DNA of 63,716 bases, counting the filler, from Asterionella formosa (lineage: Eukaryota), in the NCBI GenBank assembly GCA_002256025.1. It is 7 parts of 7 records of this genome, joined end to end, with 100 filler letters (N's around TTAATTAATTAA, not from the genome) between each part and the next. Parts side by side here need not be neighbours in the genome. Positions count along the whole stretch, not along the records: positions 1 to 19,451 come from NKIB01003672.1; 6 more parts are not named here. One strand, written 5' to 3'. A program made the translations under genes and the position numbers. The notes below the pieces were generated by a model. The model was not told the DNA's origin and did not search any database. It was given only the letters and a program-made list of their open reading frames with translations. This document shows positions 1 through 63,716 of this stretch, piece by piece (positions within the stretch are counted from its first letter, which is position 1; each line of letters begins with the position of its first letter).

Positions 1-35
1 AAGAAATTTACTTAGGTCCATTATAAGGGAAATCT

Positions 36-127
36 CTTCATTGTCCTGGGCCCCCCTTAAGTAAAATCAGTCAAATTCAGTCACGGCAGTGTACATTGGG
101 GGGTCCAGGACAATGAAGTATACGGTA
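36..127 (-). mobile_element. Terminus of a Tc1/mariner(pogo)-like DNA transposon or MITE, with a subterminal inverted copy of the TIR
   Basis: The reverse complement of 98-127 is TA|CCGTATACTTCATTGTCCTGGACCCCCC, identical to the ends at 19301 and 41841. An inverted copy with 1 mismatch lies at 36-56. A flanking TA plus a CCGTAT terminus is pogo-like. Confidence 0.7.
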
Positions 128-384
128 TCTACATATTGAATCGAATGAATCAAAGCAGTACATGGTACCAGAGAAAACTCAGAATTCGAAAACAATCTAC
201 CAGTACATCGCCAGTAAAACCCATAATTCTACTAAAAGTTTTTAGTAGAATTACCAGCCAGGAAGCGCCGTAACATCACAATCAACAACAGGTGGAACAT
301 GATGGAGAGTCCAGAGACAAGATTTGAGGGTACCTGGTACCAGATCATGCAGAGTCTGAAGAAGTCGCACAAGGCGCATAATGA

Positions 385-3300
385 GTGGCAAAGGAAAGTT
401 TACCAGCCAAGAAGGCTCAGACCAAGGGCAAGTTTCAAGCCAAGGGAGGAAGCAATAATGCTTCTCACACCAACAAGAAGTCTGTTAATGACTACAACTA
501 CTACCTTGGATTGGCGAAGCAGGCATCTGACTATGAGATTACTACTGAGTGCCTCATTAACTACATCAAGAAAGTGTTTGACTATGGCAACAGCATAGGA
601 ACTGTGCTTGAGTTCTTATTAGAACCAATGAGCACATCGGCATGGAAGCCAAGCATGCAAGTGAGCCTTGCAACCACAGATGAAGATCACTCCGCAGAGA
701 ATCGGCAATATGAGATTGAATTCAAAGCCGATTATGACGCCTTCGGTAAAAGGGTACAGACCTATGAAAATAACAATACCAAGGCATATGAAGAATTGCT
801 CTGGGAAAGATGCAACAAGGCTATGAAAAACAAGATTGAAGCAAGATCGGATTATGTTAAAATCAAAAATAATCCAATAACCTTGCTTGCTTATTTCGAT
901 TAAAGAACATGCATTAAATATTCAAGAGAATCGATGTTCAATGTTGATCATTTTAGAGCAGTGAGAACGCTTTTATTTACAAAGCAAAAAGAAGGAGAAA
1001 GTCTACAAGACTGCATCAAGAGATTTCGGGTGGCACGAGATGTGCTCAAGTCACACATGGGAGGACCCACTATCCTCACCAAGTTTGTTGAAGCCATGGA
1101 TAGGTACAACAAGACCGACATCAAGTTACGAGATAAATTTCGTGAACAAGCTTTCAGTCAATTTCTGGCCTATTTATACCTCGATAAAGCGGATAAAGCC
1201 AAATATGGATCAATTATGACCGGGCTGAACACTCAACAGTCGCTCGGAAATGATCAATACCCGAAGAGTATCACCAAATCAAATAATGTTCTTGATAACC
1301 ATAGGTTCGACGTAACAAATAAACCCAACAGTCACAAGAAACCAGGAGATCATAATAAAGACAGGGAACAAAAGGATGCAGGGAAGGAAGATGAAGATCT
1401 GAACTTATCATTTGCACAGTTAGAAGGAAAATGTTACTGCTGTGGAAGAGCTGGACATAAATCACCATCATGTTGCGATAAGAATAAACCCAAAGAGGAA
1501 TCGACAATCAACAAGGCCCAACAAAGTCATGCACAGGCACAGGCACAGGCACATGCAACTACATTGGACACGAGTACGGCTACCTCTGTTACTTCCAACA
1601 ACCCAATGTCATCACAAGCTTCACAACAAGCAAATGTCAATCGAGCTGGATGGGCGGGAGCTCATATCACTACAATTTTATCAAGCATCTGAGATGCATG
1701 ACTGGATACTACTTGATAATCAATCAAGTGTCACAGTCTTTTGCAATCCAAAAATGGTTGAAAACATTCGAATGTCGACCAATGGAAGCATGCACCTAGC
1801 CACAAATGGTGGATCCATGGTCACTTTCATGAAGGCTGATCTTCCACAACGGGTAGAAGTATTATTCAATGACAAGGCAATCACTAACATCTTCAGTTAT
1901 GCCGAAATGGCAGATAGGTACAGGATTACCTACTATGACTCTGAAAAGGAAGATGCATTTATTGTTCATTCGCCTGACAAACCAGTTTGATTTTAAAGAA
2001 TTGGAATGAACCTGTATGTATTCAAGCCTCCTACATCTATAAAGGCTGAAAATGCTTTAATTTTTAATACAGTTGAAGAAAACAAAACTTTCTTCACTGA
2101 ACGTAAATTTGAGAGAGCCAAGCGAGCTCATGATCTATATCATGTCTTGGTGGGCACTCCATTGATTAACGATTTCAAGGCAATGATTTGTATGAATACA
2201 ATCAACAAAAACCCTGTGACTACCGATGATATCAAGATTGCCAAGAAAATTTTCGGACCTGACATCGGAACACTAAAAGGCAAGACAACTTGTTGCAAGC
2301 CGCTGACAGGCGTGGATGACCACATCGAGCGAGATTCCTAAGGAGCTTATAAAAGCTCAACGCGAAGTGACTCTTCGCATGGATCGAATGAAAGTGATTG
2401 GACAATCATTTCTCACAACAATTTCTCGAAAAATTATGTCTAGGACAGCGCAATGAGTCAAAAGTCAGACAGCAGATGTCTATCAAGATGCTTTGACTCA
2501 GGTATTCCGTGTTTATAATGCCAGAGAAAATAGAATTACAACAATCCACTGCAACAGGCGGGGCAAGCAATGAGTTTTGACCTTTGATGGAACCACTTTC
2601 CAATGAAATTCATGTCACTATGAATTACGCAAACCCACAAGAACATGTTCCTGAAGTGGAGCGAAATAATCAAGTAATTAAAGAATGCGTACGCGCAGGT
2701 TATCACCGATTGCCTTTCAAGCATTTGCAGCGGCTGATGATTAAGATCCCAGTCACAGAATCTGCAAAGAAACTGAATTTTTCCCGGCAAAGAATGGGAT
2801 ATCACTGCATTACAGTCCTTATATGATTCTACATCAACAAAACCTGGACTATGCTCGACATTGCCAGTATACATTTGGGACTTATGTCCAAGCACATGAA
2901 GAACAACCTGTGTTTCAAACACCAATGCACCATGCAGCCTAGATTGCATTTATCTATGCTACAATGACAACGTGCAAGGAGGTCATGATTTACTACACCT
3001 ACCAACAAATTCATTGATCACTAGACATATAGTTTCTCCTCTATCACTTTACCCAGCATCATAAATCAAGTACACGCCCTTGTTGTGCCGGAAAATATGC
3101 CAGACGGTCTCAAGATATCTAATCGAATGGAACAACTATTTTATGTTAGTGCTTGGATTGCAAGAGTGGATTATGACAATGAAGCATTCGAAGATGAAAG
3201 TTATGAAGATCAACAAGCTAGTGATGATGAAAGAAATGTTGAACTTCTCGTAGAAGACTATGATGAAATGGCTTTGGATGAAATAAATGAGGCAGAACAG

Positions 3301-5090
3301 TTCGAGTTGAACAATATCCAAGAGGATGACCCTGAACCTGAGTGCAAAAATGAAAATAACTTTGATATGAATGCTGGTGAAATCCAAGATGCGAATGAAG
3401 AACCAGTAAATGAAAATGAGAATGAAGAGTCAATGATAGAAAAAGAAGTTAATCCAAGCACTGAAGATGACACAGACCAAAATGTTAGAACAAAAAGGTC
3501 TGGAAGGGTCTCAAGACTACCAACAAAATTAACTACGGTCCAACATCACTTGCATACCCAAGCACACTGTCAAGAAGAATACACAACTGATAATGCGAAA
3601 GTGATCGCAATGACAAGCAATGTGTTGTTATATTAATGAGATGTCTTTCAATAAAGAAGCATTTCACTTTGTTCAGCAGTCATACAGTTTATCAAAAGGC
3701 CTCAAGAAATTTGGCCACAAAGGAAGGTATGCTGCATACAAGGAAATGAAACAACTACATAATAGAGTTGTATTTGAACCGATTAAGGTTGCAGACCTAA
3801 CAGTTTAAGCGATGCGCATTGGAAAGTCTTTTCTTTTGTTGAAAAGAGAGACAAGAGTCGTATTAAAGGCAGAGCTTGTGCCAACGGCCGTTGAAGAGAT
3901 GAAGCAGCTCGTTCAACTACCATGACTGAATCTGTTGTGATAACAGCAACAATTGATGCAAAGCAAAATCGCAATTTCATGACAGCAGATATAACCAATG
4001 CATTTGGTATGCACGTGGATATCGACAAGAAAGAAAAAGGGGAATGAATCATGATTATGAAGGTTAGATGTTTACTTGCCAATATGTTGACGGAACTCAG
4101 CCCCGAGACTCATGAAAAATATGTTGTTTATGAAGGCAACAACAAGGTCCTAAATGTTAGGATGATCAAGGCATTATATGGCATGTTACGATGATCATTG
4201 TTATATTACAAGAATTTTCGGAAGGATATTGAGTCAATTGGATTCAAAGTCAATCCATATGATCTGTGCGTTGCAAATCGCATTTTTAATGGCAAACAGC
4301 ACACAGTTACTTGGCACATAGACGATTTGAAATCTAGTCACGACGTGGACAGCAAAGTGAACGATCAATTTTTGGAATAGCTCAAAAATATATACGCTTC
4401 TGACAAAATTGGTGAAGTCAAGTTCATGCGTGGAAATAAGCATGATTGTTTCGAGATGACACAAGATTATTCTCTTCCAACAGTGTTGAGGGTGGATATC
4501 ACAAAATATGTAAAATCAATGATTGATTATTTTCCAGATTTCTATGCACAGATAAACTGTTCACAGTTGATATGAAATCAAAGAAGCTTGAACATGAGAA
4601 GGCAAAAATATTTCATACTTTTGTTATGAAAGGAATGTTCCGTTGTAAGCGATGAAGACAGGACATTCAACCAGGAATTGCATTTCTGGCAACATGAACT
4701 ACTGAGCCAAGAAAATGAAGACGATTGGGTAAAATAAGTCAAGATTACGAATTTCTTGACAGCAACTCAGAATAATGTTGCATCTATGAGTGCTGATGAC
4801 ACTCAGAGTTTTAAATGGTACGTTGATGCAGCGTTTGCAGTACACAAAGATTTCAAAAGTCAGACAGGAGCTACATTTTCACTTGGAAACGGAATTATTT
4901 GTTCTTTGTCTACAAAAAGAAAGTGGACACGAGAAGTCCGACTGAAGCAGAATTGGTTGGTGTTGATGACATTATATCAAAGGTGTTGTGGACGAATTTA
5001 TTTATTGAATTTATTTATTGAAGCACAAGGACACAAAGTGACTAAGAATGTCATTTATCGTGACAAAACTAGCGCAATGAAGCTAAAGCT
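385..5090 (+). mobile_element. Degenerate Ty1/copia LTR retrotransposon (CoDi-like), gag-pol broken by stops and frameshifts
   Basis: Gag zinc knuckle CYCCGRAGHKSPSC; protease WILLDNQSSVTVFCN; integrase pieces NPVTTDDIKIAKKIFGPDIGTLKGKT and EHVPEVERNNQVIKE; RT GFKVNPYD..V and WHIDDLK; RNase H WYVDAAFAVHKDFKS. Order PR-IN-RT-RH. LTRs not identified and ends approximate. Confidence 0.92.
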
Positions 5091-5109
5091 GGCCTGTTGG
5101 TCTCATGTC

Positions 5110-5480
5110 CTTGTCACTACGCACTGTTGCAGACAAAAGATTGCACTATAACAAATGGCACGCATTATGATAAGGTTTGAAAGCCAGGGAGCTTCAGAAA
5201 GTTATGGACCATTTCTCTACAAAGACTTTTATCAATGCAATCGAAAATAACATTATTCCCAACTGTCCTGTCACAATCAAAGACATATGGCTGCAGAGGA
5301 TATCTTCAGCCCAACATTGGGGTCCCTAAAATGAAAAACTCTACATCGCACAGGATACCGGTATTACCCTGGCAGGAGTAGACCTAATGTAGTTTAACAA
5401 GATTGCATTCTTTATACTATCAGTCTCTGTCACATTGGTTTCGGAACCACTGAGTGAATCAGTAACGCTCTTGAACAGCA
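5110..5480 (+). mobile_element. Fragment of another copia element (pre-integrase region)
   Basis: Translates to KARELQKVMDHFSTKTFINAIENNIIPNCPVTIKDI..AEDIF...GSLK, paralogous to 2110-2290. Confidence 0.7.
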
Positions 5481-5488
5481 TTCGACCA

Positions 5489-6278
5489 ATGGTCCATTAC
5501 ACTTTTTGCATAAAAGCGTCCGAAAATGCATAATGAGTTAGTTGGGCGGGGCAACTCGGGATTTTCAATATTAATTTCTATCAATGATAGAAACTTTCCT
5601 AACTAAATTTTCAATGACTTTTTTAGCTGCTTAGTATATTGAAAATCGAAAAAAATAAATAAATTTGTACTACAGTAAGAAATCGGATGCATAATGTATC
5701 AGATGTACTACGTTTTCGACATGGAACACATCATACATACAACATAACTTGTATATACTTTGAACAGTCCGTATATATAGCGTTACAGATCATATATTCT
5801 TGGCATACATACTACTGGGTACCGGGGTACTACCATTACTTGCATGTGTGTTTGTACAGCTGCCTGTGGTATGGAGTCGATGAGACAGCAACTGCATCTT
5901 GACCATGACGAAATTATGGAATTGAATATCTTCACGAATATTGACAATGATCTATTCCTACTTCGCACGTGTAAGTAGACTAACATAGAAGATATTATAG
6001 TGGAATAATAGAAATTTTGCACTAGCATTGACAACAAAAAGTTGAAATCGGCGCTGGAAGTTGTTTTGGTCCTCATTTGCTCAGTTTTGAAGAAATGACC
6101 AAAACGAGACAGTGTTGAGTCCACAGTGATAAGCTTGATAACATTGACAAGATAAGGTTTTCTATGCTTTGAAGAAATAGTTGAGAAAACTTGAGCGACA
6201 GTATTCTCGGAGAGGTCACAACATCTCAAGATGCAAGAAATACCTCTACGTCAATTTTGTAGTGAGTTTCATGTAAGC
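5489..6278 (+). mobile_element. One end of a long-TIR DNA transposon family, copy 1
   Basis: About 790 bp colinear with 28468-29279. Starts GGTCCATTACACTTTTTGCATAAAAG, whose inverted homologue lies at ~14770-14922. Confidence 0.75.
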
Positions 6279-6419
6279 ACTAGCTAATTGGTGTCGCGGT
6301 CCATATTTCTATGGAATCTTGATTTGGTCATTTGACAGTTTACTATACTAGTAGACATACTTACAGCCATTCATTAATACACTGCTTGTTCTTTACGCAA
6401 ATAAAAACTTTGCATCGCG

Positions 6420-9400
6420 GAACTGCAACTGAAGGTGAGCATCATGAAAGGGTTGGAAACAATGAAACCCTTAAGGCAACAGTAATTGGTTATTTTACGC
6501 TAGAGCAGAAGGACACAAGGAAAACAATGAAATTGGAAAAAGTCATGGTTGTTCCTGGTTTTGCTCGAAATTCGATAAGTGTCGGCAGGTTGACGAAGAA
6601 AGAAAACGAGTTTGTGGCTGGAAAAGATGGATCCAAGATATTAATGAGTCCTCTGGTGATACTATCATGAATTTTGAGACAGGAACTGATGATATGGCTT
6701 ATCTGATTGCAAAGAGTGTTAATGGAGCAAAAGCGTTCTACAATATTGAAGAAATGAAAAATAATGGTGAAGAAACAGAAGGGAGAAGTAATGAACATCG
6801 AGGCCCAGCACAGAAAATTTTGGCATGCACTGAAAAAGTGGTGCGAAAAAATGCTGCAAGCACTTGAGATCGTCATACCAATTGGAAAAATGTCGGTATG
6901 CAACCAAAGCTGTGCACAACAAGCAAATGCTAGTACCAAGAAAACAACAAATAAGGTGACTACGTATGGAGCAAGAAAAAATGGCATAACATACTATCTA
7001 CGGTGTGACAATATGGGCAAGCATATGTTTGATCTACGAAAAATATGTGAAGGGGAATATGGAATTCAGTTAGACAAGGACACAGCTCTCCCCACACCAC
7101 TCCAAAATGGAATCGTGGTTTTCACTTGCCGCAAAGCGTGGACTGGAAATGATGATATCTGCTGCATGGACAAAAGAGGCAGGTGCAAGCTAAATTATGG
7201 TCTGGGAGGCGCGATAAAGACTGCAGAAATAATGGGAAATTCCCTTCCAAATACACGAAGTTCAGTACCACCTGATGAGTTATTTTATGGAAAACCAAGT
7301 GACATATACAGACACTTGATTGAGATTGGAAGAGTTCTTGGCTATGCTACAAACAGGTCTGCAATGAAAGGGAAGTTCAAAGAAAAATCAAATCCTGTGG
7401 TAAAAACCACCCCAGCAATGTGTCTCATTTCTTAAATCCAGTAACCAGTTAAGTGGGTGAAAAAAAGGGGTATTCATGCTTGGGCAAACATACCAAATGC
7501 TACCAATGATATCATATTGATCTTGAGTTGATTTTGGAGGAGCCAGAACGACCTCCAGAAGTGATTGAAGAGCCTGAAGGCAGTCCTCCTGTCCAAATAA
7601 TACCCACTTATCATGAGGATGAATTGGTGGCGTCCATATCAAACCTGGATTTTCCATTGTCTGTAGCAGGGAGGATGTATGAGGAGGAAAAGAAAACTTG
7701 ACGAAAAAGGCTCAAGAATTGAGCAAGAAAATTCTGATGAAAACGAATAGGGAGATGAAGAGAGTGATGAGTCAAATTTGATGCAAAGAGACGGCAGTGA
7801 TGATGATGACTTGCCAGAATTTCATCTGAGACCAAATGCTCCAGAAATGGAGACTTGTGGAGCAGATGATGACGCCATGGAAACTGGTGAGCAAGATGAG
7901 AATGAAACGGCTAGTAGTAGGACGAGGAATCGAAGTCGTGCCAATCATAATTGAGGATGATGAAAATGGAATAAGGACACGCAATAAAAGACGGATCAAG
8001 TGGCATTAAATGCAAGAATAGTTTCAGATCCTGGAGAAGCCATGGATGGTACTAACGGTGACAAGTGAGAACCATCAGCAAGAGCAGAAATCAACAACTT
8101 TTTATGAAGCGATGCATGGCGTAAGTTTCCAAGAGAAAATTTGAAGGACCATAAGCCCCATACCCGTGAAATGGATATTCAAGAAGGTGGAGGAACAAGA
8201 CGGTTCTCAAAGGTTCAAGAGCAGAATTGTCCTGAAAGGCCATGTATGCAGAATTTCTAGAAGGCATGGTAGAACTCGGATTTATCACAGAAGAAGAAAA
8301 GAAGAAGTTTGTTTACATGCTTACAAGAGCCATGTATGGTGGATTCGATGTCCCAAGACTTTTTATGAAGACACTGAGCAAATACTTAACGAAGGAAATG
8401 AAGATGACTCAGAGCTTGGTAAATCCATGTTTATTTTACTCAGAGCGTGGTAGATGCATGTTTATATTACTGGAAGAGTAAAGTGGATAAATTCATTCTA
8501 ATGGCTGTGGTACGCACACGTTGATGACGTTTATTGATTGGAACAAAGACAATGATTGAAAAGTTCAAGTTGTAATTTCAGAAGTGGTTCAATATTTCGG
8601 ATTTGGGAAGATTGAAGACGAAGCATCTTGGCGTATGGTATGAATGGAAAACTGATAATAATGCTGAAATCTACACTGTGGCTAGTATGACAAAGTTGGA
8701 GGATGAATTTGTTGATTCATTCGAAAATATAATTGGGAAGAATGTTAAGGAGACAGAGACACCAGGATATCCAAACAATTTCCTCAGGACAAATCACGGA
8801 GAACCAATAAAATGACGGAATACTGTGGTTCCATGGTTGGGAAAGAGTGTATTTGATGACAAAGTTGTCGTATTTGATGACAAAGTTGACGCCAGATCTG
8901 GCAAAACCAGCGCAAGTGTTGGCATGGCGCAACATCTGGCAAATCTAGGCGAGGACCACTGGAAAGCACTTGAAAGATGATTGGTTGGACACATTAAAGC
9001 AAGATACTATGATGGGCGGGTTGTTGACATATTGGAGCCCAAAGAAGCTGATGCCTACATCATTTGTGGACTCAGAATTTACAAAGAATAGTATTGATGA
9101 CAGGAAGAGTGTTTTGTCTGGTCTACATTGGTGAACTGTGAGTCGAAGACACAACATGTAGTTACATTGACAGGCACAGAAGCTTATGCATATCATCTGA
9201 GAACAAATTGATATCCATGATACTTGAAGAAGTGATGCAATATCCAAAAGAGGAGAAATTGGGAAATTGGTTGGGCGTGTAAACAAAGACATTTAGGAGC
9301 TATCTATTTGGTATTTGATAAAGAACCAACTTGTGGGTGCATGGACAAAGCATATCGGTGTCAGGGCAAATTTCATCCAAGAACTTGAAGATCAGGGATA

Positions 9401-9535
9401 TTTGATGATCATGGTACAGTTTGTATAATCAGAAGAGAACTCAGCTGACATACTAAACAAGAATGGTCCAGAGAAGTTGCACACAAAGCACGCATCAAGG
9501 ATAAGGAATAGGAATCTTGAATGTTGGAGGGAGGA
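6420..9535 (+). mobile_element. Second, different degenerate Ty1/copia element (pol region)
   Basis: Protease end VVPGFARNSISVG; integrase YLRCDN..TPLQNG; RT KWIFKK..DGSQRFKSRIVLKG and HVDD; RNase H FVDSEF and KHIGVRANFIQEL; polypurine tract GGAGGGAGGA at 9526-9535. Confidence 0.85.
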
Positions 9536-10005
9536 TGTTGAGGAAATACGACTTCTGTTAGCAGCAGACAGAAGTGTAACTAGTACTGCAATGACTGCAC
9601 AGCAGTCGGAATGACCAACGGTCATGAGGAATTCCATGGGACACCAAGAAGGTCAGTTCAGGAAAATATACGGGATTCGTAAATGGAATAGCAATTCTTA
9701 TAGGAGATCAAGTCCAACTGCAAGATTAACTCATAAGACTGAAACGATTGGAATCACAAATCTTATGAAATCGACCAATGAGAAAGAGTGGATTGAGGTG
9801 ATGAACAAGTCCAAGAAAGTAAGATTCATGAAACAAGATCAATTTGGTAAGACCACCAAGTAATTTGGCAAGATTGATAGAAAAATTAATCTGAAGTAAT
9901 CACAACATGATTAAAAAAGGCAAATCTAAAAGCAGATTAAAGTGTTGTCGAAAACTAGCTAGTGGAGAACTAGTCGTAGTACTGGAGATCTGGAACATCT
10001 CAACA
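9536..10005 (+). repeat. Probable 3' LTR of the second copia element
   Basis: Follows the PPT directly and is bounded by a perfect 7-bp inverted repeat TGTTGAG...CTCAACA. No second LTR copy is in the window. Confidence 0.65.
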
Positions 10006-10550
10006 TATGTCTGCAGAGGATTATCTCACCAAGGCTATCCCAATTATTGAGGAAGCTTGGGACAAGAAACTACGCCAAAGGGCGTCCTCATCCCTACTAC
10101 CAGCTGCATACCATCCCAAGATTGATGTCAGCCTCCTATTGAGTGAGGATGATGCTTTATATTGGGATCCTAGGAGTACAATGCATGGGCAACTGAGTTA
10201 GCATGAATTGATTTAATGCATTCGGTTGCACTCATGTTGAGATTTAGGATCACTCCACGTGAGGGACACATGGAGGCAGTGCTTCAAATATTTGGTTATG
10301 TGAAAGGGCACCTGCAGTCTCAGCTCGACTTTGATCCAGGCAGCTTCCAGGGATTGGGCGGACTACAGTTGATTGGTATGACCATGGTGCTGATTGGAAA
10401 GAATTCTACTGGTACCCTGATGCTGATGAGTTACGTTTCCACCAAGGGCACCAGAGGCTCCTTGGGAATGAGGTACAGATCAACATCTTTGGTGATGCTT
10501 AACATGCGACCTGCCTTGCTACTCACAGATCAACGACAGGCAGGGTATGT
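10006..10550 (+). mobile_element. Fragment of a further copia RT/RNase H
   Basis: MSAEDYLTKAI..YHPKIDVS..PREGHMEAVLQIFGYVK..FDP and FGDA.HA...RSTTG motifs, frameshifted. Confidence 0.8.
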
Positions 10551-10863
10551 GTAGTCCTGCGAGGTCAGTCTCGTGATATGCAGGCGACCGGTACAAACCG
10601 TTCGTACAAATAAGTTGACATTTGACCCTCTCGATTTAAGTCTGTTGTCCGGAATATTTCTAGTTTTCCTATCCAAGAAAGAGGTCGGGACTGATGGTCG
10701 TCGCTAGGTATTTTTATGTGATTTCCTTCAATAGCGCTAATTAGAACATTAGGTTCTGTATTCTCCCATCGTCGGTTTGATAGGAGAATTAGTCGACCAC
10801 CGGGCACCTGCACTTTGCATTTCCCACCCTTCACCAGAAAACGAACAGGAAAGAATAGAAGTG

Positions 10864-12135
10864 ATGAAGAATCCCAATCAATTCATTGCTTTGTCATTGT
10901 TATTCGCGGTGGTGATCGTCATTCAGATTCGGAAAATGCAATTTAATCTACAACAAACCCTGCAAACACTAAGGAATGAAACCGTAAGAGGCGAACGCGC
11001 TGAAGTAAAAATGCCAGCAATCGAATTACTGCCATTTGCCAACATGTCATCCGTAGATTATTTCCCATGTTGTGGTCTTGGTCATCGATTGTCTCGCATG
11101 GCAGATGCGGCATATGTTGCAAAAAGATTCAATTTCTCTCTCCGCACTTTTTGGGGTCGATGCAATCACGTGGAGGTTTACAATCATCTGTTTGAAAAAC
11201 CCCAGCCAGAAGACTTTCCACTTGTGACCAATCAACATGAGTTCCTACGAATTGATAATGGCATTTTTGACATCTCAACTTGGCATCGAGATACTACTAT
11301 AATCGGAAATGAATCATGCCAGCACGATGACAAGATTGCTTCCGACTTTGAATTCTACTCCAGATTGCGACGTAAATTTAGGATGAGAGAAAAAGTCGAA
11401 TCATTTAGGAAGGATAACTTTGAAGGATTTACTGTTATAGGAATTCATATTCGGGCAGGAAATGGCGAGACTGGCCATTTCGTTGCGGCTAATCGAGCAA
11501 TCGACAACCTTGAAGTTTGGATATCAAATGTTTCTCAAACCTTGATTGAATTTACAAACAAAACTAAGATGGCCAAGCCTCCCCTCCTCTTCATTGCAAC
11601 GGACACAACTTCAATTGTCGGAAATTTCAGCCAGGAACTTAAGGGTGTCATGTCTGTAAAGGAACTACCCCAAATCCGAAAGAGGGAAGGTGAAGGGGTT
11701 TAATTTGGACAGCAAGGTAAGATTGAGAAATCCGGCGATGCATGTTTATCTGGATGGGAATCCGTAGTCATGGACATGATTCTGCTGAGCTATGCCGATG
11801 TAGTCATTGCAGCACGATACAGTTCAATGACACAGACAATGCCCATGTCACTAGCATTAGGTCAAACACAACGAATAATGGAGCATTCATTTTGTGAAAT
11901 GGACCAACCTGGATCATCGATGCGTTGCTACAAGAATATCAGGGAATGGTATTGCCACCCGCAAACATCCAATGTCTTTGGAATGGAATCACAGTTTCGA
12001 CCACACAACATTGTAATATTTCACCCTCCAATGGACTTTGACTGGGATAGTCTACGTAATGATACGATGCCAAGAGGTGAAAATTGCATGGATACATATT
12101 GCATTCCAGCCAATGCATCAAATTATGTGCAATAA
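10864..12135 (+). pseudogene. Type II membrane fucosyltransferase-like glycosyltransferase with one in-frame TAA (11701-11703)
   Basis: N-terminal TM FIALSLLFAVVIVIQI; motif I VIGIHIRAG; motif II LFIATD; motif III DMILLSYADVVIAARYSS. ORFs 10777-11703 and 11770-12135 are in the same frame, and the stretch between them is open. Confidence 0.75.
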
Positions 12136-12329
12136 TTGAGTATGATCTACATACAATTCATACTAATGAGCACGAAGGGTTGGAGCTATGTGCAGTATTT
12201 TGAACCATCAAGAATCACCAATTTGTTGATAAATATTTCTTGTTTGTTTTTACATCGTGTGTAAATCAATCCCAAAAAATTCTTTATTCCTTGTAGGAGT
12301 ACACTAACAGAGCATTCACAGCCTTATGA

Positions 12330-12914
12330 CTAGGTGCACTTACTGTAGTGTGCCAGTACCAAGTCAGTCACAGTCGTCGCCAGGTCATTTGGGATGGGAA
12401 AGCTTAAATGGTACTGCAAAATCTTCCAACTGTCTCCTTCCAGCCTCAAGCTCCCAGTGCCCCTGGCACGCCCAAAGCGTTCGCTGGACAGTTGCTCATC
12501 AAAGCATGCGATCGTACCATCGTAGAGAGTCACGTTGCGCTTCACGCATGCATATGACCATCCCTTCCCACATTGAAATGCGGGTTCAGCGTAACACCGG
12601 AATTCCGTCATATTCCAGTTTTCGGATGGATCTGTTCCTATAAAGTGGCCGTCTGAGGAAAAGCAGTCAAAATAAGCGTCAATCTTGGCGTTTGCCGCAG
12701 CCGAGTGAAGTGTGTCTAGAAGCTGGTCAATGTCTGATGGATCTGGATCTTCATCAGTGGCTGCAACTTTCGACATGAACGCGTTACTGTATTGGCCCTT
12801 GATGTAGAAGGAATTGAGGCGTCTCCAATGACGATTTGTATCAAGTAATGAGAACCGAAAGGACCAAACTTGGCGAAATGTTAATAAGCTGAGGACAACG
12901 ACAGCCAAAGGCAT
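12330..12914 (-). CDS. SnoaL-like/NTF2-fold protein with signal peptide (possible plastid targeting)
   Basis: LDTLHSAAANAKIDAYF..FIGTDPSENW..RGTG..WKILQYHLSFPIPND resembles bacterial SnoaL_3 proteins. Hydrophobic N-terminus ending VWS|F. Confidence 0.85.
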   Translation of the reverse strand: MPLAVVVLSLLTFRQVWSFRFSLLDTNRHWRRLNSFYIKGQYSNAFMSKVAATDEDPDPSDIDQLLDTLHSAAANAKIDAYFDCFSSDGHFIGTDPSENWNMTEFRCYAEPAFQCGKGWSYACVKRNVTLYDGTIACFDEQLSSERFGRARGTGSLRLEGDSWKILQYHLSFPIPNDLATTVTDLVLAHYSKCT

Positions 12915-13109
12915 TCACATGAAGTTCTTGGTCGCGGCATTTTATGAAGCAAGACTCTCAATACACCAAGGCAAATTCCGGAATATAGATTTATTGGTAC
13001 CTGGTACCTGATGTTAGCACGCGGTACCAGTGTACTACGATACGACCCTGATATTTGGTATGTAACTCCAGAGGATACCATTACATACCAGTACCTGGGA
13101 CTACCACAT

Positions 13110-14170
13110 GAGCCTGTCACAACAAACAGAATTTCCAATTTGGAGGTCTAGACAGATATAATGCTCATTGATGGTCCAGACAGCACACTTGTAACCCGTA
13201 ATCCACTTCTGAATCATATCTGCATAATAGTTCTGCTGCTATTCTAAAGGACAGCACAAAATGAATTTCAGGAAATCATAGCAGGGGCAAGTAAAGCATG
13301 TGCCTTACCCTAAGTTTGGCAACTTTATTACTCTTTTTGGCATTCCTCAGCTCCTCAGCTTTCATTATCTCCATTAATACAGCTAAATCAAAAAATTCAT
13401 CATGCACAATTTGTGCATTAATAATGGGAAGGGCCTTTTGAACTCAGGATAATCTTCAAGCACACAATCAAAATTTTCACACAGACTAGCTGGGATGATG
13501 TGATTCCTTATCTCTGTTGTGCATGCTACTACTATGGCGACTTGATTGAACCTAATCATGTACTGGAATGCCATTTGCAACTCCATCATTTCCACACCAG
13601 ATAGCAGGAGAGAAACAAGAGCCTCTACCCTCTCATCATGTAACTTGATCTCAAAGAAAGATTTGATCATGGAATACTGGGTTAACAATCTTTTGTTCCA
13701 TTTTCTATGATAATCTAACAAGGATTGTATTGTCTTAAAGCAGCAGGGGTTTTAAAGGTACCTGCTTTCTTCATCAAAATCAAAATAATGAGATTCATAG
13801 CAGTAATTAGAAAGAAATTGGGTTGTTCCATCCCCCTTTCTTGATTGCTAGGTTATGCTTGGTGTGCAAGCCACATCAAACAAAAGAAACTCCAAGAATT
13901 CTTGCCATGACTTGATTCACTGGGACGTTTTCTCCAGTAAGGCAAGCAATGGTTTCACTATCTTCCAGTTTATGTAAGATTCTTGGTGATCTGAATGACA
14001 TGGAATGCTGCAGTCACGGTCTTAACAAATTCAGTGAATAGTGGTTGCATTGTCAATGGCGTTTCATGAGTAGCTAAGTTGGTGATGATGCCTATAAAAC
14101 GATGGCCATACTAACCTCCTGTCCATCTTTGCTGCTCCTTGATCATCCACCACCATCAATCTGTCATCCC
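13110..14170 (-). mobile_element. Highly decayed hAT-like transposase remnant
   Basis: Fragments such as YSMIKSFFEIK..LL..E...F..V...FDCVLEDYPEFK and a terminal LEILF...W resemble stramenopile hAT-type transposases. Many stops; boundaries approximate. Confidence 0.4.
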
Positions 14171-14769
14171 AAATCAGCCCTCACGGATCCAATGAATAAA
14201 AGTCCTTCATAAACCCTAGTTCCAAACTACAAAAGAGACCAAAACATAGCATTGGACTGGTCTGTGCCTATCTGCTTCAAGCGCCACTCTACAACAATCT
14301 CCGCTTCTGTTACCACTCTTAATTTTCCTTCCCTCCACCGACTCCCGCCTCTGCCTCCTGGTACATTCAGCAAGGTCCACACAGTAATGAACAAAAAAAC
14401 TGCCATCTAGCAAAGCCAGACCCGATCTCCCTACTTTTCCGGCCACCAAGGAAGGCATCTTACTCACTACTACATCCTCTGACAAAGTCTTCTCCTCCCA
14501 TCAAGTCCTCCCCAAAAACAAGCCCATAGCGCCTCCTGGAAGACCAACTCTAAATAGTAAACTACCAGGGTACTGTTCATAGAGCTTTACAGACCATCTT
14601 CACATAGTATCATCGTAAGTACAACATGCATGTATTGAGCAATGTCTAAGCATAGTAGAATCATCTAGGAATGACATTATATTGCAGCGAGTACCAGTAT
14701 ATCATGAAACTAACCCCCATAAACTGTTGATTTCAATGATAATATAAAAATTGTTCATATTTGCCGATA

Positions 14770-14922
14770 GTTCTTAGTGAACAAAAAGAATCATTTAGAT
14801 TTTATAACTGATAGAAATGATTATTGATTTGCTAGATATTTAGTAAAAGAAGGAAACACGAATTCCTGGACTAACTCATTGTGCATTTTCGGACACTTTG
14901 GTGCAAAAAGTGTAGGGGACCC
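14770..14922 (-). mobile_element. Inverted long-TIR end related to the 5489/28468 family
   Basis: Reverse complement GGGTCCCCTACACTTTTTGCACCAAAGTGTCCGAAAATGCACAATGAGTTAG...CTAAATATCTAGCAAATCAATAATCATTTCTATCA aligns with the start of 28468 over more than 100 bp. Followed by TTA. Confidence 0.7.
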
Positions 14923-15721
14923 TTACAGCTCTTTCCACTCTGGATGGCTCTAGCTTCTTCAGCCTACCATCATTTCATTTCATTCCCCTTCCAGCTAACT
15001 AATCGATACAGCGTGCTCTATTTTCACTGCATTATACTTCAATGACAGGCCTCCTTTCCCACAATATTTCTTTGCTATAGCTAACCCCTATGCTTCTTCT
15101 GTTATTTGATTACCAGCAAGCTGCCTTTCACCAGCATCCAACATGCCTCCCGCTATCAACTCATCTCGACTGCATCATTTCATTCATCGGAACATTGATT
15201 CCTTCTTAATATCTTCCTTCTTTGCATCCAAGAAATTCTTCCACCTCTCTCTTTCTCTCACCTTCTGAGACTATGCATCAAATGTCAATTCAAGTTTTCC
15301 CTAACCCTGCTTCAAATCTGATTTGTCAACTTAGTATGTTGTCAGAAAATCAGCTACTTTGCTCTCTATCAATTGCTGCTATGTCTACTTTTCTATCAAT
15401 GATGACTTTTTTCTCTCACCTTCTCCACCATCTTCTGAGTGTTGCATGGGCTCCTTGCCCAACACACCAAATATAGTTATCTTTGTGATGATGTACTACT
15501 ACTTTTTCTTCTAGTTTTGGTGTAGCTCGCTTGAGTGAGGCATTCAGGAAGTTTTGGACATTCATGCCCATAAAAATATACACCTATATATGTACTGTAC
15601 ACAGGCATCATGGTGCCTGGCAGATTGTTGCATAGAGTTGTCATCGTTCTTATATCTTAGATTTCAGGAGTCAGTCTACTGTCAATTGTATCTGTTTTTA
15701 AACTCATATACTATTCTGTAT

Positions 15722-15870
15722 TTTTATGTTTAATAGGTTTCGAATAACAATTTAATTACAGAAACAGAGTACCGGTAAATGTTCACGTCTACCGGTAGTA
15801 TGTAATAAATAAAAACGCATTTTTTCGTATACATATAAGCCGACCCCCCTTTCATAGAAAATTAGCATGT
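15722..15870 (-). repeat. Dispersed repeat homologous to 22174-22310
   Basis: Inverted alignment sharing GGGTCGGCTTA, CGAAAAAATGCGTTTTT, TAGACGTGAACAT and TTTCTGTAATTAAATT. Confidence 0.75.
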
Positions 15871-16189
15871 TCCTTGTCTACGTAATTAGTTCTTTTAGGA
15901 CGGATTAGGCACCAGTGTTGCCGGCGATTGGACGCCATTGTTTTCGTCGACTTCACAATTTTGAATAGTGCTACCGGTAGTCGTACTTATATGTATACAT
16001 TGGCAGGATATCCCCTTCTGATATATCGAATGCGGCTTTAGATATTAGTTTTCCCTCTTGATCTTTCAACACAGGAGATCAGAATGCTGCCGTCAAACCT
16101 GTCAACCTTGATTAAATATCTCGCGCTCTGAGTTCAATTTATCAAACTCACTTTTCATTACTTCGTCTATTGGTGAACGAGTTGTCAAC

Positions 16190-16921
16190 ATGTCCAAGAC
16201 AAGCGCATCGCAAAAGACCGTGATTAAGAACCTCATTCAATCCACGAAACGAGAGTTCCGTAAGGCTGCCAACCCCGAGACCGCCATGGGAATGCAAAAT
16301 TATATGAAAACAACCATGCCCTGCTACGGAATCAAAGCTCCGCAGCGCCGTGCGATTCAGACTATCGTTTCAGGGGACCTTGTCATGGATTCCCCCATTG
16401 CCTACGAAACTTGCCTCCGAGCACTATGGGCACTCCCTCATCGAGAAGAAAAGTATTTTGCCATAGACACAGCAATCCACTACAAAAATTTCATTGAACT
16501 GGAAAACTTGGGATTATACGAAGAGATGATAAGAGCAGAGTATGCGTGGTGGGACCTAGTAGATCCTATTGCTATCCATTTAGTTGGAGACGTTGCCTAC
16601 CTGCATCCCGAAACATTAGAACCAATCTTGCGCCAATGGATAAATGACGACAACATATGGATTCGTAGAACTGCCATTTTATGTCAATTGAAACACAAAA
16701 AGCGGACAAACCAAGACATGCTCTTTGAATTTTGTCGAGAACGTATGCATGAGAAGGAATTCTTTATTCAGAAGGCCATAGGCTGGGCATTGCGATCGTT
16801 TGGCAAGTTCGCACCAGAAGCTGTGATTTCCTTTTTAAGGAAAGAGAAACCGTATTTGAGAAAATTGAGTTATCGAGAAGGGTCGCGAATACTTATTAAG
16901 GAAGGCAAGATGAAAGCATAA
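16190..16921 (+). CDS. alkD: AlkD-family DNA alkylation repair glycosylase (HEAT-like repeat)
   Basis: Intact 243-aa ORF with LWALPHREEKYFA, WWDLVDPIA, WINDDNIWIRRTAILCQL and EFFIQKAIGWALR. Confidence 0.92.
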   Translation: MSKTSASQKTVIKNLIQSTKREFRKAANPETAMGMQNYMKTTMPCYGIKAPQRRAIQTIVSGDLVMDSPIAYETCLRALWALPHREEKYFAIDTAIHYKNFIELENLGLYEEMIRAEYAWWDLVDPIAIHLVGDVAYLHPETLEPILRQWINDDNIWIRRTAILCQLKHKKRTNQDMLFEFCRERMHEKEFFIQKAIGWALRSFGKFAPEAVISFLRKEKPYLRKLSYREGSRILIKEGKMKA

Positions 16922-17403
16922 GTGCACATGATGTTTGACGTCGCCAAATGGCTGTCCACGCCGATACTAAAGTGTCAGCCTACATACACCAAACGATAAA
17001 AATAAATTGTACAAAACTTGAATCCTCATCAATAATCCCATCCATCGCACATTAAAAAGAAAAAGAAAATCTGGCATCGAAAGCACATACTCTCTTTCTA
17101 AACATATCAGCACTATATGGTATCTTGTGTTGAAGTTAACTTGGCTCGCCTTGGTGACAGTCCACAATTGAAAATCTTTGTCATTGTAATTTATTTCTCA
17201 TATATTTACGAACATCTTAGATTCAGAAACCATTCATTTCCTTAGCGGGGCTCAAAAAATCCCATCATATACTGGAGATGAGTTTCACTACCAATCAATA
17301 GTATTTGAAAGCAGTTTCAACCGTCCTGCATATCCTCAGATGAAAGATAACAAACGAAAATGTTTGAATCTTATTCCCTAGTCCCGCCACTTTTCCCAAT
17401 TGA

Positions 17404-19038
17404 TCAATCACAAACACCACATGTCTCAGGACAGTTGTTATATCCTGGCTGGCCAACCTTACACTGGCTCGTCATATAAAAACGGTTCATTGTGAGCCAA
17501 TGACAATCTCGGAGAGTGCCGTTGACGGTGAACATGTTGGTACTGTCAACGCAATTATCTGTGCACTTCCCACAAGTCTCCTCGCAAATACCATATGCAT
17601 TGCTTGGATGACTTGAATTACACAAGACATTTCGATAGACTGGATTGCACTCATATCGGAGCCATGAACAATTCTGGAAGCCAACGACGTCGTCAACAAG
17701 GAAGTTAACAATGTCGGTGTCATCACAAATCACATGAGGGGAAATTGGCAAAGCAGCCCCATACCCTCCTCCTGGTCCTGGACAAGAGTTACACGACTCA
17801 GTGCAAAGGTCATACGCCGGTTGCCCTGGGACACATATCTTATCTTGCACATCAAATCTAATGCTCAGCCATGCACAGTTTTTGATTTTATTGTTGTAGA
17901 GGAATTCGCTTCGGCGATTTTCTGTGCACGAATCAAAACATTTTCTACATGTCTCTGGACAAATGTCATATGCTCCAGAAAAATGATCTGGTTTGCAATA
18001 AATAGATTGTTCCTCAATTCTCGCAGCCAACCAGATGCATTTTTGCAATCGCTTCTCTGTTGTACCAAAGACATTGACCACCACATCAACCAAAAATTGT
18101 ATAGTTTCTGAATCATCGCAAGGTAATGTAATTTTAGAAGGAGGTTGCGAAGGAGCATTGGTGGGCACGGCAGTAGGTACTTGCGAAGGAGCATTGGTGG
18201 GAATGGCAGTAGGTACTTTCGAAGGAGCATTGGTGGGCACGGCAGTAGGTACTTGCGAAGGAGCATTGGTGGGCACGGCAGTAGGTACTTGCGAAGGAGC
18301 ATTCGTCGGTACTGCTGTTGGTAGAAATGTGGGTGCTCCTGTTGGAAACATCGTTGGCGGATCTGACGGAGCAATTGTCGTATTGTCTACTGGTATACCA
18401 TTTGAAACTGAGACACTTGTCACTTCATTAATGCCTGCAGCGACGAGATTCTGAAGTAGGACCATGTTAAAATTCTGTATCTGTGCCTGCAAGAGTCGAC
18501 GGACAGCATCATTAAAAAGTTTGACTCCGTTGGAACATGACCGGCATGTCCCAGTAACTCTGTAAGTATTCACAAGAGAAAAGGAGCGAAGGCGTCGTCG
18601 TTCTCCTGGAGGAAAGAATACTTGGTCAGAGATTGTGACATTATCGAATAGGATGCCTTGATCACACGCCACAACGTCGTTGTAGGTATCTCGCAGAACT
18701 GTTTGGACGGTAGAGGTCGCATTGAGATCAAAGACACCGGTTGGGCCACCGTAGGCGACATAAAAAGTCGAAGTAAAAGGATTTGTTGTTGCTGTAACGG
18801 CCACAACCGGTGGTTTCGTCCCTCTTACTTGCTTGAAAATTTTCAGCAGATCCCGACTAAAGTCTCCGCAAAACGCGTCAGGCGGAGTAACTGAAGGGCT
18901 CGGTGTGGGCGATTTTGTTTTCCACACATCAAGCTTTTTTGGCCGCTTCGTATTTCCACTCTTGATTGGCTTGGCATCAATCGATGTAAGAGGAGCCATC
19001 AGCAGTGTAGCAAGCAGAAGTATTGTTACTGGATTCAT
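17404..19038 (-). CDS. Secreted Pro/Thr-repeat and Cys-rich protein (cell-wall or extracellular matrix candidate)
   Basis: Signal peptide MNPVTILLLATLLMAPLTSIDA (upstream in-frame ATGs up to 19068); Lys-rich stretch; RRRL and RRLL sites; PTNAPSQVPTAV repeats; four Cys modules C..W(L)..C..C(P)E(T)C..C. Confidence 0.88.
   Translation of the reverse strand: MNPVTILLLATLLMAPLTSIDAKPIKSGNTKRPKKLDVWKTKSPTPSPSVTPPDAFCGDFSRDLLKIFKQVRGTKPPVVAVTATTNPFTSTFYVAYGGPTGVFDLNATSTVQTVLRDTYNDVVACDQGILFDNVTISDQVFFPPGERRRLRSFSLVNTYRVTGTCRSCSNGVKLFNDAVRRLLQAQIQNFNMVLLQNLVAAGINEVTSVSVSNGIPVDNTTIAPSDPPTMFPTGAPTFLPTAVPTNAPSQVPTAVPTNAPSQVPTAVPTNAPSKVPTAIPTNAPSQVPTAVPTNAPSQPPSKITLPCDDSETIQFLVDVVVNVFGTTEKRLQKCIWLAARIEEQSIYCKPDHFSGAYDICPETCRKCFDSCTENRRSEFLYNNKIKNCAWLSIRFDVQDKICVPGQPAYDLCTESCNSCPGPGGGYGAALPISPHVICDDTDIVNFLVDDVVGFQNCSWLRYECNPVYRNVLCNSSHPSNAYGICEETCGKCTDNCVDSTNMFTVNGTLRDCHWLTMNRFYMTSQCKVGQPGYNNCPETCGVCD
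18146..18318 (-). repeat. 36-bp coding tandem repeat (about 4.5 units)
   Basis: Unit TGCGAAGGAGCATTGGTGGGCACGGCAGTAGGTACT on the + strand, encoding VPTAVPTNAPSQ on the - strand. Confidence 0.9.
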
Positions 19039-19300
19039 AGTGATGACAGACCTTTTCATATGAAGCATTGATTTTCAATGAGGGCGAGCAGGTTAAGTCA
19101 TGATAAGGTACGAAATATCTAAGGGTCGTTTTTCTACCATAGGACAAATTCAGTAAACATCTGGTGTCGTCTTTTTGATTCGGCACAGCCAATTCTTAAT
19201 CAAACAAGGGGCATTTATGGAAATCAAAACAGGGTAACCAGTTAAACGCATGTTCGAGATTGGTCATACATACATAGAGAATACAGGTATCAAAGGAGTA

Positions 19301-19451
19301 TACCGTATACTTCATTGTCCTGGACCCCCCCTATGGTTGCTGGACCCCCCTGTACATTTTTCTCGAGGTGGAACCAAACACCCAATAATTTTCTTGTCAT
19401 AGACAAAGTAACGTGCCATAATTCTTTTTGTCCTCGTAGGCACTAGTATGT
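19301..19451 (+). mobile_element. End of Tc1/mariner(pogo)-like element at contig edge
   Basis: TA|CCGTATACTTCATTGTCCTGGACCCCCC with an internal repeat of CTGGACCCCCC. Near-identical over ~125 bp to the reverse complement of 41715-41841. Confidence 0.8.
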
Positions 19452-19551
19452 NNNNNNNNNNNNNNNNNNNNNNNNNNNNNNNNNNNNNNNNNNNNTTAAT
19501 TAATTAANNNNNNNNNNNNNNNNNNNNNNNNNNNNNNNNNNNNNNNNNNNN
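19452..19551. other. Artificial 100-nt contig linker (also 39003-39102, 40309-40408, 41615-41714, 42920-43019, 44225-44324)
   Basis: N44-TTAATTAATTAA-N44 with stops in all six frames. Pieces measure 19451, 19451, 1206, 1206, 1205, 1205 and 19392 bp. Confidence 0.97.
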
Positions 19552-19705
19552 TAAGAAGTGGTATACCAGTATATTTCTCCGATGGTGCATGTCGTCTTCT
19601 TGCGTGAAAATCATGAAACAAAGAGGAATGTCCACGTAAACTCTGGTACCTGGTACTCCGCCTAGTAGAAAACAGATGTGGCGATTTGCCGCGACTCAAG
19701 TACCG

Positions 19706-20746
19706 GGTTCCTCATAAAAGGTGCTGAAAACACGTCATAAAGGAATCTTAGCCTATCTCTCCCCCACCTTCATCTTTTTCGATATTTCTTCTGATGTATT
19801 ATACAATATATCCATTTATTGTAATTCATATGTTACCTTGCCGGCGTTTTACTTTGAAGCAAATTCATATATTACCTTGCCGGCGTTCCATTCCACAATT
19901 TACAGCACAATACGGTACCTGTACTAGGTAGTTGTCTCAAATGCATAAAAAGTAAATGCTCGATGCTGGACCACTGCTGCATTGCTTAGTTCACCATGAT
20001 CATGGTTCATCCTCTCATTTTCCCCAATGAAGACACAAGTGATTCTCGTAATGAGGACGCTCAGCAACAGCGCCAATGACCCTCAGTCCAGCCGGGTATT
20101 TTAATGTGTCAGATCGCTTGGGTGTGGCATTTGATAGCAAAATAGACGTCAAGCATCGTGGCAGTGAGAACAAGATGATTGGAGATTTCATTGGTGATGA
20201 GCCTTCGCATAAGATCAGTGAAAAAGTACTTGAAGATACCAATAATGACAACGGCGGCGATGTTTAGATTGGTGGCACTACTGTACAACTGAAAGATCCC
20301 AATGGTACAGTTGTCATGTCAACCATGACTGACTGCAATGGTAACTTCACGTTGAATGCTTCTCCAGGCATGTACACAATTGTCAAACAGACACCTCCTG
20401 GATTCGTCAATGTTGGCAGCAGCACAATTTCTGTAAATACAAGTGCTGCAAATGTTTTGAACATTCATTTCGATGACCAACACCCCATCAATACTCCCAA
20501 GTGTGAGTGGCTGCCTCTCCAGTTACTTTTTGCTTGGATCAATTTCCAGAAGTGTCAAGGATGATACCAACAACAATGATACTAGTGAAGACACTAACTT
20601 GGTAGGTGTGACTGATACTCTATAGGGTCCAAGTGGTAATGGCCCTATTCTATATACTACTGTTACTGACTTCAATGGCGACTTTGTGTTGGTGAATTTG
20701 CCTAATGGCAATTATTTTGTTAAGAAGATCATCATATCAGCCATTT
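19706..20746 (+). repeat. Dispersed repeat carrying a pseudogenised SdrD B-like/Cna-B domain fragment, copy 1
   Basis: ISEKVLEDTNNDNGGDV*IGGTTVQLKDPNGTVVMSTMTDCNGNFTLNASPGMYTIV and a second domain ..VGVTDTL*GPSG..TTVTDFNGDFVLVNLPNGNYFV. Homologous to 54882-56063. Confidence 0.75.
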
Positions 20747-22093
20747 CTGACCAGAAAGTATGATATGTAGATCTGAAATCAATAAAGTTGATTTCTACAC
20801 CATCCTATACTACGTTTGATCAAAGCATATTGATCATATGATCAATGGTGTCATTGAAATGAGAAAATGAACTATCCAAATATATTTTAAGTTGCAGGAT
20901 AAATTGATATTTAAAGTAAGATTCAATGATGATCCTAAATGTATGGTATTCAGTTTTCCACTCCGCTGTATTAGGGTAGCACTCCCATCACACAAGAAAA
21001 TACCATGTATGCTGGTGTAGGTCCTGACTTTTTTTGTAGTTGATCTATATATATATTCAAATTAATATATGATTTTTACCATATAAAAAATAGCTGTATG
21101 ACTCTTGCTAATTGAGGGGCCTATCAGGTCGTGGAAATCAATGATATCATCATGCGTTGCATAAATTTGAATAATGTATAAGATTCACTGATGATAGTAT
21201 ACACATGATGTGCGATGTAGTAGTAAAGAGTATCTTTGAACTATGCAAATGTTTCTCTGTATATATATATATATATAAATTTCATAATTTTATAAATGTA
21301 TAGCTAGTACATGGCTGGCTAATACAGTTGCTGCATCATTTCTATACATACATCCTGTTTGCCATTCATAAATATTCTTGCTTGTATTTCTTTAGACACA
21401 GGCACTGATATTTTAGCTAGTATTGCATACATCCATCGGCGTTTATTTCCTTAGTATAGCATCTTCTACTAACAGCTAGCTGTAAATACAGGGAACATGT
21501 GCACAACATCCAACTACTAGCCAGGCTGCTTGTCCATTCAAAGAAACATTTTTCGGAGGCAATAAGACTCTATATATATTCTCATGATAATCAGGTAGTG
21601 CTTATATACAGAGTTTTTAACATCATGCGAATATTACTGGATTTTACATATATTTTGTGTATTTATAAAAGAACAGTACATGGTACATGGTAAAGTACAA
21701 GATACCAGGTACCAGGTACCAGTACCTGGTACTGGTAATTATAAAATGATAATCTGTTTTATAGCCCATTCATACTCCCCTTTTCAAGGCAAGTATTCAT
21801 TGTGCTACCTGCGAACACGACATGTGCTTCCCTGGTTTTGTTAGCATAGGTGAGTCCCCAACCACCTTTTGCAAAAGTTGATTGTCTTAGCCACAGCATT
21901 AGGGGAAACTCTGACTGCCTAGGAAGGCAGCACAAGCTGCTTGTAAGGGGGCAATCCCACCATATCTTGCACACTAAGCAAGACCTAGAGGGACAGTAAG
22001 GAGTGTGGGAGTCGAACCCAACAATAATAAATTGCCGGAATCAAACCACACAACTTCAGATCATAGGCATTGTGCTCAACCAACTACCAGGTA

Positions 22094-22899
22094 CCTCTGT
22101 CTAGTAACAGTTGCATCGATTCGCCGGCACCACCAATGTCTTTACTGTTCGCATATGAAGGATTATGTAGCCTACATACTAAATTTCTACGTGTGGGTCG
22201 GCTTACTCGAAAAAATGCGTTTTTTATGAGTTACATAGACGTGAACATATACTCGGTTTCTGTAATTAAATTTTTAGCATAAAATAAATAAATCGAAACC
22301 AATTTAACATACGTATATACATTGCATACGTATACCTATCGCCAACTGCTGTTTCACATCGGCCGGCCAGTCAAATATTTGCGGGAAACCAGATACAACA
22401 ATCCACTATCATAATTATAACATAAATAGAATAATTGTCGTTTTGTATACTTTCTACGGTTGTTTAACCTACCGGTACTTGGACCATGCCACCTGATGTT
22501 TAACGGTTACAAAACTCAAAACGAGCATACCGTCGTTTTCTTCCTTCCCACCATCGCCACTTTCGGGGTCGCACATTCCATAATTGAACGCAAGTTTCAG
22601 TTGTTCAACTGTTATGTCGTACTTTGTACGTATGTTGAGAATAGATGGTTCGAAGAAAAATGGGTCCTCATGCATCTCCATTTTGCTCGAGATAGCTACA
22701 AGTGAAAATCGAAAAATCCCAAAAACGTTTTTTTCAAATGTAGTTGCCAATTTTAGTATTATTATATATAATGTATACATGATTCTGTAGCTTAGAGCAA
22801 GCCGAACAATAGGGCAACTGAGCCGGAGAAAATCGTAGGAGTCAAAATGGCCCCGGATAAATTTGAATTATCGATGCAACTGTTACTAGACAGAGGGAG
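22094..22899. mobile_element. Stowaway-like MITE / non-autonomous mariner
   Basis: Perfect 27-bp TIR (22094-22120 vs 22870-22896). The right end reads ...ACAGAGGGAG|TA, i.e. TA|CTCCCTCTGT. The left end lacks the outer CTC. Confidence 0.8.
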
Positions 22900-23456
22900 T
22901 ACCGGGTACCTGGTACCCGGTAAGCCATTCCCTCGGGTACCCTGGTACCAGGTACCGGCATATACATCGACAACACGCTCATTTTTCCTGAACCAAAGTT
23001 CTTTCTTCATACAAAAAATCGGGTGTGACGACTCCGACCAAAAGCAATTATCGTATGTAGCAATTGTACTTTGTTCAAAATTTATTTGTCTGTTCTACAT
23101 GGAGGTAGAATTTATGGCATGCCCTTATTTTACCGTTGCTTGCTGCGCTATGTATGACCAAATTAATGCACAATGCACAACGCCACCACACAAAGCACAA
23201 ATGCCCAGAGTTATACATGTAGCTATTACGCGGTGGCATCAATGCTCTCCCTCCGCCCCTTTGTTGTCCTGTCCATATTTGATGCTGAACGGAAAGAACC
23301 AAGCGGCCCGGTCCACCTATCCCTTGCTTACTTCTTGGATTGCGTCCATTAAAATCCTGTCCACATCACTTCTCATTGGTTTTAGGGGCTCATTGAACAT
23401 CGCCGATAAAAGGTCTTGAGGTCTAGCCAGGGTCACCGTAGTTAGCGACAAAGGAA

Positions 23457-25334
23457 ATGGACGAGTCGGAGGGAGAATACTGCAAGAGCAGAATGACGAC
23501 CATTTCTGATTATCAAGCAGTAGGAGATGATTTCAAACAAGGTCACGAAACTGAGTCTCTGGGAATAAAGCAAATGGCTTCCAAGTGCACCAAGGTGTTT
23601 CAATCATCAACAGAGATGTCACCAAAAACCGTAGTCGATCCCAACAAAACCCCGATTGCAACATTGTCCAAGTCTGATTCAATTCGAAGGACTCTTCGAG
23701 AGAGGGAAAAGAGATTAAGCGCTTTGGTGAAAGAAAGCAGCTGGCGTTTGAACAGTGTAAGCGATGGGGTCCCTCCAGAAATGCCGATGACTGATTCGAT
23801 TGAATCTGGTTTTATTCCGGACAAATTACCGCCCATGATATTTGAAGGTAAAGAAGAATCGGATCGAAATGAAGCCATGAAAACCTTATCTAAAGCTATT
23901 TTGACTTTAAAAGGGAGACTCGAACAAGAGAAATCGAAAACATACGAATTGAAGAAAGAGGTCGCTGCCAGGAAGCTGTCATTTCAACGGAAGGGGATAG
24001 AAGCTCTGGGCCTTGTATCCGAGACGAGAAAGTTGAAGGAAACAAACGAAAAATTAGAGGAGGAAATGGTACATTTGAAAGAACAGTTGGAGGAACATCA
24101 AGCTGTGGTGAAGAACATTCAAGCTGAAAATTTTATGTTTAAGCGAGAGGAAGTGTCTCTTCGGGGCCAGCTTGTCGTTGCCAGACAAAAAATTCAAAGT
24201 GACTCTACTTCCCAGAGAGAACATCTTGATTTCTTAGAATACGAAGTTCTGTCCAAGAACGAGAAAATTGACAACTTGAAGCAGGAACTGAACGAAAGAC
24301 TTAAGCGGATTGTTGAGCTAGAGGTGGCGCTAGAGACTCACAGCCATCGCTACCACGAATCATTTATGGAATGGGTTAGAAATGATGGAGCCATGAGTTA
24401 TGGAAACGTAGATACCGGTGCAGCTTTGATGGATACACCGCTAGGTCAGGATCCACCGGAGATTTTGAAAAAACCTATCTTGACTCAGGGTATCTCTCGA
24501 TTCTTTCGTCGCTTGAAAAGCAAGAATAAAATCGGAAGAAATCAACAATTCTTTTTTCGCACAGCTGCACCAGGCAACCTTGAAATCCGCTTGCGAAGTG
24601 AAATAGCAAGCTTGGAATCCAGATACATTCGCGATCAGTTCGCTGCCAAGATTAAGATAGAGGAGTTGAAACAAGAAAACAGCGAATATCGGATCCAGAT
24701 TCTTTCTACTTTAGAGCTTGCGTCTACCCAGCAAGTTGGACCCATGAATGCTGGATCCTCTCACCCGATCTCAAGTCTCCCCTCCCGTACACGCTTTCTT
24801 GAAGAAAAGGTCGCGTCCCTCGAGAACGAGCGAACACTTCAGTCTCGATTAAATGAAAATCTCAAAACTGAAATAGTTCGGCTTGAGGTCAACTCCAAGA
24901 AGCAGTCACAGCTAAATGAAGAAGTGTTGCAAAACCTTCGCCTCGATAACGAAGTGAAAGATGTCAAGTTGTCAAGCTTTGAACATGAACTAAGAACGAC
25001 CACAGAAAAGTCATCAGACTTCTCAAATTATATCATGCAGTGCAATACAATTTCTGGGCTAGAGGCAAAGCTTCGAGAGAGCTTCACGGAAAAATTACGT
25101 CTGCATCGGGAGGGCGAAGTCAAAGACATGACGATTAATGCACTTCGCCAAGACATTGTGGGACTTCGAATACAGTTGTTTAAAAACCAAGACGAAATTA
25201 CACATTCCGGACAAGAGGTTGTAAATCAAGGACTAACTTATCGGGATATGGATACGATGCAATCTGGTGTCTGTAACCATATGGAATTTCAGGCCTTGCC
25301 TGCCGTTAAGCTGTTACATGTTCATAATGAGTGA
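23457..25334 (+). CDS. Long coiled-coil protein of unknown function (625 aa)
   Basis: Intact ORF with an E/K/L heptad pattern over most of its length. Confidence 0.85.
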   Translation: MDESEGEYCKSRMTTISDYQAVGDDFKQGHETESLGIKQMASKCTKVFQSSTEMSPKTVVDPNKTPIATLSKSDSIRRTLREREKRLSALVKESSWRLNSVSDGVPPEMPMTDSIESGFIPDKLPPMIFEGKEESDRNEAMKTLSKAILTLKGRLEQEKSKTYELKKEVAARKLSFQRKGIEALGLVSETRKLKETNEKLEEEMVHLKEQLEEHQAVVKNIQAENFMFKREEVSLRGQLVVARQKIQSDSTSQREHLDFLEYEVLSKNEKIDNLKQELNERLKRIVELEVALETHSHRYHESFMEWVRNDGAMSYGNVDTGAALMDTPLGQDPPEILKKPILTQGISRFFRRLKSKNKIGRNQQFFFRTAAPGNLEIRLRSEIASLESRYIRDQFAAKIKIEELKQENSEYRIQILSTLELASTQQVGPMNAGSSHPISSLPSRTRFLEEKVASLENERTLQSRLNENLKTEIVRLEVNSKKQSQLNEEVLQNLRLDNEVKDVKLSSFEHELRTTTEKSSDFSNYIMQCNTISGLEAKLRESFTEKLRLHREGEVKDMTINALRQDIVGLRIQLFKNQDEITHSGQEVVNQGLTYRDMDTMQSGVCNHMEFQALPAVKLLHVHNE

Positions 25335-25513
25335 TAACCTGCGTTTAGGTAAGCGATAATTGGAGTGAGTTTATTTAAGATTCAGCGAGTCAGTTTATTT
25401 ACAGTAAGCTACAAACAAAATTGTTAGCAAGAGAATCAATGCTAAGTTAAAAGATGTCATAATGGATTATATTGTATACGTCGCTATTCAATGGCACTTA
25501 TCATCATGCTGTG

Positions 25514-26539
25514 TCACTCGAAATGGTCTTCTACCTTGGTCAGGACCACTGTTTTCATTCCTGTATCCACCTCGACTGATGTCATGGCTCCCGCTTCCAT
25601 CTCCGCTGCCGCCAAAGCCTCAAGATCTTCCTTTGCCTTCGCAGCTTCTTTTGCTTCGAGAGTTGCCTCGGCCTTCGCATGTGCAGTAGAAGCTGCAGCT
25701 TCCCTTTGAACAACTTGCAAGTTCTCGCTTAGCTGCTGAATTGTCTGGCTTTGTATCTCATGCGTCTGCGTCAATTTCTCCAAACGACTCTCGGCTTCCT
25801 CTAATTCCTTCTTCAAATCAACATCGGTTCCTTCGGAAGCAGCCCGATTCTTAAGGCGTTCCATCTCCTGTTGATTCTTCTTGATTTGCTCATCATAGTC
25901 CCTCTGCATGTCCTCCTTTTGTTCTTCCAACAAATCCAACTGTTTGCGCAACTCAAGTTCTGTACGACAACGGTCTTCCACAATCTCGGTAATTTCTGAC
26001 TTTAAAGACGTAACAACTTCATTGCAGGACTGCTCGACCAGTTCCATCTGTTGAGAAGTTGCCTCCATCTTCTTAACGGCCTTCGCCAACTGTGCCTGCA
26101 ATTTCATAACGTACTGGCTATCCACACCAGACTTCGGGGCGACGCCCTTGATCAGGTTAGCATACTCATGAATGGCTTCCTTGTCTTGCATATCTCTTTC
26201 AAGCGCTTCGAGGCGCTCTTCCATAGCCAGAGTCTGTCGCTGCAAACGGTCTGCTTCGAGTCGATGCAAAATGGCTTCTTCCATTTGCTTCAAGCGTTCT
26301 TCTTCGAGTTCCTTTTGAAGGGCAGCGAGTTCCTGTTCCTTCTCTAGGCGTTTCTTCTCCATTCCACTAATGGTCGAATCGCGAGATCTGATTGTCTTTT
26401 CAAGAGTGTTTCGTGACAGGTCTTCCTCGTCGTCATCTGCCCCAGCGAAGGCGCTAGGGCGGATGTCGCCTTGCGAAGTACCTGCTGTAGTTGTGGGCCG
26501 ATTAGAAGATCGAGTGAAGTTTGATATCTGGCGAATCAT
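25514..26539 (-). CDS. Coiled-coil protein, paralogue of 33724-34572
   Basis: Intact ORF with first ATG at 26539 in AACAACATG context. Motif IHEYANLIKGVAPKSGVDSQYVMKLQAQLAKA. Confidence 0.88.
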   Translation of the reverse strand: MIRQISNFTRSSNRPTTTAGTSQGDIRPSAFAGADDDEEDLSRNTLEKTIRSRDSTISGMEKKRLEKEQELAALQKELEEERLKQMEEAILHRLEADRLQRQTLAMEERLEALERDMQDKEAIHEYANLIKGVAPKSGVDSQYVMKLQAQLAKAVKKMEATSQQMELVEQSCNEVVTSLKSEITEIVEDRCRTELELRKQLDLLEEQKEDMQRDYDEQIKKNQQEMERLKNRAASEGTDVDLKKELEEAESRLEKLTQTHEIQSQTIQQLSENLQVVQREAAASTAHAKAEATLEAKEAAKAKEDLEALAAAEMEAGAMTSVEVDTGMKTVVLTKVEDHFE

Positions 26540-27009
26540 GTTGTTGTTGATTGGCGTACTTGTGAGCGATCGTAATAGGGCTTTGTGTGTACCTGATGGT
26601 GCCCTGATACCAAACACTTCAGCCTTGTTTGTCAATGATCAGCCAACCGAAATGAAGATGACTGCGGGAGTACAGCGACTGATATTCTCTAACGACTTCA
26701 AATACTCCTAAATACCACAAAACTTCGTGTTATTTCTGTGTGTATAGTGTCGATTATAGCTACTAGGAATGTTGCATGTACGTAGTGCATACAGTTGGAG
26801 CTATGTTTTTTCAGTACCAGTACCCACGATGGCACATTCAAACACGACATGTTAATCTCCGCCAATTGCAGGCTCCCAGATCCTTGGAAAAAACCAATAC
26901 TTGATGGAACAAGCGGAATCAAAGTACTGAAGCCAAGAGATATTCTGATGCTAGTATTGGAACTTGACGATGCTGGTGGCAATGCTGAAGGAGGTCTTGG
27001 CATGCATCT

Positions 27010-28460
27010 GCTGCATTGGACTTGACTCAATTTTAAATCTAAAAAGGAGCTCAAAATTTTGTTAATACAAAATTGAAGAACAGTTATTTCCAACTGAGAC
27101 ATATCCTCATGAGAATTTGTCATTGTCACTTGAGGCCAAACTGTTCCAAGATGAAAGTATGTTGACTTGGTTGGTGGGTCAGATGTAACAGATAACAAAA
27201 CGTTTGTTTGATCTGTTGCTACCACCTGACGTTTTAAAACATTCCAGGACTCCATCTCCAAACGGAATTGTGCCCGGTTGCCAAGAAATTTGGTTTTGCC
27301 ATTTCTTTTTAGTTTCAATAGAGTTTCCAATACTTTCACAATTGTAAATGGTCCACATGACCATCTGCTGTCATCTTCTGGTTGAAATAACATGGAATCA
27401 TGTTCAGTGGCCATCAGGACAAGCGATCTGCAATGGTGCTTTGGTGCCAGTATAGAAAGATTCTGATAAACCAATTTCTTCAGGTGTTTGGTATTCTTGT
27501 GGAAGATATCCTGTATCAGTGCATAACAATTCCAATTGTTTGGTGCATCCAGGGATGATGCAGTACCAGTACTTACGGGCAAGATGAAATAATTGATCCA
27601 AATGTTCATCCAAACTTGCATCTTTTCCAGGATCACAGACTTGACATAATCCATCATTTATAGCAAAAAGATAATGCACAAAATGGTTGTTTTCCTCCTC
27701 ATCTAATCTTTTGCAATAGACAATTAGCACATAGTTACTGTCATGATGAAGTGGATGACAATCACCTTGGTATATATAGTTTGTTATTACCCTTTTCTGG
27801 CTTCTCCTCCAGATCAAATATAACCTTATATAACCTATACATCAGTTGGATGAAGTTCATGAATTATATAATGGATCATAGAGCAAGGTAATTGTTTCAA
27901 GGTCCCAACATGCAAGATCTTTAAAATCTGAAGATGATTTTTTGATACCTTTGACTCCATAAAATACAGAGGTGTAATTGCATATTTCTTGTGGGGTACA
28001 TGTGTACAAATCTTTCCACAATTTTAGTTGTCCATGCGTTTTCGGCAAACTCAAGGAAAATGCAGTTTGCTTTGGCATAATAACTCTACACATTTCACAA
28101 ACCGACTCTTCACAAAAGTAGCTAGCTGCCTTCGGGATTGTTCTCAATGATTTTACATAGAAATTCTTTTTCTTCCATGTATGATTTGGAAAAAAATTCA
28201 ATGTTGTGCTTCAAAATTTGTTCCCCATTCAGTGCATCAACTGCCTTGTTGATTAGCCAACATCACATCTCTGTCAGCATTGATCCTCTTGAATTCTTGG
28301 TCTTGATCTAACGCAGAATTTTTCTTGAATATGATCTTTTCTTTTAGAAATGCAATAGTTTCTCTGCTTTCATGATGTTAACCTTGATGTTCTGGACAAG
28401 TAGTGAGATACATTTCTTGGTTTTGCAACTTTTCAACCATTTCAACTTCAGAAGTGATGT
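27010..28460 (-). pseudogene. Decayed ORF with Ulp1/C48-peptidase-like motifs, probably transposon-borne
   Basis: NNHFVHYLFAINDGLCQVCDP followed, after a frameshift, by FQPEDDSRWSCGPF, giving the catalytic order H-D-Q-C. Confidence 0.4.
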
Positions 28461-28467
28461 CTCCCAC

Positions 28468-29279
28468 ATGGTCCATTACACTTTTTGCATAAAAGTGTCC
28501 GAAAATGCATAATGAGTTAATCAGGGAAACTTGGAATTACTTTTTTGAACTAAATTTGTAGCAAATCAATATTAATTTCTATCAATGATAGAAACTTTTC
28601 CTAGCCAAATTTTCAATGACTCTTTTTACTTAGTATATTGAAAATCGAAAAATAAAATAAATTTTTACTACTGTACATTTTGTCAAGAAATCGGATGTAT
28701 AGTGTATCAGATGTACTTACGTTTTCGACATAGAACACATCATACACAAAACAAACCTTGTATATACTTTGTACATTCCGGATATATAGCGTTACATATT
28801 ATACATGCTTAGCATACATACTACTGGGTACTACCAGTATTTGCATGTGTTTTTGTACAGCTGCCTGTGGTATGGGGTTGATGAGACAGCAACTCCATCT
28901 TGACCTTGACGAAATTACGGATTTGAATATCTTCACGAATATTGACAATTAACAATTCCTATTTCGCAAATGTATGAACACTAACATAGACAAGATTATC
29001 GTTGAATAATCAAATTTTTGCACTAGTATTGACAACAAAATGTCGAAATCAGCTCTGAACGTTGTTTTTGGTCGTCATTTGCTCAGTTTTGAAGATGGGA
29101 CCAAAACGAGACACGGTTGAGTCCGCAGTGATTAGCTTGATAACTTTGACTAGATAAGGTTTTCTATGTTTTGTAAAAATAGATGAGAAAACTTGAGCGA
29201 CAATATTCTTGGAAAGGGCACAACATTTCAAGATGCAAGAAATACCTCAACGTCAATTTTGTCGTGACTTTCATGTAGC
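28468..29279 (+). mobile_element. One end of the long-TIR DNA transposon family, copy 2
   Basis: Colinear with 5489-6278. Similarity stops at the same point (..TTTCATGTA). Confidence 0.75.
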
Positions 29280-29437
29280 TCCGGCTCCAGTTCACTACTA
29301 CTCCCATCCGCCTCAAACACCTCGACACATATACACCAGTTCTGGTCCGCCGCCCGTCTGTGAATAGATTTTCCATTAGATCTAACGTTTTACTCAGCAT
29401 ACGTTGAAAAACTGATTGATCATTCAAATATTTTGAC

Positions 29438-29780
29438 ATGTTGATGATAATTTTGATAAATCAACGGCAGTGTCTGTATGATCAATCAAATATGAACATG
29501 AGGATAGTAGCATACACATGTTAGGTTATGCGTATATAAGAACTCGTATATATTAGTCACCAAATCTAATCGGTTAAACAAAATTGTTGATGTATTGATC
29601 AAATGTTGTGTTATGTTGATGATAATTTTGATATAGCAATGATCGTGTTGGTGTGGTCAATCAAATTTTTTGTCAGATTATTTTCTTACACACGTCAGGT
29701 TACGCATAGATAGAATTCATATATATTATTGATCAAAACTAATATGCTAACCAAATGCTTTGATATATTGATACGTTGTT
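29438..29780. repeat. Diverged tandem duplication, period ~175 bp
   Basis: ATGTTGATGATAATTTTGATA at 29438 and 29613, with colinear downstream sequence. Confidence 0.75.
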
Positions 29781-32073
29781 TGATTGATCAATAGCTGTTG
29801 CTCTTTGATCATTTATTGTTTTAGCGAAGGTTATGACTTTACACAGATCACCTTACATGTATGTAAACCTTGTACCCAACGATGCCATCAGAATGAATTC
29901 TGTGCAACAACGGTGCGCTCCTTATTGCCATTCCGATTTGAATGCTCTACCGGTACATGCTTTGATCCAATTCTTGTACCGGTAGTATTCGTCATTATCT
30001 CTCCATTTGCATATCAGTAATCGAATTTCTTACAAGCCTTGTGCGTTTATTGAACAATCCCTTACAAGCTACCTTCTTGCAGGGACGAAGATGATCTCAG
30101 TCTTATAACAAATGATATGGTCTCGATATTGATGGGGAATTATGCTGGCGAGGTTTGATTGTTTGTTTGTTACTCGAAATCAAAAGCTTTGGTCAATTTA
30201 TACGACAGAATTGGAGAACGATGCATTGAAGGCCATACCCGATTCCAATTCCAACCGAAATCAAGAAGATTTTCCCTTTTGATCATAATTCGCCCATTGC
30301 GAACATCGATCCGTATTTCGAATCTGCTCTTCAAGATGAGATGTGAATCAAAGTGAAGATGGACCAGATGGCGGCGCAGTTTGTTGCTCATGGCCTTAAT
30401 CATGGGTCTTCCAATCTCATTGACTAGTAGCTATTGGCGAGCACATTTGTATGCTGCAGAATTAGAGCCGCAACATCACTAATCAGGAAGTAGCTTCATT
30501 TCATTCAGGAAAAAGTAGCATCACATGAACCTTGAATAGCAGGGGGTTCGAAATAACAATTGTAACTTTGCCTAATAACATTGTACCATCACATTGTTTT
30601 AAGAAATCTCTTTATCGGCAACATCAGAGGCACTATATAGGACAGCCAAACCCCATTGCCACACATATACTTTCCACAAAGTGACCGCTTTATAAATATA
30701 GCTTATATATACGTAGTGTAGCTTGTCCCACACATATGTTCTTGCCACTCCGACGAAGTGTAAAATATTTATGAGGGTACCAGAACCATTATTCAATCAA
30801 TAGCTGTTTCCAATGTCTTACAGCAACAATGATGGTTGTCGAAATGAGTCCAATGATGTTGATAAACTTCTCCGTTATTGGGGTGTTTCAAATGATCCCT
30901 GTATTGGTGCTGGTATTGATACAGAAGAAAAGAGGAACAAGCTTCTGTGCACCATTACAGCCACATTTTAGAAACATCGCCAAAATTGGGAAACTCTTTT
31001 TCCTGACAAGCCGATGGAATTCGTCATACCTGTCAATCCAAGAAAAGATCACCGACGTTGTGTATTCTCCGTTTATGCATTGACACAGGCGAGTGAAGAC
31101 GAAATAGTTGATGCCAGTTCATCTTCTCCCAATACCATTCCAAGAAGTAAAGATTGTGTTGCTTGTATGCCCGTGGTAGATCTTATTTCTACTTCCTCAG
31201 AGCGTCTAATTGAGTCTATCGAATCTAATAGACTTGATACAAAATCTCCCCATTACAAAGCAAAAGCAAAATGTAAATTAAAGACAACTCCAGGCATGGT
31301 TGCCAACCCGGAAGAAGCAGTCCATGACTTGTCACCAAAGAGTTCCGAAATTGTAGGAGTGATAGGGAAAGTAAATAAAGAACAGGTCAAGGAGGAAAGA
31401 AATTTGTCCCATTTATCCAGTAAGGAGTTAGAAATATTGAAACAGGACATGGTTGCCAGTCTGAATGTAGTTCATGGGTGCATTTGGTGGGATATTGTCT
31501 TCTTTCTGATGTAGTCTAAAATCTCGAGGAAAGTGAGTTTTCCATAAAATCATCGCTGGTCCTATATGTTTCCGAAATTTCCTTGAAGTTTCAAATGATG
31601 CTTTGTTTAACAAGCCAGACTCTAGGACCACATAGAAGTTGAGAACAAAATCCAGGACACTTTCATCTAGTCTCTTTTTGTCATCTAGTCTCCTCTCCTT
31701 GCCTTTGTCATCATGATCAAAGTATCTAACCAGTAAGAGTAGTTCCTTACTCTTCTGTTGTCTCTTTAACAGACAACATGAATTACGCCATAGAAACACG
31801 TTTTTCCTGATTGAAAAATCTGCGATCGGTATCCCCTTCACAACCAAGATTGTTCCATTCCTTGTAGCAATCGGAACATTTGCCATTCCAGATAACAAGT
31901 GATATATGGCACTATCGATAGCGTGCAAATGTCAAGTCTTCAAGAAAAACGTGACTGTAACAGAACAAGGAAGCAGAAAAGGATAATGGTCTGTCAACTA
32001 TAGAATTAGACAGTGGGCAAGTGCTGGATCAGAAGCGATGCAGCACCGACATTCTCAGTAATAGACATTAGAT

Positions 32074-32335
32074 TGGTAGCGCAAAGCTACAGTTTCATAG
32101 TACCTGGTACCAGTGTAGTAATAGGTACAGTTTCACTGTAGCCACATCATGTTCCGACCGTGTATTGAGACAAAGGAAAGAAGGGAATGCTGGTAGGGCA
32201 AACCTACAGTTTCACAGTATCCACGTCATGTTCCGACCGGGTATTGAGACAAGGAGAAGTAGGGACTTCTGGTATGGCAAACCTACAGTTTTACAGTACC
32301 AGCGTAGTAATAGGTACAGTTTCACAGTACCGGTA
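32074..32335. repeat. Complex short tandem repeat (~80-120 bp units)
   Basis: Recurrent GCAAA(G/C)CTACAGTTT, CATGTTCCGACCG(T/G)GTATTGAGACAA and GTAGTAATAGGTACAGTTTCAC. Confidence 0.75.
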
Positions 32336-33723
32336 TTCGAATTCCTGTTAAGTCTTGGATATATTATCTAATCATACATACTGGTAGGGCATTAAATGTT
32401 CCTTCAAAAATGTTACTAGACATACAGAGATGTATGTTATACACACTTTTTGAAGAAGAGGAAATTTTGAGATATTGTTAAAAAATTCATGCCGGTAATG
32501 CATTCTATTCCACATAAAAACTGATGAGGGAATGGTGATAGAGAGCCTTCTTCCGGTATCAAACCAACCGGTGGGTAGAGGTAAGTTATATGATTGTTTT
32601 GCTTCTCAACTGTGGCTACCAAGGGGCTTATGATCAGTACCGTGTGAGACCGGAAGCAAACTATAAAATTTTATTGCTGTTCGTGTGCCCTGCTACCACT
32701 CAAAAGTTTCTACACTTCCTCAGGAAAAACGATTAAATCAACCTAATTACGAGGTTAGAAACCGCACTTAATATCTTTGTGCACAATGCTGCAGAGGGTT
32801 TGTAGTGTCTGTGTCCAATAATTTGGACTTCAACCTTAATAACATCTTTCCCTTCCATATATGCAGATGTGAGGAATAACAACGCTACCTGTCACCCATC
32901 AATCAACAGTGAGAGCATAGGTAATTTACTATACTCTCATTTGATGCTCGTTATGTCGATTGGAACATGAAGTTACTATAGAGATTGTTTATGTCATCAG
33001 TTTGTGGCACATGTGTGGCTGGTGATGCTTTAATCGTTGCAACACTTTTGCTAACATAGGAACCTTGGAGAATGTGGCTTGCTACCATTCTTAATGGAAG
33101 CAACAATCAACCATGAGAGCACAGGTGATTAATATGCTCATTGCCTGCTCATACGGAAATTGGAGTGATGGATTGTTCATGTGATCGCTTCGTTGCACAT
33201 ATCTTCGTTTAGATGCCTTGCTTACTTGATGCAACAGTTTTGCTAACATTGTTGTAATTATATCTTACAGGCATCTTCTCATTGCTTACCTTTTTTGTTT
33301 ATGATTCAATCATGAAATCATACTTTGATTGCAAAAAACATGATAATCAATTTTTTTACATCCATATGTTACAATCATTTTTGTGTGAATTTTTCGATGG
33401 TCAAAAATTTACTCTTCTCCATGGTGTACTTTGACCAATTGAAAAAACCAACATTTACCGTTATTCTGGCTGTCATGCTAAAATCGGCAATTTTAATGCC
33501 GAAAAATTCGATGTGCCCCATATTGCCCCTAAATAAAAATTACTTAGAGCCTACAAATTACTTTAGAAGTACCCGAATGGCAAAACGATAGCTAGAGCGG
33601 GAATTGCTTGAACAGTGCAGCGCCGCTTGCAGCCCGACGATAATCACCTGATGCTGCAACAACACACGCACCGCACTACTGCTTCCATATCGCAGCAACT
33701 AAAGAGTGTAATCCAAACTCAGA

Positions 33724-34572
33724 ATGGCAAATCAACGTCGGGACTCCTCTATGGAGGAAGATCTTTTGCAAGACATGATTTTTGAACGTGACAAGAAGAT
33801 TATTAATCTCACCCGTATGACAGAAGCCAGGGGAACCAAGATCGCACGCATCAAATCGGAGCTTGAAGATTGCAGGTTAATGATAGCCGAATCGCGCTTG
33901 TCTTATCAACTAGAGATTGATGCATTGCTCAAGAAGCGATCTAATGCTTCACATTGCTGTCAGCAGCTGGAGCACACTGTCCGGCAACAGAATGGATCAC
34001 TTCACAACTATGCCGAAGTGCTGAAGGAAGCGGCGCCTGATTCTATCGATAGCAGTTATGTCGTCCGTATGCAAGCTCAACTTTGTAAAGCCATGCATAG
34101 CATGGGGATACTTGAGCATCAATTGGAAATTGTTAAGACTTATTGTGGCGATGTTATCAAGTTGACAAAGGAGGGGATGAATGAGATTATCGAGCAGCGC
34201 TCGCAAATGGAAGTTTCAGTCATGAATGAGTTGATGGTTATTCATGCGGGGGTTCGAGACATTGAAGACGAATTCAATTCCAAGCTTAACAGAAATCGAA
34301 AGGAAATGCAACGTCTTGAGGAGTCCTTCAAAAGCCTCGATCGCGATTCCGATGATGAAGGTGAAGATTCTAGTGACGAATCCGGCGAAGATATTGAGAT
34401 TGACGATGACCTGCTGAAGGAACTCGTTGACGAAAAGCACGAAGAAATCGCTAAACAAGAGTCAAAGAACAATTTCCAAATGATTCGCATTAAACAGCTC
34501 GAAGAAACGATAAACGCGCTACAGCTGAAGAGCACTATGCCGCCGCAGAGAGAAATTCAATCTAGTAAATAA
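33724..34572 (+). CDS. Coiled-coil protein with acidic tract, paralogue of 25514-26539
   Basis: Intact 282-aa ORF with motif LHNYAEVLKEAAPDSIDSSYVVRMQAQLCKA. Confidence 0.88.
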   Translation: MANQRRDSSMEEDLLQDMIFERDKKIINLTRMTEARGTKIARIKSELEDCRLMIAESRLSYQLEIDALLKKRSNASHCCQQLEHTVRQQNGSLHNYAEVLKEAAPDSIDSSYVVRMQAQLCKAMHSMGILEHQLEIVKTYCGDVIKLTKEGMNEIIEQRSQMEVSVMNELMVIHAGVRDIEDEFNSKLNRNRKEMQRLEESFKSLDRDSDDEGEDSSDESGEDIEIDDDLLKELVDEKHEEIAKQESKNNFQMIRIKQLEETINALQLKSTMPPQREIQSSK

Positions 34573-35958
34573 TAGTTGTACTGTAATGTTTAGCTAATTT
34601 CGTTGTAAGAATATTCGTACTAAACTCATTCATCTTCGGAGTCCACTAGATCATTGATTTCTGTTCATGCTTTTTCCTACAGGGTTGAGGCTGATTGCAA
34701 ATTCGCCGCATTTTCTAATTAGTGATTTGGGCGTCACAGTGGCAATATTACTAAAAGAGTCAATGCACTGGTTTATTTCTTTTTATGATGTCATCATGGC
34801 ATGAAGTCCAGGGCTTTGTTTTTTAATGATCACACCACCAGGATTGTTCAAAACAAGGAATTTATACTCTTTCAAGATTTCATGAGGGGAAAACAGGAGA
34901 CTTGGAAATAGCTTCATAGAGCTGGACTTGACAAGTCAAAATCAAACCTACAGCTATGTGATTGGCTTTTATCCTAAAAGAAAAACTCCACTATAATATA
35001 TTTCAGTTCTTCCACATTGATACCTCTGCCAAATTCTTTCTGAAATGTAGAAAAAAATTATCTTCTTAGCTAAGACATGTATGTTTGATTCCACTTGAAA
35101 TGAACTCAGCGTAAATGTTCAGTAGTGGGAAAACCCAGTGGTTTCCAATATAGACTTGAAAGAGAATTCATATATTAACCTGAAAGGAGTTCGACTAATT
35201 GAAAAAGAGAAGTTGTAGATTTAACCTGAAAGGAGTTCGACTTAATGAAAAATAGTGTACATATCGATACTCAGCAAAGTAGGTGCTAGGCAGTGGATCG
35301 AAGGATCACGGTGAATTTAGGAGAATGTTGTTGGATAGATCTGACTCTATTGGTATTTCCAAATAAAGTGAGCTCATAAAATTAACTTTTAGCAAACCAA
35401 ACAAACAAAACTAAGATATATGAGTAAATCGACTCATGTTCATGACAAGACTCAAAGATTGATTCATATATGAGTAAAGATTGATTCATGTTCATGAATA
35501 GACCCAAAAAGGTCATGACTGGGCTGATTTTGGAGATACAAACAAGATTCATTTACTTGTCTGTTTCAACTTATAGATTGGAGTTCATTATGCAGTTTCA
35601 TCATCTGCATGACGATAGCCACATAAGCAAACAATTTCTTACAACTAGATGATGGTCGTGTGTGGTGTTGGCATTTCAGTTGTTTTGTATTTGTTTTTTG
35701 AATTCAGAATAAAATCTGTTCCTGTATTTATCAAGAGAATACGATTGATTGGTAGTTTACTGCAACCATTATGCCCTAGGGCAGATTAACAACACCTATC
35801 TCAATATTTAGCTCTATATACATACAAGTTCATTGATTATGTAGCGGTCCATTCAGTCCATAGCACCAGGCATGGATCTTCACTGGTTTTTCTTAAAACT
35901 CACCCGATGGCTTAGCATAGTTCCTGCGCTTTCATCATTGCTATCACTCAAATCGCTC

Positions 35959-37380
35959 TCACGCTGATATTCTCGGTTGGCACCCCATTGAATCCTGGCT
36001 TTCTTCGTTTTCAGTCGATCCTGATGTCATTTTATTAGACCTGTAACCACGAAAAGATGCTACTTGTTGAATAGTTTCTACGTAGTCATCGCTATCTGGG
36101 TCTCCTTGTAAGTTCCTGTCTAATAAAGATGGATAAGCCTCCAGATGACCAAACATATATCATCCACAAGTGTAATTCCCCCTTGTTCCATCTCCACAGT
36201 TTTGGCTTGATATTTTATGTTGCTGTCATTGAAAGGGATTAGTAAACAACTCCGAAGGTAAAATGCCTGGCAAAAGATCCTGAATGTACCCTATTAAATT
36301 GCATTGGAAGGATGTATACAACTTTTTGTGTTCCTTAGACCGTCCGATAGAATTAACGTAATTTTCTTTCGAACATGTGGTACTAGTCTACTGCAGAAAA
36401 GATTGGATGATTGTCCTCGTCTGTAAAATTTTGTAGAAATTCCAACATTGTCAGGTCATAAGTTTTTTGATCCTCCAAATTTTTGAGGTGAATGATAGCG
36501 TCATGAGGACGTAAGTTCCTTAAAAGAATTGTGTTCTGTTCAAATTGCCATTGTCTTGTGGTGAGCATGGGTACAATCTTCATTTGTTGCCTGTTCTCAT
36601 CTTTATTAACCCTGTTGTTACCATAATCGATCTGGAGAGCGTTACAGAATTCATTATAATAATCTTTGCAGCATCAAATTAGATTTACAAATACGGACCC
36701 ATCACCCGATGCCCCATGAATTTTTGAATAGCTAATTTTGATCTTAACAGGTCCATCCTTTTTATTAATCTGTAATTTGGTTTCAATGTGACTGTGTTGC
36801 CAAAATTTTCCTATCTTCATGTTCCAGCGAACCATATAGTCTTCCAGCATTTACTGTTTGAGATAGACGAAAGACCAATTCTTGAATATGTAAGCTGGGA
36901 TGGTTCAAGGATAACTTTTGCATAGTCGATGTTGTTGTTCCACCAATTTTCGCCTTGATTGAACCAAAAAAATTCTCTCTGCTGGACATGTTGCCCTTGT
37001 TGATTTATCTCCTAATCAATTTTGCCTCTACCGATTTTGGTAACATACTCTTTGTGCGCGTAATAATAGGCAATGTATCTTCATGGTACAGTGGATAGAT
37101 ATGTTTGTTGTAGATTTTAATATCGATTTCATCAAGGCTCGAAAGATTGTCATAATTATTGATTCATCGGTGGAAGTCGTCTCCAGATAAATGCGAAAAT
37201 CGTAGAATTTTACCGTCGAAGATTGCTGCACTGGTTTTGCGACCTCCACTTCATTTAACCTTGAACTAATATCGATTCATCGGTGGAAGTTGTCTCCAAA
37301 GAAATGCGAATATCGTAGATTTTTACTGTCGAAGATTGTTGCACTGGTTTTGCGAGCTTCACTTCATTCAACCTTGAAAA
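35959..37380 (-). mobile_element. Decayed ORF, possibly ORF1 of a diatom non-LTR retrotransposon; includes a 113-bp tandem duplication (37161-37378)
   Basis: A chain of short same-strand ORF pieces (e.g. LTMLEFLQNFTDEDNHPIFSAVD). The duplication is seen directly; the family assignment is weak. Confidence 0.3.
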
Positions 37381-38125
37381 ATTGTGTTCTTTTGTATATT
37401 ATGCAAGAGCAGTTCTTCACAAAGAATTCAACAACCTCTCCCGAATATTCTTAGTTCAAAATTAGGCTCCAAATGCAGGTTTTTAGGAAAATACTGATTT
37501 CCTCCTTGAAGAATCGGCGAAAATGACAAAAAGTGGCTGGGCAGCAATAAATTCACACATTTTCCCCGGTGTAGCTGGGTCTGCAGCAGCACCCCGCCAA
37601 CCAACAGCGTGGCCACGTCTTTGCCACAAAAAGCACAAACTAAGATCCACAATGTCTTCACAGGTCACATAACAATGATGGGAAGAATTGACACACTCCA
37701 GCACTTTCAGCACCTCCAAGCACCACTATACACTCACCCACCCCTAGAAAGGCCGGCGGTCGACAAGGTGTTCACAAAACCACCATCCCCGCTTGACAGC
37801 TCCAGAAGTTCATACTTATTTTATGCTGATATAGTATTGTCGAAACCCAGGCTGTTCATACCAGGAAGTGCGACGTGAAGTTGCCCTATCCCCAATAAAG
37901 TACTATTTTTAAGGCGCTATAAAAGAGAAGTTATCAATTAAACATGAGCGGCCTCCAAAATAATCCCCATCTTGCATACACTATGCCAAAAACCCGTTCA
38001 ATTAAATTTGTTTCCCCCAGAAAAAATTAATTAAGTAAATGCTTGAATGGATCCCTTGTCATAAGAAACTGACCAGGCCATGGTGAAACTAATGAAGCAA
38101 GCCCTGGAACAATGGCTGAGGTTTC

Positions 38126-38400
38126 TCAATATATTATAAGCATATTGAGACATTCGAAACATTGCATGGAAAGTGACAGCATCAAGCGTTTGGAACTTGA
38201 GCATGAATTGGTCGTGAAATGAGGAATAAAGTTGAACTCTTCTGTGGCGATAATCTCTGATCTTTTCCTTCCTTTCTTCTGCTTCTTCGTTGTCTCCATA
38301 TCTTGCACTTTTTGCTGTTATTATGGCGAGGGCAGTATATCCCAAAAACGGACTGAAGTTGTCCATTGACGTGATGGAATGTTTTTTTACATTTGTCATG
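38126..38400 (-). mobile_element. N-terminal fragment of a PIF/Harbinger-like transposase
   Basis: LDAVTFHAMFRMSQYAYNIL matches the F...FRMS...F..L motif. Confidence 0.5.
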
Positions 38401-39102
38401 TATATCATGCACTTTTAATGCTGCTCCCCTGTATCACAGAATAACATTTGACTGTTGGGAGCATCAACCCAACATCCAATTAAAATGCATGAAATTACCA
38501 CAAAACCCATACTGACACATTCACAGGCGGATTATCAATAATTCATGATAAAGACAGGCACGCTTTGGGAAACAAATGTGATAAAAAATGTCTTTCATCA
38601 TAACATGTTGTATCAGAAACTTTATCACATTTTTTTAATCAGCCGAAAGGAAATGAACCTGAGTGACCCCATCCTCATCCCAGCCAGCATCCCAGCTATG
38701 AGTATGTATGATGTAGCATACCAGTATAAGCATGACAAAGGAATGATACCAGGTACCGGTACTATGTATGGACTCACATAACATACATGGATACGTGGAC
38801 AATATAGCTACTAACTGTCGTATAAGTTTACTTACCATTTGTGTTTCCACACATGTTACAGCAACCGAGATACCGCTACCACCGGTATGTCATAGGAAAG
38901 AAGCAATGGTATTTTAAAACCGGTATACATACCGGTAATGCTGTGGATAACGATGTGTTAACTTTTGGCATAAACCCCAAGAGTTAATCCCGGAGCATCA
39001 GTNNNNNNNNNNNNNNNNNNNNNNNNNNNNNNNNNNNNNNNNNNNNTTAATTAATTAANNNNNNNNNNNNNNNNNNNNNNNNNNNNNNNNNNNNNNNNNN
39101 NN

Positions 39103-40020
39103 AAGTGGTTCAACATATTGATGAAAATCCTCTTCACTTAAGTTAGGAAATGAGAAGTTTGAGTGTGGGTAGATGATATTTGTGGTGGGAGTAGCAATTC
39201 CACTAGGATTCCTTCCATATTCAGATCGAATCTTTTGTGAAAGTCCAGTGTAGATTTCCTTATTCCATCAAAATATATCATTGATTTTGCCTTGAAAAAC
39301 CATTTCATTAGATGATCAAAGGAAACTGGTGGAAGGTAATTCTCGTTAATGAATAACACGAGTTCTAATTCTATTGGATGCGCGCATGTTTAGATAATGT
39401 TTACTTGGAAGTTGAAATTGAGGAGGAAGGGGCATTTCCATTGCATTTTCAGGGAGACAGCCGGTGCGATATTGGAAATCTGAATATTGCATGGTCTCTG
39501 AATTCAATCCTAGGAGAGTTTTTAGTCTCAATTGTTCGTCCTCTTTTGAATGAATATTGTTATAAACTGAATCGTCGCTGTTGTCATGAAATGGATGATT
39601 TTAGCCACTTGATTCAAGGATAGGACAAATAATCACTTCTTGTTGTTTACTCTCCCTAAATGCTGCAGCAGTTACACTGCCATAATTAACTTCTTTCCTT
39701 GAACGATTCGATGCATGACCACAATACATAGTTTCATTATGTATTCCAGGAACTCCATGTTCTTGTATGAAATGTCGACAGTAACCATATGCATAAAAAA
39801 CACGGTTGCTACAATTTCGATTGTGAGACTCAGATGGGGATTTGTTCTTCCGAAATTTGTAGTTACACAGATAACACCATTGCACTGTCCGCAAAGATAT
39901 TACAAATATCAAATAATGACCAAGTCAGGATATGAACAGGAAATAAATAAATTAAGCATCACTCCAAACAAGAGGTGCTGGACAATACAGAATCGTGAAA
40001 TTATCACTCCACCATAGTAG
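39103..40020 (+). mobile_element. Heavily decayed Ty3/gypsy-like RNase H-integrase remnant
   Basis: EEEGAFPLHFQ linker and integrase-like pieces resembling the next contig's layout. Confidence 0.4.
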
Positions 40021-40408
40021 TAAAAATGGAGGTATACTGCTACATATAGTACAAGCGGCACTAATAGTAATAGTATATATATATCAATCATTTTTATAGC
40101 GCCGTAGTATAGAGCAGAATCAATGTTTTCCTTACATCTATGATATGGTTTGCATTGTAGAAGTCTCACACTATCTATATTTAATATGTAACAACGAATG
40201 CATTGAATTCTATTAGATCCATTCAAAATCAACATTGTCATCAATGTCCTGTTGATTAATGTGGTCATTGTAATCAATATTCTTCTCAGGAACATTTGGT
40301 TGAAGTGGNNNNNNNNNNNNNNNNNNNNNNNNNNNNNNNNNNNNNNNNNNNNTTAATTAATTAANNNNNNNNNNNNNNNNNNNNNNNNNNNNNNNNNNNN
40401 NNNNNNNN

Positions 40409-41614
40409 ATACGCACAGAACATTTGCACAATGGTTTGTTATATTTTGATACACCTATCAAGGATTATGTTTACACATGGAACATTCAAGCTCCTAACTA
40501 TACAGATACGGAAATATGCTGTTATGGCTGAAGTCATCCAGCACCATTCTATATGAAATGGTCTATTGAAGAAACTGACTCCATGGGATATCGATAAACT
40601 CCAACCGACTTCAAAATTTTGGTCGTCAAAACTTAAAACAGGATTGAAATGGAACTAGTCCATTTGTATGGTTACCTATGCATACATCAACAAACTTTTG
40701 CATCAATGAAAGCATTGTTAGTTGCAGATACACGCATGAGTTATCCTGATCGTAATTTTCCTTTCCATATTTTTTGCTTATGTTTCTGATTTTCAATTAA
40801 GAAACTTTCAAAGAATTTCGCTCTATGTCATTGAATGCGGTTCTACATGTTCACACTGAACATCATATTTTTATCTTTATTACCCTACACAGAAACTCAG
40901 CGTGTTCTCCGGTGGAGGATTTATATTAAAGAATATCTTCTCACTTTTCACAATATGAAGGGTACTGATGATGTCAAATATTACAGATTCTATCTCTCGC
41001 CTCCCGAGGCTTGAGTCTTTGGTGGGGGATGATATTGGACCGAAATCTTCAGCATCAACATCCATTTCTACTTTCTCAATTGAAGTAGATGATGAACCTT
41101 TGTTTACCTGTTCCCTCAATCATCCAATTTTGGCAGACAATATTCAATATCCTCTGGAATATTACTCAATACATGATAGACAATTGCTGGATATACAATT
41201 GATTCTCAATCAAACAACTCATCTCATTCTCAATCAACAAACCAAACACATCCGTTAAAATTTCCCTCTATCAATTTTCATCATATACATTTAATGTATT
41301 TTGTGAAGAATCCAGGAGATACTTGACGTATTGTTATTCCTACATCACTATCGAATCCTATTATTTATTGGTATCATCAGATGTTAGCTCATGTGGGTAT
41401 GACAAGATGAAATGCCACAGTTTCTACACATTTTTACTATCCTCCATTAAAAGCAAGAGTGGAACATATTGCAAGCATATATGAAACATGTCAAAACGTA
41501 CAAAATTACCTGATGCTTGGTTTTGGTGAACTTTCACCAAGGAATGCATTGTTATTACAATGCTCAGAAGTCACAGTGGATTTCATTGGTCCATGGAAGA
41601 TAACAGTGACTGCA
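40409..41614 (+). mobile_element. Degenerate Ty3/gypsy pol (RT connection-RNase H-integrase)
   Basis: FASMKALLVADTRMSYPDRNFPFHIF; TQRVLRWRIYIKEY; LSRLP; WYHQMLAHVG..HFYYPPLK..C; VDFIGPW. Confidence 0.88.
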
Positions 41615-41714
41615 NNNNNNNNNNNNNNNNNNNNNNNNNNNNNNNNNNNNNNNNNNNNTTAATTAATTAANNNNNNNNNNNNNNNNNNNNNNNNNNNNNN
41701 NNNNNNNNNNNNNN

Positions 41715-41841
41715 AAAGAAATATAGCACGTTACTTTGTCTATGACAAGAAAATTATTGGGTGTTTGGTTCCACCTCGAGAAAAATGTACAGGGGGGTCC
41801 AGCAACCATAGGGGGGGTCCAGGACAATGAAGTATACGGTA
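41715..41841 (-). mobile_element. End of Tc1/mariner(pogo)-like element at contig edge
   Basis: Reverse complement of 19301-19427. Ends ...GAAGTATACGG|TA. Confidence 0.8.
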
Positions 41842-42626
41842 ATTATACAAAGATATGTGTGTAAACATATCTAGATATGCACATAGCAATTGGTCTGTTG
41901 ATCTTGATTGATCCATGACATGATCATACAACATTCATCATATATTATCAGTAGTCTACGGTAGTCTACAGGAAATATGAAACCTGCAAACAGATTCTCC
42001 TACATGTTATTCATATTGGACAAGAACAAATGAACTGTTTACGAGTATGTACTAAAATATAAAGTATATGTCATACATAGGGATGCTATTTGTGAAAAAC
42101 AAATGAGGTTCCCAGAACGCTAATATTCCTTTAGTACCGGTAGTCTTGTCAAAAGTACCGATATATTGATTTACAGATCAGATAGCTCGCAGAGTTTTGT
42201 CGTGCCAGTACCACATCGTTACCAGTATTGGTACCTGGTACCACAGCAAGAAATTGGGGAATTAACTATCATTCCAATGAAGTAGCTCATTTGTCTCTAA
42301 TTCACTGCTAGCACTTGTTGTTATTACAACTCCGTTTTCGATATAGTTTAATGTAGTCCTTCATCTGGTGCAGCCAACATGGTGGATGTGATGGATTTGT
42401 TGCTGTTACTAAGAAGTATAGCAATGATGATAATGTGAGTTGAGCTACACAAGGGCGGAATCTCGAGGTTTCTACTGTTAATAATATCAAATATTATTTT
42501 ACTATAGAAAAGAAGGATGAGCATGATTCATAGGGCCATCATAAATACTCAATGAGTCACTGACGATGTGAGCACAGAATTGTTTCAATTTTATTATAAA
42601 TTGACAGTGCCTCTAGCTATTCTTGC

Positions 42627-42919
42627 TTCGTCTATTTTGCTAATGGAGTGGATGTAAAAATGCACCTTTGCACTGGTGACTGAAGGTAATCTTAGTATAG
42701 AGGCTATGTTGTCGAATTCTGTGCTGGTTAGTATCAGGTAGTAGCTAAACATTCCACTATTATATTCGTCCACTCCTTTAGAGACTCTTCGTCTATTTTT
42801 GCTAATGGAGTGAATATCATAAAAATGCACCACCCTTTGATGTCCTGGTGGCTGAAGGTAATTTTAATATTTAATCCTCTAAAAGTGCTGCCCATGTTGT
42901 CGATTTCTGTATTGGGTAG
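42627..42919. repeat. Diverged tandem duplication, period ~160 bp
   Basis: TTCGTCTATTTTGCTAATGGAGTG..AAAAATGCACC..CTGAAGGTAAT..ATGTTGTCGA occurs twice. Confidence 0.75.
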
Positions 42920-43630
42920 NNNNNNNNNNNNNNNNNNNNNNNNNNNNNNNNNNNNNNNNNNNNTTAATTAATTAANNNNNNNNNNNNNNNNNNNNNNNNN
43001 NNNNNNNNNNNNNNNNNNNTTATACTTTGATACATTAGCACATACCATTAGTCTAACAACGTAGACAACGCATGGATCACTTCCTCCCGCCTCCGGCAAT
43101 CATCATTACCAGGTACCACCGGGTATATCATAACACTCCCATCGTGGTGCTCGATCTTAAAATGATACCTTTTCATTTATTATACTGGTACCAGGTACTG
43201 GTCGACCCTGGCACCAAAACTAGAGTCTATACGCACGCCTTATTAAGGTTCCTGCATTTGAACCCCTAGGCAAAAATTAAAATATTGCTTAGGGTTGCCG
43301 AAATTCCCTGGAACTAAGAACTTTTATATGCTAATTTGAATATCAATGATTCCGTTTGAAAAATTCAAATGAGTGGAAATTTGCGCGTACGTATATAGAT
43401 TCCATTTCAAATGCATAAAATATGTAAAGATAGATTCTTCATCGATGAATGTTTTATATTGCTACTCTACCGATAGTATACCTACTCGTATCATAAATAT
43501 GTGTCACATGCACGACCCGGCGGCTGCAAAATATATTTGAATGTGCAAACTATCGGTACTAAGGTACTGGTTAGCGTGCACTACCATTTACTATGACGAA
43601 TGATGATCAGTTACCTGGAACCGGTAGGTC

Positions 43631-43732
43631 TACCCGGTACTCGGTATTCCTACTCCGTACGGATTCCGGTATACGGGTAAACCTACCCGGTACTCGATAT
43701 TCCTACTCCGTACGGATACCGGTATACGGGTA
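43631..43732. repeat. Two tandem 49-bp units (period 53) with TACCCG...CGGGTA ends
   Basis: 43631-43679 and 43684-43732 differ at 2 positions. Confidence 0.85.
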
Positions 43733-44096
43733 GGATCGGCCAACACCCAAGAAAATGCTTCATGTGTATCCAGTGTGGCCGGCGTGGGATTGCACGACCT
43801 CGCAAACCGTGCCAATCGAACGGATGTAAGGATAACCAATAAGAATATGATTATTACAGCGGGCAATTACATTGGAACTTTTTGTACGCGAGATTTCACG
43901 ACTACAAATTTTAGCACAAGACTACCATTCCGATGATGACGTTTCGGCGATTAGTGATTCTGATTCCGACGTTTGGGTGACCGTTGAAAAGGCCGATATT
44001 GTCGAATTTTTGGACGACGATAGCTCAACGTTGGCAGGGTTTGAAGAAGAGTTAAGTACATAGGTAATCTTCATATAGCCCCAGAAGTTAACTTTC

Positions 44097-44219
44097 GGCG
44101 AGAAACTGCAGAAAGGAACTTCGGTTTTTTTACTAGGCCAAATAAACGAGTTAGCCCGGTAAAATCCACTATTTTCAGCATAGTTAAAAAACCGAAGTTC
44201 CTTTCTGCAGTTTCTCGCC
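44097..44219. repeat. Perfect 34-bp inverted repeat with 55-bp spacer (mini-MITE/foldback)
   Basis: GGCGAGAAACTGCAGAAAGGAACTTCGGTTTTTT at 44097-44130 and its reverse complement at 44186-44219. Confidence 0.85.
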
Positions 44220-44326
44220 AGATCNNNNNNNNNNNNNNNNNNNNNNNNNNNNNNNNNNNNNNNNNNNNTTAATTAATTAANNNNNNNNNNNNNNNNNNNN
44301 NNNNNNNNNNNNNNNNNNNNNNNNTG

Positions 44327-46002
44327 ATGTGTGTCGAGGGGTTTTCTATCGCACAAAAAGCAATGAATTTCAAGCGCCTTACGTTGAAACTGTCCGTATC
44401 AACGCGTTCTTGGTCTGCTGGCGACGATTGGACCCGTCTTTCAGATATGGACAATATAGCACCGGAATCTGATGATATATTCAATTCAGACATCGCAAGG
44501 AAAGCAGCAAATGAAATAGATTCAGGCCAGAAAGTTCACCAGCAATCGAACGACGATGCAATCATTGCTAGGATGATGGATGTTGTCCATCATCATGGCT
44601 GGTACGTTGAACCCGAAGCCGGCGATCCAGCTTTATATGATTCAAATGCTGAGGAATTGACCAAAATGTCGTTCGAAGACGAAATGGGTAGAGAAATCGC
44701 GATGCTGGTTCGATGTAACCAATTGCCAGAAGACATGTTGATAAGTGAGGGACGGGCATTGGCTCCACTTTCCAAAGAACAACTCAATGACATTTCACAG
44801 CTCATGACGGAAAAAGAGGATAAAAGCTATGAACAAACTGAATTTTTCCGTACGGCCGTCTCCTTCATGTTTAATGAGCATTCTCATTTCGACAACACTG
44901 CGGAAATTTTCATTATGGATGCTATGGGGACGACACAATGGTTGGCCAAGAGTATTGGAAAGAATGAAGAACCGGTGATCCGTCCACATGACCGTCTCGT
45001 AGCGGCTACAATTTCTCGATTTTCGAACCATGGAACTGGATATCTCACTGAAGAGAATTTTCAGCAACTGTATAGGTCGGCCTTCATGTCTACGATCGAT
45101 GGATCAAGATTAAAAAACAAGAAGAAGTGGAACGTCAAGCAGCCTACTGTTGACACTATTTGGCGGGACATTCGCAATCATGATATTATTTCTCCAGTTG
45201 AAATGGAAAGAGCGAACCGATTAGCGGCGATTCGCATGAAGTATGGAACAGCCATTGGTTTTGATGCTCCGCAGGACATGAACTCAATGGACGAGTGCGA
45301 AATTATCGATGTTGATTACGACACAAAACCACAGTGGGAGAAAAAGAGTAGTCACGAACTCATCGCACTTGCCAGCGACGGAAAGACACCACTTTGGATG
45401 AGAGATGGAGAGTTCATCTTTATCGATGAGGAATCATGCATTGGTTGCAAACAGTGTGCACATGCCTCGCCCGACTCGTTTATGCTCCTGGATAACGGCA
45501 GAGCCCGAACGTTCCAACAACGAAATACGCCTGACGTTGCCATGGGAGTCGAAGCCTGTCCAGTAAACTGTATGCACCCTGTTTCGTTCGAGGAGTTGAG
45601 AGAGATGGAGACGGCCCGGGATCATGGTGACGGGAGAACAGATCATAGACATTTTGGAGATGGCCGTGCGCACACTGCGCTAAACGTCGCTGGCATCGGG
45701 AGCGACGCAAATCACAAGAGTTCTTGGTTTCACTATTTAAAGAACAAATGTTACAGTAAGTGAGACGTTGTGTGGTGAAAGATCTGTTGCGACTTTGTGC
45801 TCACTTTTGTCATACTATCCCTTTTCCCTATGTAGTGTCCAAAAGTTGCCCCCAGCGCGGCTGCTTCAATTGTCCAAACTACAGCAGCCCTGGCCAAAAT
45901 CCATACTTCCAAGCCAAGCATCAAGACGCGGAACATCAACGAGCATCTGAATTCATTGAAAACGGAACGGCAGAACCTTTTCGCAAGACTTTGGAACTAT
46001 GA
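44327..46002 (+). CDS. Ferredoxin-domain protein (domain of the DnaJ-Fer type); exons <44327-45755 and 45836-46002; probably 5'-truncated and plastid-targeted
   Basis: FIDEESCIGCKQCAHASPDSF..GRAR..ACPVNCMH. Intron 45756-45835 (GTAAGT...TAG) restores the frame into SKSCPQRGCFNCP. VEG|FS at the contig edge. Confidence 0.85.
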
Positions 46003-46058
46003 GAGGGTCACGACAGTAGCAAACAGTTATTATAAGGTTTGAATTTAAATAGAGAATA

Positions 46059-49025
46059 CTACGATACATAATCTGACGAAACAGTAACCCACGTTTCATC
46101 TGGTTCGTCACCTTCACCTTGTCGCTGTGACCCAGAATCATTTTTGGCCTTATTCATTGAGTTACTGCCACTGCGGTTTGCCGAATTCAAGAGTGCGACG
46201 CCACCAACCACTGCACCAACAACAGCAAGGCCGCCTCCAACCCATTTGAAGAGTTCGCTTCCACCATCGTCAGTACATGTAGGTTCATTCTGTCCGGGTT
46301 GGTCTTCTGTATCACGGGTGCTAGTTCTTGTGGCACTTTCGCTCGCTTGCCGATTGCGGGCTACTTCGGGCATAATATGAAGAGTTTCAATATTGCTATC
46401 GTTGTCGTCATGCATTTCTTCCCATGAGCTACATTGTGACATCACCCCATAATTCTCATCGGTATCGATTGTTGTACTTTGGACATCACTAGTAACTTTT
46501 GCCTCGATGATTTCATCGGTTTCGTCATGAGTAGGTTGCTCGACATTCGAGATTGCGCAATGTAGACTGTTTCGTACGCCTTCGATGATGTTACTGCTTG
46601 GTTTGCTTCTGCCGGAAAGCATCACGATGAATGAAGCTTTCTCTGATTCGGATATTAGGCCGCGTTCGTATGTGTCTGCAATCAATTCCATTAGTGACGA
46701 GAGGTTGTCCTCGGGTGCACTCATTTCTGATTGGTTGCCTTTTTTAGACGGGTCATATTGTTTTCTTGCTGGTGTAGGTGCATCGAGCTCCTCTGTATAG
46801 ATAGGTCCGGATTCCTCTTCTTCCGTGATCTCGACTATTTCGACCGTTGATGTTGTTGTTACTTTCGGTCCTTCGAAACCCCAGGCCCACCCTCTCCCGG
46901 CCACGAGAGCGAAAAAACCCATCACAGGATCGAACACTGGATGAATATTATTCTCATCTGACAAAATTTGTACATTTTTAACGACAATGTTTCCGTTTCG
47001 CAGTACTCCCATCGCTGCACTTGTGTATTTAGTACTTCTCGACTGCGTGCCTCCAGAATGCATGTGTACCAATTCTTGTGTCAATATTGCCAATCCGTGC
47101 AACCAACCATGATTTGAGACTTCCACACCGAGATCAGCCAACGATATAATATGACTAGCAAAGTCAGCGGCAGCAGCAGTTGTTTGAGCACATCGAGCAG
47201 CAATTAAACCCATTTCCAGAGCGGTCACAGACTCCTGCACATTGAACCAAACTTGAAGAATTGTTGAAGGTCGATGGGGCGAATAATTGTCGCCACTCAA
47301 CAATATTGTCATGGCGTCCATACTTTTCGCAATATTAGCAACATTTTGCATCGACTGAAGACTTCGATCAACACTTTCAGGCTGTGATTCATCCGTGGTC
47401 AATCGATGACAGGCTTCCGCCCAACCCAGGACTCTATATAATTCAGTCACAACAAAAGGAAGCAACACAAGAGTTGACGAAAAGGCAAGGGAAGAACCAT
47501 TCAGATATCGGCACAGTAGCAAGATAGTCGCTGGACAACGTCGCAGTATGGCTATCAACAAGGCCGTGTGAGGGGTGGGTGGAACGGTCGCAACAACATT
47601 CTTGTAAGCTTCGACAGCCGGTTTGGCATGCAGGTCCACATCCATGGATGCCAGCATAGCGTTGAGATTTTTTAGGGAATGGTTGGTTTCTTCGCCACTT
47701 TTGCTGTAGTCTGGAGGCGGACGACTAGTAGATTCTGTTGTCGGTGTCTCCTCTTCCATTTGTTCCGTAGTCATTTGAAGCATAGTCCACATTTCATTCC
47801 ACGGTATCTCATTAGTTTGTTGTCCAGCACTTGGCATTGACATATTATTTACGGGACGATTGTTGTTTGTACTGGATTCTGCTGAATTCCCCGGTGGTCT
47901 TGCGAATTCTATGCTTGCGCTTGTGGCCGTTTTACCATTGTGTTCTTGTGGTTGCTGGGTCGGCCTCGTTTCGTTCGCTGTATTAGACCAATAGTCCACC
48001 AACCATCGCAACATGGCCAATTGTAGCATTTCATCTTGTTGCACATTTTGGCTTACATTGGCCAGGACATCTCGCAAGGTCAATCGAAGAGCATGTCTAG
48101 TAATGGTAGTCCACGCTCCCAGTGATACCAGTAGCGTCCCAGTTGACAAACAAAACGGGCCACCTACCTTTGCGACGACACTGAAACGATAATTGTAAAT
48201 GGCCAAAATCAATGAAAAGCCGTAAAATAAAAGAACTCCTTGCTTGTGATTCTCGCGAGGCGTCAGGTGAAAGTACTTGGTGCGGAACGACATGAAGAAA
48301 AAGATGAAGCAGCTAACGGTAAGATTGGCGGACCAGCCTGACTCCACCACTATGATGCTTAAGATGCCCAAAGTGTTGAGTTCCAACAAAGACGGAATCA
48401 ACGAAGAAACAATAAAGATGTTTCTAAGTTGGCGTTGATGCAAATAATCGAGCCATCGAACCGGAGAGGAAGTCAAAAGGTCAAGCAAACTCCGCCATTG
48501 TCGTTCGGCATCTTTGGGAGCCAAGTACACGATTGATACTCCAAAGAGCACAACGATGAACACCGTGCTAGGATGACACCATCGCCATAGCATATCCATA
48601 ACCTGCAGCGCCATTCCAAAAAGGAGCAAAACAACGCCAAATCGCACGTGCAAGTCGAGTTCCCACAGTTGGGACACAAAGTGTTGAACAAAAAAGGCCC
48701 CAAACTGCGAAAGAGGATGATCGACAAGCTTGTTTTTGAGCGTAAAGTTAGTTTGCAATCTTCGCTGCATTAATGAAATGTTTCTTGCGGATGAATTTGG
48801 AGCGGGCGGTGATCTTTTCGCAGAAGACCTTGCCGATGATGCGCTTCTGCGATCTGAGTTGACAGCCGTAGAATTTGTGTACGATGAAGCGGGAAATGTG
48901 TCCTGATCCCCTTGACCGTCCAGAGGCAGCCACGCATCCTCGCTCTCTTCTTCCATCAAAGATGCGACGCGTGAAGGAGGCATAGGTGTTTCTGCAGCAC
49001 CGTTGCCGCTGCGAGATGGCAACAT
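46059..49025 (-). CDS. Multi-pass membrane protein of unknown function (988 aa)
   Basis: Intact long ORF with several hydrophobic segments at residues ~125-305 and a C-terminal GGGLAVVGAVVGGVALL helix. Confidence 0.85.
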   Translation of the reverse strand: MLPSRSGNGAAETPMPPSRVASLMEEESEDAWLPLDGQGDQDTFPASSYTNSTAVNSDRRSASSARSSAKRSPPAPNSSARNISLMQRRLQTNFTLKNKLVDHPLSQFGAFFVQHFVSQLWELDLHVRFGVVLLLFGMALQVMDMLWRWCHPSTVFIVVLFGVSIVYLAPKDAERQWRSLLDLLTSSPVRWLDYLHQRQLRNIFIVSSLIPSLLELNTLGILSIIVVESGWSANLTVSCFIFFFMSFRTKYFHLTPRENHKQGVLLFYGFSLILAIYNYRFSVVAKVGGPFCLSTGTLLVSLGAWTTITRHALRLTLRDVLANVSQNVQQDEMLQLAMLRWLVDYWSNTANETRPTQQPQEHNGKTATSASIEFARPPGNSAESSTNNNRPVNNMSMPSAGQQTNEIPWNEMWTMLQMTTEQMEEETPTTESTSRPPPDYSKSGEETNHSLKNLNAMLASMDVDLHAKPAVEAYKNVVATVPPTPHTALLIAILRRCPATILLLCRYLNGSSLAFSSTLVLLPFVVTELYRVLGWAEACHRLTTDESQPESVDRSLQSMQNVANIAKSMDAMTILLSGDNYSPHRPSTILQVWFNVQESVTALEMGLIAARCAQTTAAAADFASHIISLADLGVEVSNHGWLHGLAILTQELVHMHSGGTQSRSTKYTSAAMGVLRNGNIVVKNVQILSDENNIHPVFDPVMGFFALVAGRGWAWGFEGPKVTTTSTVEIVEITEEEESGPIYTEELDAPTPARKQYDPSKKGNQSEMSAPEDNLSSLMELIADTYERGLISESEKASFIVMLSGRSKPSSNIIEGVRNSLHCAISNVEQPTHDETDEIIEAKVTSDVQSTTIDTDENYGVMSQCSSWEEMHDDNDSNIETLHIMPEVARNRQASESATRTSTRDTEDQPGQNEPTCTDDGGSELFKWVGGGLAVVGAVVGGVALLNSANRSGSNSMNKAKNDSGSQRQGEGDEPDETWVTVSSDYVS

Positions 49026-49526
49026 TCTGTAACAAAAATATATCTACAAATTCTATCTGCCTAATTTTGAGAAAAGAATTTGCTTGTGCTTGTTCACTTT
49101 ATTTTGCATTTTGAGATTATCCTTTTACTTACCGGTATACCATACCATCAGGTACCTGGTACCATTGGTACTGATGACAATAGACACAAGAAAGTAAATT
49201 ACCGGTACCATGGTACCAGGTACCAGACCTGGTTCCAGGTAGGGCACCAGGTACCTGGTACTCTAAGGTACTCCCTGGTATTCTTATGAGATGAAGAAGG
49301 CCGCGCACATGATATTATAATAGGAGTACCTGGTACTGTACATATTGCGGTTTTTTTGCACATACATCCATTTCTGATACATACATACCGGGATATGATA
49401 TATATTAATTAAATACGTAGTTTGCGAATTATTTTATCAGGCAGAGCTCGTATACCAGCAGCAATACATCCGCAGAACTCGACATCTGTCTACCGGTACC
49501 GTTAACGGTTCTAGACTACGTTATCA

Positions 49527-49735
49527 TACCAGGTACCAGGTACCAGGTACCAGGTACCAGCTANNNNNNNNNNNNNNNNNNNNNNNNNNNNNNNNNNNNN
49601 NNNNNNNNNNNNNNNNNNNNNNNNNNNNNNNNNNNNNNNNNNNNNNNNNNNNNNNNNNNNNNNNNNNNNNNNNNNNNNNNNNNNNNNNNNNNNNNNNNNN
49701 NNNNNNNGCTACCAGCTACCAGCTACCAGCTACTG
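49527..49735. repeat. Heptamer microsatellite (TACCAGG)n switching to (TACCAGC)n across an internal gap
   Basis: Seen directly on both sides of the N run. Confidence 0.85.
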
Positions 49736-50126
49736 GTGGGATAGATAACATAGCTAACATCATAGCTACCCGTGTACATTGACGTTTGTACCAGGTCGTT
49801 ATGCTAGAATGAGAATTTCAACGAACAAGGTGTGTGGCGGTGACGTAAAGAATATTGTTGGTATGCATGGTGATGAGCAGACAGTCTATATATGCAAGGA
49901 TCAGAATGATTGGAGAAATCAGAATGTTCTCCCTCCGGGTTGTCCAATCAGACTGGTTAGCTTAGGGTTCGAGATAAGGAATTTCATTTTGCCGTCGACG
50001 AGATCTTTTCACGTGCTTGTTTCCGCTCAAGGCGACCATGGCGATTCCGTCCCCAGAACGACGGCTTCCAACACCCAGCCGCATTTCTCGGCAAGTTAGC
50101 CCCAGAAGTTGAAGCGTGTTCAGACC

Positions 50127-52115
50127 ATGGCAACTCTTGAGATGCAACCCGACACGGACACTGACGACGATAGTGATGATTCAAGCACTTCTACCGGAGC
50201 ATCCGCATCGTCGCAAACAAGGACAACTTCTACAAGCAGCAACAGCGATGACGCAAGTGAAATGAATACTGGGGATGACGAGCCGACAATAGCCGCCGAT
50301 ACGGATGATGCCGGTATGGAAGAACTGAAGACAGGACCATTCAAGAAGGAAGGATCTACTTGGACACCAGAATTGCATCGGTCGCAACTCCTGCACAAGA
50401 CGAAGTCCACTGCGGCACTTCCCAAGGCCCGCATCAAGCTCTCTTTGCGCCTGCCCACGAAGGCCAACAAGGACAAGTCCGCCATCCTCAAAAAGGAGAA
50501 CAATTGCGATGATGTTCAAACCGCTACTGTCGTTCCCACTGACGATGACGATGAAGCCGTGGCCGAAGCCGTTCCTTTCTCGGTGACCTCCTCGTTGATT
50601 CCCTCTTATACCTCAGCGCCCGCTAAGCCACCCAAGAAAAAGATTAAGCCAGTTCGAGTTCCCCCTATGTCATCACCTGGATTAATGCTGCCACACGCGA
50701 GTGGACTCTTTCGTGGCGAAACCGATACAAATGGCTTTTCATCGCCAGCCAGTGTTTTTGATCATTGCATGACACTAGCGGGTTATACCGTTGAGGAGCG
50801 AACAGAGAATCCGCATCGGGGTTCGTCAGTTAAACGAGTTGTTGGCGACATGTTTGACAGTGATGTCAAATTGACACAATCCTTTCCAAAGTTGGTTCCA
50901 ACCGAGTTAATGAATTATAAAGGCGACATCGAAAACGACAACCAAAATGAAACGCCAACATTGGGTTTTCCACTGGTTTATCTGCTCGTTCGAGCCCTTA
51001 CATCCAATACCGCGAAATTTAATCATGAAGTTGAAACATGCTTGGCTCGAAAGCGCAAGCGTCCTTGGTCCTTTCAAGAAATGATTCCACTATCGTTGAC
51101 GATTCAATACCCAGAATCGTACCTAAAGGAACGTCTAGCATATGTCAACGCAATCGAGGCGCGTGAAGCTGCAATCGTAGCCAACCAGGAAACTGTCCTC
51201 GATACAGAAAAAATCAAGGAAAAATACAATGAAGAAGTCGCTCGCAAGTCAGTTGCTGACATGCCAGCACCCCCAGCACTTCCGAAGTCCAATGACGTGC
51301 CGCCCATTCCCGAACCACCGGCTCCCCCTAAACTGGCCGATCTTGCAAAAAAATTGAACTGGCAAGTGGATGAAATGAAATATCCGCTCTGTCCGCCGAG
51401 GAATAACCCCGAATTCGTGGCACATTTGGACCCGAATTGTTTTCACATTACCGAAGGACGATATTTTGGGTTATTGACCAATCGAGTGCCAGACCCGCAC
51501 TTCTTGGGTCCAAGTGCCCCGGGGATCATGGGGTTGACAGTGTCCGCGGGAACAAGCTTGGCAACCTCTTATGTAGGACATCAATCGGCAGGGTCTGCTT
51601 CCTTAGCTAGTACTGTCTATGGCACCAGTTCAACGCAGCCACTGTCAAATGTTCCTAGTGCAAGCGACGTTGCCACTATGGTTGAACTCAGTGTGGCTGA
51701 GCCAAAGACGAAAAGTGATGTATCCAGTGCTCCGCGAATAATATTTAACAAGAAGCCATCGGGTCCTGCTCCAACGTCATCGTCGACGGAACTAAAGAAA
51801 CTTATGGAGTCCACAGGCGCAGCAAGGGAGGCAATGCGTGTTTGCATCGTGCGAGCCGCTGTACATGCTTCGCGGACTGGTCGCCACGGACAATCCTTTG
51901 TCGGAAGCAATGGTCACATCTATCCGGATGTGGCTAGAGCTTTTGCAGCGTGGGGAGATATGAAGCCCTGCGAACGTTGCAAGAACAATAAACAGGGTGC
52001 ATATCATTGTCGGCTTCGTCGAAAGCACAAAGAATTGGATCATGATGGAGGGAACTCTCCTGTGCTTTTAGCTCCATTGTTTTTGGAACCTCTCGAGGAT
52101 TTGATACACAGATAA
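50127..52115 (+). CDS. Hypothetical, probably nuclear protein with C-terminal Cys/His cluster
   Basis: Intact ORF with acidic N-terminus, basic KKKIK and RKRKR stretches and KPCERCKNNKQGAYHCRLRRKH. Confidence 0.85.
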   Translation: MATLEMQPDTDTDDDSDDSSTSTGASASSQTRTTSTSSNSDDASEMNTGDDEPTIAADTDDAGMEELKTGPFKKEGSTWTPELHRSQLLHKTKSTAALPKARIKLSLRLPTKANKDKSAILKKENNCDDVQTATVVPTDDDDEAVAEAVPFSVTSSLIPSYTSAPAKPPKKKIKPVRVPPMSSPGLMLPHASGLFRGETDTNGFSSPASVFDHCMTLAGYTVEERTENPHRGSSVKRVVGDMFDSDVKLTQSFPKLVPTELMNYKGDIENDNQNETPTLGFPLVYLLVRALTSNTAKFNHEVETCLARKRKRPWSFQEMIPLSLTIQYPESYLKERLAYVNAIEAREAAIVANQETVLDTEKIKEKYNEEVARKSVADMPAPPALPKSNDVPPIPEPPAPPKLADLAKKLNWQVDEMKYPLCPPRNNPEFVAHLDPNCFHITEGRYFGLLTNRVPDPHFLGPSAPGIMGLTVSAGTSLATSYVGHQSAGSASLASTVYGTSSTQPLSNVPSASDVATMVELSVAEPKTKSDVSSAPRIIFNKKPSGPAPTSSSTELKKLMESTGAAREAMRVCIVRAAVHASRTGRHGQSFVGSNGHIYPDVARAFAAWGDMKPCERCKNNKQGAYHCRLRRKHKELDHDGGNSPVLLAPLFLEPLEDLIHR

Positions 52116-52153
52116 CAGTTGGTAGATAATACATTGCGTGGTGTAGAAAAATT

Positions 52154-54728
52154 CTAGTGGAGTAAGTAGTCAGTTAATGGAAGTTTGATACTAAAAGCGA
52201 GCTCCATTGCTTCATACTCGTCTAGATCACAGCAGTACATCGCTGAGCTCAAATCGTTAGCATGTAATGATGTCTTCTCATCCCTCCCAATCACTCGGGT
52301 TCCTGGAATCTCGCGAAGCAGTCCCATTTCCCGCATTTGAGCGAGGCTTTCGAAGAAAACTGAAGTTCCCATTGACCGGACTATTTGACCCAAATCGGCA
52401 TCGTTGCCATCAATCTCAGGATGAATGAGGTTTTCTCCAGCTTGAACAACTCCAATAATGTTAACAAATACGGATAACATCCGTTCGAGAGAAAAACAAC
52501 GAGGACGAAGCATTTTGAGGCGTTGCTGGTCCCACGTGGTATCCGCGAACGCAGCATTCTCTGCGTGCCCCTCTCCAACGAGATGGCCAATTTTGCTATT
52601 CTTTCTACCGCTCTTCTGGTTTGTAAAAAGGTTCCTGTCCTTCTCGGCTTTGTTGCGTTGGCAAATAAATCCAGCCAGAAGCAAACACTTGGTGGCGTAC
52701 GACATGTCAGTCTTCGATTCTTTCTGATCGTTGATCACGAAGAGGCAGCTATCGATCCACACTGCCGTATGCCTGATTATTTTTTCATCAAGATATTGGA
52801 GCAACTCCCTTCGTAGCAAGTCCTGACTTGGGGTATCTCCAGCCTCACCTCCTTTCTTCAAACGATTACGCACAATCTTCAAAGTTTCCTTAATGTTGCC
52901 TTGCTCAATGGGAATCGTGTACTTCGGCCACAAACTCTGAGCCATCCGAAACATATCTCGAACATCACGAGTCGTTCCAAGCAAGGACTGAATAACAGTG
53001 TCCAAAAAGGAACTGACGAAAGCCTGTCGATTTGTTTCTTGTTGTGGATCGTGTTGAGTCCATTCCTTGGTTGGCCACACATTGTCGCCAATGCTTAGCG
53101 ACAAGTGCAGACGTGTTCGAAGAATTTCTTTGAAGCTATGCTTGTCGGTGTATGCCGGGAATTGAATCAACAATGGATGTATTGCTTCTTCTATTGTCCC
53201 AAATGACTCTGATTTCGGTGGCGGAACTGCATTGTTTACTCCTGGAAAGATAAATAGAAATGTGAGATTGTATGGATCAAGGAGGAGTAACACTTGTTTG
53301 ATCATCCATGACTGTGCATTGCTTACGAGAATGAAGAAGGAGCGAGCTTGTGCTGATACAAATAATCATCAAATTCAACCTCAACTCCTTTGGTAGCAGC
53401 AGCAGCTGCGCAAGGTAATTGCTTTGCGTACGAGCAATAGTTCTTTTCGGAGCAAGAGTCAAGAGCTTCTCTGCATGGTCTAGAACAAGAATAGCACACT
53501 CTTTTCCTTTATGGTCAATTGCTACTAGTGAATCGCCGCAGAATCGCCGTATGGATCTTCCGAAGGCGATTGGTGCATCGTATGATCGTACCCTTGATTC
53601 TCCATATGCATCATTCAGCTCCTGTTGCGTTCGGACAGGTCCTTTGGCCAAGGTGTTAGAAGCCTTGGAATCCCCTAAATTGGATTCCCTAACTCGCTTT
53701 CCAGTGCCATTAGTTTTGGCGGAGATGTCCAATGGTGTGAGTTTCCCTTCATGTTTGCTTTTTTCAAAACGATCCTCTATTTCTTCACTAATGTTTCCAT
53801 TGAATTCCTTTCCTTCCATTGATGTCACCTTTAATCCGGCATGAGCTTTGGAACGTTTTGCCGCCGACACTCGACTCGGTCTCAACCTCAGCTTTCTTTT
53901 CCTTTTCGTGTCTAGCTCCTGTTTTTGAGGTTCAAAACTCTTCACAATTTGACTAAATGCACTTTCAAGTACTGTGAATATGGAAGAGGGTGAAATTGTA
54001 GCACAATTTATGTAAGCACTACCAACGAAAGGCCGTGGATCAGAAACATTCATTTTCGAGTTCAGTTCTGTGAATGCGTTCACAATATCTCGAACAATGG
54101 ATGTCTTTGCTGTCCCCGCGGCTCCTTGAACAAAGACAGGAGGTGGGACAAACACTTCATCCAATTTTTCATGACGCGCCGTTTGTTCCACTGCAGACTG
54201 AAGCAGACTGGCGATTGCAAAAATTTGGGCATCTCGTCCTGGATATTGTTTTCGAATTTCTCCTAGCTTCGAGTCTAAATTTTGCACGGTAGTTGTACTC
54301 TGAATATCTTGTGACGTTTGATATTTTGCTATTGGTAATCCATTGTAATTGGTAGGAAATATCATACCATCATGATTCTTGACACTAGATGCTGATTGGT
54401 TGTCATTATCTGCACCTTCGATATCACCTCCCGAGATGTCTCGACTTTTCTTTTCTTTAACCAAGTTCATTTCCACTAAGCGTTCATAATTTCGCTTCAC
54501 GTTTACCTCACGCTGTTCTTCGTATGTTAAGCCGTTTGACAAATCTGATTCTGAATAATCCGAGTCTGAGGAATTTTCTTCCGCGTCGGAATATTCATCC
54601 CTTCCATCGTCAACACATCTTGGATTTGCCTGTAAAGGGGTCAATTGATTACCGGTATTACTGAAAAGAGCGGATGGTGTTGCAAATTTTATCTCTGCCC
54701 CTGGAGTAGATATCACTTTTTGTGCCAT
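52154..54728 (-). CDS. ORC5: Origin recognition complex subunit 5; exons 54728-53327 and 53241-52154
   Basis: Walker A-like VFVQGAAGTAKT, YINC, ILVLDHAEKL; C-terminal KCLLLAGFICQRNKAEKDRNLF and PRCFSLERMLSVF. Intron 53242-53326 (GTAAGC...CAG) joins the two ORFs in frame. Confidence 0.88.
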
Positions 54729-54881
54729 AGTGTTGAAGCCACAAGCTAGAACTGTAGTCAATTGGATCTATAAGAAGATAACAATGCCCAGAAAACAGTC
54801 TACGAGGATGGTATTATCGATGTCAACCAGATCGTTGATAAGGAATGATCATGAGTGCAGCTTTTGTCATTTTTTAAATCA

Positions 54882-56063
54882 GGTTCCTGATAAATGGTGC
54901 TGAAAACACGTAATCATGGAAAAGAGGAATCTATCNNNNNNNNNNNNNNNNNNNNNNNNNNNNNNNNNNNNNNNNNNNNNNNNNNNNNNNNNNNNNNNNN
55001 NNNNNNNNNNNNNNNNNNNNNNNNNNNNNNNNNNNNNNNNNNNNNNNNNNNNNNNNNNNNNNNNNNNNNNNNNNNNNNNNNNNNNNNNNNNNNNNNNNNN
55101 NNNNNNNNNNNNNNNNNNNNNNNNNNNNNNNNNNNNNNNNNNNNNNNNNNNNNNNNNNNNNNNNNNNNNNNNNNNNNNNNNNNNNNNNNNNNNNNNNNNN
55201 NNNNNNNNNNNNNNNNNNNNNNNNNNNNNNNNNNNNNNNNNNNNNNNNNNNNNNNNNNNNNNNNNNNNNNNNNNNNNNNNNNNNNNNNNNNNNNNNNNNN
55301 NNNNNNNNNNNNNNNNNNNNNNNNNNNNNNNNNNNNNNNNNNNNNNNNNNNNNNNNNNNNNNNNNNNNNNNNNNNNNNNNNNNNNNNNNNNNNNNNNNNN
55401 NNNNNNNNNNNNNNNNNNNNNNNNNNNNNNNNNNNNNNNNNNNNNNNNNNNNNNNNNNNNNNNNNNNNNNNNNNNNNNNNNNNNNNNNNNNNNNNNNNNN
55501 NNNNNNNNNNNNNNNNNNNNNNNNNNNNNNNNNNNNNNNNNNNNNNNNNNNNNNNNNNNNNNNNNNNNNNNNNNNNNNNNNNNNNNNNNNNNNNNNNNNN
55601 NNNNNNNNNNNNNNNNNNNNNNNNNNNNNNNNNNNNNNNNNNNNNNNNNNNNNNNNNNNNNNNNNNNNNNNNNNNNNNNNNNNNNNNNNNNNNNNNNNNN
55701 NNNNNNNNNNNNNNCCTGGATTCCTCAATGTTGGCAGCAAGACAATTTCTGTAAATACAAGTGCTGCAAATGTTTTGAACATTCGTTTCGATGACCAGCA
55801 CCCCATCAGTGCTCCAAGTGTGAGTGGCTGCCTCTCCAGTTACTTTTTGCTTGGATCAATTTCCAGATGTGTCAAGGAAGATACCGACAACAATTATAGT
55901 GAAGACACTAGCTAACTTGGTGGGTGCGACTGTTACTCTATAGGGTCCAAGTGGTAGCAGCCCTATTCTTTATACTACTGTTACTGACTTTAATGGCGAC
56001 TTGGTGTTCGTGAATTTGCCCAATGGCAATTATTTTGTTAAGAAAATCATCATCCCAGCATTT
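54882..56063 (+). repeat. SdrD-B-fragment repeat, copy 2 (middle part in an N gap)
   Basis: 54882-54931 matches 19706-19748 and 55715-56063 matches 20396-20746. Confidence 0.8.
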
Positions 56064-58598
56064 GCACCACTGCATCTTCCTTGTGACCCAACATGGAGCA
56101 GACCACTTCGGAAACATCTAGTACTCCTTCCTTTTACTACTAAGATGATAGCATCATGATGTATGTCTTGAATGAATCCATCACCTTCATTTTAAGCTGT
56201 TTGTTATCCTCTGATTCCTCTGTATATCTCAATGCTGTCTGTAGTGAAGCTTAATATTTATTTCAAGCAAGTTTACCAGACTTTCCGTTGCATCTTATCT
56301 TGACATTCTTATCATAGCAGAAAATTTAAAGCAACTTGTTTGATTTTACAGATATCTGGTGCTTGCTACTATTAGCTAGTATGTGTCAGGATACATAGTA
56401 CCGTACGAGGAGTCGGATTTGATATTGCGGAGACAAAATTGCGGGAACACTTCCGGGGGGATCATCTTGTGGAAAAAAATGGCAGCAGTATCGTTGGCAT
56501 CAAACCATGGTACTGGTTCCGGGTACCCTGAAACCAGATAAAAGATAACAGCAATGTATCCTACCGTGGTGGTATCAATGTAGCACCGGTATTGGTAATC
56601 CTCAAAAAACGGTACCAGTGATACTGGTGAATTCTGGTGAGTATCATTTCCATCATAACTGATAAAATAACCGGAAATACCACACCTGGAGGGCACTAAC
56701 ACACGTCAAATTTTATTATTTTGTGTACCTGGTACCTAAAGCAAAACAGCACAATAAAAATCAATATGGCAGCCTAGTGCAGGCAATGGCCACAACACCA
56801 AACCAGAGTCTAGAATTGAACAGATTGAGTGATTTGCATAGATTAAAGTACCAGAATTGACTACAGCTTCCATATGCCTATATTTAAGTGTAGATTGATG
56901 TAGATATACTGGGTAGATTTAAATATCAGTAAAAAACAGCATTGACCCATTGTTTTATCCCATTTGTTTGACTAATTCAACTAACACTTAGCTCGCCTCT
57001 CTTTGAGGTTAGTTCAGAAGTATTGATGTTGTAAGGCTTCGGTACATTAGTAGCTATCCTGTTCCTAGTTCAACTAGACGTAAAATTCAGTTTCATTGGG
57101 TGAATGCAATATAAGAAATCTTTACCATTCCTGAAAGTAATTTATATTCGTTGGTGAACATGGATTATCCTGTTCGGTTCAAAGCGAAAAGACAGAAAAT
57201 GCATGATGCTCCATACATTAATTGAACCGGTAGTCTCCCAGTACCATTCCTTGTGTGAGCCAACGAATGTGAAGCACTCCAGTATGCCGTCAAAACTACC
57301 GGTAATGGCCTATAGTTGTAGTAATATGAAGTTGCCCATTCCTACATACCGATACAGATGAAACCCAGTCAATGCTTGGCAAGCCATGTGCCTACAGGAG
57401 TATACCAGTACCAGTTACTCAATTTCCTTCCATAGTGACGTAGGCGGCATGTACAAATGAATTCAGGATTAATTTTGTCTAGTTTAAGCAAAAAATTCTT
57501 TTAGTAGTAGATTTGCTTTACCAAAAATACTCCTAAAGTACTTGAAACCAAAATTACAACTTGTCAGGACCTTTTATCCCTAATAATCTGATTTTATCAA
57601 ATTTTGGCCAGTCCTCTCCATCCCGCAAGCGCGAACTGTCAGAAGTTTCATACTTTGATTTCTTAACGGCTGCTGAGTCAGGAAATATTTGTCGGTTTTC
57701 GAATGTGTATATGTAGAAGCAGTATTTATATATATATATATATATATATATGATAATCATATGTTGAAATTATAGCGCTTTAGTTCCTGGCATGCTCAAG
57801 TACTGCTGAAGGCAATACAAACCCGAGGTGGTCTCTTCCCTGCAAGTATACATTAATGCTTACTTTGAACACATTACAATATTATCTCTGCAGACTCGGT
57901 ATTATTGTTACATGACCAGAATGTTAAATTATACCATGCACATATTGATTGATTTTACATACCATATGCCTGATTTCGTCCTCGCAATTATAATACTCAC
58001 TCTATCCTGCCTGCCATTGCTCAATTCGGGCGGGCTTGCAACAGGAACTTTCGACTTTCTTATGCCCCCATTGTCTGCTGCGTGTTATGCTTATTAGAGC
58101 GGATCGGTGAGTACAACAGTCAAACACTGAGTGTGATCATAGATACAAATTGTCGAAGTTCCGATTTGATTGCTTCCATGGTTGGTTTTGATCGCTTCTA
58201 TTGTTCTTTGTCGTTCCGCGCTGTCGTTTTGATTTGATTGTAACTATCTTCAAAAGGGCCGATGTATGCATCAATGCCTACGATTTGACAACGTATTGTT
58301 GTTGATTTGTAAAGTCGTTGACCATGATGTCAATATCGCCACCAAGCAATGCTTTTCTTGTACTAACGCGCTTTGCTACCTTTCTACTACGAGTTCATAT
58401 CACAAGCTACATAAAAATACTCAGCTAGAGGATGTCAATAGTGCTGGAGCTTCCTGACTATCAGGATCAATCAGAACGGATTGGAATGAAATGATCAGGG
58501 ATGCTGTTTGATGGGAGGAATGCCTGTGGCGGAAAGAATGCTACTACTGTTCTCAGGCTATTACAGCGATGTGCATGGTTGCAGCAACCAGATCATCT

Positions 58599-58950
58599 AC
58601 CAAAAAAATGTCAATTAAATTTTATAGTACATTCAAGCTATCCAATAATTGCACTCGGGCCCACCACAAAAATGTCAATTAAATTTTATAGCACATTCAA
58701 GCTATCCAATAATTGCACTTGGGCACACCAAATAGGTGGACACAATTAGTACCGGTTTTATTCGTCCTTACAATATAAATGGATCTGTCTTTTTGTCAGC
58801 CACACACCCGGAACCCTAGGGACTACATGAAAAAGACAGGTTGAGAATGCAGGAATCGAACCTTCCACCACAGTGGGTGTGCTAACCATTAAGCCATTCC
58901 CCCAACCAGATCATCGACACTACATAACGATGCAGGTCTAATTGGTTTCC
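58599..58950 (-). repeat. Dispersed repeat with tRNA-like head, copy A; includes a 64-bp tandem duplication at 58599-58730
   Basis: Colinear with ~63200-63435. Confidence 0.7.
58841..58903 (-). ncRNA. Miniature tRNA-like sequence / Pol III promoter (not a canonical tRNA)
   Basis: A box TGGCTTAATGG, B box GGTTCGATTCC, reduced anticodon arm, T5 run just downstream. Confidence 0.55.
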
Positions 58951-59007
58951 GCTTTTTTCGGCCTTTGATTCTTGTGTGGTAATGGAAAGTCAATGTTGCC
59001 TGTGTAA

Positions 59008-60699
59008 GAGCATCTCCACCGCATCGACCAAATACCATGCCAATTGCAGTTGGGAGTCATTACACGTCATGATGTGTTCTCTTGCTCGAAAAAGCAAAAA
59101 CTTTTTAGCCACCGCATCGACCAAGACCAAATAAACTTTGGTCTTGATTGAGAATGACCCCCTGATCGTCCAAATATCAGGTATTTGGTCGATTAGACTC
59201 CGACCTTAGCAAAACAAAGGAAGCGTTTCTATTGGTCAAGATTATGGCTTGCGCCGGCTTCATAACGTCGACTGTTTAATTGATCCACAAAGGCTTACAA
59301 TACACATTTACTTTACTCTCTTAATAAAGAAAAATAATAAACTTAGCAAGTACAAATACCGGGGCGGAATAAACCGGCAGCTATCTATAAAACTATCTCA
59401 TGCATAAAATGTGACATCTTGCTGAATGTTGTCCTTCAAGTCTTTGACAGTCCCAATAAGATGATATCGTCATCCATTGGCGTCAAAGCAGGATGCTACA
59501 TGAGTAGGAGCAGCAGCACTAGCAGCAGCCAATGAAGATGATTCATCGTCGATTTCAGACAAGACCAAAGTTGGATTATTTTGGCGCTGTCAAGAGTGAC
59601 AATCGATAACGATGTGCGAGTTTTGTCTAGGCAGCATTGTCCCTCATGTACCGTGATGTGTCATCATTGGCAGACTGCTGCATGTCCCTGACTAGTATTA
59701 ATATCTCCTTCCCTTACCTGCAGATCAACATCAAGCTCAAGTTTGCTCAGCATTATGTGAAGTTATGCCATGGGTATATTGTGTAACAGTTTACAGTTTC
59801 GATGGTCGATTAATCAGCTGAAGGATTTTAAAAAAGTATCCAAGAGAGTTGCGCCAATCAGCAAAGGGCTTCACGTCAATAAAGGCAATGTTGTTTAAGG
59901 AACAAAGTGAAGGAGGGAATAGGTGTGATCCAATTGAATCTCAATAATTCAAGTGCTTCAACTACTCCACTGTCCCACCTGTCATCCACCACTGATGATT
60001 TTGATGTAATGGATGACTCCAAAAGAAGAAATAAAAAATAGATTACATGTCGATGCTAGTATGATTGATTAGAAAGCTATCACTCTAGCTAATTGGAAAA
60101 ACGGAAGTGTATCTCTGTTCTAGAATACCAATATACAAATGGATAGTCATATTAGTTTTTGACGGGCAGTTTAAATAGGCGTAGTACTAGCTGCGTAAGA
60201 ATAAGGAATTTACAGGAAATGTGATGCTACTAATATTCAAAAAACTACAGGTACAGACTAGCCAAGCAACTTCCTTTGATCTTCCGCCTCCTCCTTCATT
60301 TGCCTTTTCTCGTTTTCTTCCTGTATATGTATAACCGTTATGTGCAGAAGTGTGGGAGCGGTCGCTTGTCATCTGATGAGTCGCTATTATTGCTCATTTC
60401 ATCAGGCAGATATGTATGAGTACCCTGGTACCATACACCACATAGTCCCATCATTTTCTTATTGGTAGTAATCGGGTTTACCAATATAAGGATACACATT
60501 TAACAACATTCTAGTGCTATTTCTTTTCGCTAAAAGTTTCGGCGCAAGATTTGAGTATTCTAGCTAGGAATTGGTCGATGCAGTGGGGAAAAACATGAAA
60601 AATTCGACTGTTGATAAAAAAATTCTTATCCAAGTGACGTGCATTGATTTTTTCAACTGCAATTGGCTTTGGTATTTGGTCAATGCAGTGGAGATGCTC
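59008..60699. mobile_element. Complete non-autonomous PIF/Harbinger (Tourist-like) element
   Basis: ~45-bp TIRs beginning GAGCATCTCCAC; TAA target duplication at 59005-59007 and 60700-60702; subterminal copies of the TIR core at ~59110 and ~60571. Confidence 0.92.
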
Positions 60700-61713
60700 T
60701 AAGTACTACAATGTCACAATGCATACATCTCCATTGAAACTCCTATTTTTTACTTCATTTCTAACCCATAACAATTTTTTCTATTTCTTATTTGATGCTA
60801 CTGATTACATCGCATTTCATACATTGGTTGCTTCAAACATTATGTTCAATTTTCATTGATGTTGCATGTTTTTACAATCATTCTCGTGTGTTTTACACTT
60901 GTTGTACTATANNNNNNNNNNNNNNNNNNNNNNNNNNNNNNNNNNNNNNNNNNNNNNNNNNNNNNNNNNNNNNNNNNNNNNNNNNNNNNNNNNNNNNNNN
61001 NNNNNNNNNNNNNNNNNNNNNNNNNNNNNNNNNNNNNNNNNNNNNNNNNNNNNNNNNNNNNNNNNNNNNNNNNNNNNNNNNNNNNNNNNNNNNNNNNNNN
61101 NNNNNNNNNNNNNNNNNNNNNNNNNNNNNNNNNNNNNNNNNNNNNNNNNNNNNNNNNNNNNNNNNNNNNNNNNNNNNNNNNNNNNNNNNNNNNNNNNNNN
61201 NNNNNNNNNNNNNNNNNNNNNNNNNNNNNNNNNNNNNNNNNNNNNNNNNNNNNNNNNNNNNNNNNNNNNNNNNNNNNNNNNNNNNNNNNNNNNNNNNNNN
61301 NNNNNNNNNNNNNNNNNNNNNNNNNNNNNNNNNNNNNNNNNNNNNNNNNNNNNNNNNNNNNNNNNNNNNNNNNNNNNNNNNNNNNNNNNNNNNNNNNNNN
61401 NNNNNNNNNNNNNNNNNNNNNNNNNNNNNNNNNNNNNNNNNNNNNNNNNNNNNNNNNNNNNNNNNNNNNNNNNNNNNNNNNNNNNNNNNNNNNNNNNNNN
61501 NNNNNNNNNNNNNNNNNNNNNNNNNNNNNNNNNNNNNNNNNNNNNNNNNNNNNNNNNNNNNNNNNNNNNNNNNNNNNNNNNNNNNNNNNNNNNNNNNNNN
61601 NNNNNNNNNNNNNNNNNNNNNNNNNNNNNNNNNNNNNNNNNNNNNNNNNNNNNNNNNNNNNTTGACATTCGTGCGTACTTGACCATACTAGTTTTGAATC
61701 AGCACTGGCTTCC

Positions 61714-62017
61714 TTGTGTAAACCATCCTTCCTTGTTTCTGATGAGGTCAGAACGACTGAATCAAAACTACGAATTCTTTCAGCCAATCAACAGCGAACG
61801 CGCTTATACAATTGACACATTACCACTCCTATTTTTTACCAGTTAATACCAGTCACCTATCTACCCCCCATTAATAGATGAATTGTGCTACAAGTATTAG
61901 GTGTTTCGTACTGTGAAAGCTCATAATTTCAAAACCATATATTGTGGAAACCATCCTTCCTTTTTTCCGATGAGGTCAGTAGGACGGATACAACATCGGA
62001 TACCTTAATCCAATCAA
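61714..62017 (+). repeat. Two ~80-bp direct repeats, 228 bp apart, with hammerhead-like core
   Basis: AAACCATCCTTCCTT(G/T)TTT..GATGAGGTCAG..GAC occurs twice. Confidence 0.55.
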
Positions 62018-62182
62018 AATTTACTGTTGGGTTCTTATTGTTGATACGACTTCAACCTGTTTATTTTTATTTTCTGGTCCTCCTACATACGATCACACAA
62101 AATCACGCAACCTGCTATGACAAGCGTTTATGGGTATATGCCAGAAGGAGCCACTCATCGCTGATTCATCAAGCATCATCTT

Positions 62183-62967
62183 ATGACCTCTCAACGCACC
62201 TCAATTACATTGTGTGGATACGCTTCCAGTGGCAGTAGAGCAAGCAATGCAAGCGATTTTTTAAACACCAAGCAAGGAACAATATCTAGCATCGGAGGAT
62301 ATTCTGCTGACAAGGAAGAAACAGTATCTCAGCCTCCATCCCAGAAAAAATTACGCAATAATCAAAAAAGAAATGCAATTGATGGTGACGAGAGCGCCAA
62401 ACGGCGGAGAATGAACGAGATGCACTTTACAGCTTCGACCGTACATCAGGATTTAGCTCGTGCAGGCATGACTTATCCTGAGGTTCGAACCACAAAACCC
62501 AGAGCTCCCACTTTAGCCAATGTGGATCTGAGCGGAGTGCATTTGATAAACTCGAAGGACATTACTTCTCCTGTCCTTGTTCCTGTTGCCGTGGACTGGG
62601 ACTCAAAGCTGACTTATGATCTGCTTACTGATTTTGGATCTGCCTACAATGATATACTAAGATCATGTGCTGCATATTATGTACCACCCTGTACCTCATC
62701 GAGGATAATTTAGTGATATCAGCAAATATTCATGAAAGATCAGTAATTCGCTGGCGCATTTTTGCATCTATTTCACAAAGTTTCGGCAATGGTGTGCCAT
62801 CACAGATCAAGGTGGATCTCAATGATGCGGTCATGTTAAGCATACAATTCAATCAGTCTAAACGCAAATCCACTTTCACTGCAGTTCTTGGATACTTCAA
62901 CAGATTTAGCGAGGGTCTTCTACTTGAAGGACCGGAGAATATTACACCAGAGTTCATCATCATATAA
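62183..62967 (+). other. Possible frameshifted gene remnant, no recognisable domain
   Basis: Two overlapping same-strand ORFs (176 and 100 aa) with protein-like composition. Confidence 0.25.
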
Positions 62968-63199
62968 TTACTAGACAATGCCATGGCGCATTCATCATTC
63001 GCCTTGTTGTAGGGTCAGTGATCTTCAATTCTTTTGATTACTCCTTCCCTCTGATTTGTTTGCTGTCCTAAAACAAGCTGAACTCAGGGCATCGGCTATA
63101 TAGGAGAAATGAAATATATGAACCCATTTTATATTAATATGAAGTACATAACTGAACAGTACAAGAACATTCTTGCTCTAAACAATAAAGAACACATCA

Positions 63200-63435
63200 A
63201 CAATAAAATGTCACTTAAATTTTATAGGATGTAAAAGCTATACAATTATCGCACTTTTGCTCACTTGAATGGAATCAATTAGTATCGGTTTTTATTTGTC
63301 GGTAATGTCAGCCTCACACCTGGAACCCTAAGGACTACATAAAAGAAAGACATGTGGAGAATGCAGGATTCGAACCTGCCACTTGATGAGGTGTGCTGAA
63401 AAATTAAGCCATTTCCCCAACGAAAACATCAACAA
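63200..63435 (-). repeat. Dispersed repeat with tRNA-like head (63355-63418), copy B
   Basis: Perfect T arm GCAGG-TTCGAAT-CCTGC; acceptor-like GGGGAA/TTCTCC; body matches 58665-58840. Confidence 0.7.
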
Positions 63436-63716
63436 TATGAATATGGCTGTGTCTCCACTTAGACTCAATTGGGTTGCCACTGCTGTAGGTCTATGAAATG
63501 TGCGTTTTTAATCCAAATGAGATTTTATACAACAGTAAACAGATATATCTAGAATGAATAAAGGTTGATGCAACTGGGAAAGGAACTCAATATCATCAAT
63601 CATCATTCATGAAGCTCAATCGGAATCCACTGGTTGTAGAGTGAAATTTGTGCACTCACCAACTTGAACCTTAGTTTGTGGCAGCCCCTTCAAGGGATAG
63701 TTTCTACTCATCAGGA

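Follow-up and report, generated by a model that had tools for sequence, protein, structure and literature searches.

What has written short words of the form TA-CC(N)GG-TA into so much of the non-coding DNA of the freshwater alga Asterionella formosa? A sequence-only reading of the DNA analyzed here had proposed that these words are micro-insertions at TA dinucleotides and the accumulated footprints of very active, CC-terminated Tc1/mariner elements. We followed up these proposals across the window, meaning the whole stretch of 63,716 bases. The window consists of ten ACGT blocks (1–19451, 19552–39002, four of ~1.2 kb, and four of 2–5 kb), separated either by N44-TTAATTAATTAA-N44 linkers or by simple stretches of N that are 144, 779, and 750 bases long. 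Motif counts refer to 61.5 kb, and the repeat "copies" compared within the window sit on different contigs and not at one continuous locus. For brevity, the words are called scars, a term that anticipates the reading we favor.

The window DNA is eukaryotic and contains an ORC5-like gene on the reverse strand (52157–54767), whose closest homologues are 57–65% identical and come from metagenomic sources only. Other domain-bearing open reading frames (ORFs) in the window are AlkD-like, NodZ-like, SnoaL-like, and ferredoxin-domain ORFs. A Copia-type retroelement in a decayed state occupies ~6323–8450. A search of the window with Rfam and ARAGORN gave no match. DNA of the window is also present in public runs labeled as algal or freshwater metagenomes.

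Abundance and placement of the TA-bounded words

The commonest word, TACCGGTA, occurs 17 times in the window, along with TACCAGGTA (n = 12), TACCTGGTA (n = 11), the TACC(C/G)GGTA types TACCCGGTA (n = 3) and TACCGGGTA (n = 1), the near relatives TACCAGTA (n = 12) and TACTGGTA (n = 5), and a single copy of TACCGGGGTA; a few words have longer centers between the TAs (CCGGGG, CCATGG, CCCTGG, and CCAGGG). The central base of the 5-base class is A in 12 words and T in 11, versus C in 3 and G in 1, in agreement with the two central-base variants expected by the sequence-only reading.

Counted against background at the scale of the window, these words are far more frequent than expected. The 100 dinucleotide-preserving shuffles gave a mean of 0.24 and a maximum of 2 for TACCGGTA (17 observed) and a mean of 0.22 and a maximum of 3 for TACCWGGTA (23 observed), with none of the 100 reaching the observed number for either word. 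Under an order-3 Markov model, TACCGGTA tops all 8-mers in over-representation (17 versus 1.02 expected). The top TA-X-TA words, where X is 3–6 bases, all belong to the CC..GG motif family, with P = 9e-21 for TACCGGTA, P = 3e-31 for TACCWGGTA, and further excesses for TACCAGTA/TACTGGTA (17 versus 2.14 expected) and TACCSGGTA (4 versus 0.16). The 3-base form, TACCGTA/TACGGTA, showed no enrichment in the window (6 versus 3.96 expected), and three of its six occurrences are the CCG repeat ends described below. When the 16 TA-XX-xx-TA palindrome classes were compared, an excess was noted only for CC..GG (17 versus 0.49 expected, or 27 versus 0.62 with any central base) and for the (TA)n microsatellite; the other 14 classes were observed 0–4 times against 0.22–1.97 expected, with no excess. 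In the window's non-coding DNA, no k-mer signal appears to be stronger than that of the CC..GG words.

The 49 strict TACC(N0–2)GGTA matches and the 17 TACCAGTA/TACTGGTA words give 66 matches, which fall into 40 clusters, or into 52 chains with common TAs; 30 of the 40 clusters hold a single motif in unrelated sequence. The claim that the words pervade non-coding DNA was borne out, as only one of the 49 strict matches lies inside a long ORF, although such ORFs account for 31% of the sequence by bases and for 20% of its TAs (P = 2.9e-7 by bases and 2.6e-4 by TAs). The positions first given for the words were also correct within 1–3 bases, with TACCTGGTA having been placed at 331, 12998, and 56726, and with TACCGGTA found at 5356, 15770, 15790, 15972, 29948, and 42135 and TACCACCGGTA at 38877. 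The sole strict motif in a long ORF (54650–54657) is of the 6-bp, frame-preserving type and lies within the N-terminal portion of the ORC5-like ORF, where it reads N-T-G-N; the true start codon of this ORF is uncertain. The TACCAGTA/TACTGGTA words lie inside long ORFs in 4 of 17 cases. Outside the long ORFs, the density is ~1.5 motifs per kb, and ~4% of the TA dinucleotides there flank a scar.

The outer flanks of the chains are biased, the TA being preceded by G or followed by C at 50 of 104 positions versus a background of 22% (P = 4e-9). CC follows 17 of the 52 chains and GG precedes 8, while GGTACC occurs 41 times against 9.9 expected, 34 of these touching a motif chain. The frequent outer CC and GG could be decayed neighboring scars, or could reflect another process at GGTACC. 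Stacks of words on common TAs were observed at 21703–21737, 22900–22954, 38747–38761, 43183–43197, and 49200–49222, and a G-TA-C (GGTACC-like) target preference would explain them, since it would make every scar a new preferred target.

The stack at 21703–21737 comprises five scars (CCAGG, CCAGG, CCAG, CCTGG, and CTGG) on the left margin of a block of high-copy repeat, and 22900–22954 holds two stacks (CCGGG, CCTGG, and CCCGG, then CCCTGG and CCAGG) immediately to the right of a Stowaway-like element. Twelve matches sit in two arrays beside one repeat block and are hence not independent events. A further scar cluster, in single-copy DNA at 38719–38937, is made up of TACCAGTA, TACCAGGTACCGGTA, TACCACCGGTA, and TACCGGTA. 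A contig from another study spans 38434–39002, including four to five scars, with a difference of 1 base and no gap, which indicates that the scars are real DNA and, given their identity in a different study, that they are not all recent. Downstream of a 994-aa ORF, a six-scar cluster (49130–49260) includes the only blunt-type word, TACCATGGTA, at 49206. The tract 43560–43760 is dense in CCGGTA-like half sites.

At 49527–49733, a 7-bp satellite runs from (TACCAGG)n into (TACCAGC)n across a 144-N gap, with (TACCAGG)4.9 at 49527–49560 and perfect 7-bp units on both sides of the gap; TRF also reported period-7 arrays at 21695–21732, 22899–22922, and 49200–49261. Such arrays would be expected if all of the words were pieces of a satellite, (TACCAGG)n, that had spread by slippage or unequal exchange with no excision involved. 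We consider this origin extremely improbable given that the words lie in 40 separate clusters, 30 of them with a single motif in unrelated sequence, that the commonest word, TACCGGTA, has a 6-bp and not a 7-bp insert, that the array units differ in center and length, and that the insert at 32101, described below, is no copy of its neighbor. Head-to-tail copies of a unit, by which microsatellites and minisatellites are recognized, were found at 49527–49733 only and not in the 30 single-motif clusters. At this site, a scar array has presumably grown into a 7-bp satellite.

Scars and empty sites in repeat copies

Each of the 52 chains was reduced to a single TA and searched against the window and against outside copies at three loci from metagenome contigs (L001–L003), which had been located through a 22-base word adjacent to 32101. 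For seven of the chains, a paralogue spanned the motif position. Four of these were clean X + TA insertions (5820, 15770, 15790, and 32101), and at all four indel-type sites, the empty site is regained once the scar and one TA are taken out. The remaining three (28832, 32328, and 32379) are common to the paralogue or show a substitution difference; TACCAGTA at 28832, which is outside the long ORFs and one base from its paralogue, looks like a chance match. The indels at a TA that the sequence-only reading had drawn from three comparisons (15770/15790 with 22234–22254, 5820 with ~28829, and 32101 with 32297) were all recovered.

Two TACCGGTA scars, at 15770–15777 and, 12 bases from it, at 15790–15797, lie in the same old repeat fragment. 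Each carries a CCGGTA for which the reverse complement of 22234–22254 has no counterpart, the first being inserted at a TA relative to the reverse-complemented paralogue at 22250, and the two sites match the paralogue apart from each other's insert. The ancestral flanks offer no CC or GG template, so the inserted CCGG is untemplated, as expected for bases from a foreign end. At 5820–5829, a single TA in place of TACCGGGGTA gives an ungapped 142-base match to 28759–28900, with CCGGGGTA being present at 5820 and missing at ~28829. The TACCTGGTA scar at 32101–32109 has a CCTGGTA that is missing at 32297, and the empty TA was found, ungapped, in 7/7 paralogous copies (32297 in the window, two in L001, one in L002, and three in L003), which identifies the 32101 event as an insertion. 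The proposed direction of change is therefore firm at 32101 alone, the events at 5820, 15770, and 15790 being two-copy comparisons that are polarized by plausibility only. In the contigs of four runs, no filled or empty allele was seen at scars among the 12 of 69 indels and 15 of 224 joints listed, and two of the listed indels were 1-base differences inside scars of multi-copy repeats.

The form of these inserts also bears on how the bases arose. Breaks made by a non-transposon nuclease at G-TA-C/GGTACC, with short palindromic filler added in end joining, would account for the G-TA-C flank bias, the frequent outer CC and GG, and the excess of GGTACC at motif chains, and the derived sequence at 32101 does form a perfect 10-base palindrome with its pre-existing flank. 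We nonetheless regard this as quite unlikely, as CCGG was inserted at 15770 and 15790 with no CC or GG in the ancestral flanks, the filler is CC..GG with hardly any variation across over 30 unrelated loci, which templated or random filler would not produce, and a repeat end beginning with TA|CCG exists. A hairpin (P-nucleotide) origin of the inserted bases was rejected, given that it fits 32101 by coincidence, through a pre-existing CCAG flank, and fails at 15770 and 15790. The palindromic, hairpin-derived additions of hAT and Mutator elements are copied from flanking host bases. While the scars resemble hAT and Mutator footprints in having short palindromic additions at what would be the excision site, they show the same CC..GG at any flank, and the duplication is TA rather than 8–9 bp.

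The CCGG class also carries signs of age. The observed/expected ratio of CpG is 0.64 outside the long ORFs versus 0.92 inside, and TG and CA stand at 1.25 across the whole window. Among the single-substitution neighbors of TACCGGTA, the CpG-transition class (TACCAGTA/TACTGGTA, 17 versus 2.14) is 8-fold enriched, against 2.4-fold (27 versus 11.4) for the remaining 11 classes combined. The words TACCAGTA and TACTGGTA most simply look like CpG-deaminated TACCGGTA, and one-base loss also appears to contribute, given that some repeat copies read TACCAGGTA at 21717. An asymmetric joint as the source of TACCAGTA/TACTGGTA was set aside in favor of CpG decay in view of the low CpG ratio and the 8-fold transition class.

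This decay spectrum helps to judge a functional origin, in which the words would be protein-binding palindromes (host regulatory sites or sub-terminal transposase-binding motifs) kept or spread for their function. The words are indeed palindromic, clustered, and outside ORFs, often near gene ends (e.g., 49130–49556 beside the 994-aa ORF), and the half-site tract at 43560–43760 would suit such a role. The 8-fold excess of CpG-transition neighbors over the 2.4-fold of the others, however, points to neutral decay and not to conservation, the center varies freely (CCGG, CCWGG, CCSGG, and longer), and within old, decayed repeat fragments the motifs occur as indels that come with a TA duplication. 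We therefore think it very unlikely that the words owe their presence to a binding function.

Copying within repeats adds to the number of scars. The repeats at 21499–23445, 26691–33829, and 35128–35776 have a summed contig depth of roughly 100–1000x that of single-copy bins, a measure that is a rough guide to copy number only. Another copy of one such repeat, L001, has a mean column identity of 91% with end gaps counted. The motifs of 32328 and 32379 recur in L001 at the corresponding positions, and TACCGGTA is intact there at a place where TTCCGGTA stands in the window. Judging from such copies, some motifs are passively copied inside high-copy repeats and are not separate events, and several matches fall within a repeat that has hundreds of copies.

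Candidate donor family and a Stowaway-like element

If the inserted bases came from element ends, a donor should begin with TA|CC. One repeat end in the window, TA|CCGTATAC..., recurs without a mismatch over 18 bases at 19301, 41835–41841, and 121–127, and the flanks of these three loci are unrelated. The forward-strand end at 19301–19451 reads TA + CCGTATACTTCATTGTCC..., belongs to a dispersed repeat, and runs into the contig end, while the reverse-strand end at 41715–41841 is 98% identical over 127 bases, starts at a contig edge, and ends ...CGG + TA. The third, on the reverse strand at 36–127, is a short derivative of the family with an internal inverted repeat (36–56/98–118), a right end reading ...TATACGG + TA, and a left end without the outer bases. 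The known part of this CCG family thus amounts to ~150 bases of one end, present as three one-sided ends in the window. The CCG-terminated, TA-flanked family of the sequence-only reading stands as far as the TA|CCG end at three unrelated sites is concerned, whereas these ends are one-sided and a complete element did not emerge. We consider this repeat a candidate donor family for the CCGG/CCSGG scars, whichever superfamily it belongs to and whether or not its ends prove to be terminal inverted repeats (TIRs).

A search of the window for TACC...GGTA pairs 40–9000 bases apart found no complete CC-terminated TIR element, and this TIR scan returned 25 pairs with at least 12/16 complementary bases, the best of which were facing scar arrays and the rest weak. 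With regard to shared TA|CC ends, the CCG family was the only one found in the window, with no CCA- or CCT-ended family. The 77 ORFs of at least 90 aa (14 + 63) gave no DDE or mariner transposase match in Pfam, and ten repeat ORFs gave no match in NCBIfam. For a 319-aa repeat ORF, a PDB sequence search returned nothing meaningful, and its six homologues carry no Pfam domain. Neither the end of the CCG repeat nor the Stowaway-like TIR gave any match when genome_contigs and viral_contigs were scanned. The CCGG-type scars may derive from the CCG family, and the larger CC(A/T)GG class is without a matching element in the window. The proposal that the words are Tc1/mariner footprints of CC-terminated elements holds in its enrichment, indel form, and ORF avoidance, and lacks a complete donor element or a transposase in the window.

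The window does include a TA-flanked element of ~0.8 kb (22092–22901, forward strand) with a 27-base perfect TIR, CCTCTGTCTAG... Its right end reads ...CAGAGGGAG + TA, with 3 extra bases (GAG), and the fuller end reads CTCCCTCTGTC (CTCCCTC...), which we take to be close to the end of plant Stowaway elements. Its summed contig depth is ~100–300x that of single-copy bins, again a rough guide to copy number only, and its only ORF has no family match. In being smaller than 1 kb, with a TA duplication, TIRs, no transposase, and a high copy number, the element agrees with Stowaway-like MITEs (miniature inverted-repeat transposable elements). It is inserted in a TA inside a scar array, and the presence of a TA-specific element there shows that the TAs of scar arrays are re-used as targets. 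Stowaway-type MITEs are mobilized by mariner-like transposases, and the 22092–22901 element is like them in being TA-flanked and of high copy number; it would leave CTC/GAG-type scars, unlike the CC..GG scars described here. As a donor of CC..GG, it was rejected as improbable given its CTC... end and the finding that no CTC/GAG-type TA-X-TA word is enriched.

The scars might also be footprints of another cut-and-paste superfamily with a 2-bp TA duplication, outside IS630-Tc1-mariner, and ISL2EU-type elements do have 2-bp duplications. The window offers no transposase and only ~150 bases of one CCG-family end with which to place the donor, and TAC(C/G)GTA, the scar of Sleeping Beauty type, shows no enrichment. 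However, a high-copy, Stowaway-like, TA-flanked element of the type mobilized by mariner-like transposases is present, and a TA duplication with 2–3 retained bases per side is textbook Tc1/mariner, as described in excerpts of PMC7827188 and PMC2170065. We consider a different superfamily unlikely.

Excision as the probable source of the scars

Taken with the comparisons above, the TA-CC(N0–2)GG-TA words were probably left as footprints when cut-and-paste elements that duplicate TA and carry CC termini were excised, and the source elements are most likely of the IS630-Tc1-mariner type. Directly supported are the enrichment, the TA-duplicating indels, one polarity, the avoidance of ORFs, the flank bias, the decay, and one TA|CCG end; that transposase excision caused the breaks, and which family was responsible, we infer.

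Footprints of the Tc1/mariner group provide the closest models. According to PMC7827188, Sleeping Beauty and mariner nick the element at 3 bases from its edge, on the inner side; 3-base 3′ overhangs stay on the donor flanks, the footprints of non-homologous end joining (NHEJ) equal those overhangs, and the TA is the target-site duplication. PMC2170065 describes cuts 2–3 bases inside the 5′ ends and, for ISY100, backbone religation that gives TA + 2 + 2 + TA junctions.

A comparable excision here would begin with a transposase that cleaves precisely at the 3′ end and, on the 5′ strand, 2–3 bases inside the element. The donor flanks would then keep TA and a 3′ overhang, which reads CC or CCN at one flank and GG or NGG at its partner, and host end-joining would seal both flanks. 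CCG/CGG overhangs may pair via CG to give TACCGGTA (17 cases), or via a 1-base (mismatched) overlap to give TACC(C/G)GGTA (4 cases), while CCA/TGG-type overhangs, which lack microhomology, may give TACC(A/T)GGTA (12 + 11 cases) and, rarely, the blunt TACCATGGTA (1 case). The A:T symmetry of the central base would be expected if either strand of a mismatched overlap gets fixed. Alternatively, a 2-base CC overhang may be joined blunt (CCGG) or with one added base (the 5-base centers), and the present data cannot tell the 2-base and 3-base stagger versions apart. In either version, the A:T balance and the dominance of CCGG would fit end-joining of 2–3-base 3′ overhangs, as in Tc1/mariner donor repair.

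Every such scar would make two TAs from one, and with a G-TA-C preference the scars would become new targets and stack, with the stacked arrays then being able to expand by slippage. Selection would remove scars from coding DNA, scars inside other amplifying repeats would be copied along with them, and those of the CCGG type would decay at CpG into TACCAGTA/TACTGGTA.

The scars are like the footprints of Sleeping Beauty and mariner in that a duplicated TA brackets a few bases from the element ends and in being end-joining products (excerpts of PMC7827188), as well as in having two central-base variants in equal numbers (here A 12 and T 11). They differ in that the Sleeping Beauty/mariner footprint keeps C(A/T)G, whereas the scars have CC..GG, and in that the overhangs here would join with 0–2 bases of overlap, leaving 4–6 bases between the TAs; the fully overlapped, Sleeping-Beauty-style scar, which for a CCG end would be TAC(C/G)GTA, is the 3-base form found above at close to its expected number (6 versus 3.96, not enriched). 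We know of no Sleeping Beauty or mariner system with a density of ~1.5 per kb or with stacking into arrays.

The 2-base stagger of Tc1, Tc3, and ISY100 offers a second parallel, in which TA-CC and GG-TA joined directly would yield TACCGGTA (excerpts of PMC2170065). Under such a stagger, in contrast, the 1-base centers would need an untemplated base biased to A/T (23 versus 4).

The TA-bounded internal eliminated sequences (IESs) of ciliates are Tc1/mariner-derived, and their transposase-derived excision is precise and developmental. The likeness lies in TA-bounded elements removed by transposase-derived excision; unlike in ciliates, there is no sign of programmed or somatic removal here, and the scars at 38719–38937 are fixed across studies.

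The description of the source elements as "very active" was not borne out by the window. The 38719–38937 scars are identical in a contig from another study, the CCGG class shows CpG decay, several scars are inherited within amplified repeats, and others have been multiplied in a satellite. At the same time, scars greatly outnumber recognizable donor ends in the window, with at least 49 of the former against three one-sided ends, a ratio above 10:1. One conceivable extension is that excision of a TA-targeting family is largely uncoupled from element survival and, through the G-TA-C preference, self-reinforcing, with arrays and a 7-bp satellite among its products, such that the departure of elements and not their insertion has been a major writer of non-coding sequence; we offer this tentatively and regard it as doubtful.

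Excision footprints are a known kind of mark, and those seen here stand out by how densely they occur, how they stack, and how clean a repair spectrum they record. As a rule, such footprints have been examined at single loci by means of reversion assays. In the titles and abstracts of the literature we found no description of a genome-wide accumulation of such scars or of this motif, a weak indication that none exists. For annotation, the CC(N)GG words are otherwise liable to be mistaken for regulatory palindromes. If the pattern holds genome-wide, the scars would be a natural record of double-strand break repair, preserving overlap lengths and central-base choice, with a built-in clock in the CpG decay of the CCGG class. 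They would also provide an example of scars seeding satellites, and would allow a transposon family's termini, along with its preferred targets, to be deduced before the family itself is found.

Composition of the window and its high-copy region

The window is made up of separate contigs chained by N44-TTAATTAATTAA-N44 linkers (19452-19551, 39003-39102, 40309-40408, 41615-41714, 42920-43019, and 44225-44324), with stop codons present in each of the six reading frames, and the adjacency of features on opposite sides of a linker cannot be assumed. The block lengths include near-equal pairs (19451/19451, 1206/1206, and 1205/1205), followed by 5239/5228/5197.

In four runs, each from a different study, a region of about 7 kb (26691-33829) displayed a summed contig depth, itself only a rough guide to copy number, several hundred times that of single-copy bins. 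The ORFs of this region, such as that at 26701-27657 (minus strand), returned no match in Pfam, NCBIfam, or PDB, their only homologues being unnamed metagenomic proteins. A 79-bp tandem repeat (32126-32298) also lies inside this region.

Possible scar-related sequence and inverted-repeat elements

Beyond the TA-CC(N)GG-TA words read as transposon excision scars, TACATGGTA occurs four times against 0.91 expected, with sites at 21676-21692 and 150-170. A tandem pair lies immediately left of the 21703 scar stack, a run of five scars with common TAs, and TACATGGTA may represent a less common kind of scar, one whose left end differs. Separately, we noted a 53-bp tandem duplication at 43560-43760, dense in CCGGTA/CGGTA/TACGG half-motifs, which could be either an accumulation of decayed scars or the motif-rich sub-terminal region of an element.

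Two further structures were noted. The 1.7-kb element at 59004-60703, the ORFs of which showed no family match, bears 31-base terminal inverted repeats (GAGCATCTCCAC...) with TAA at either flank, a PIF/Harbinger-like signature. The other is a 123-base near-perfect palindrome (44097-44219; 42-base arms, 95% complementary) that lies at the end of a contig of 1.2 kb and looks like a MITE.

Coding sequence and CpG depletion

The 556-aa ORF at 17407-19074 (minus strand), weakly matching the PT disordered-repeat family, contains a 36-bp coding tandem repeat (18145-18303; 4.4 copies, 95% matches). The ORC5-like gene (52157-54767, minus strand) consists of two overlapping ORFs (53280-54767 and 52157-53365), a split that could be due to an intron, a frameshift, or an assembly error.

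The observed/expected ratio of CpG is 0.92 inside long ORFs vs. 0.64 outside them. For the window as a whole, TG and CA stand at 1.25. Together, these values suggest that repeats and intergenic DNA are the targets of cytosine methylation.
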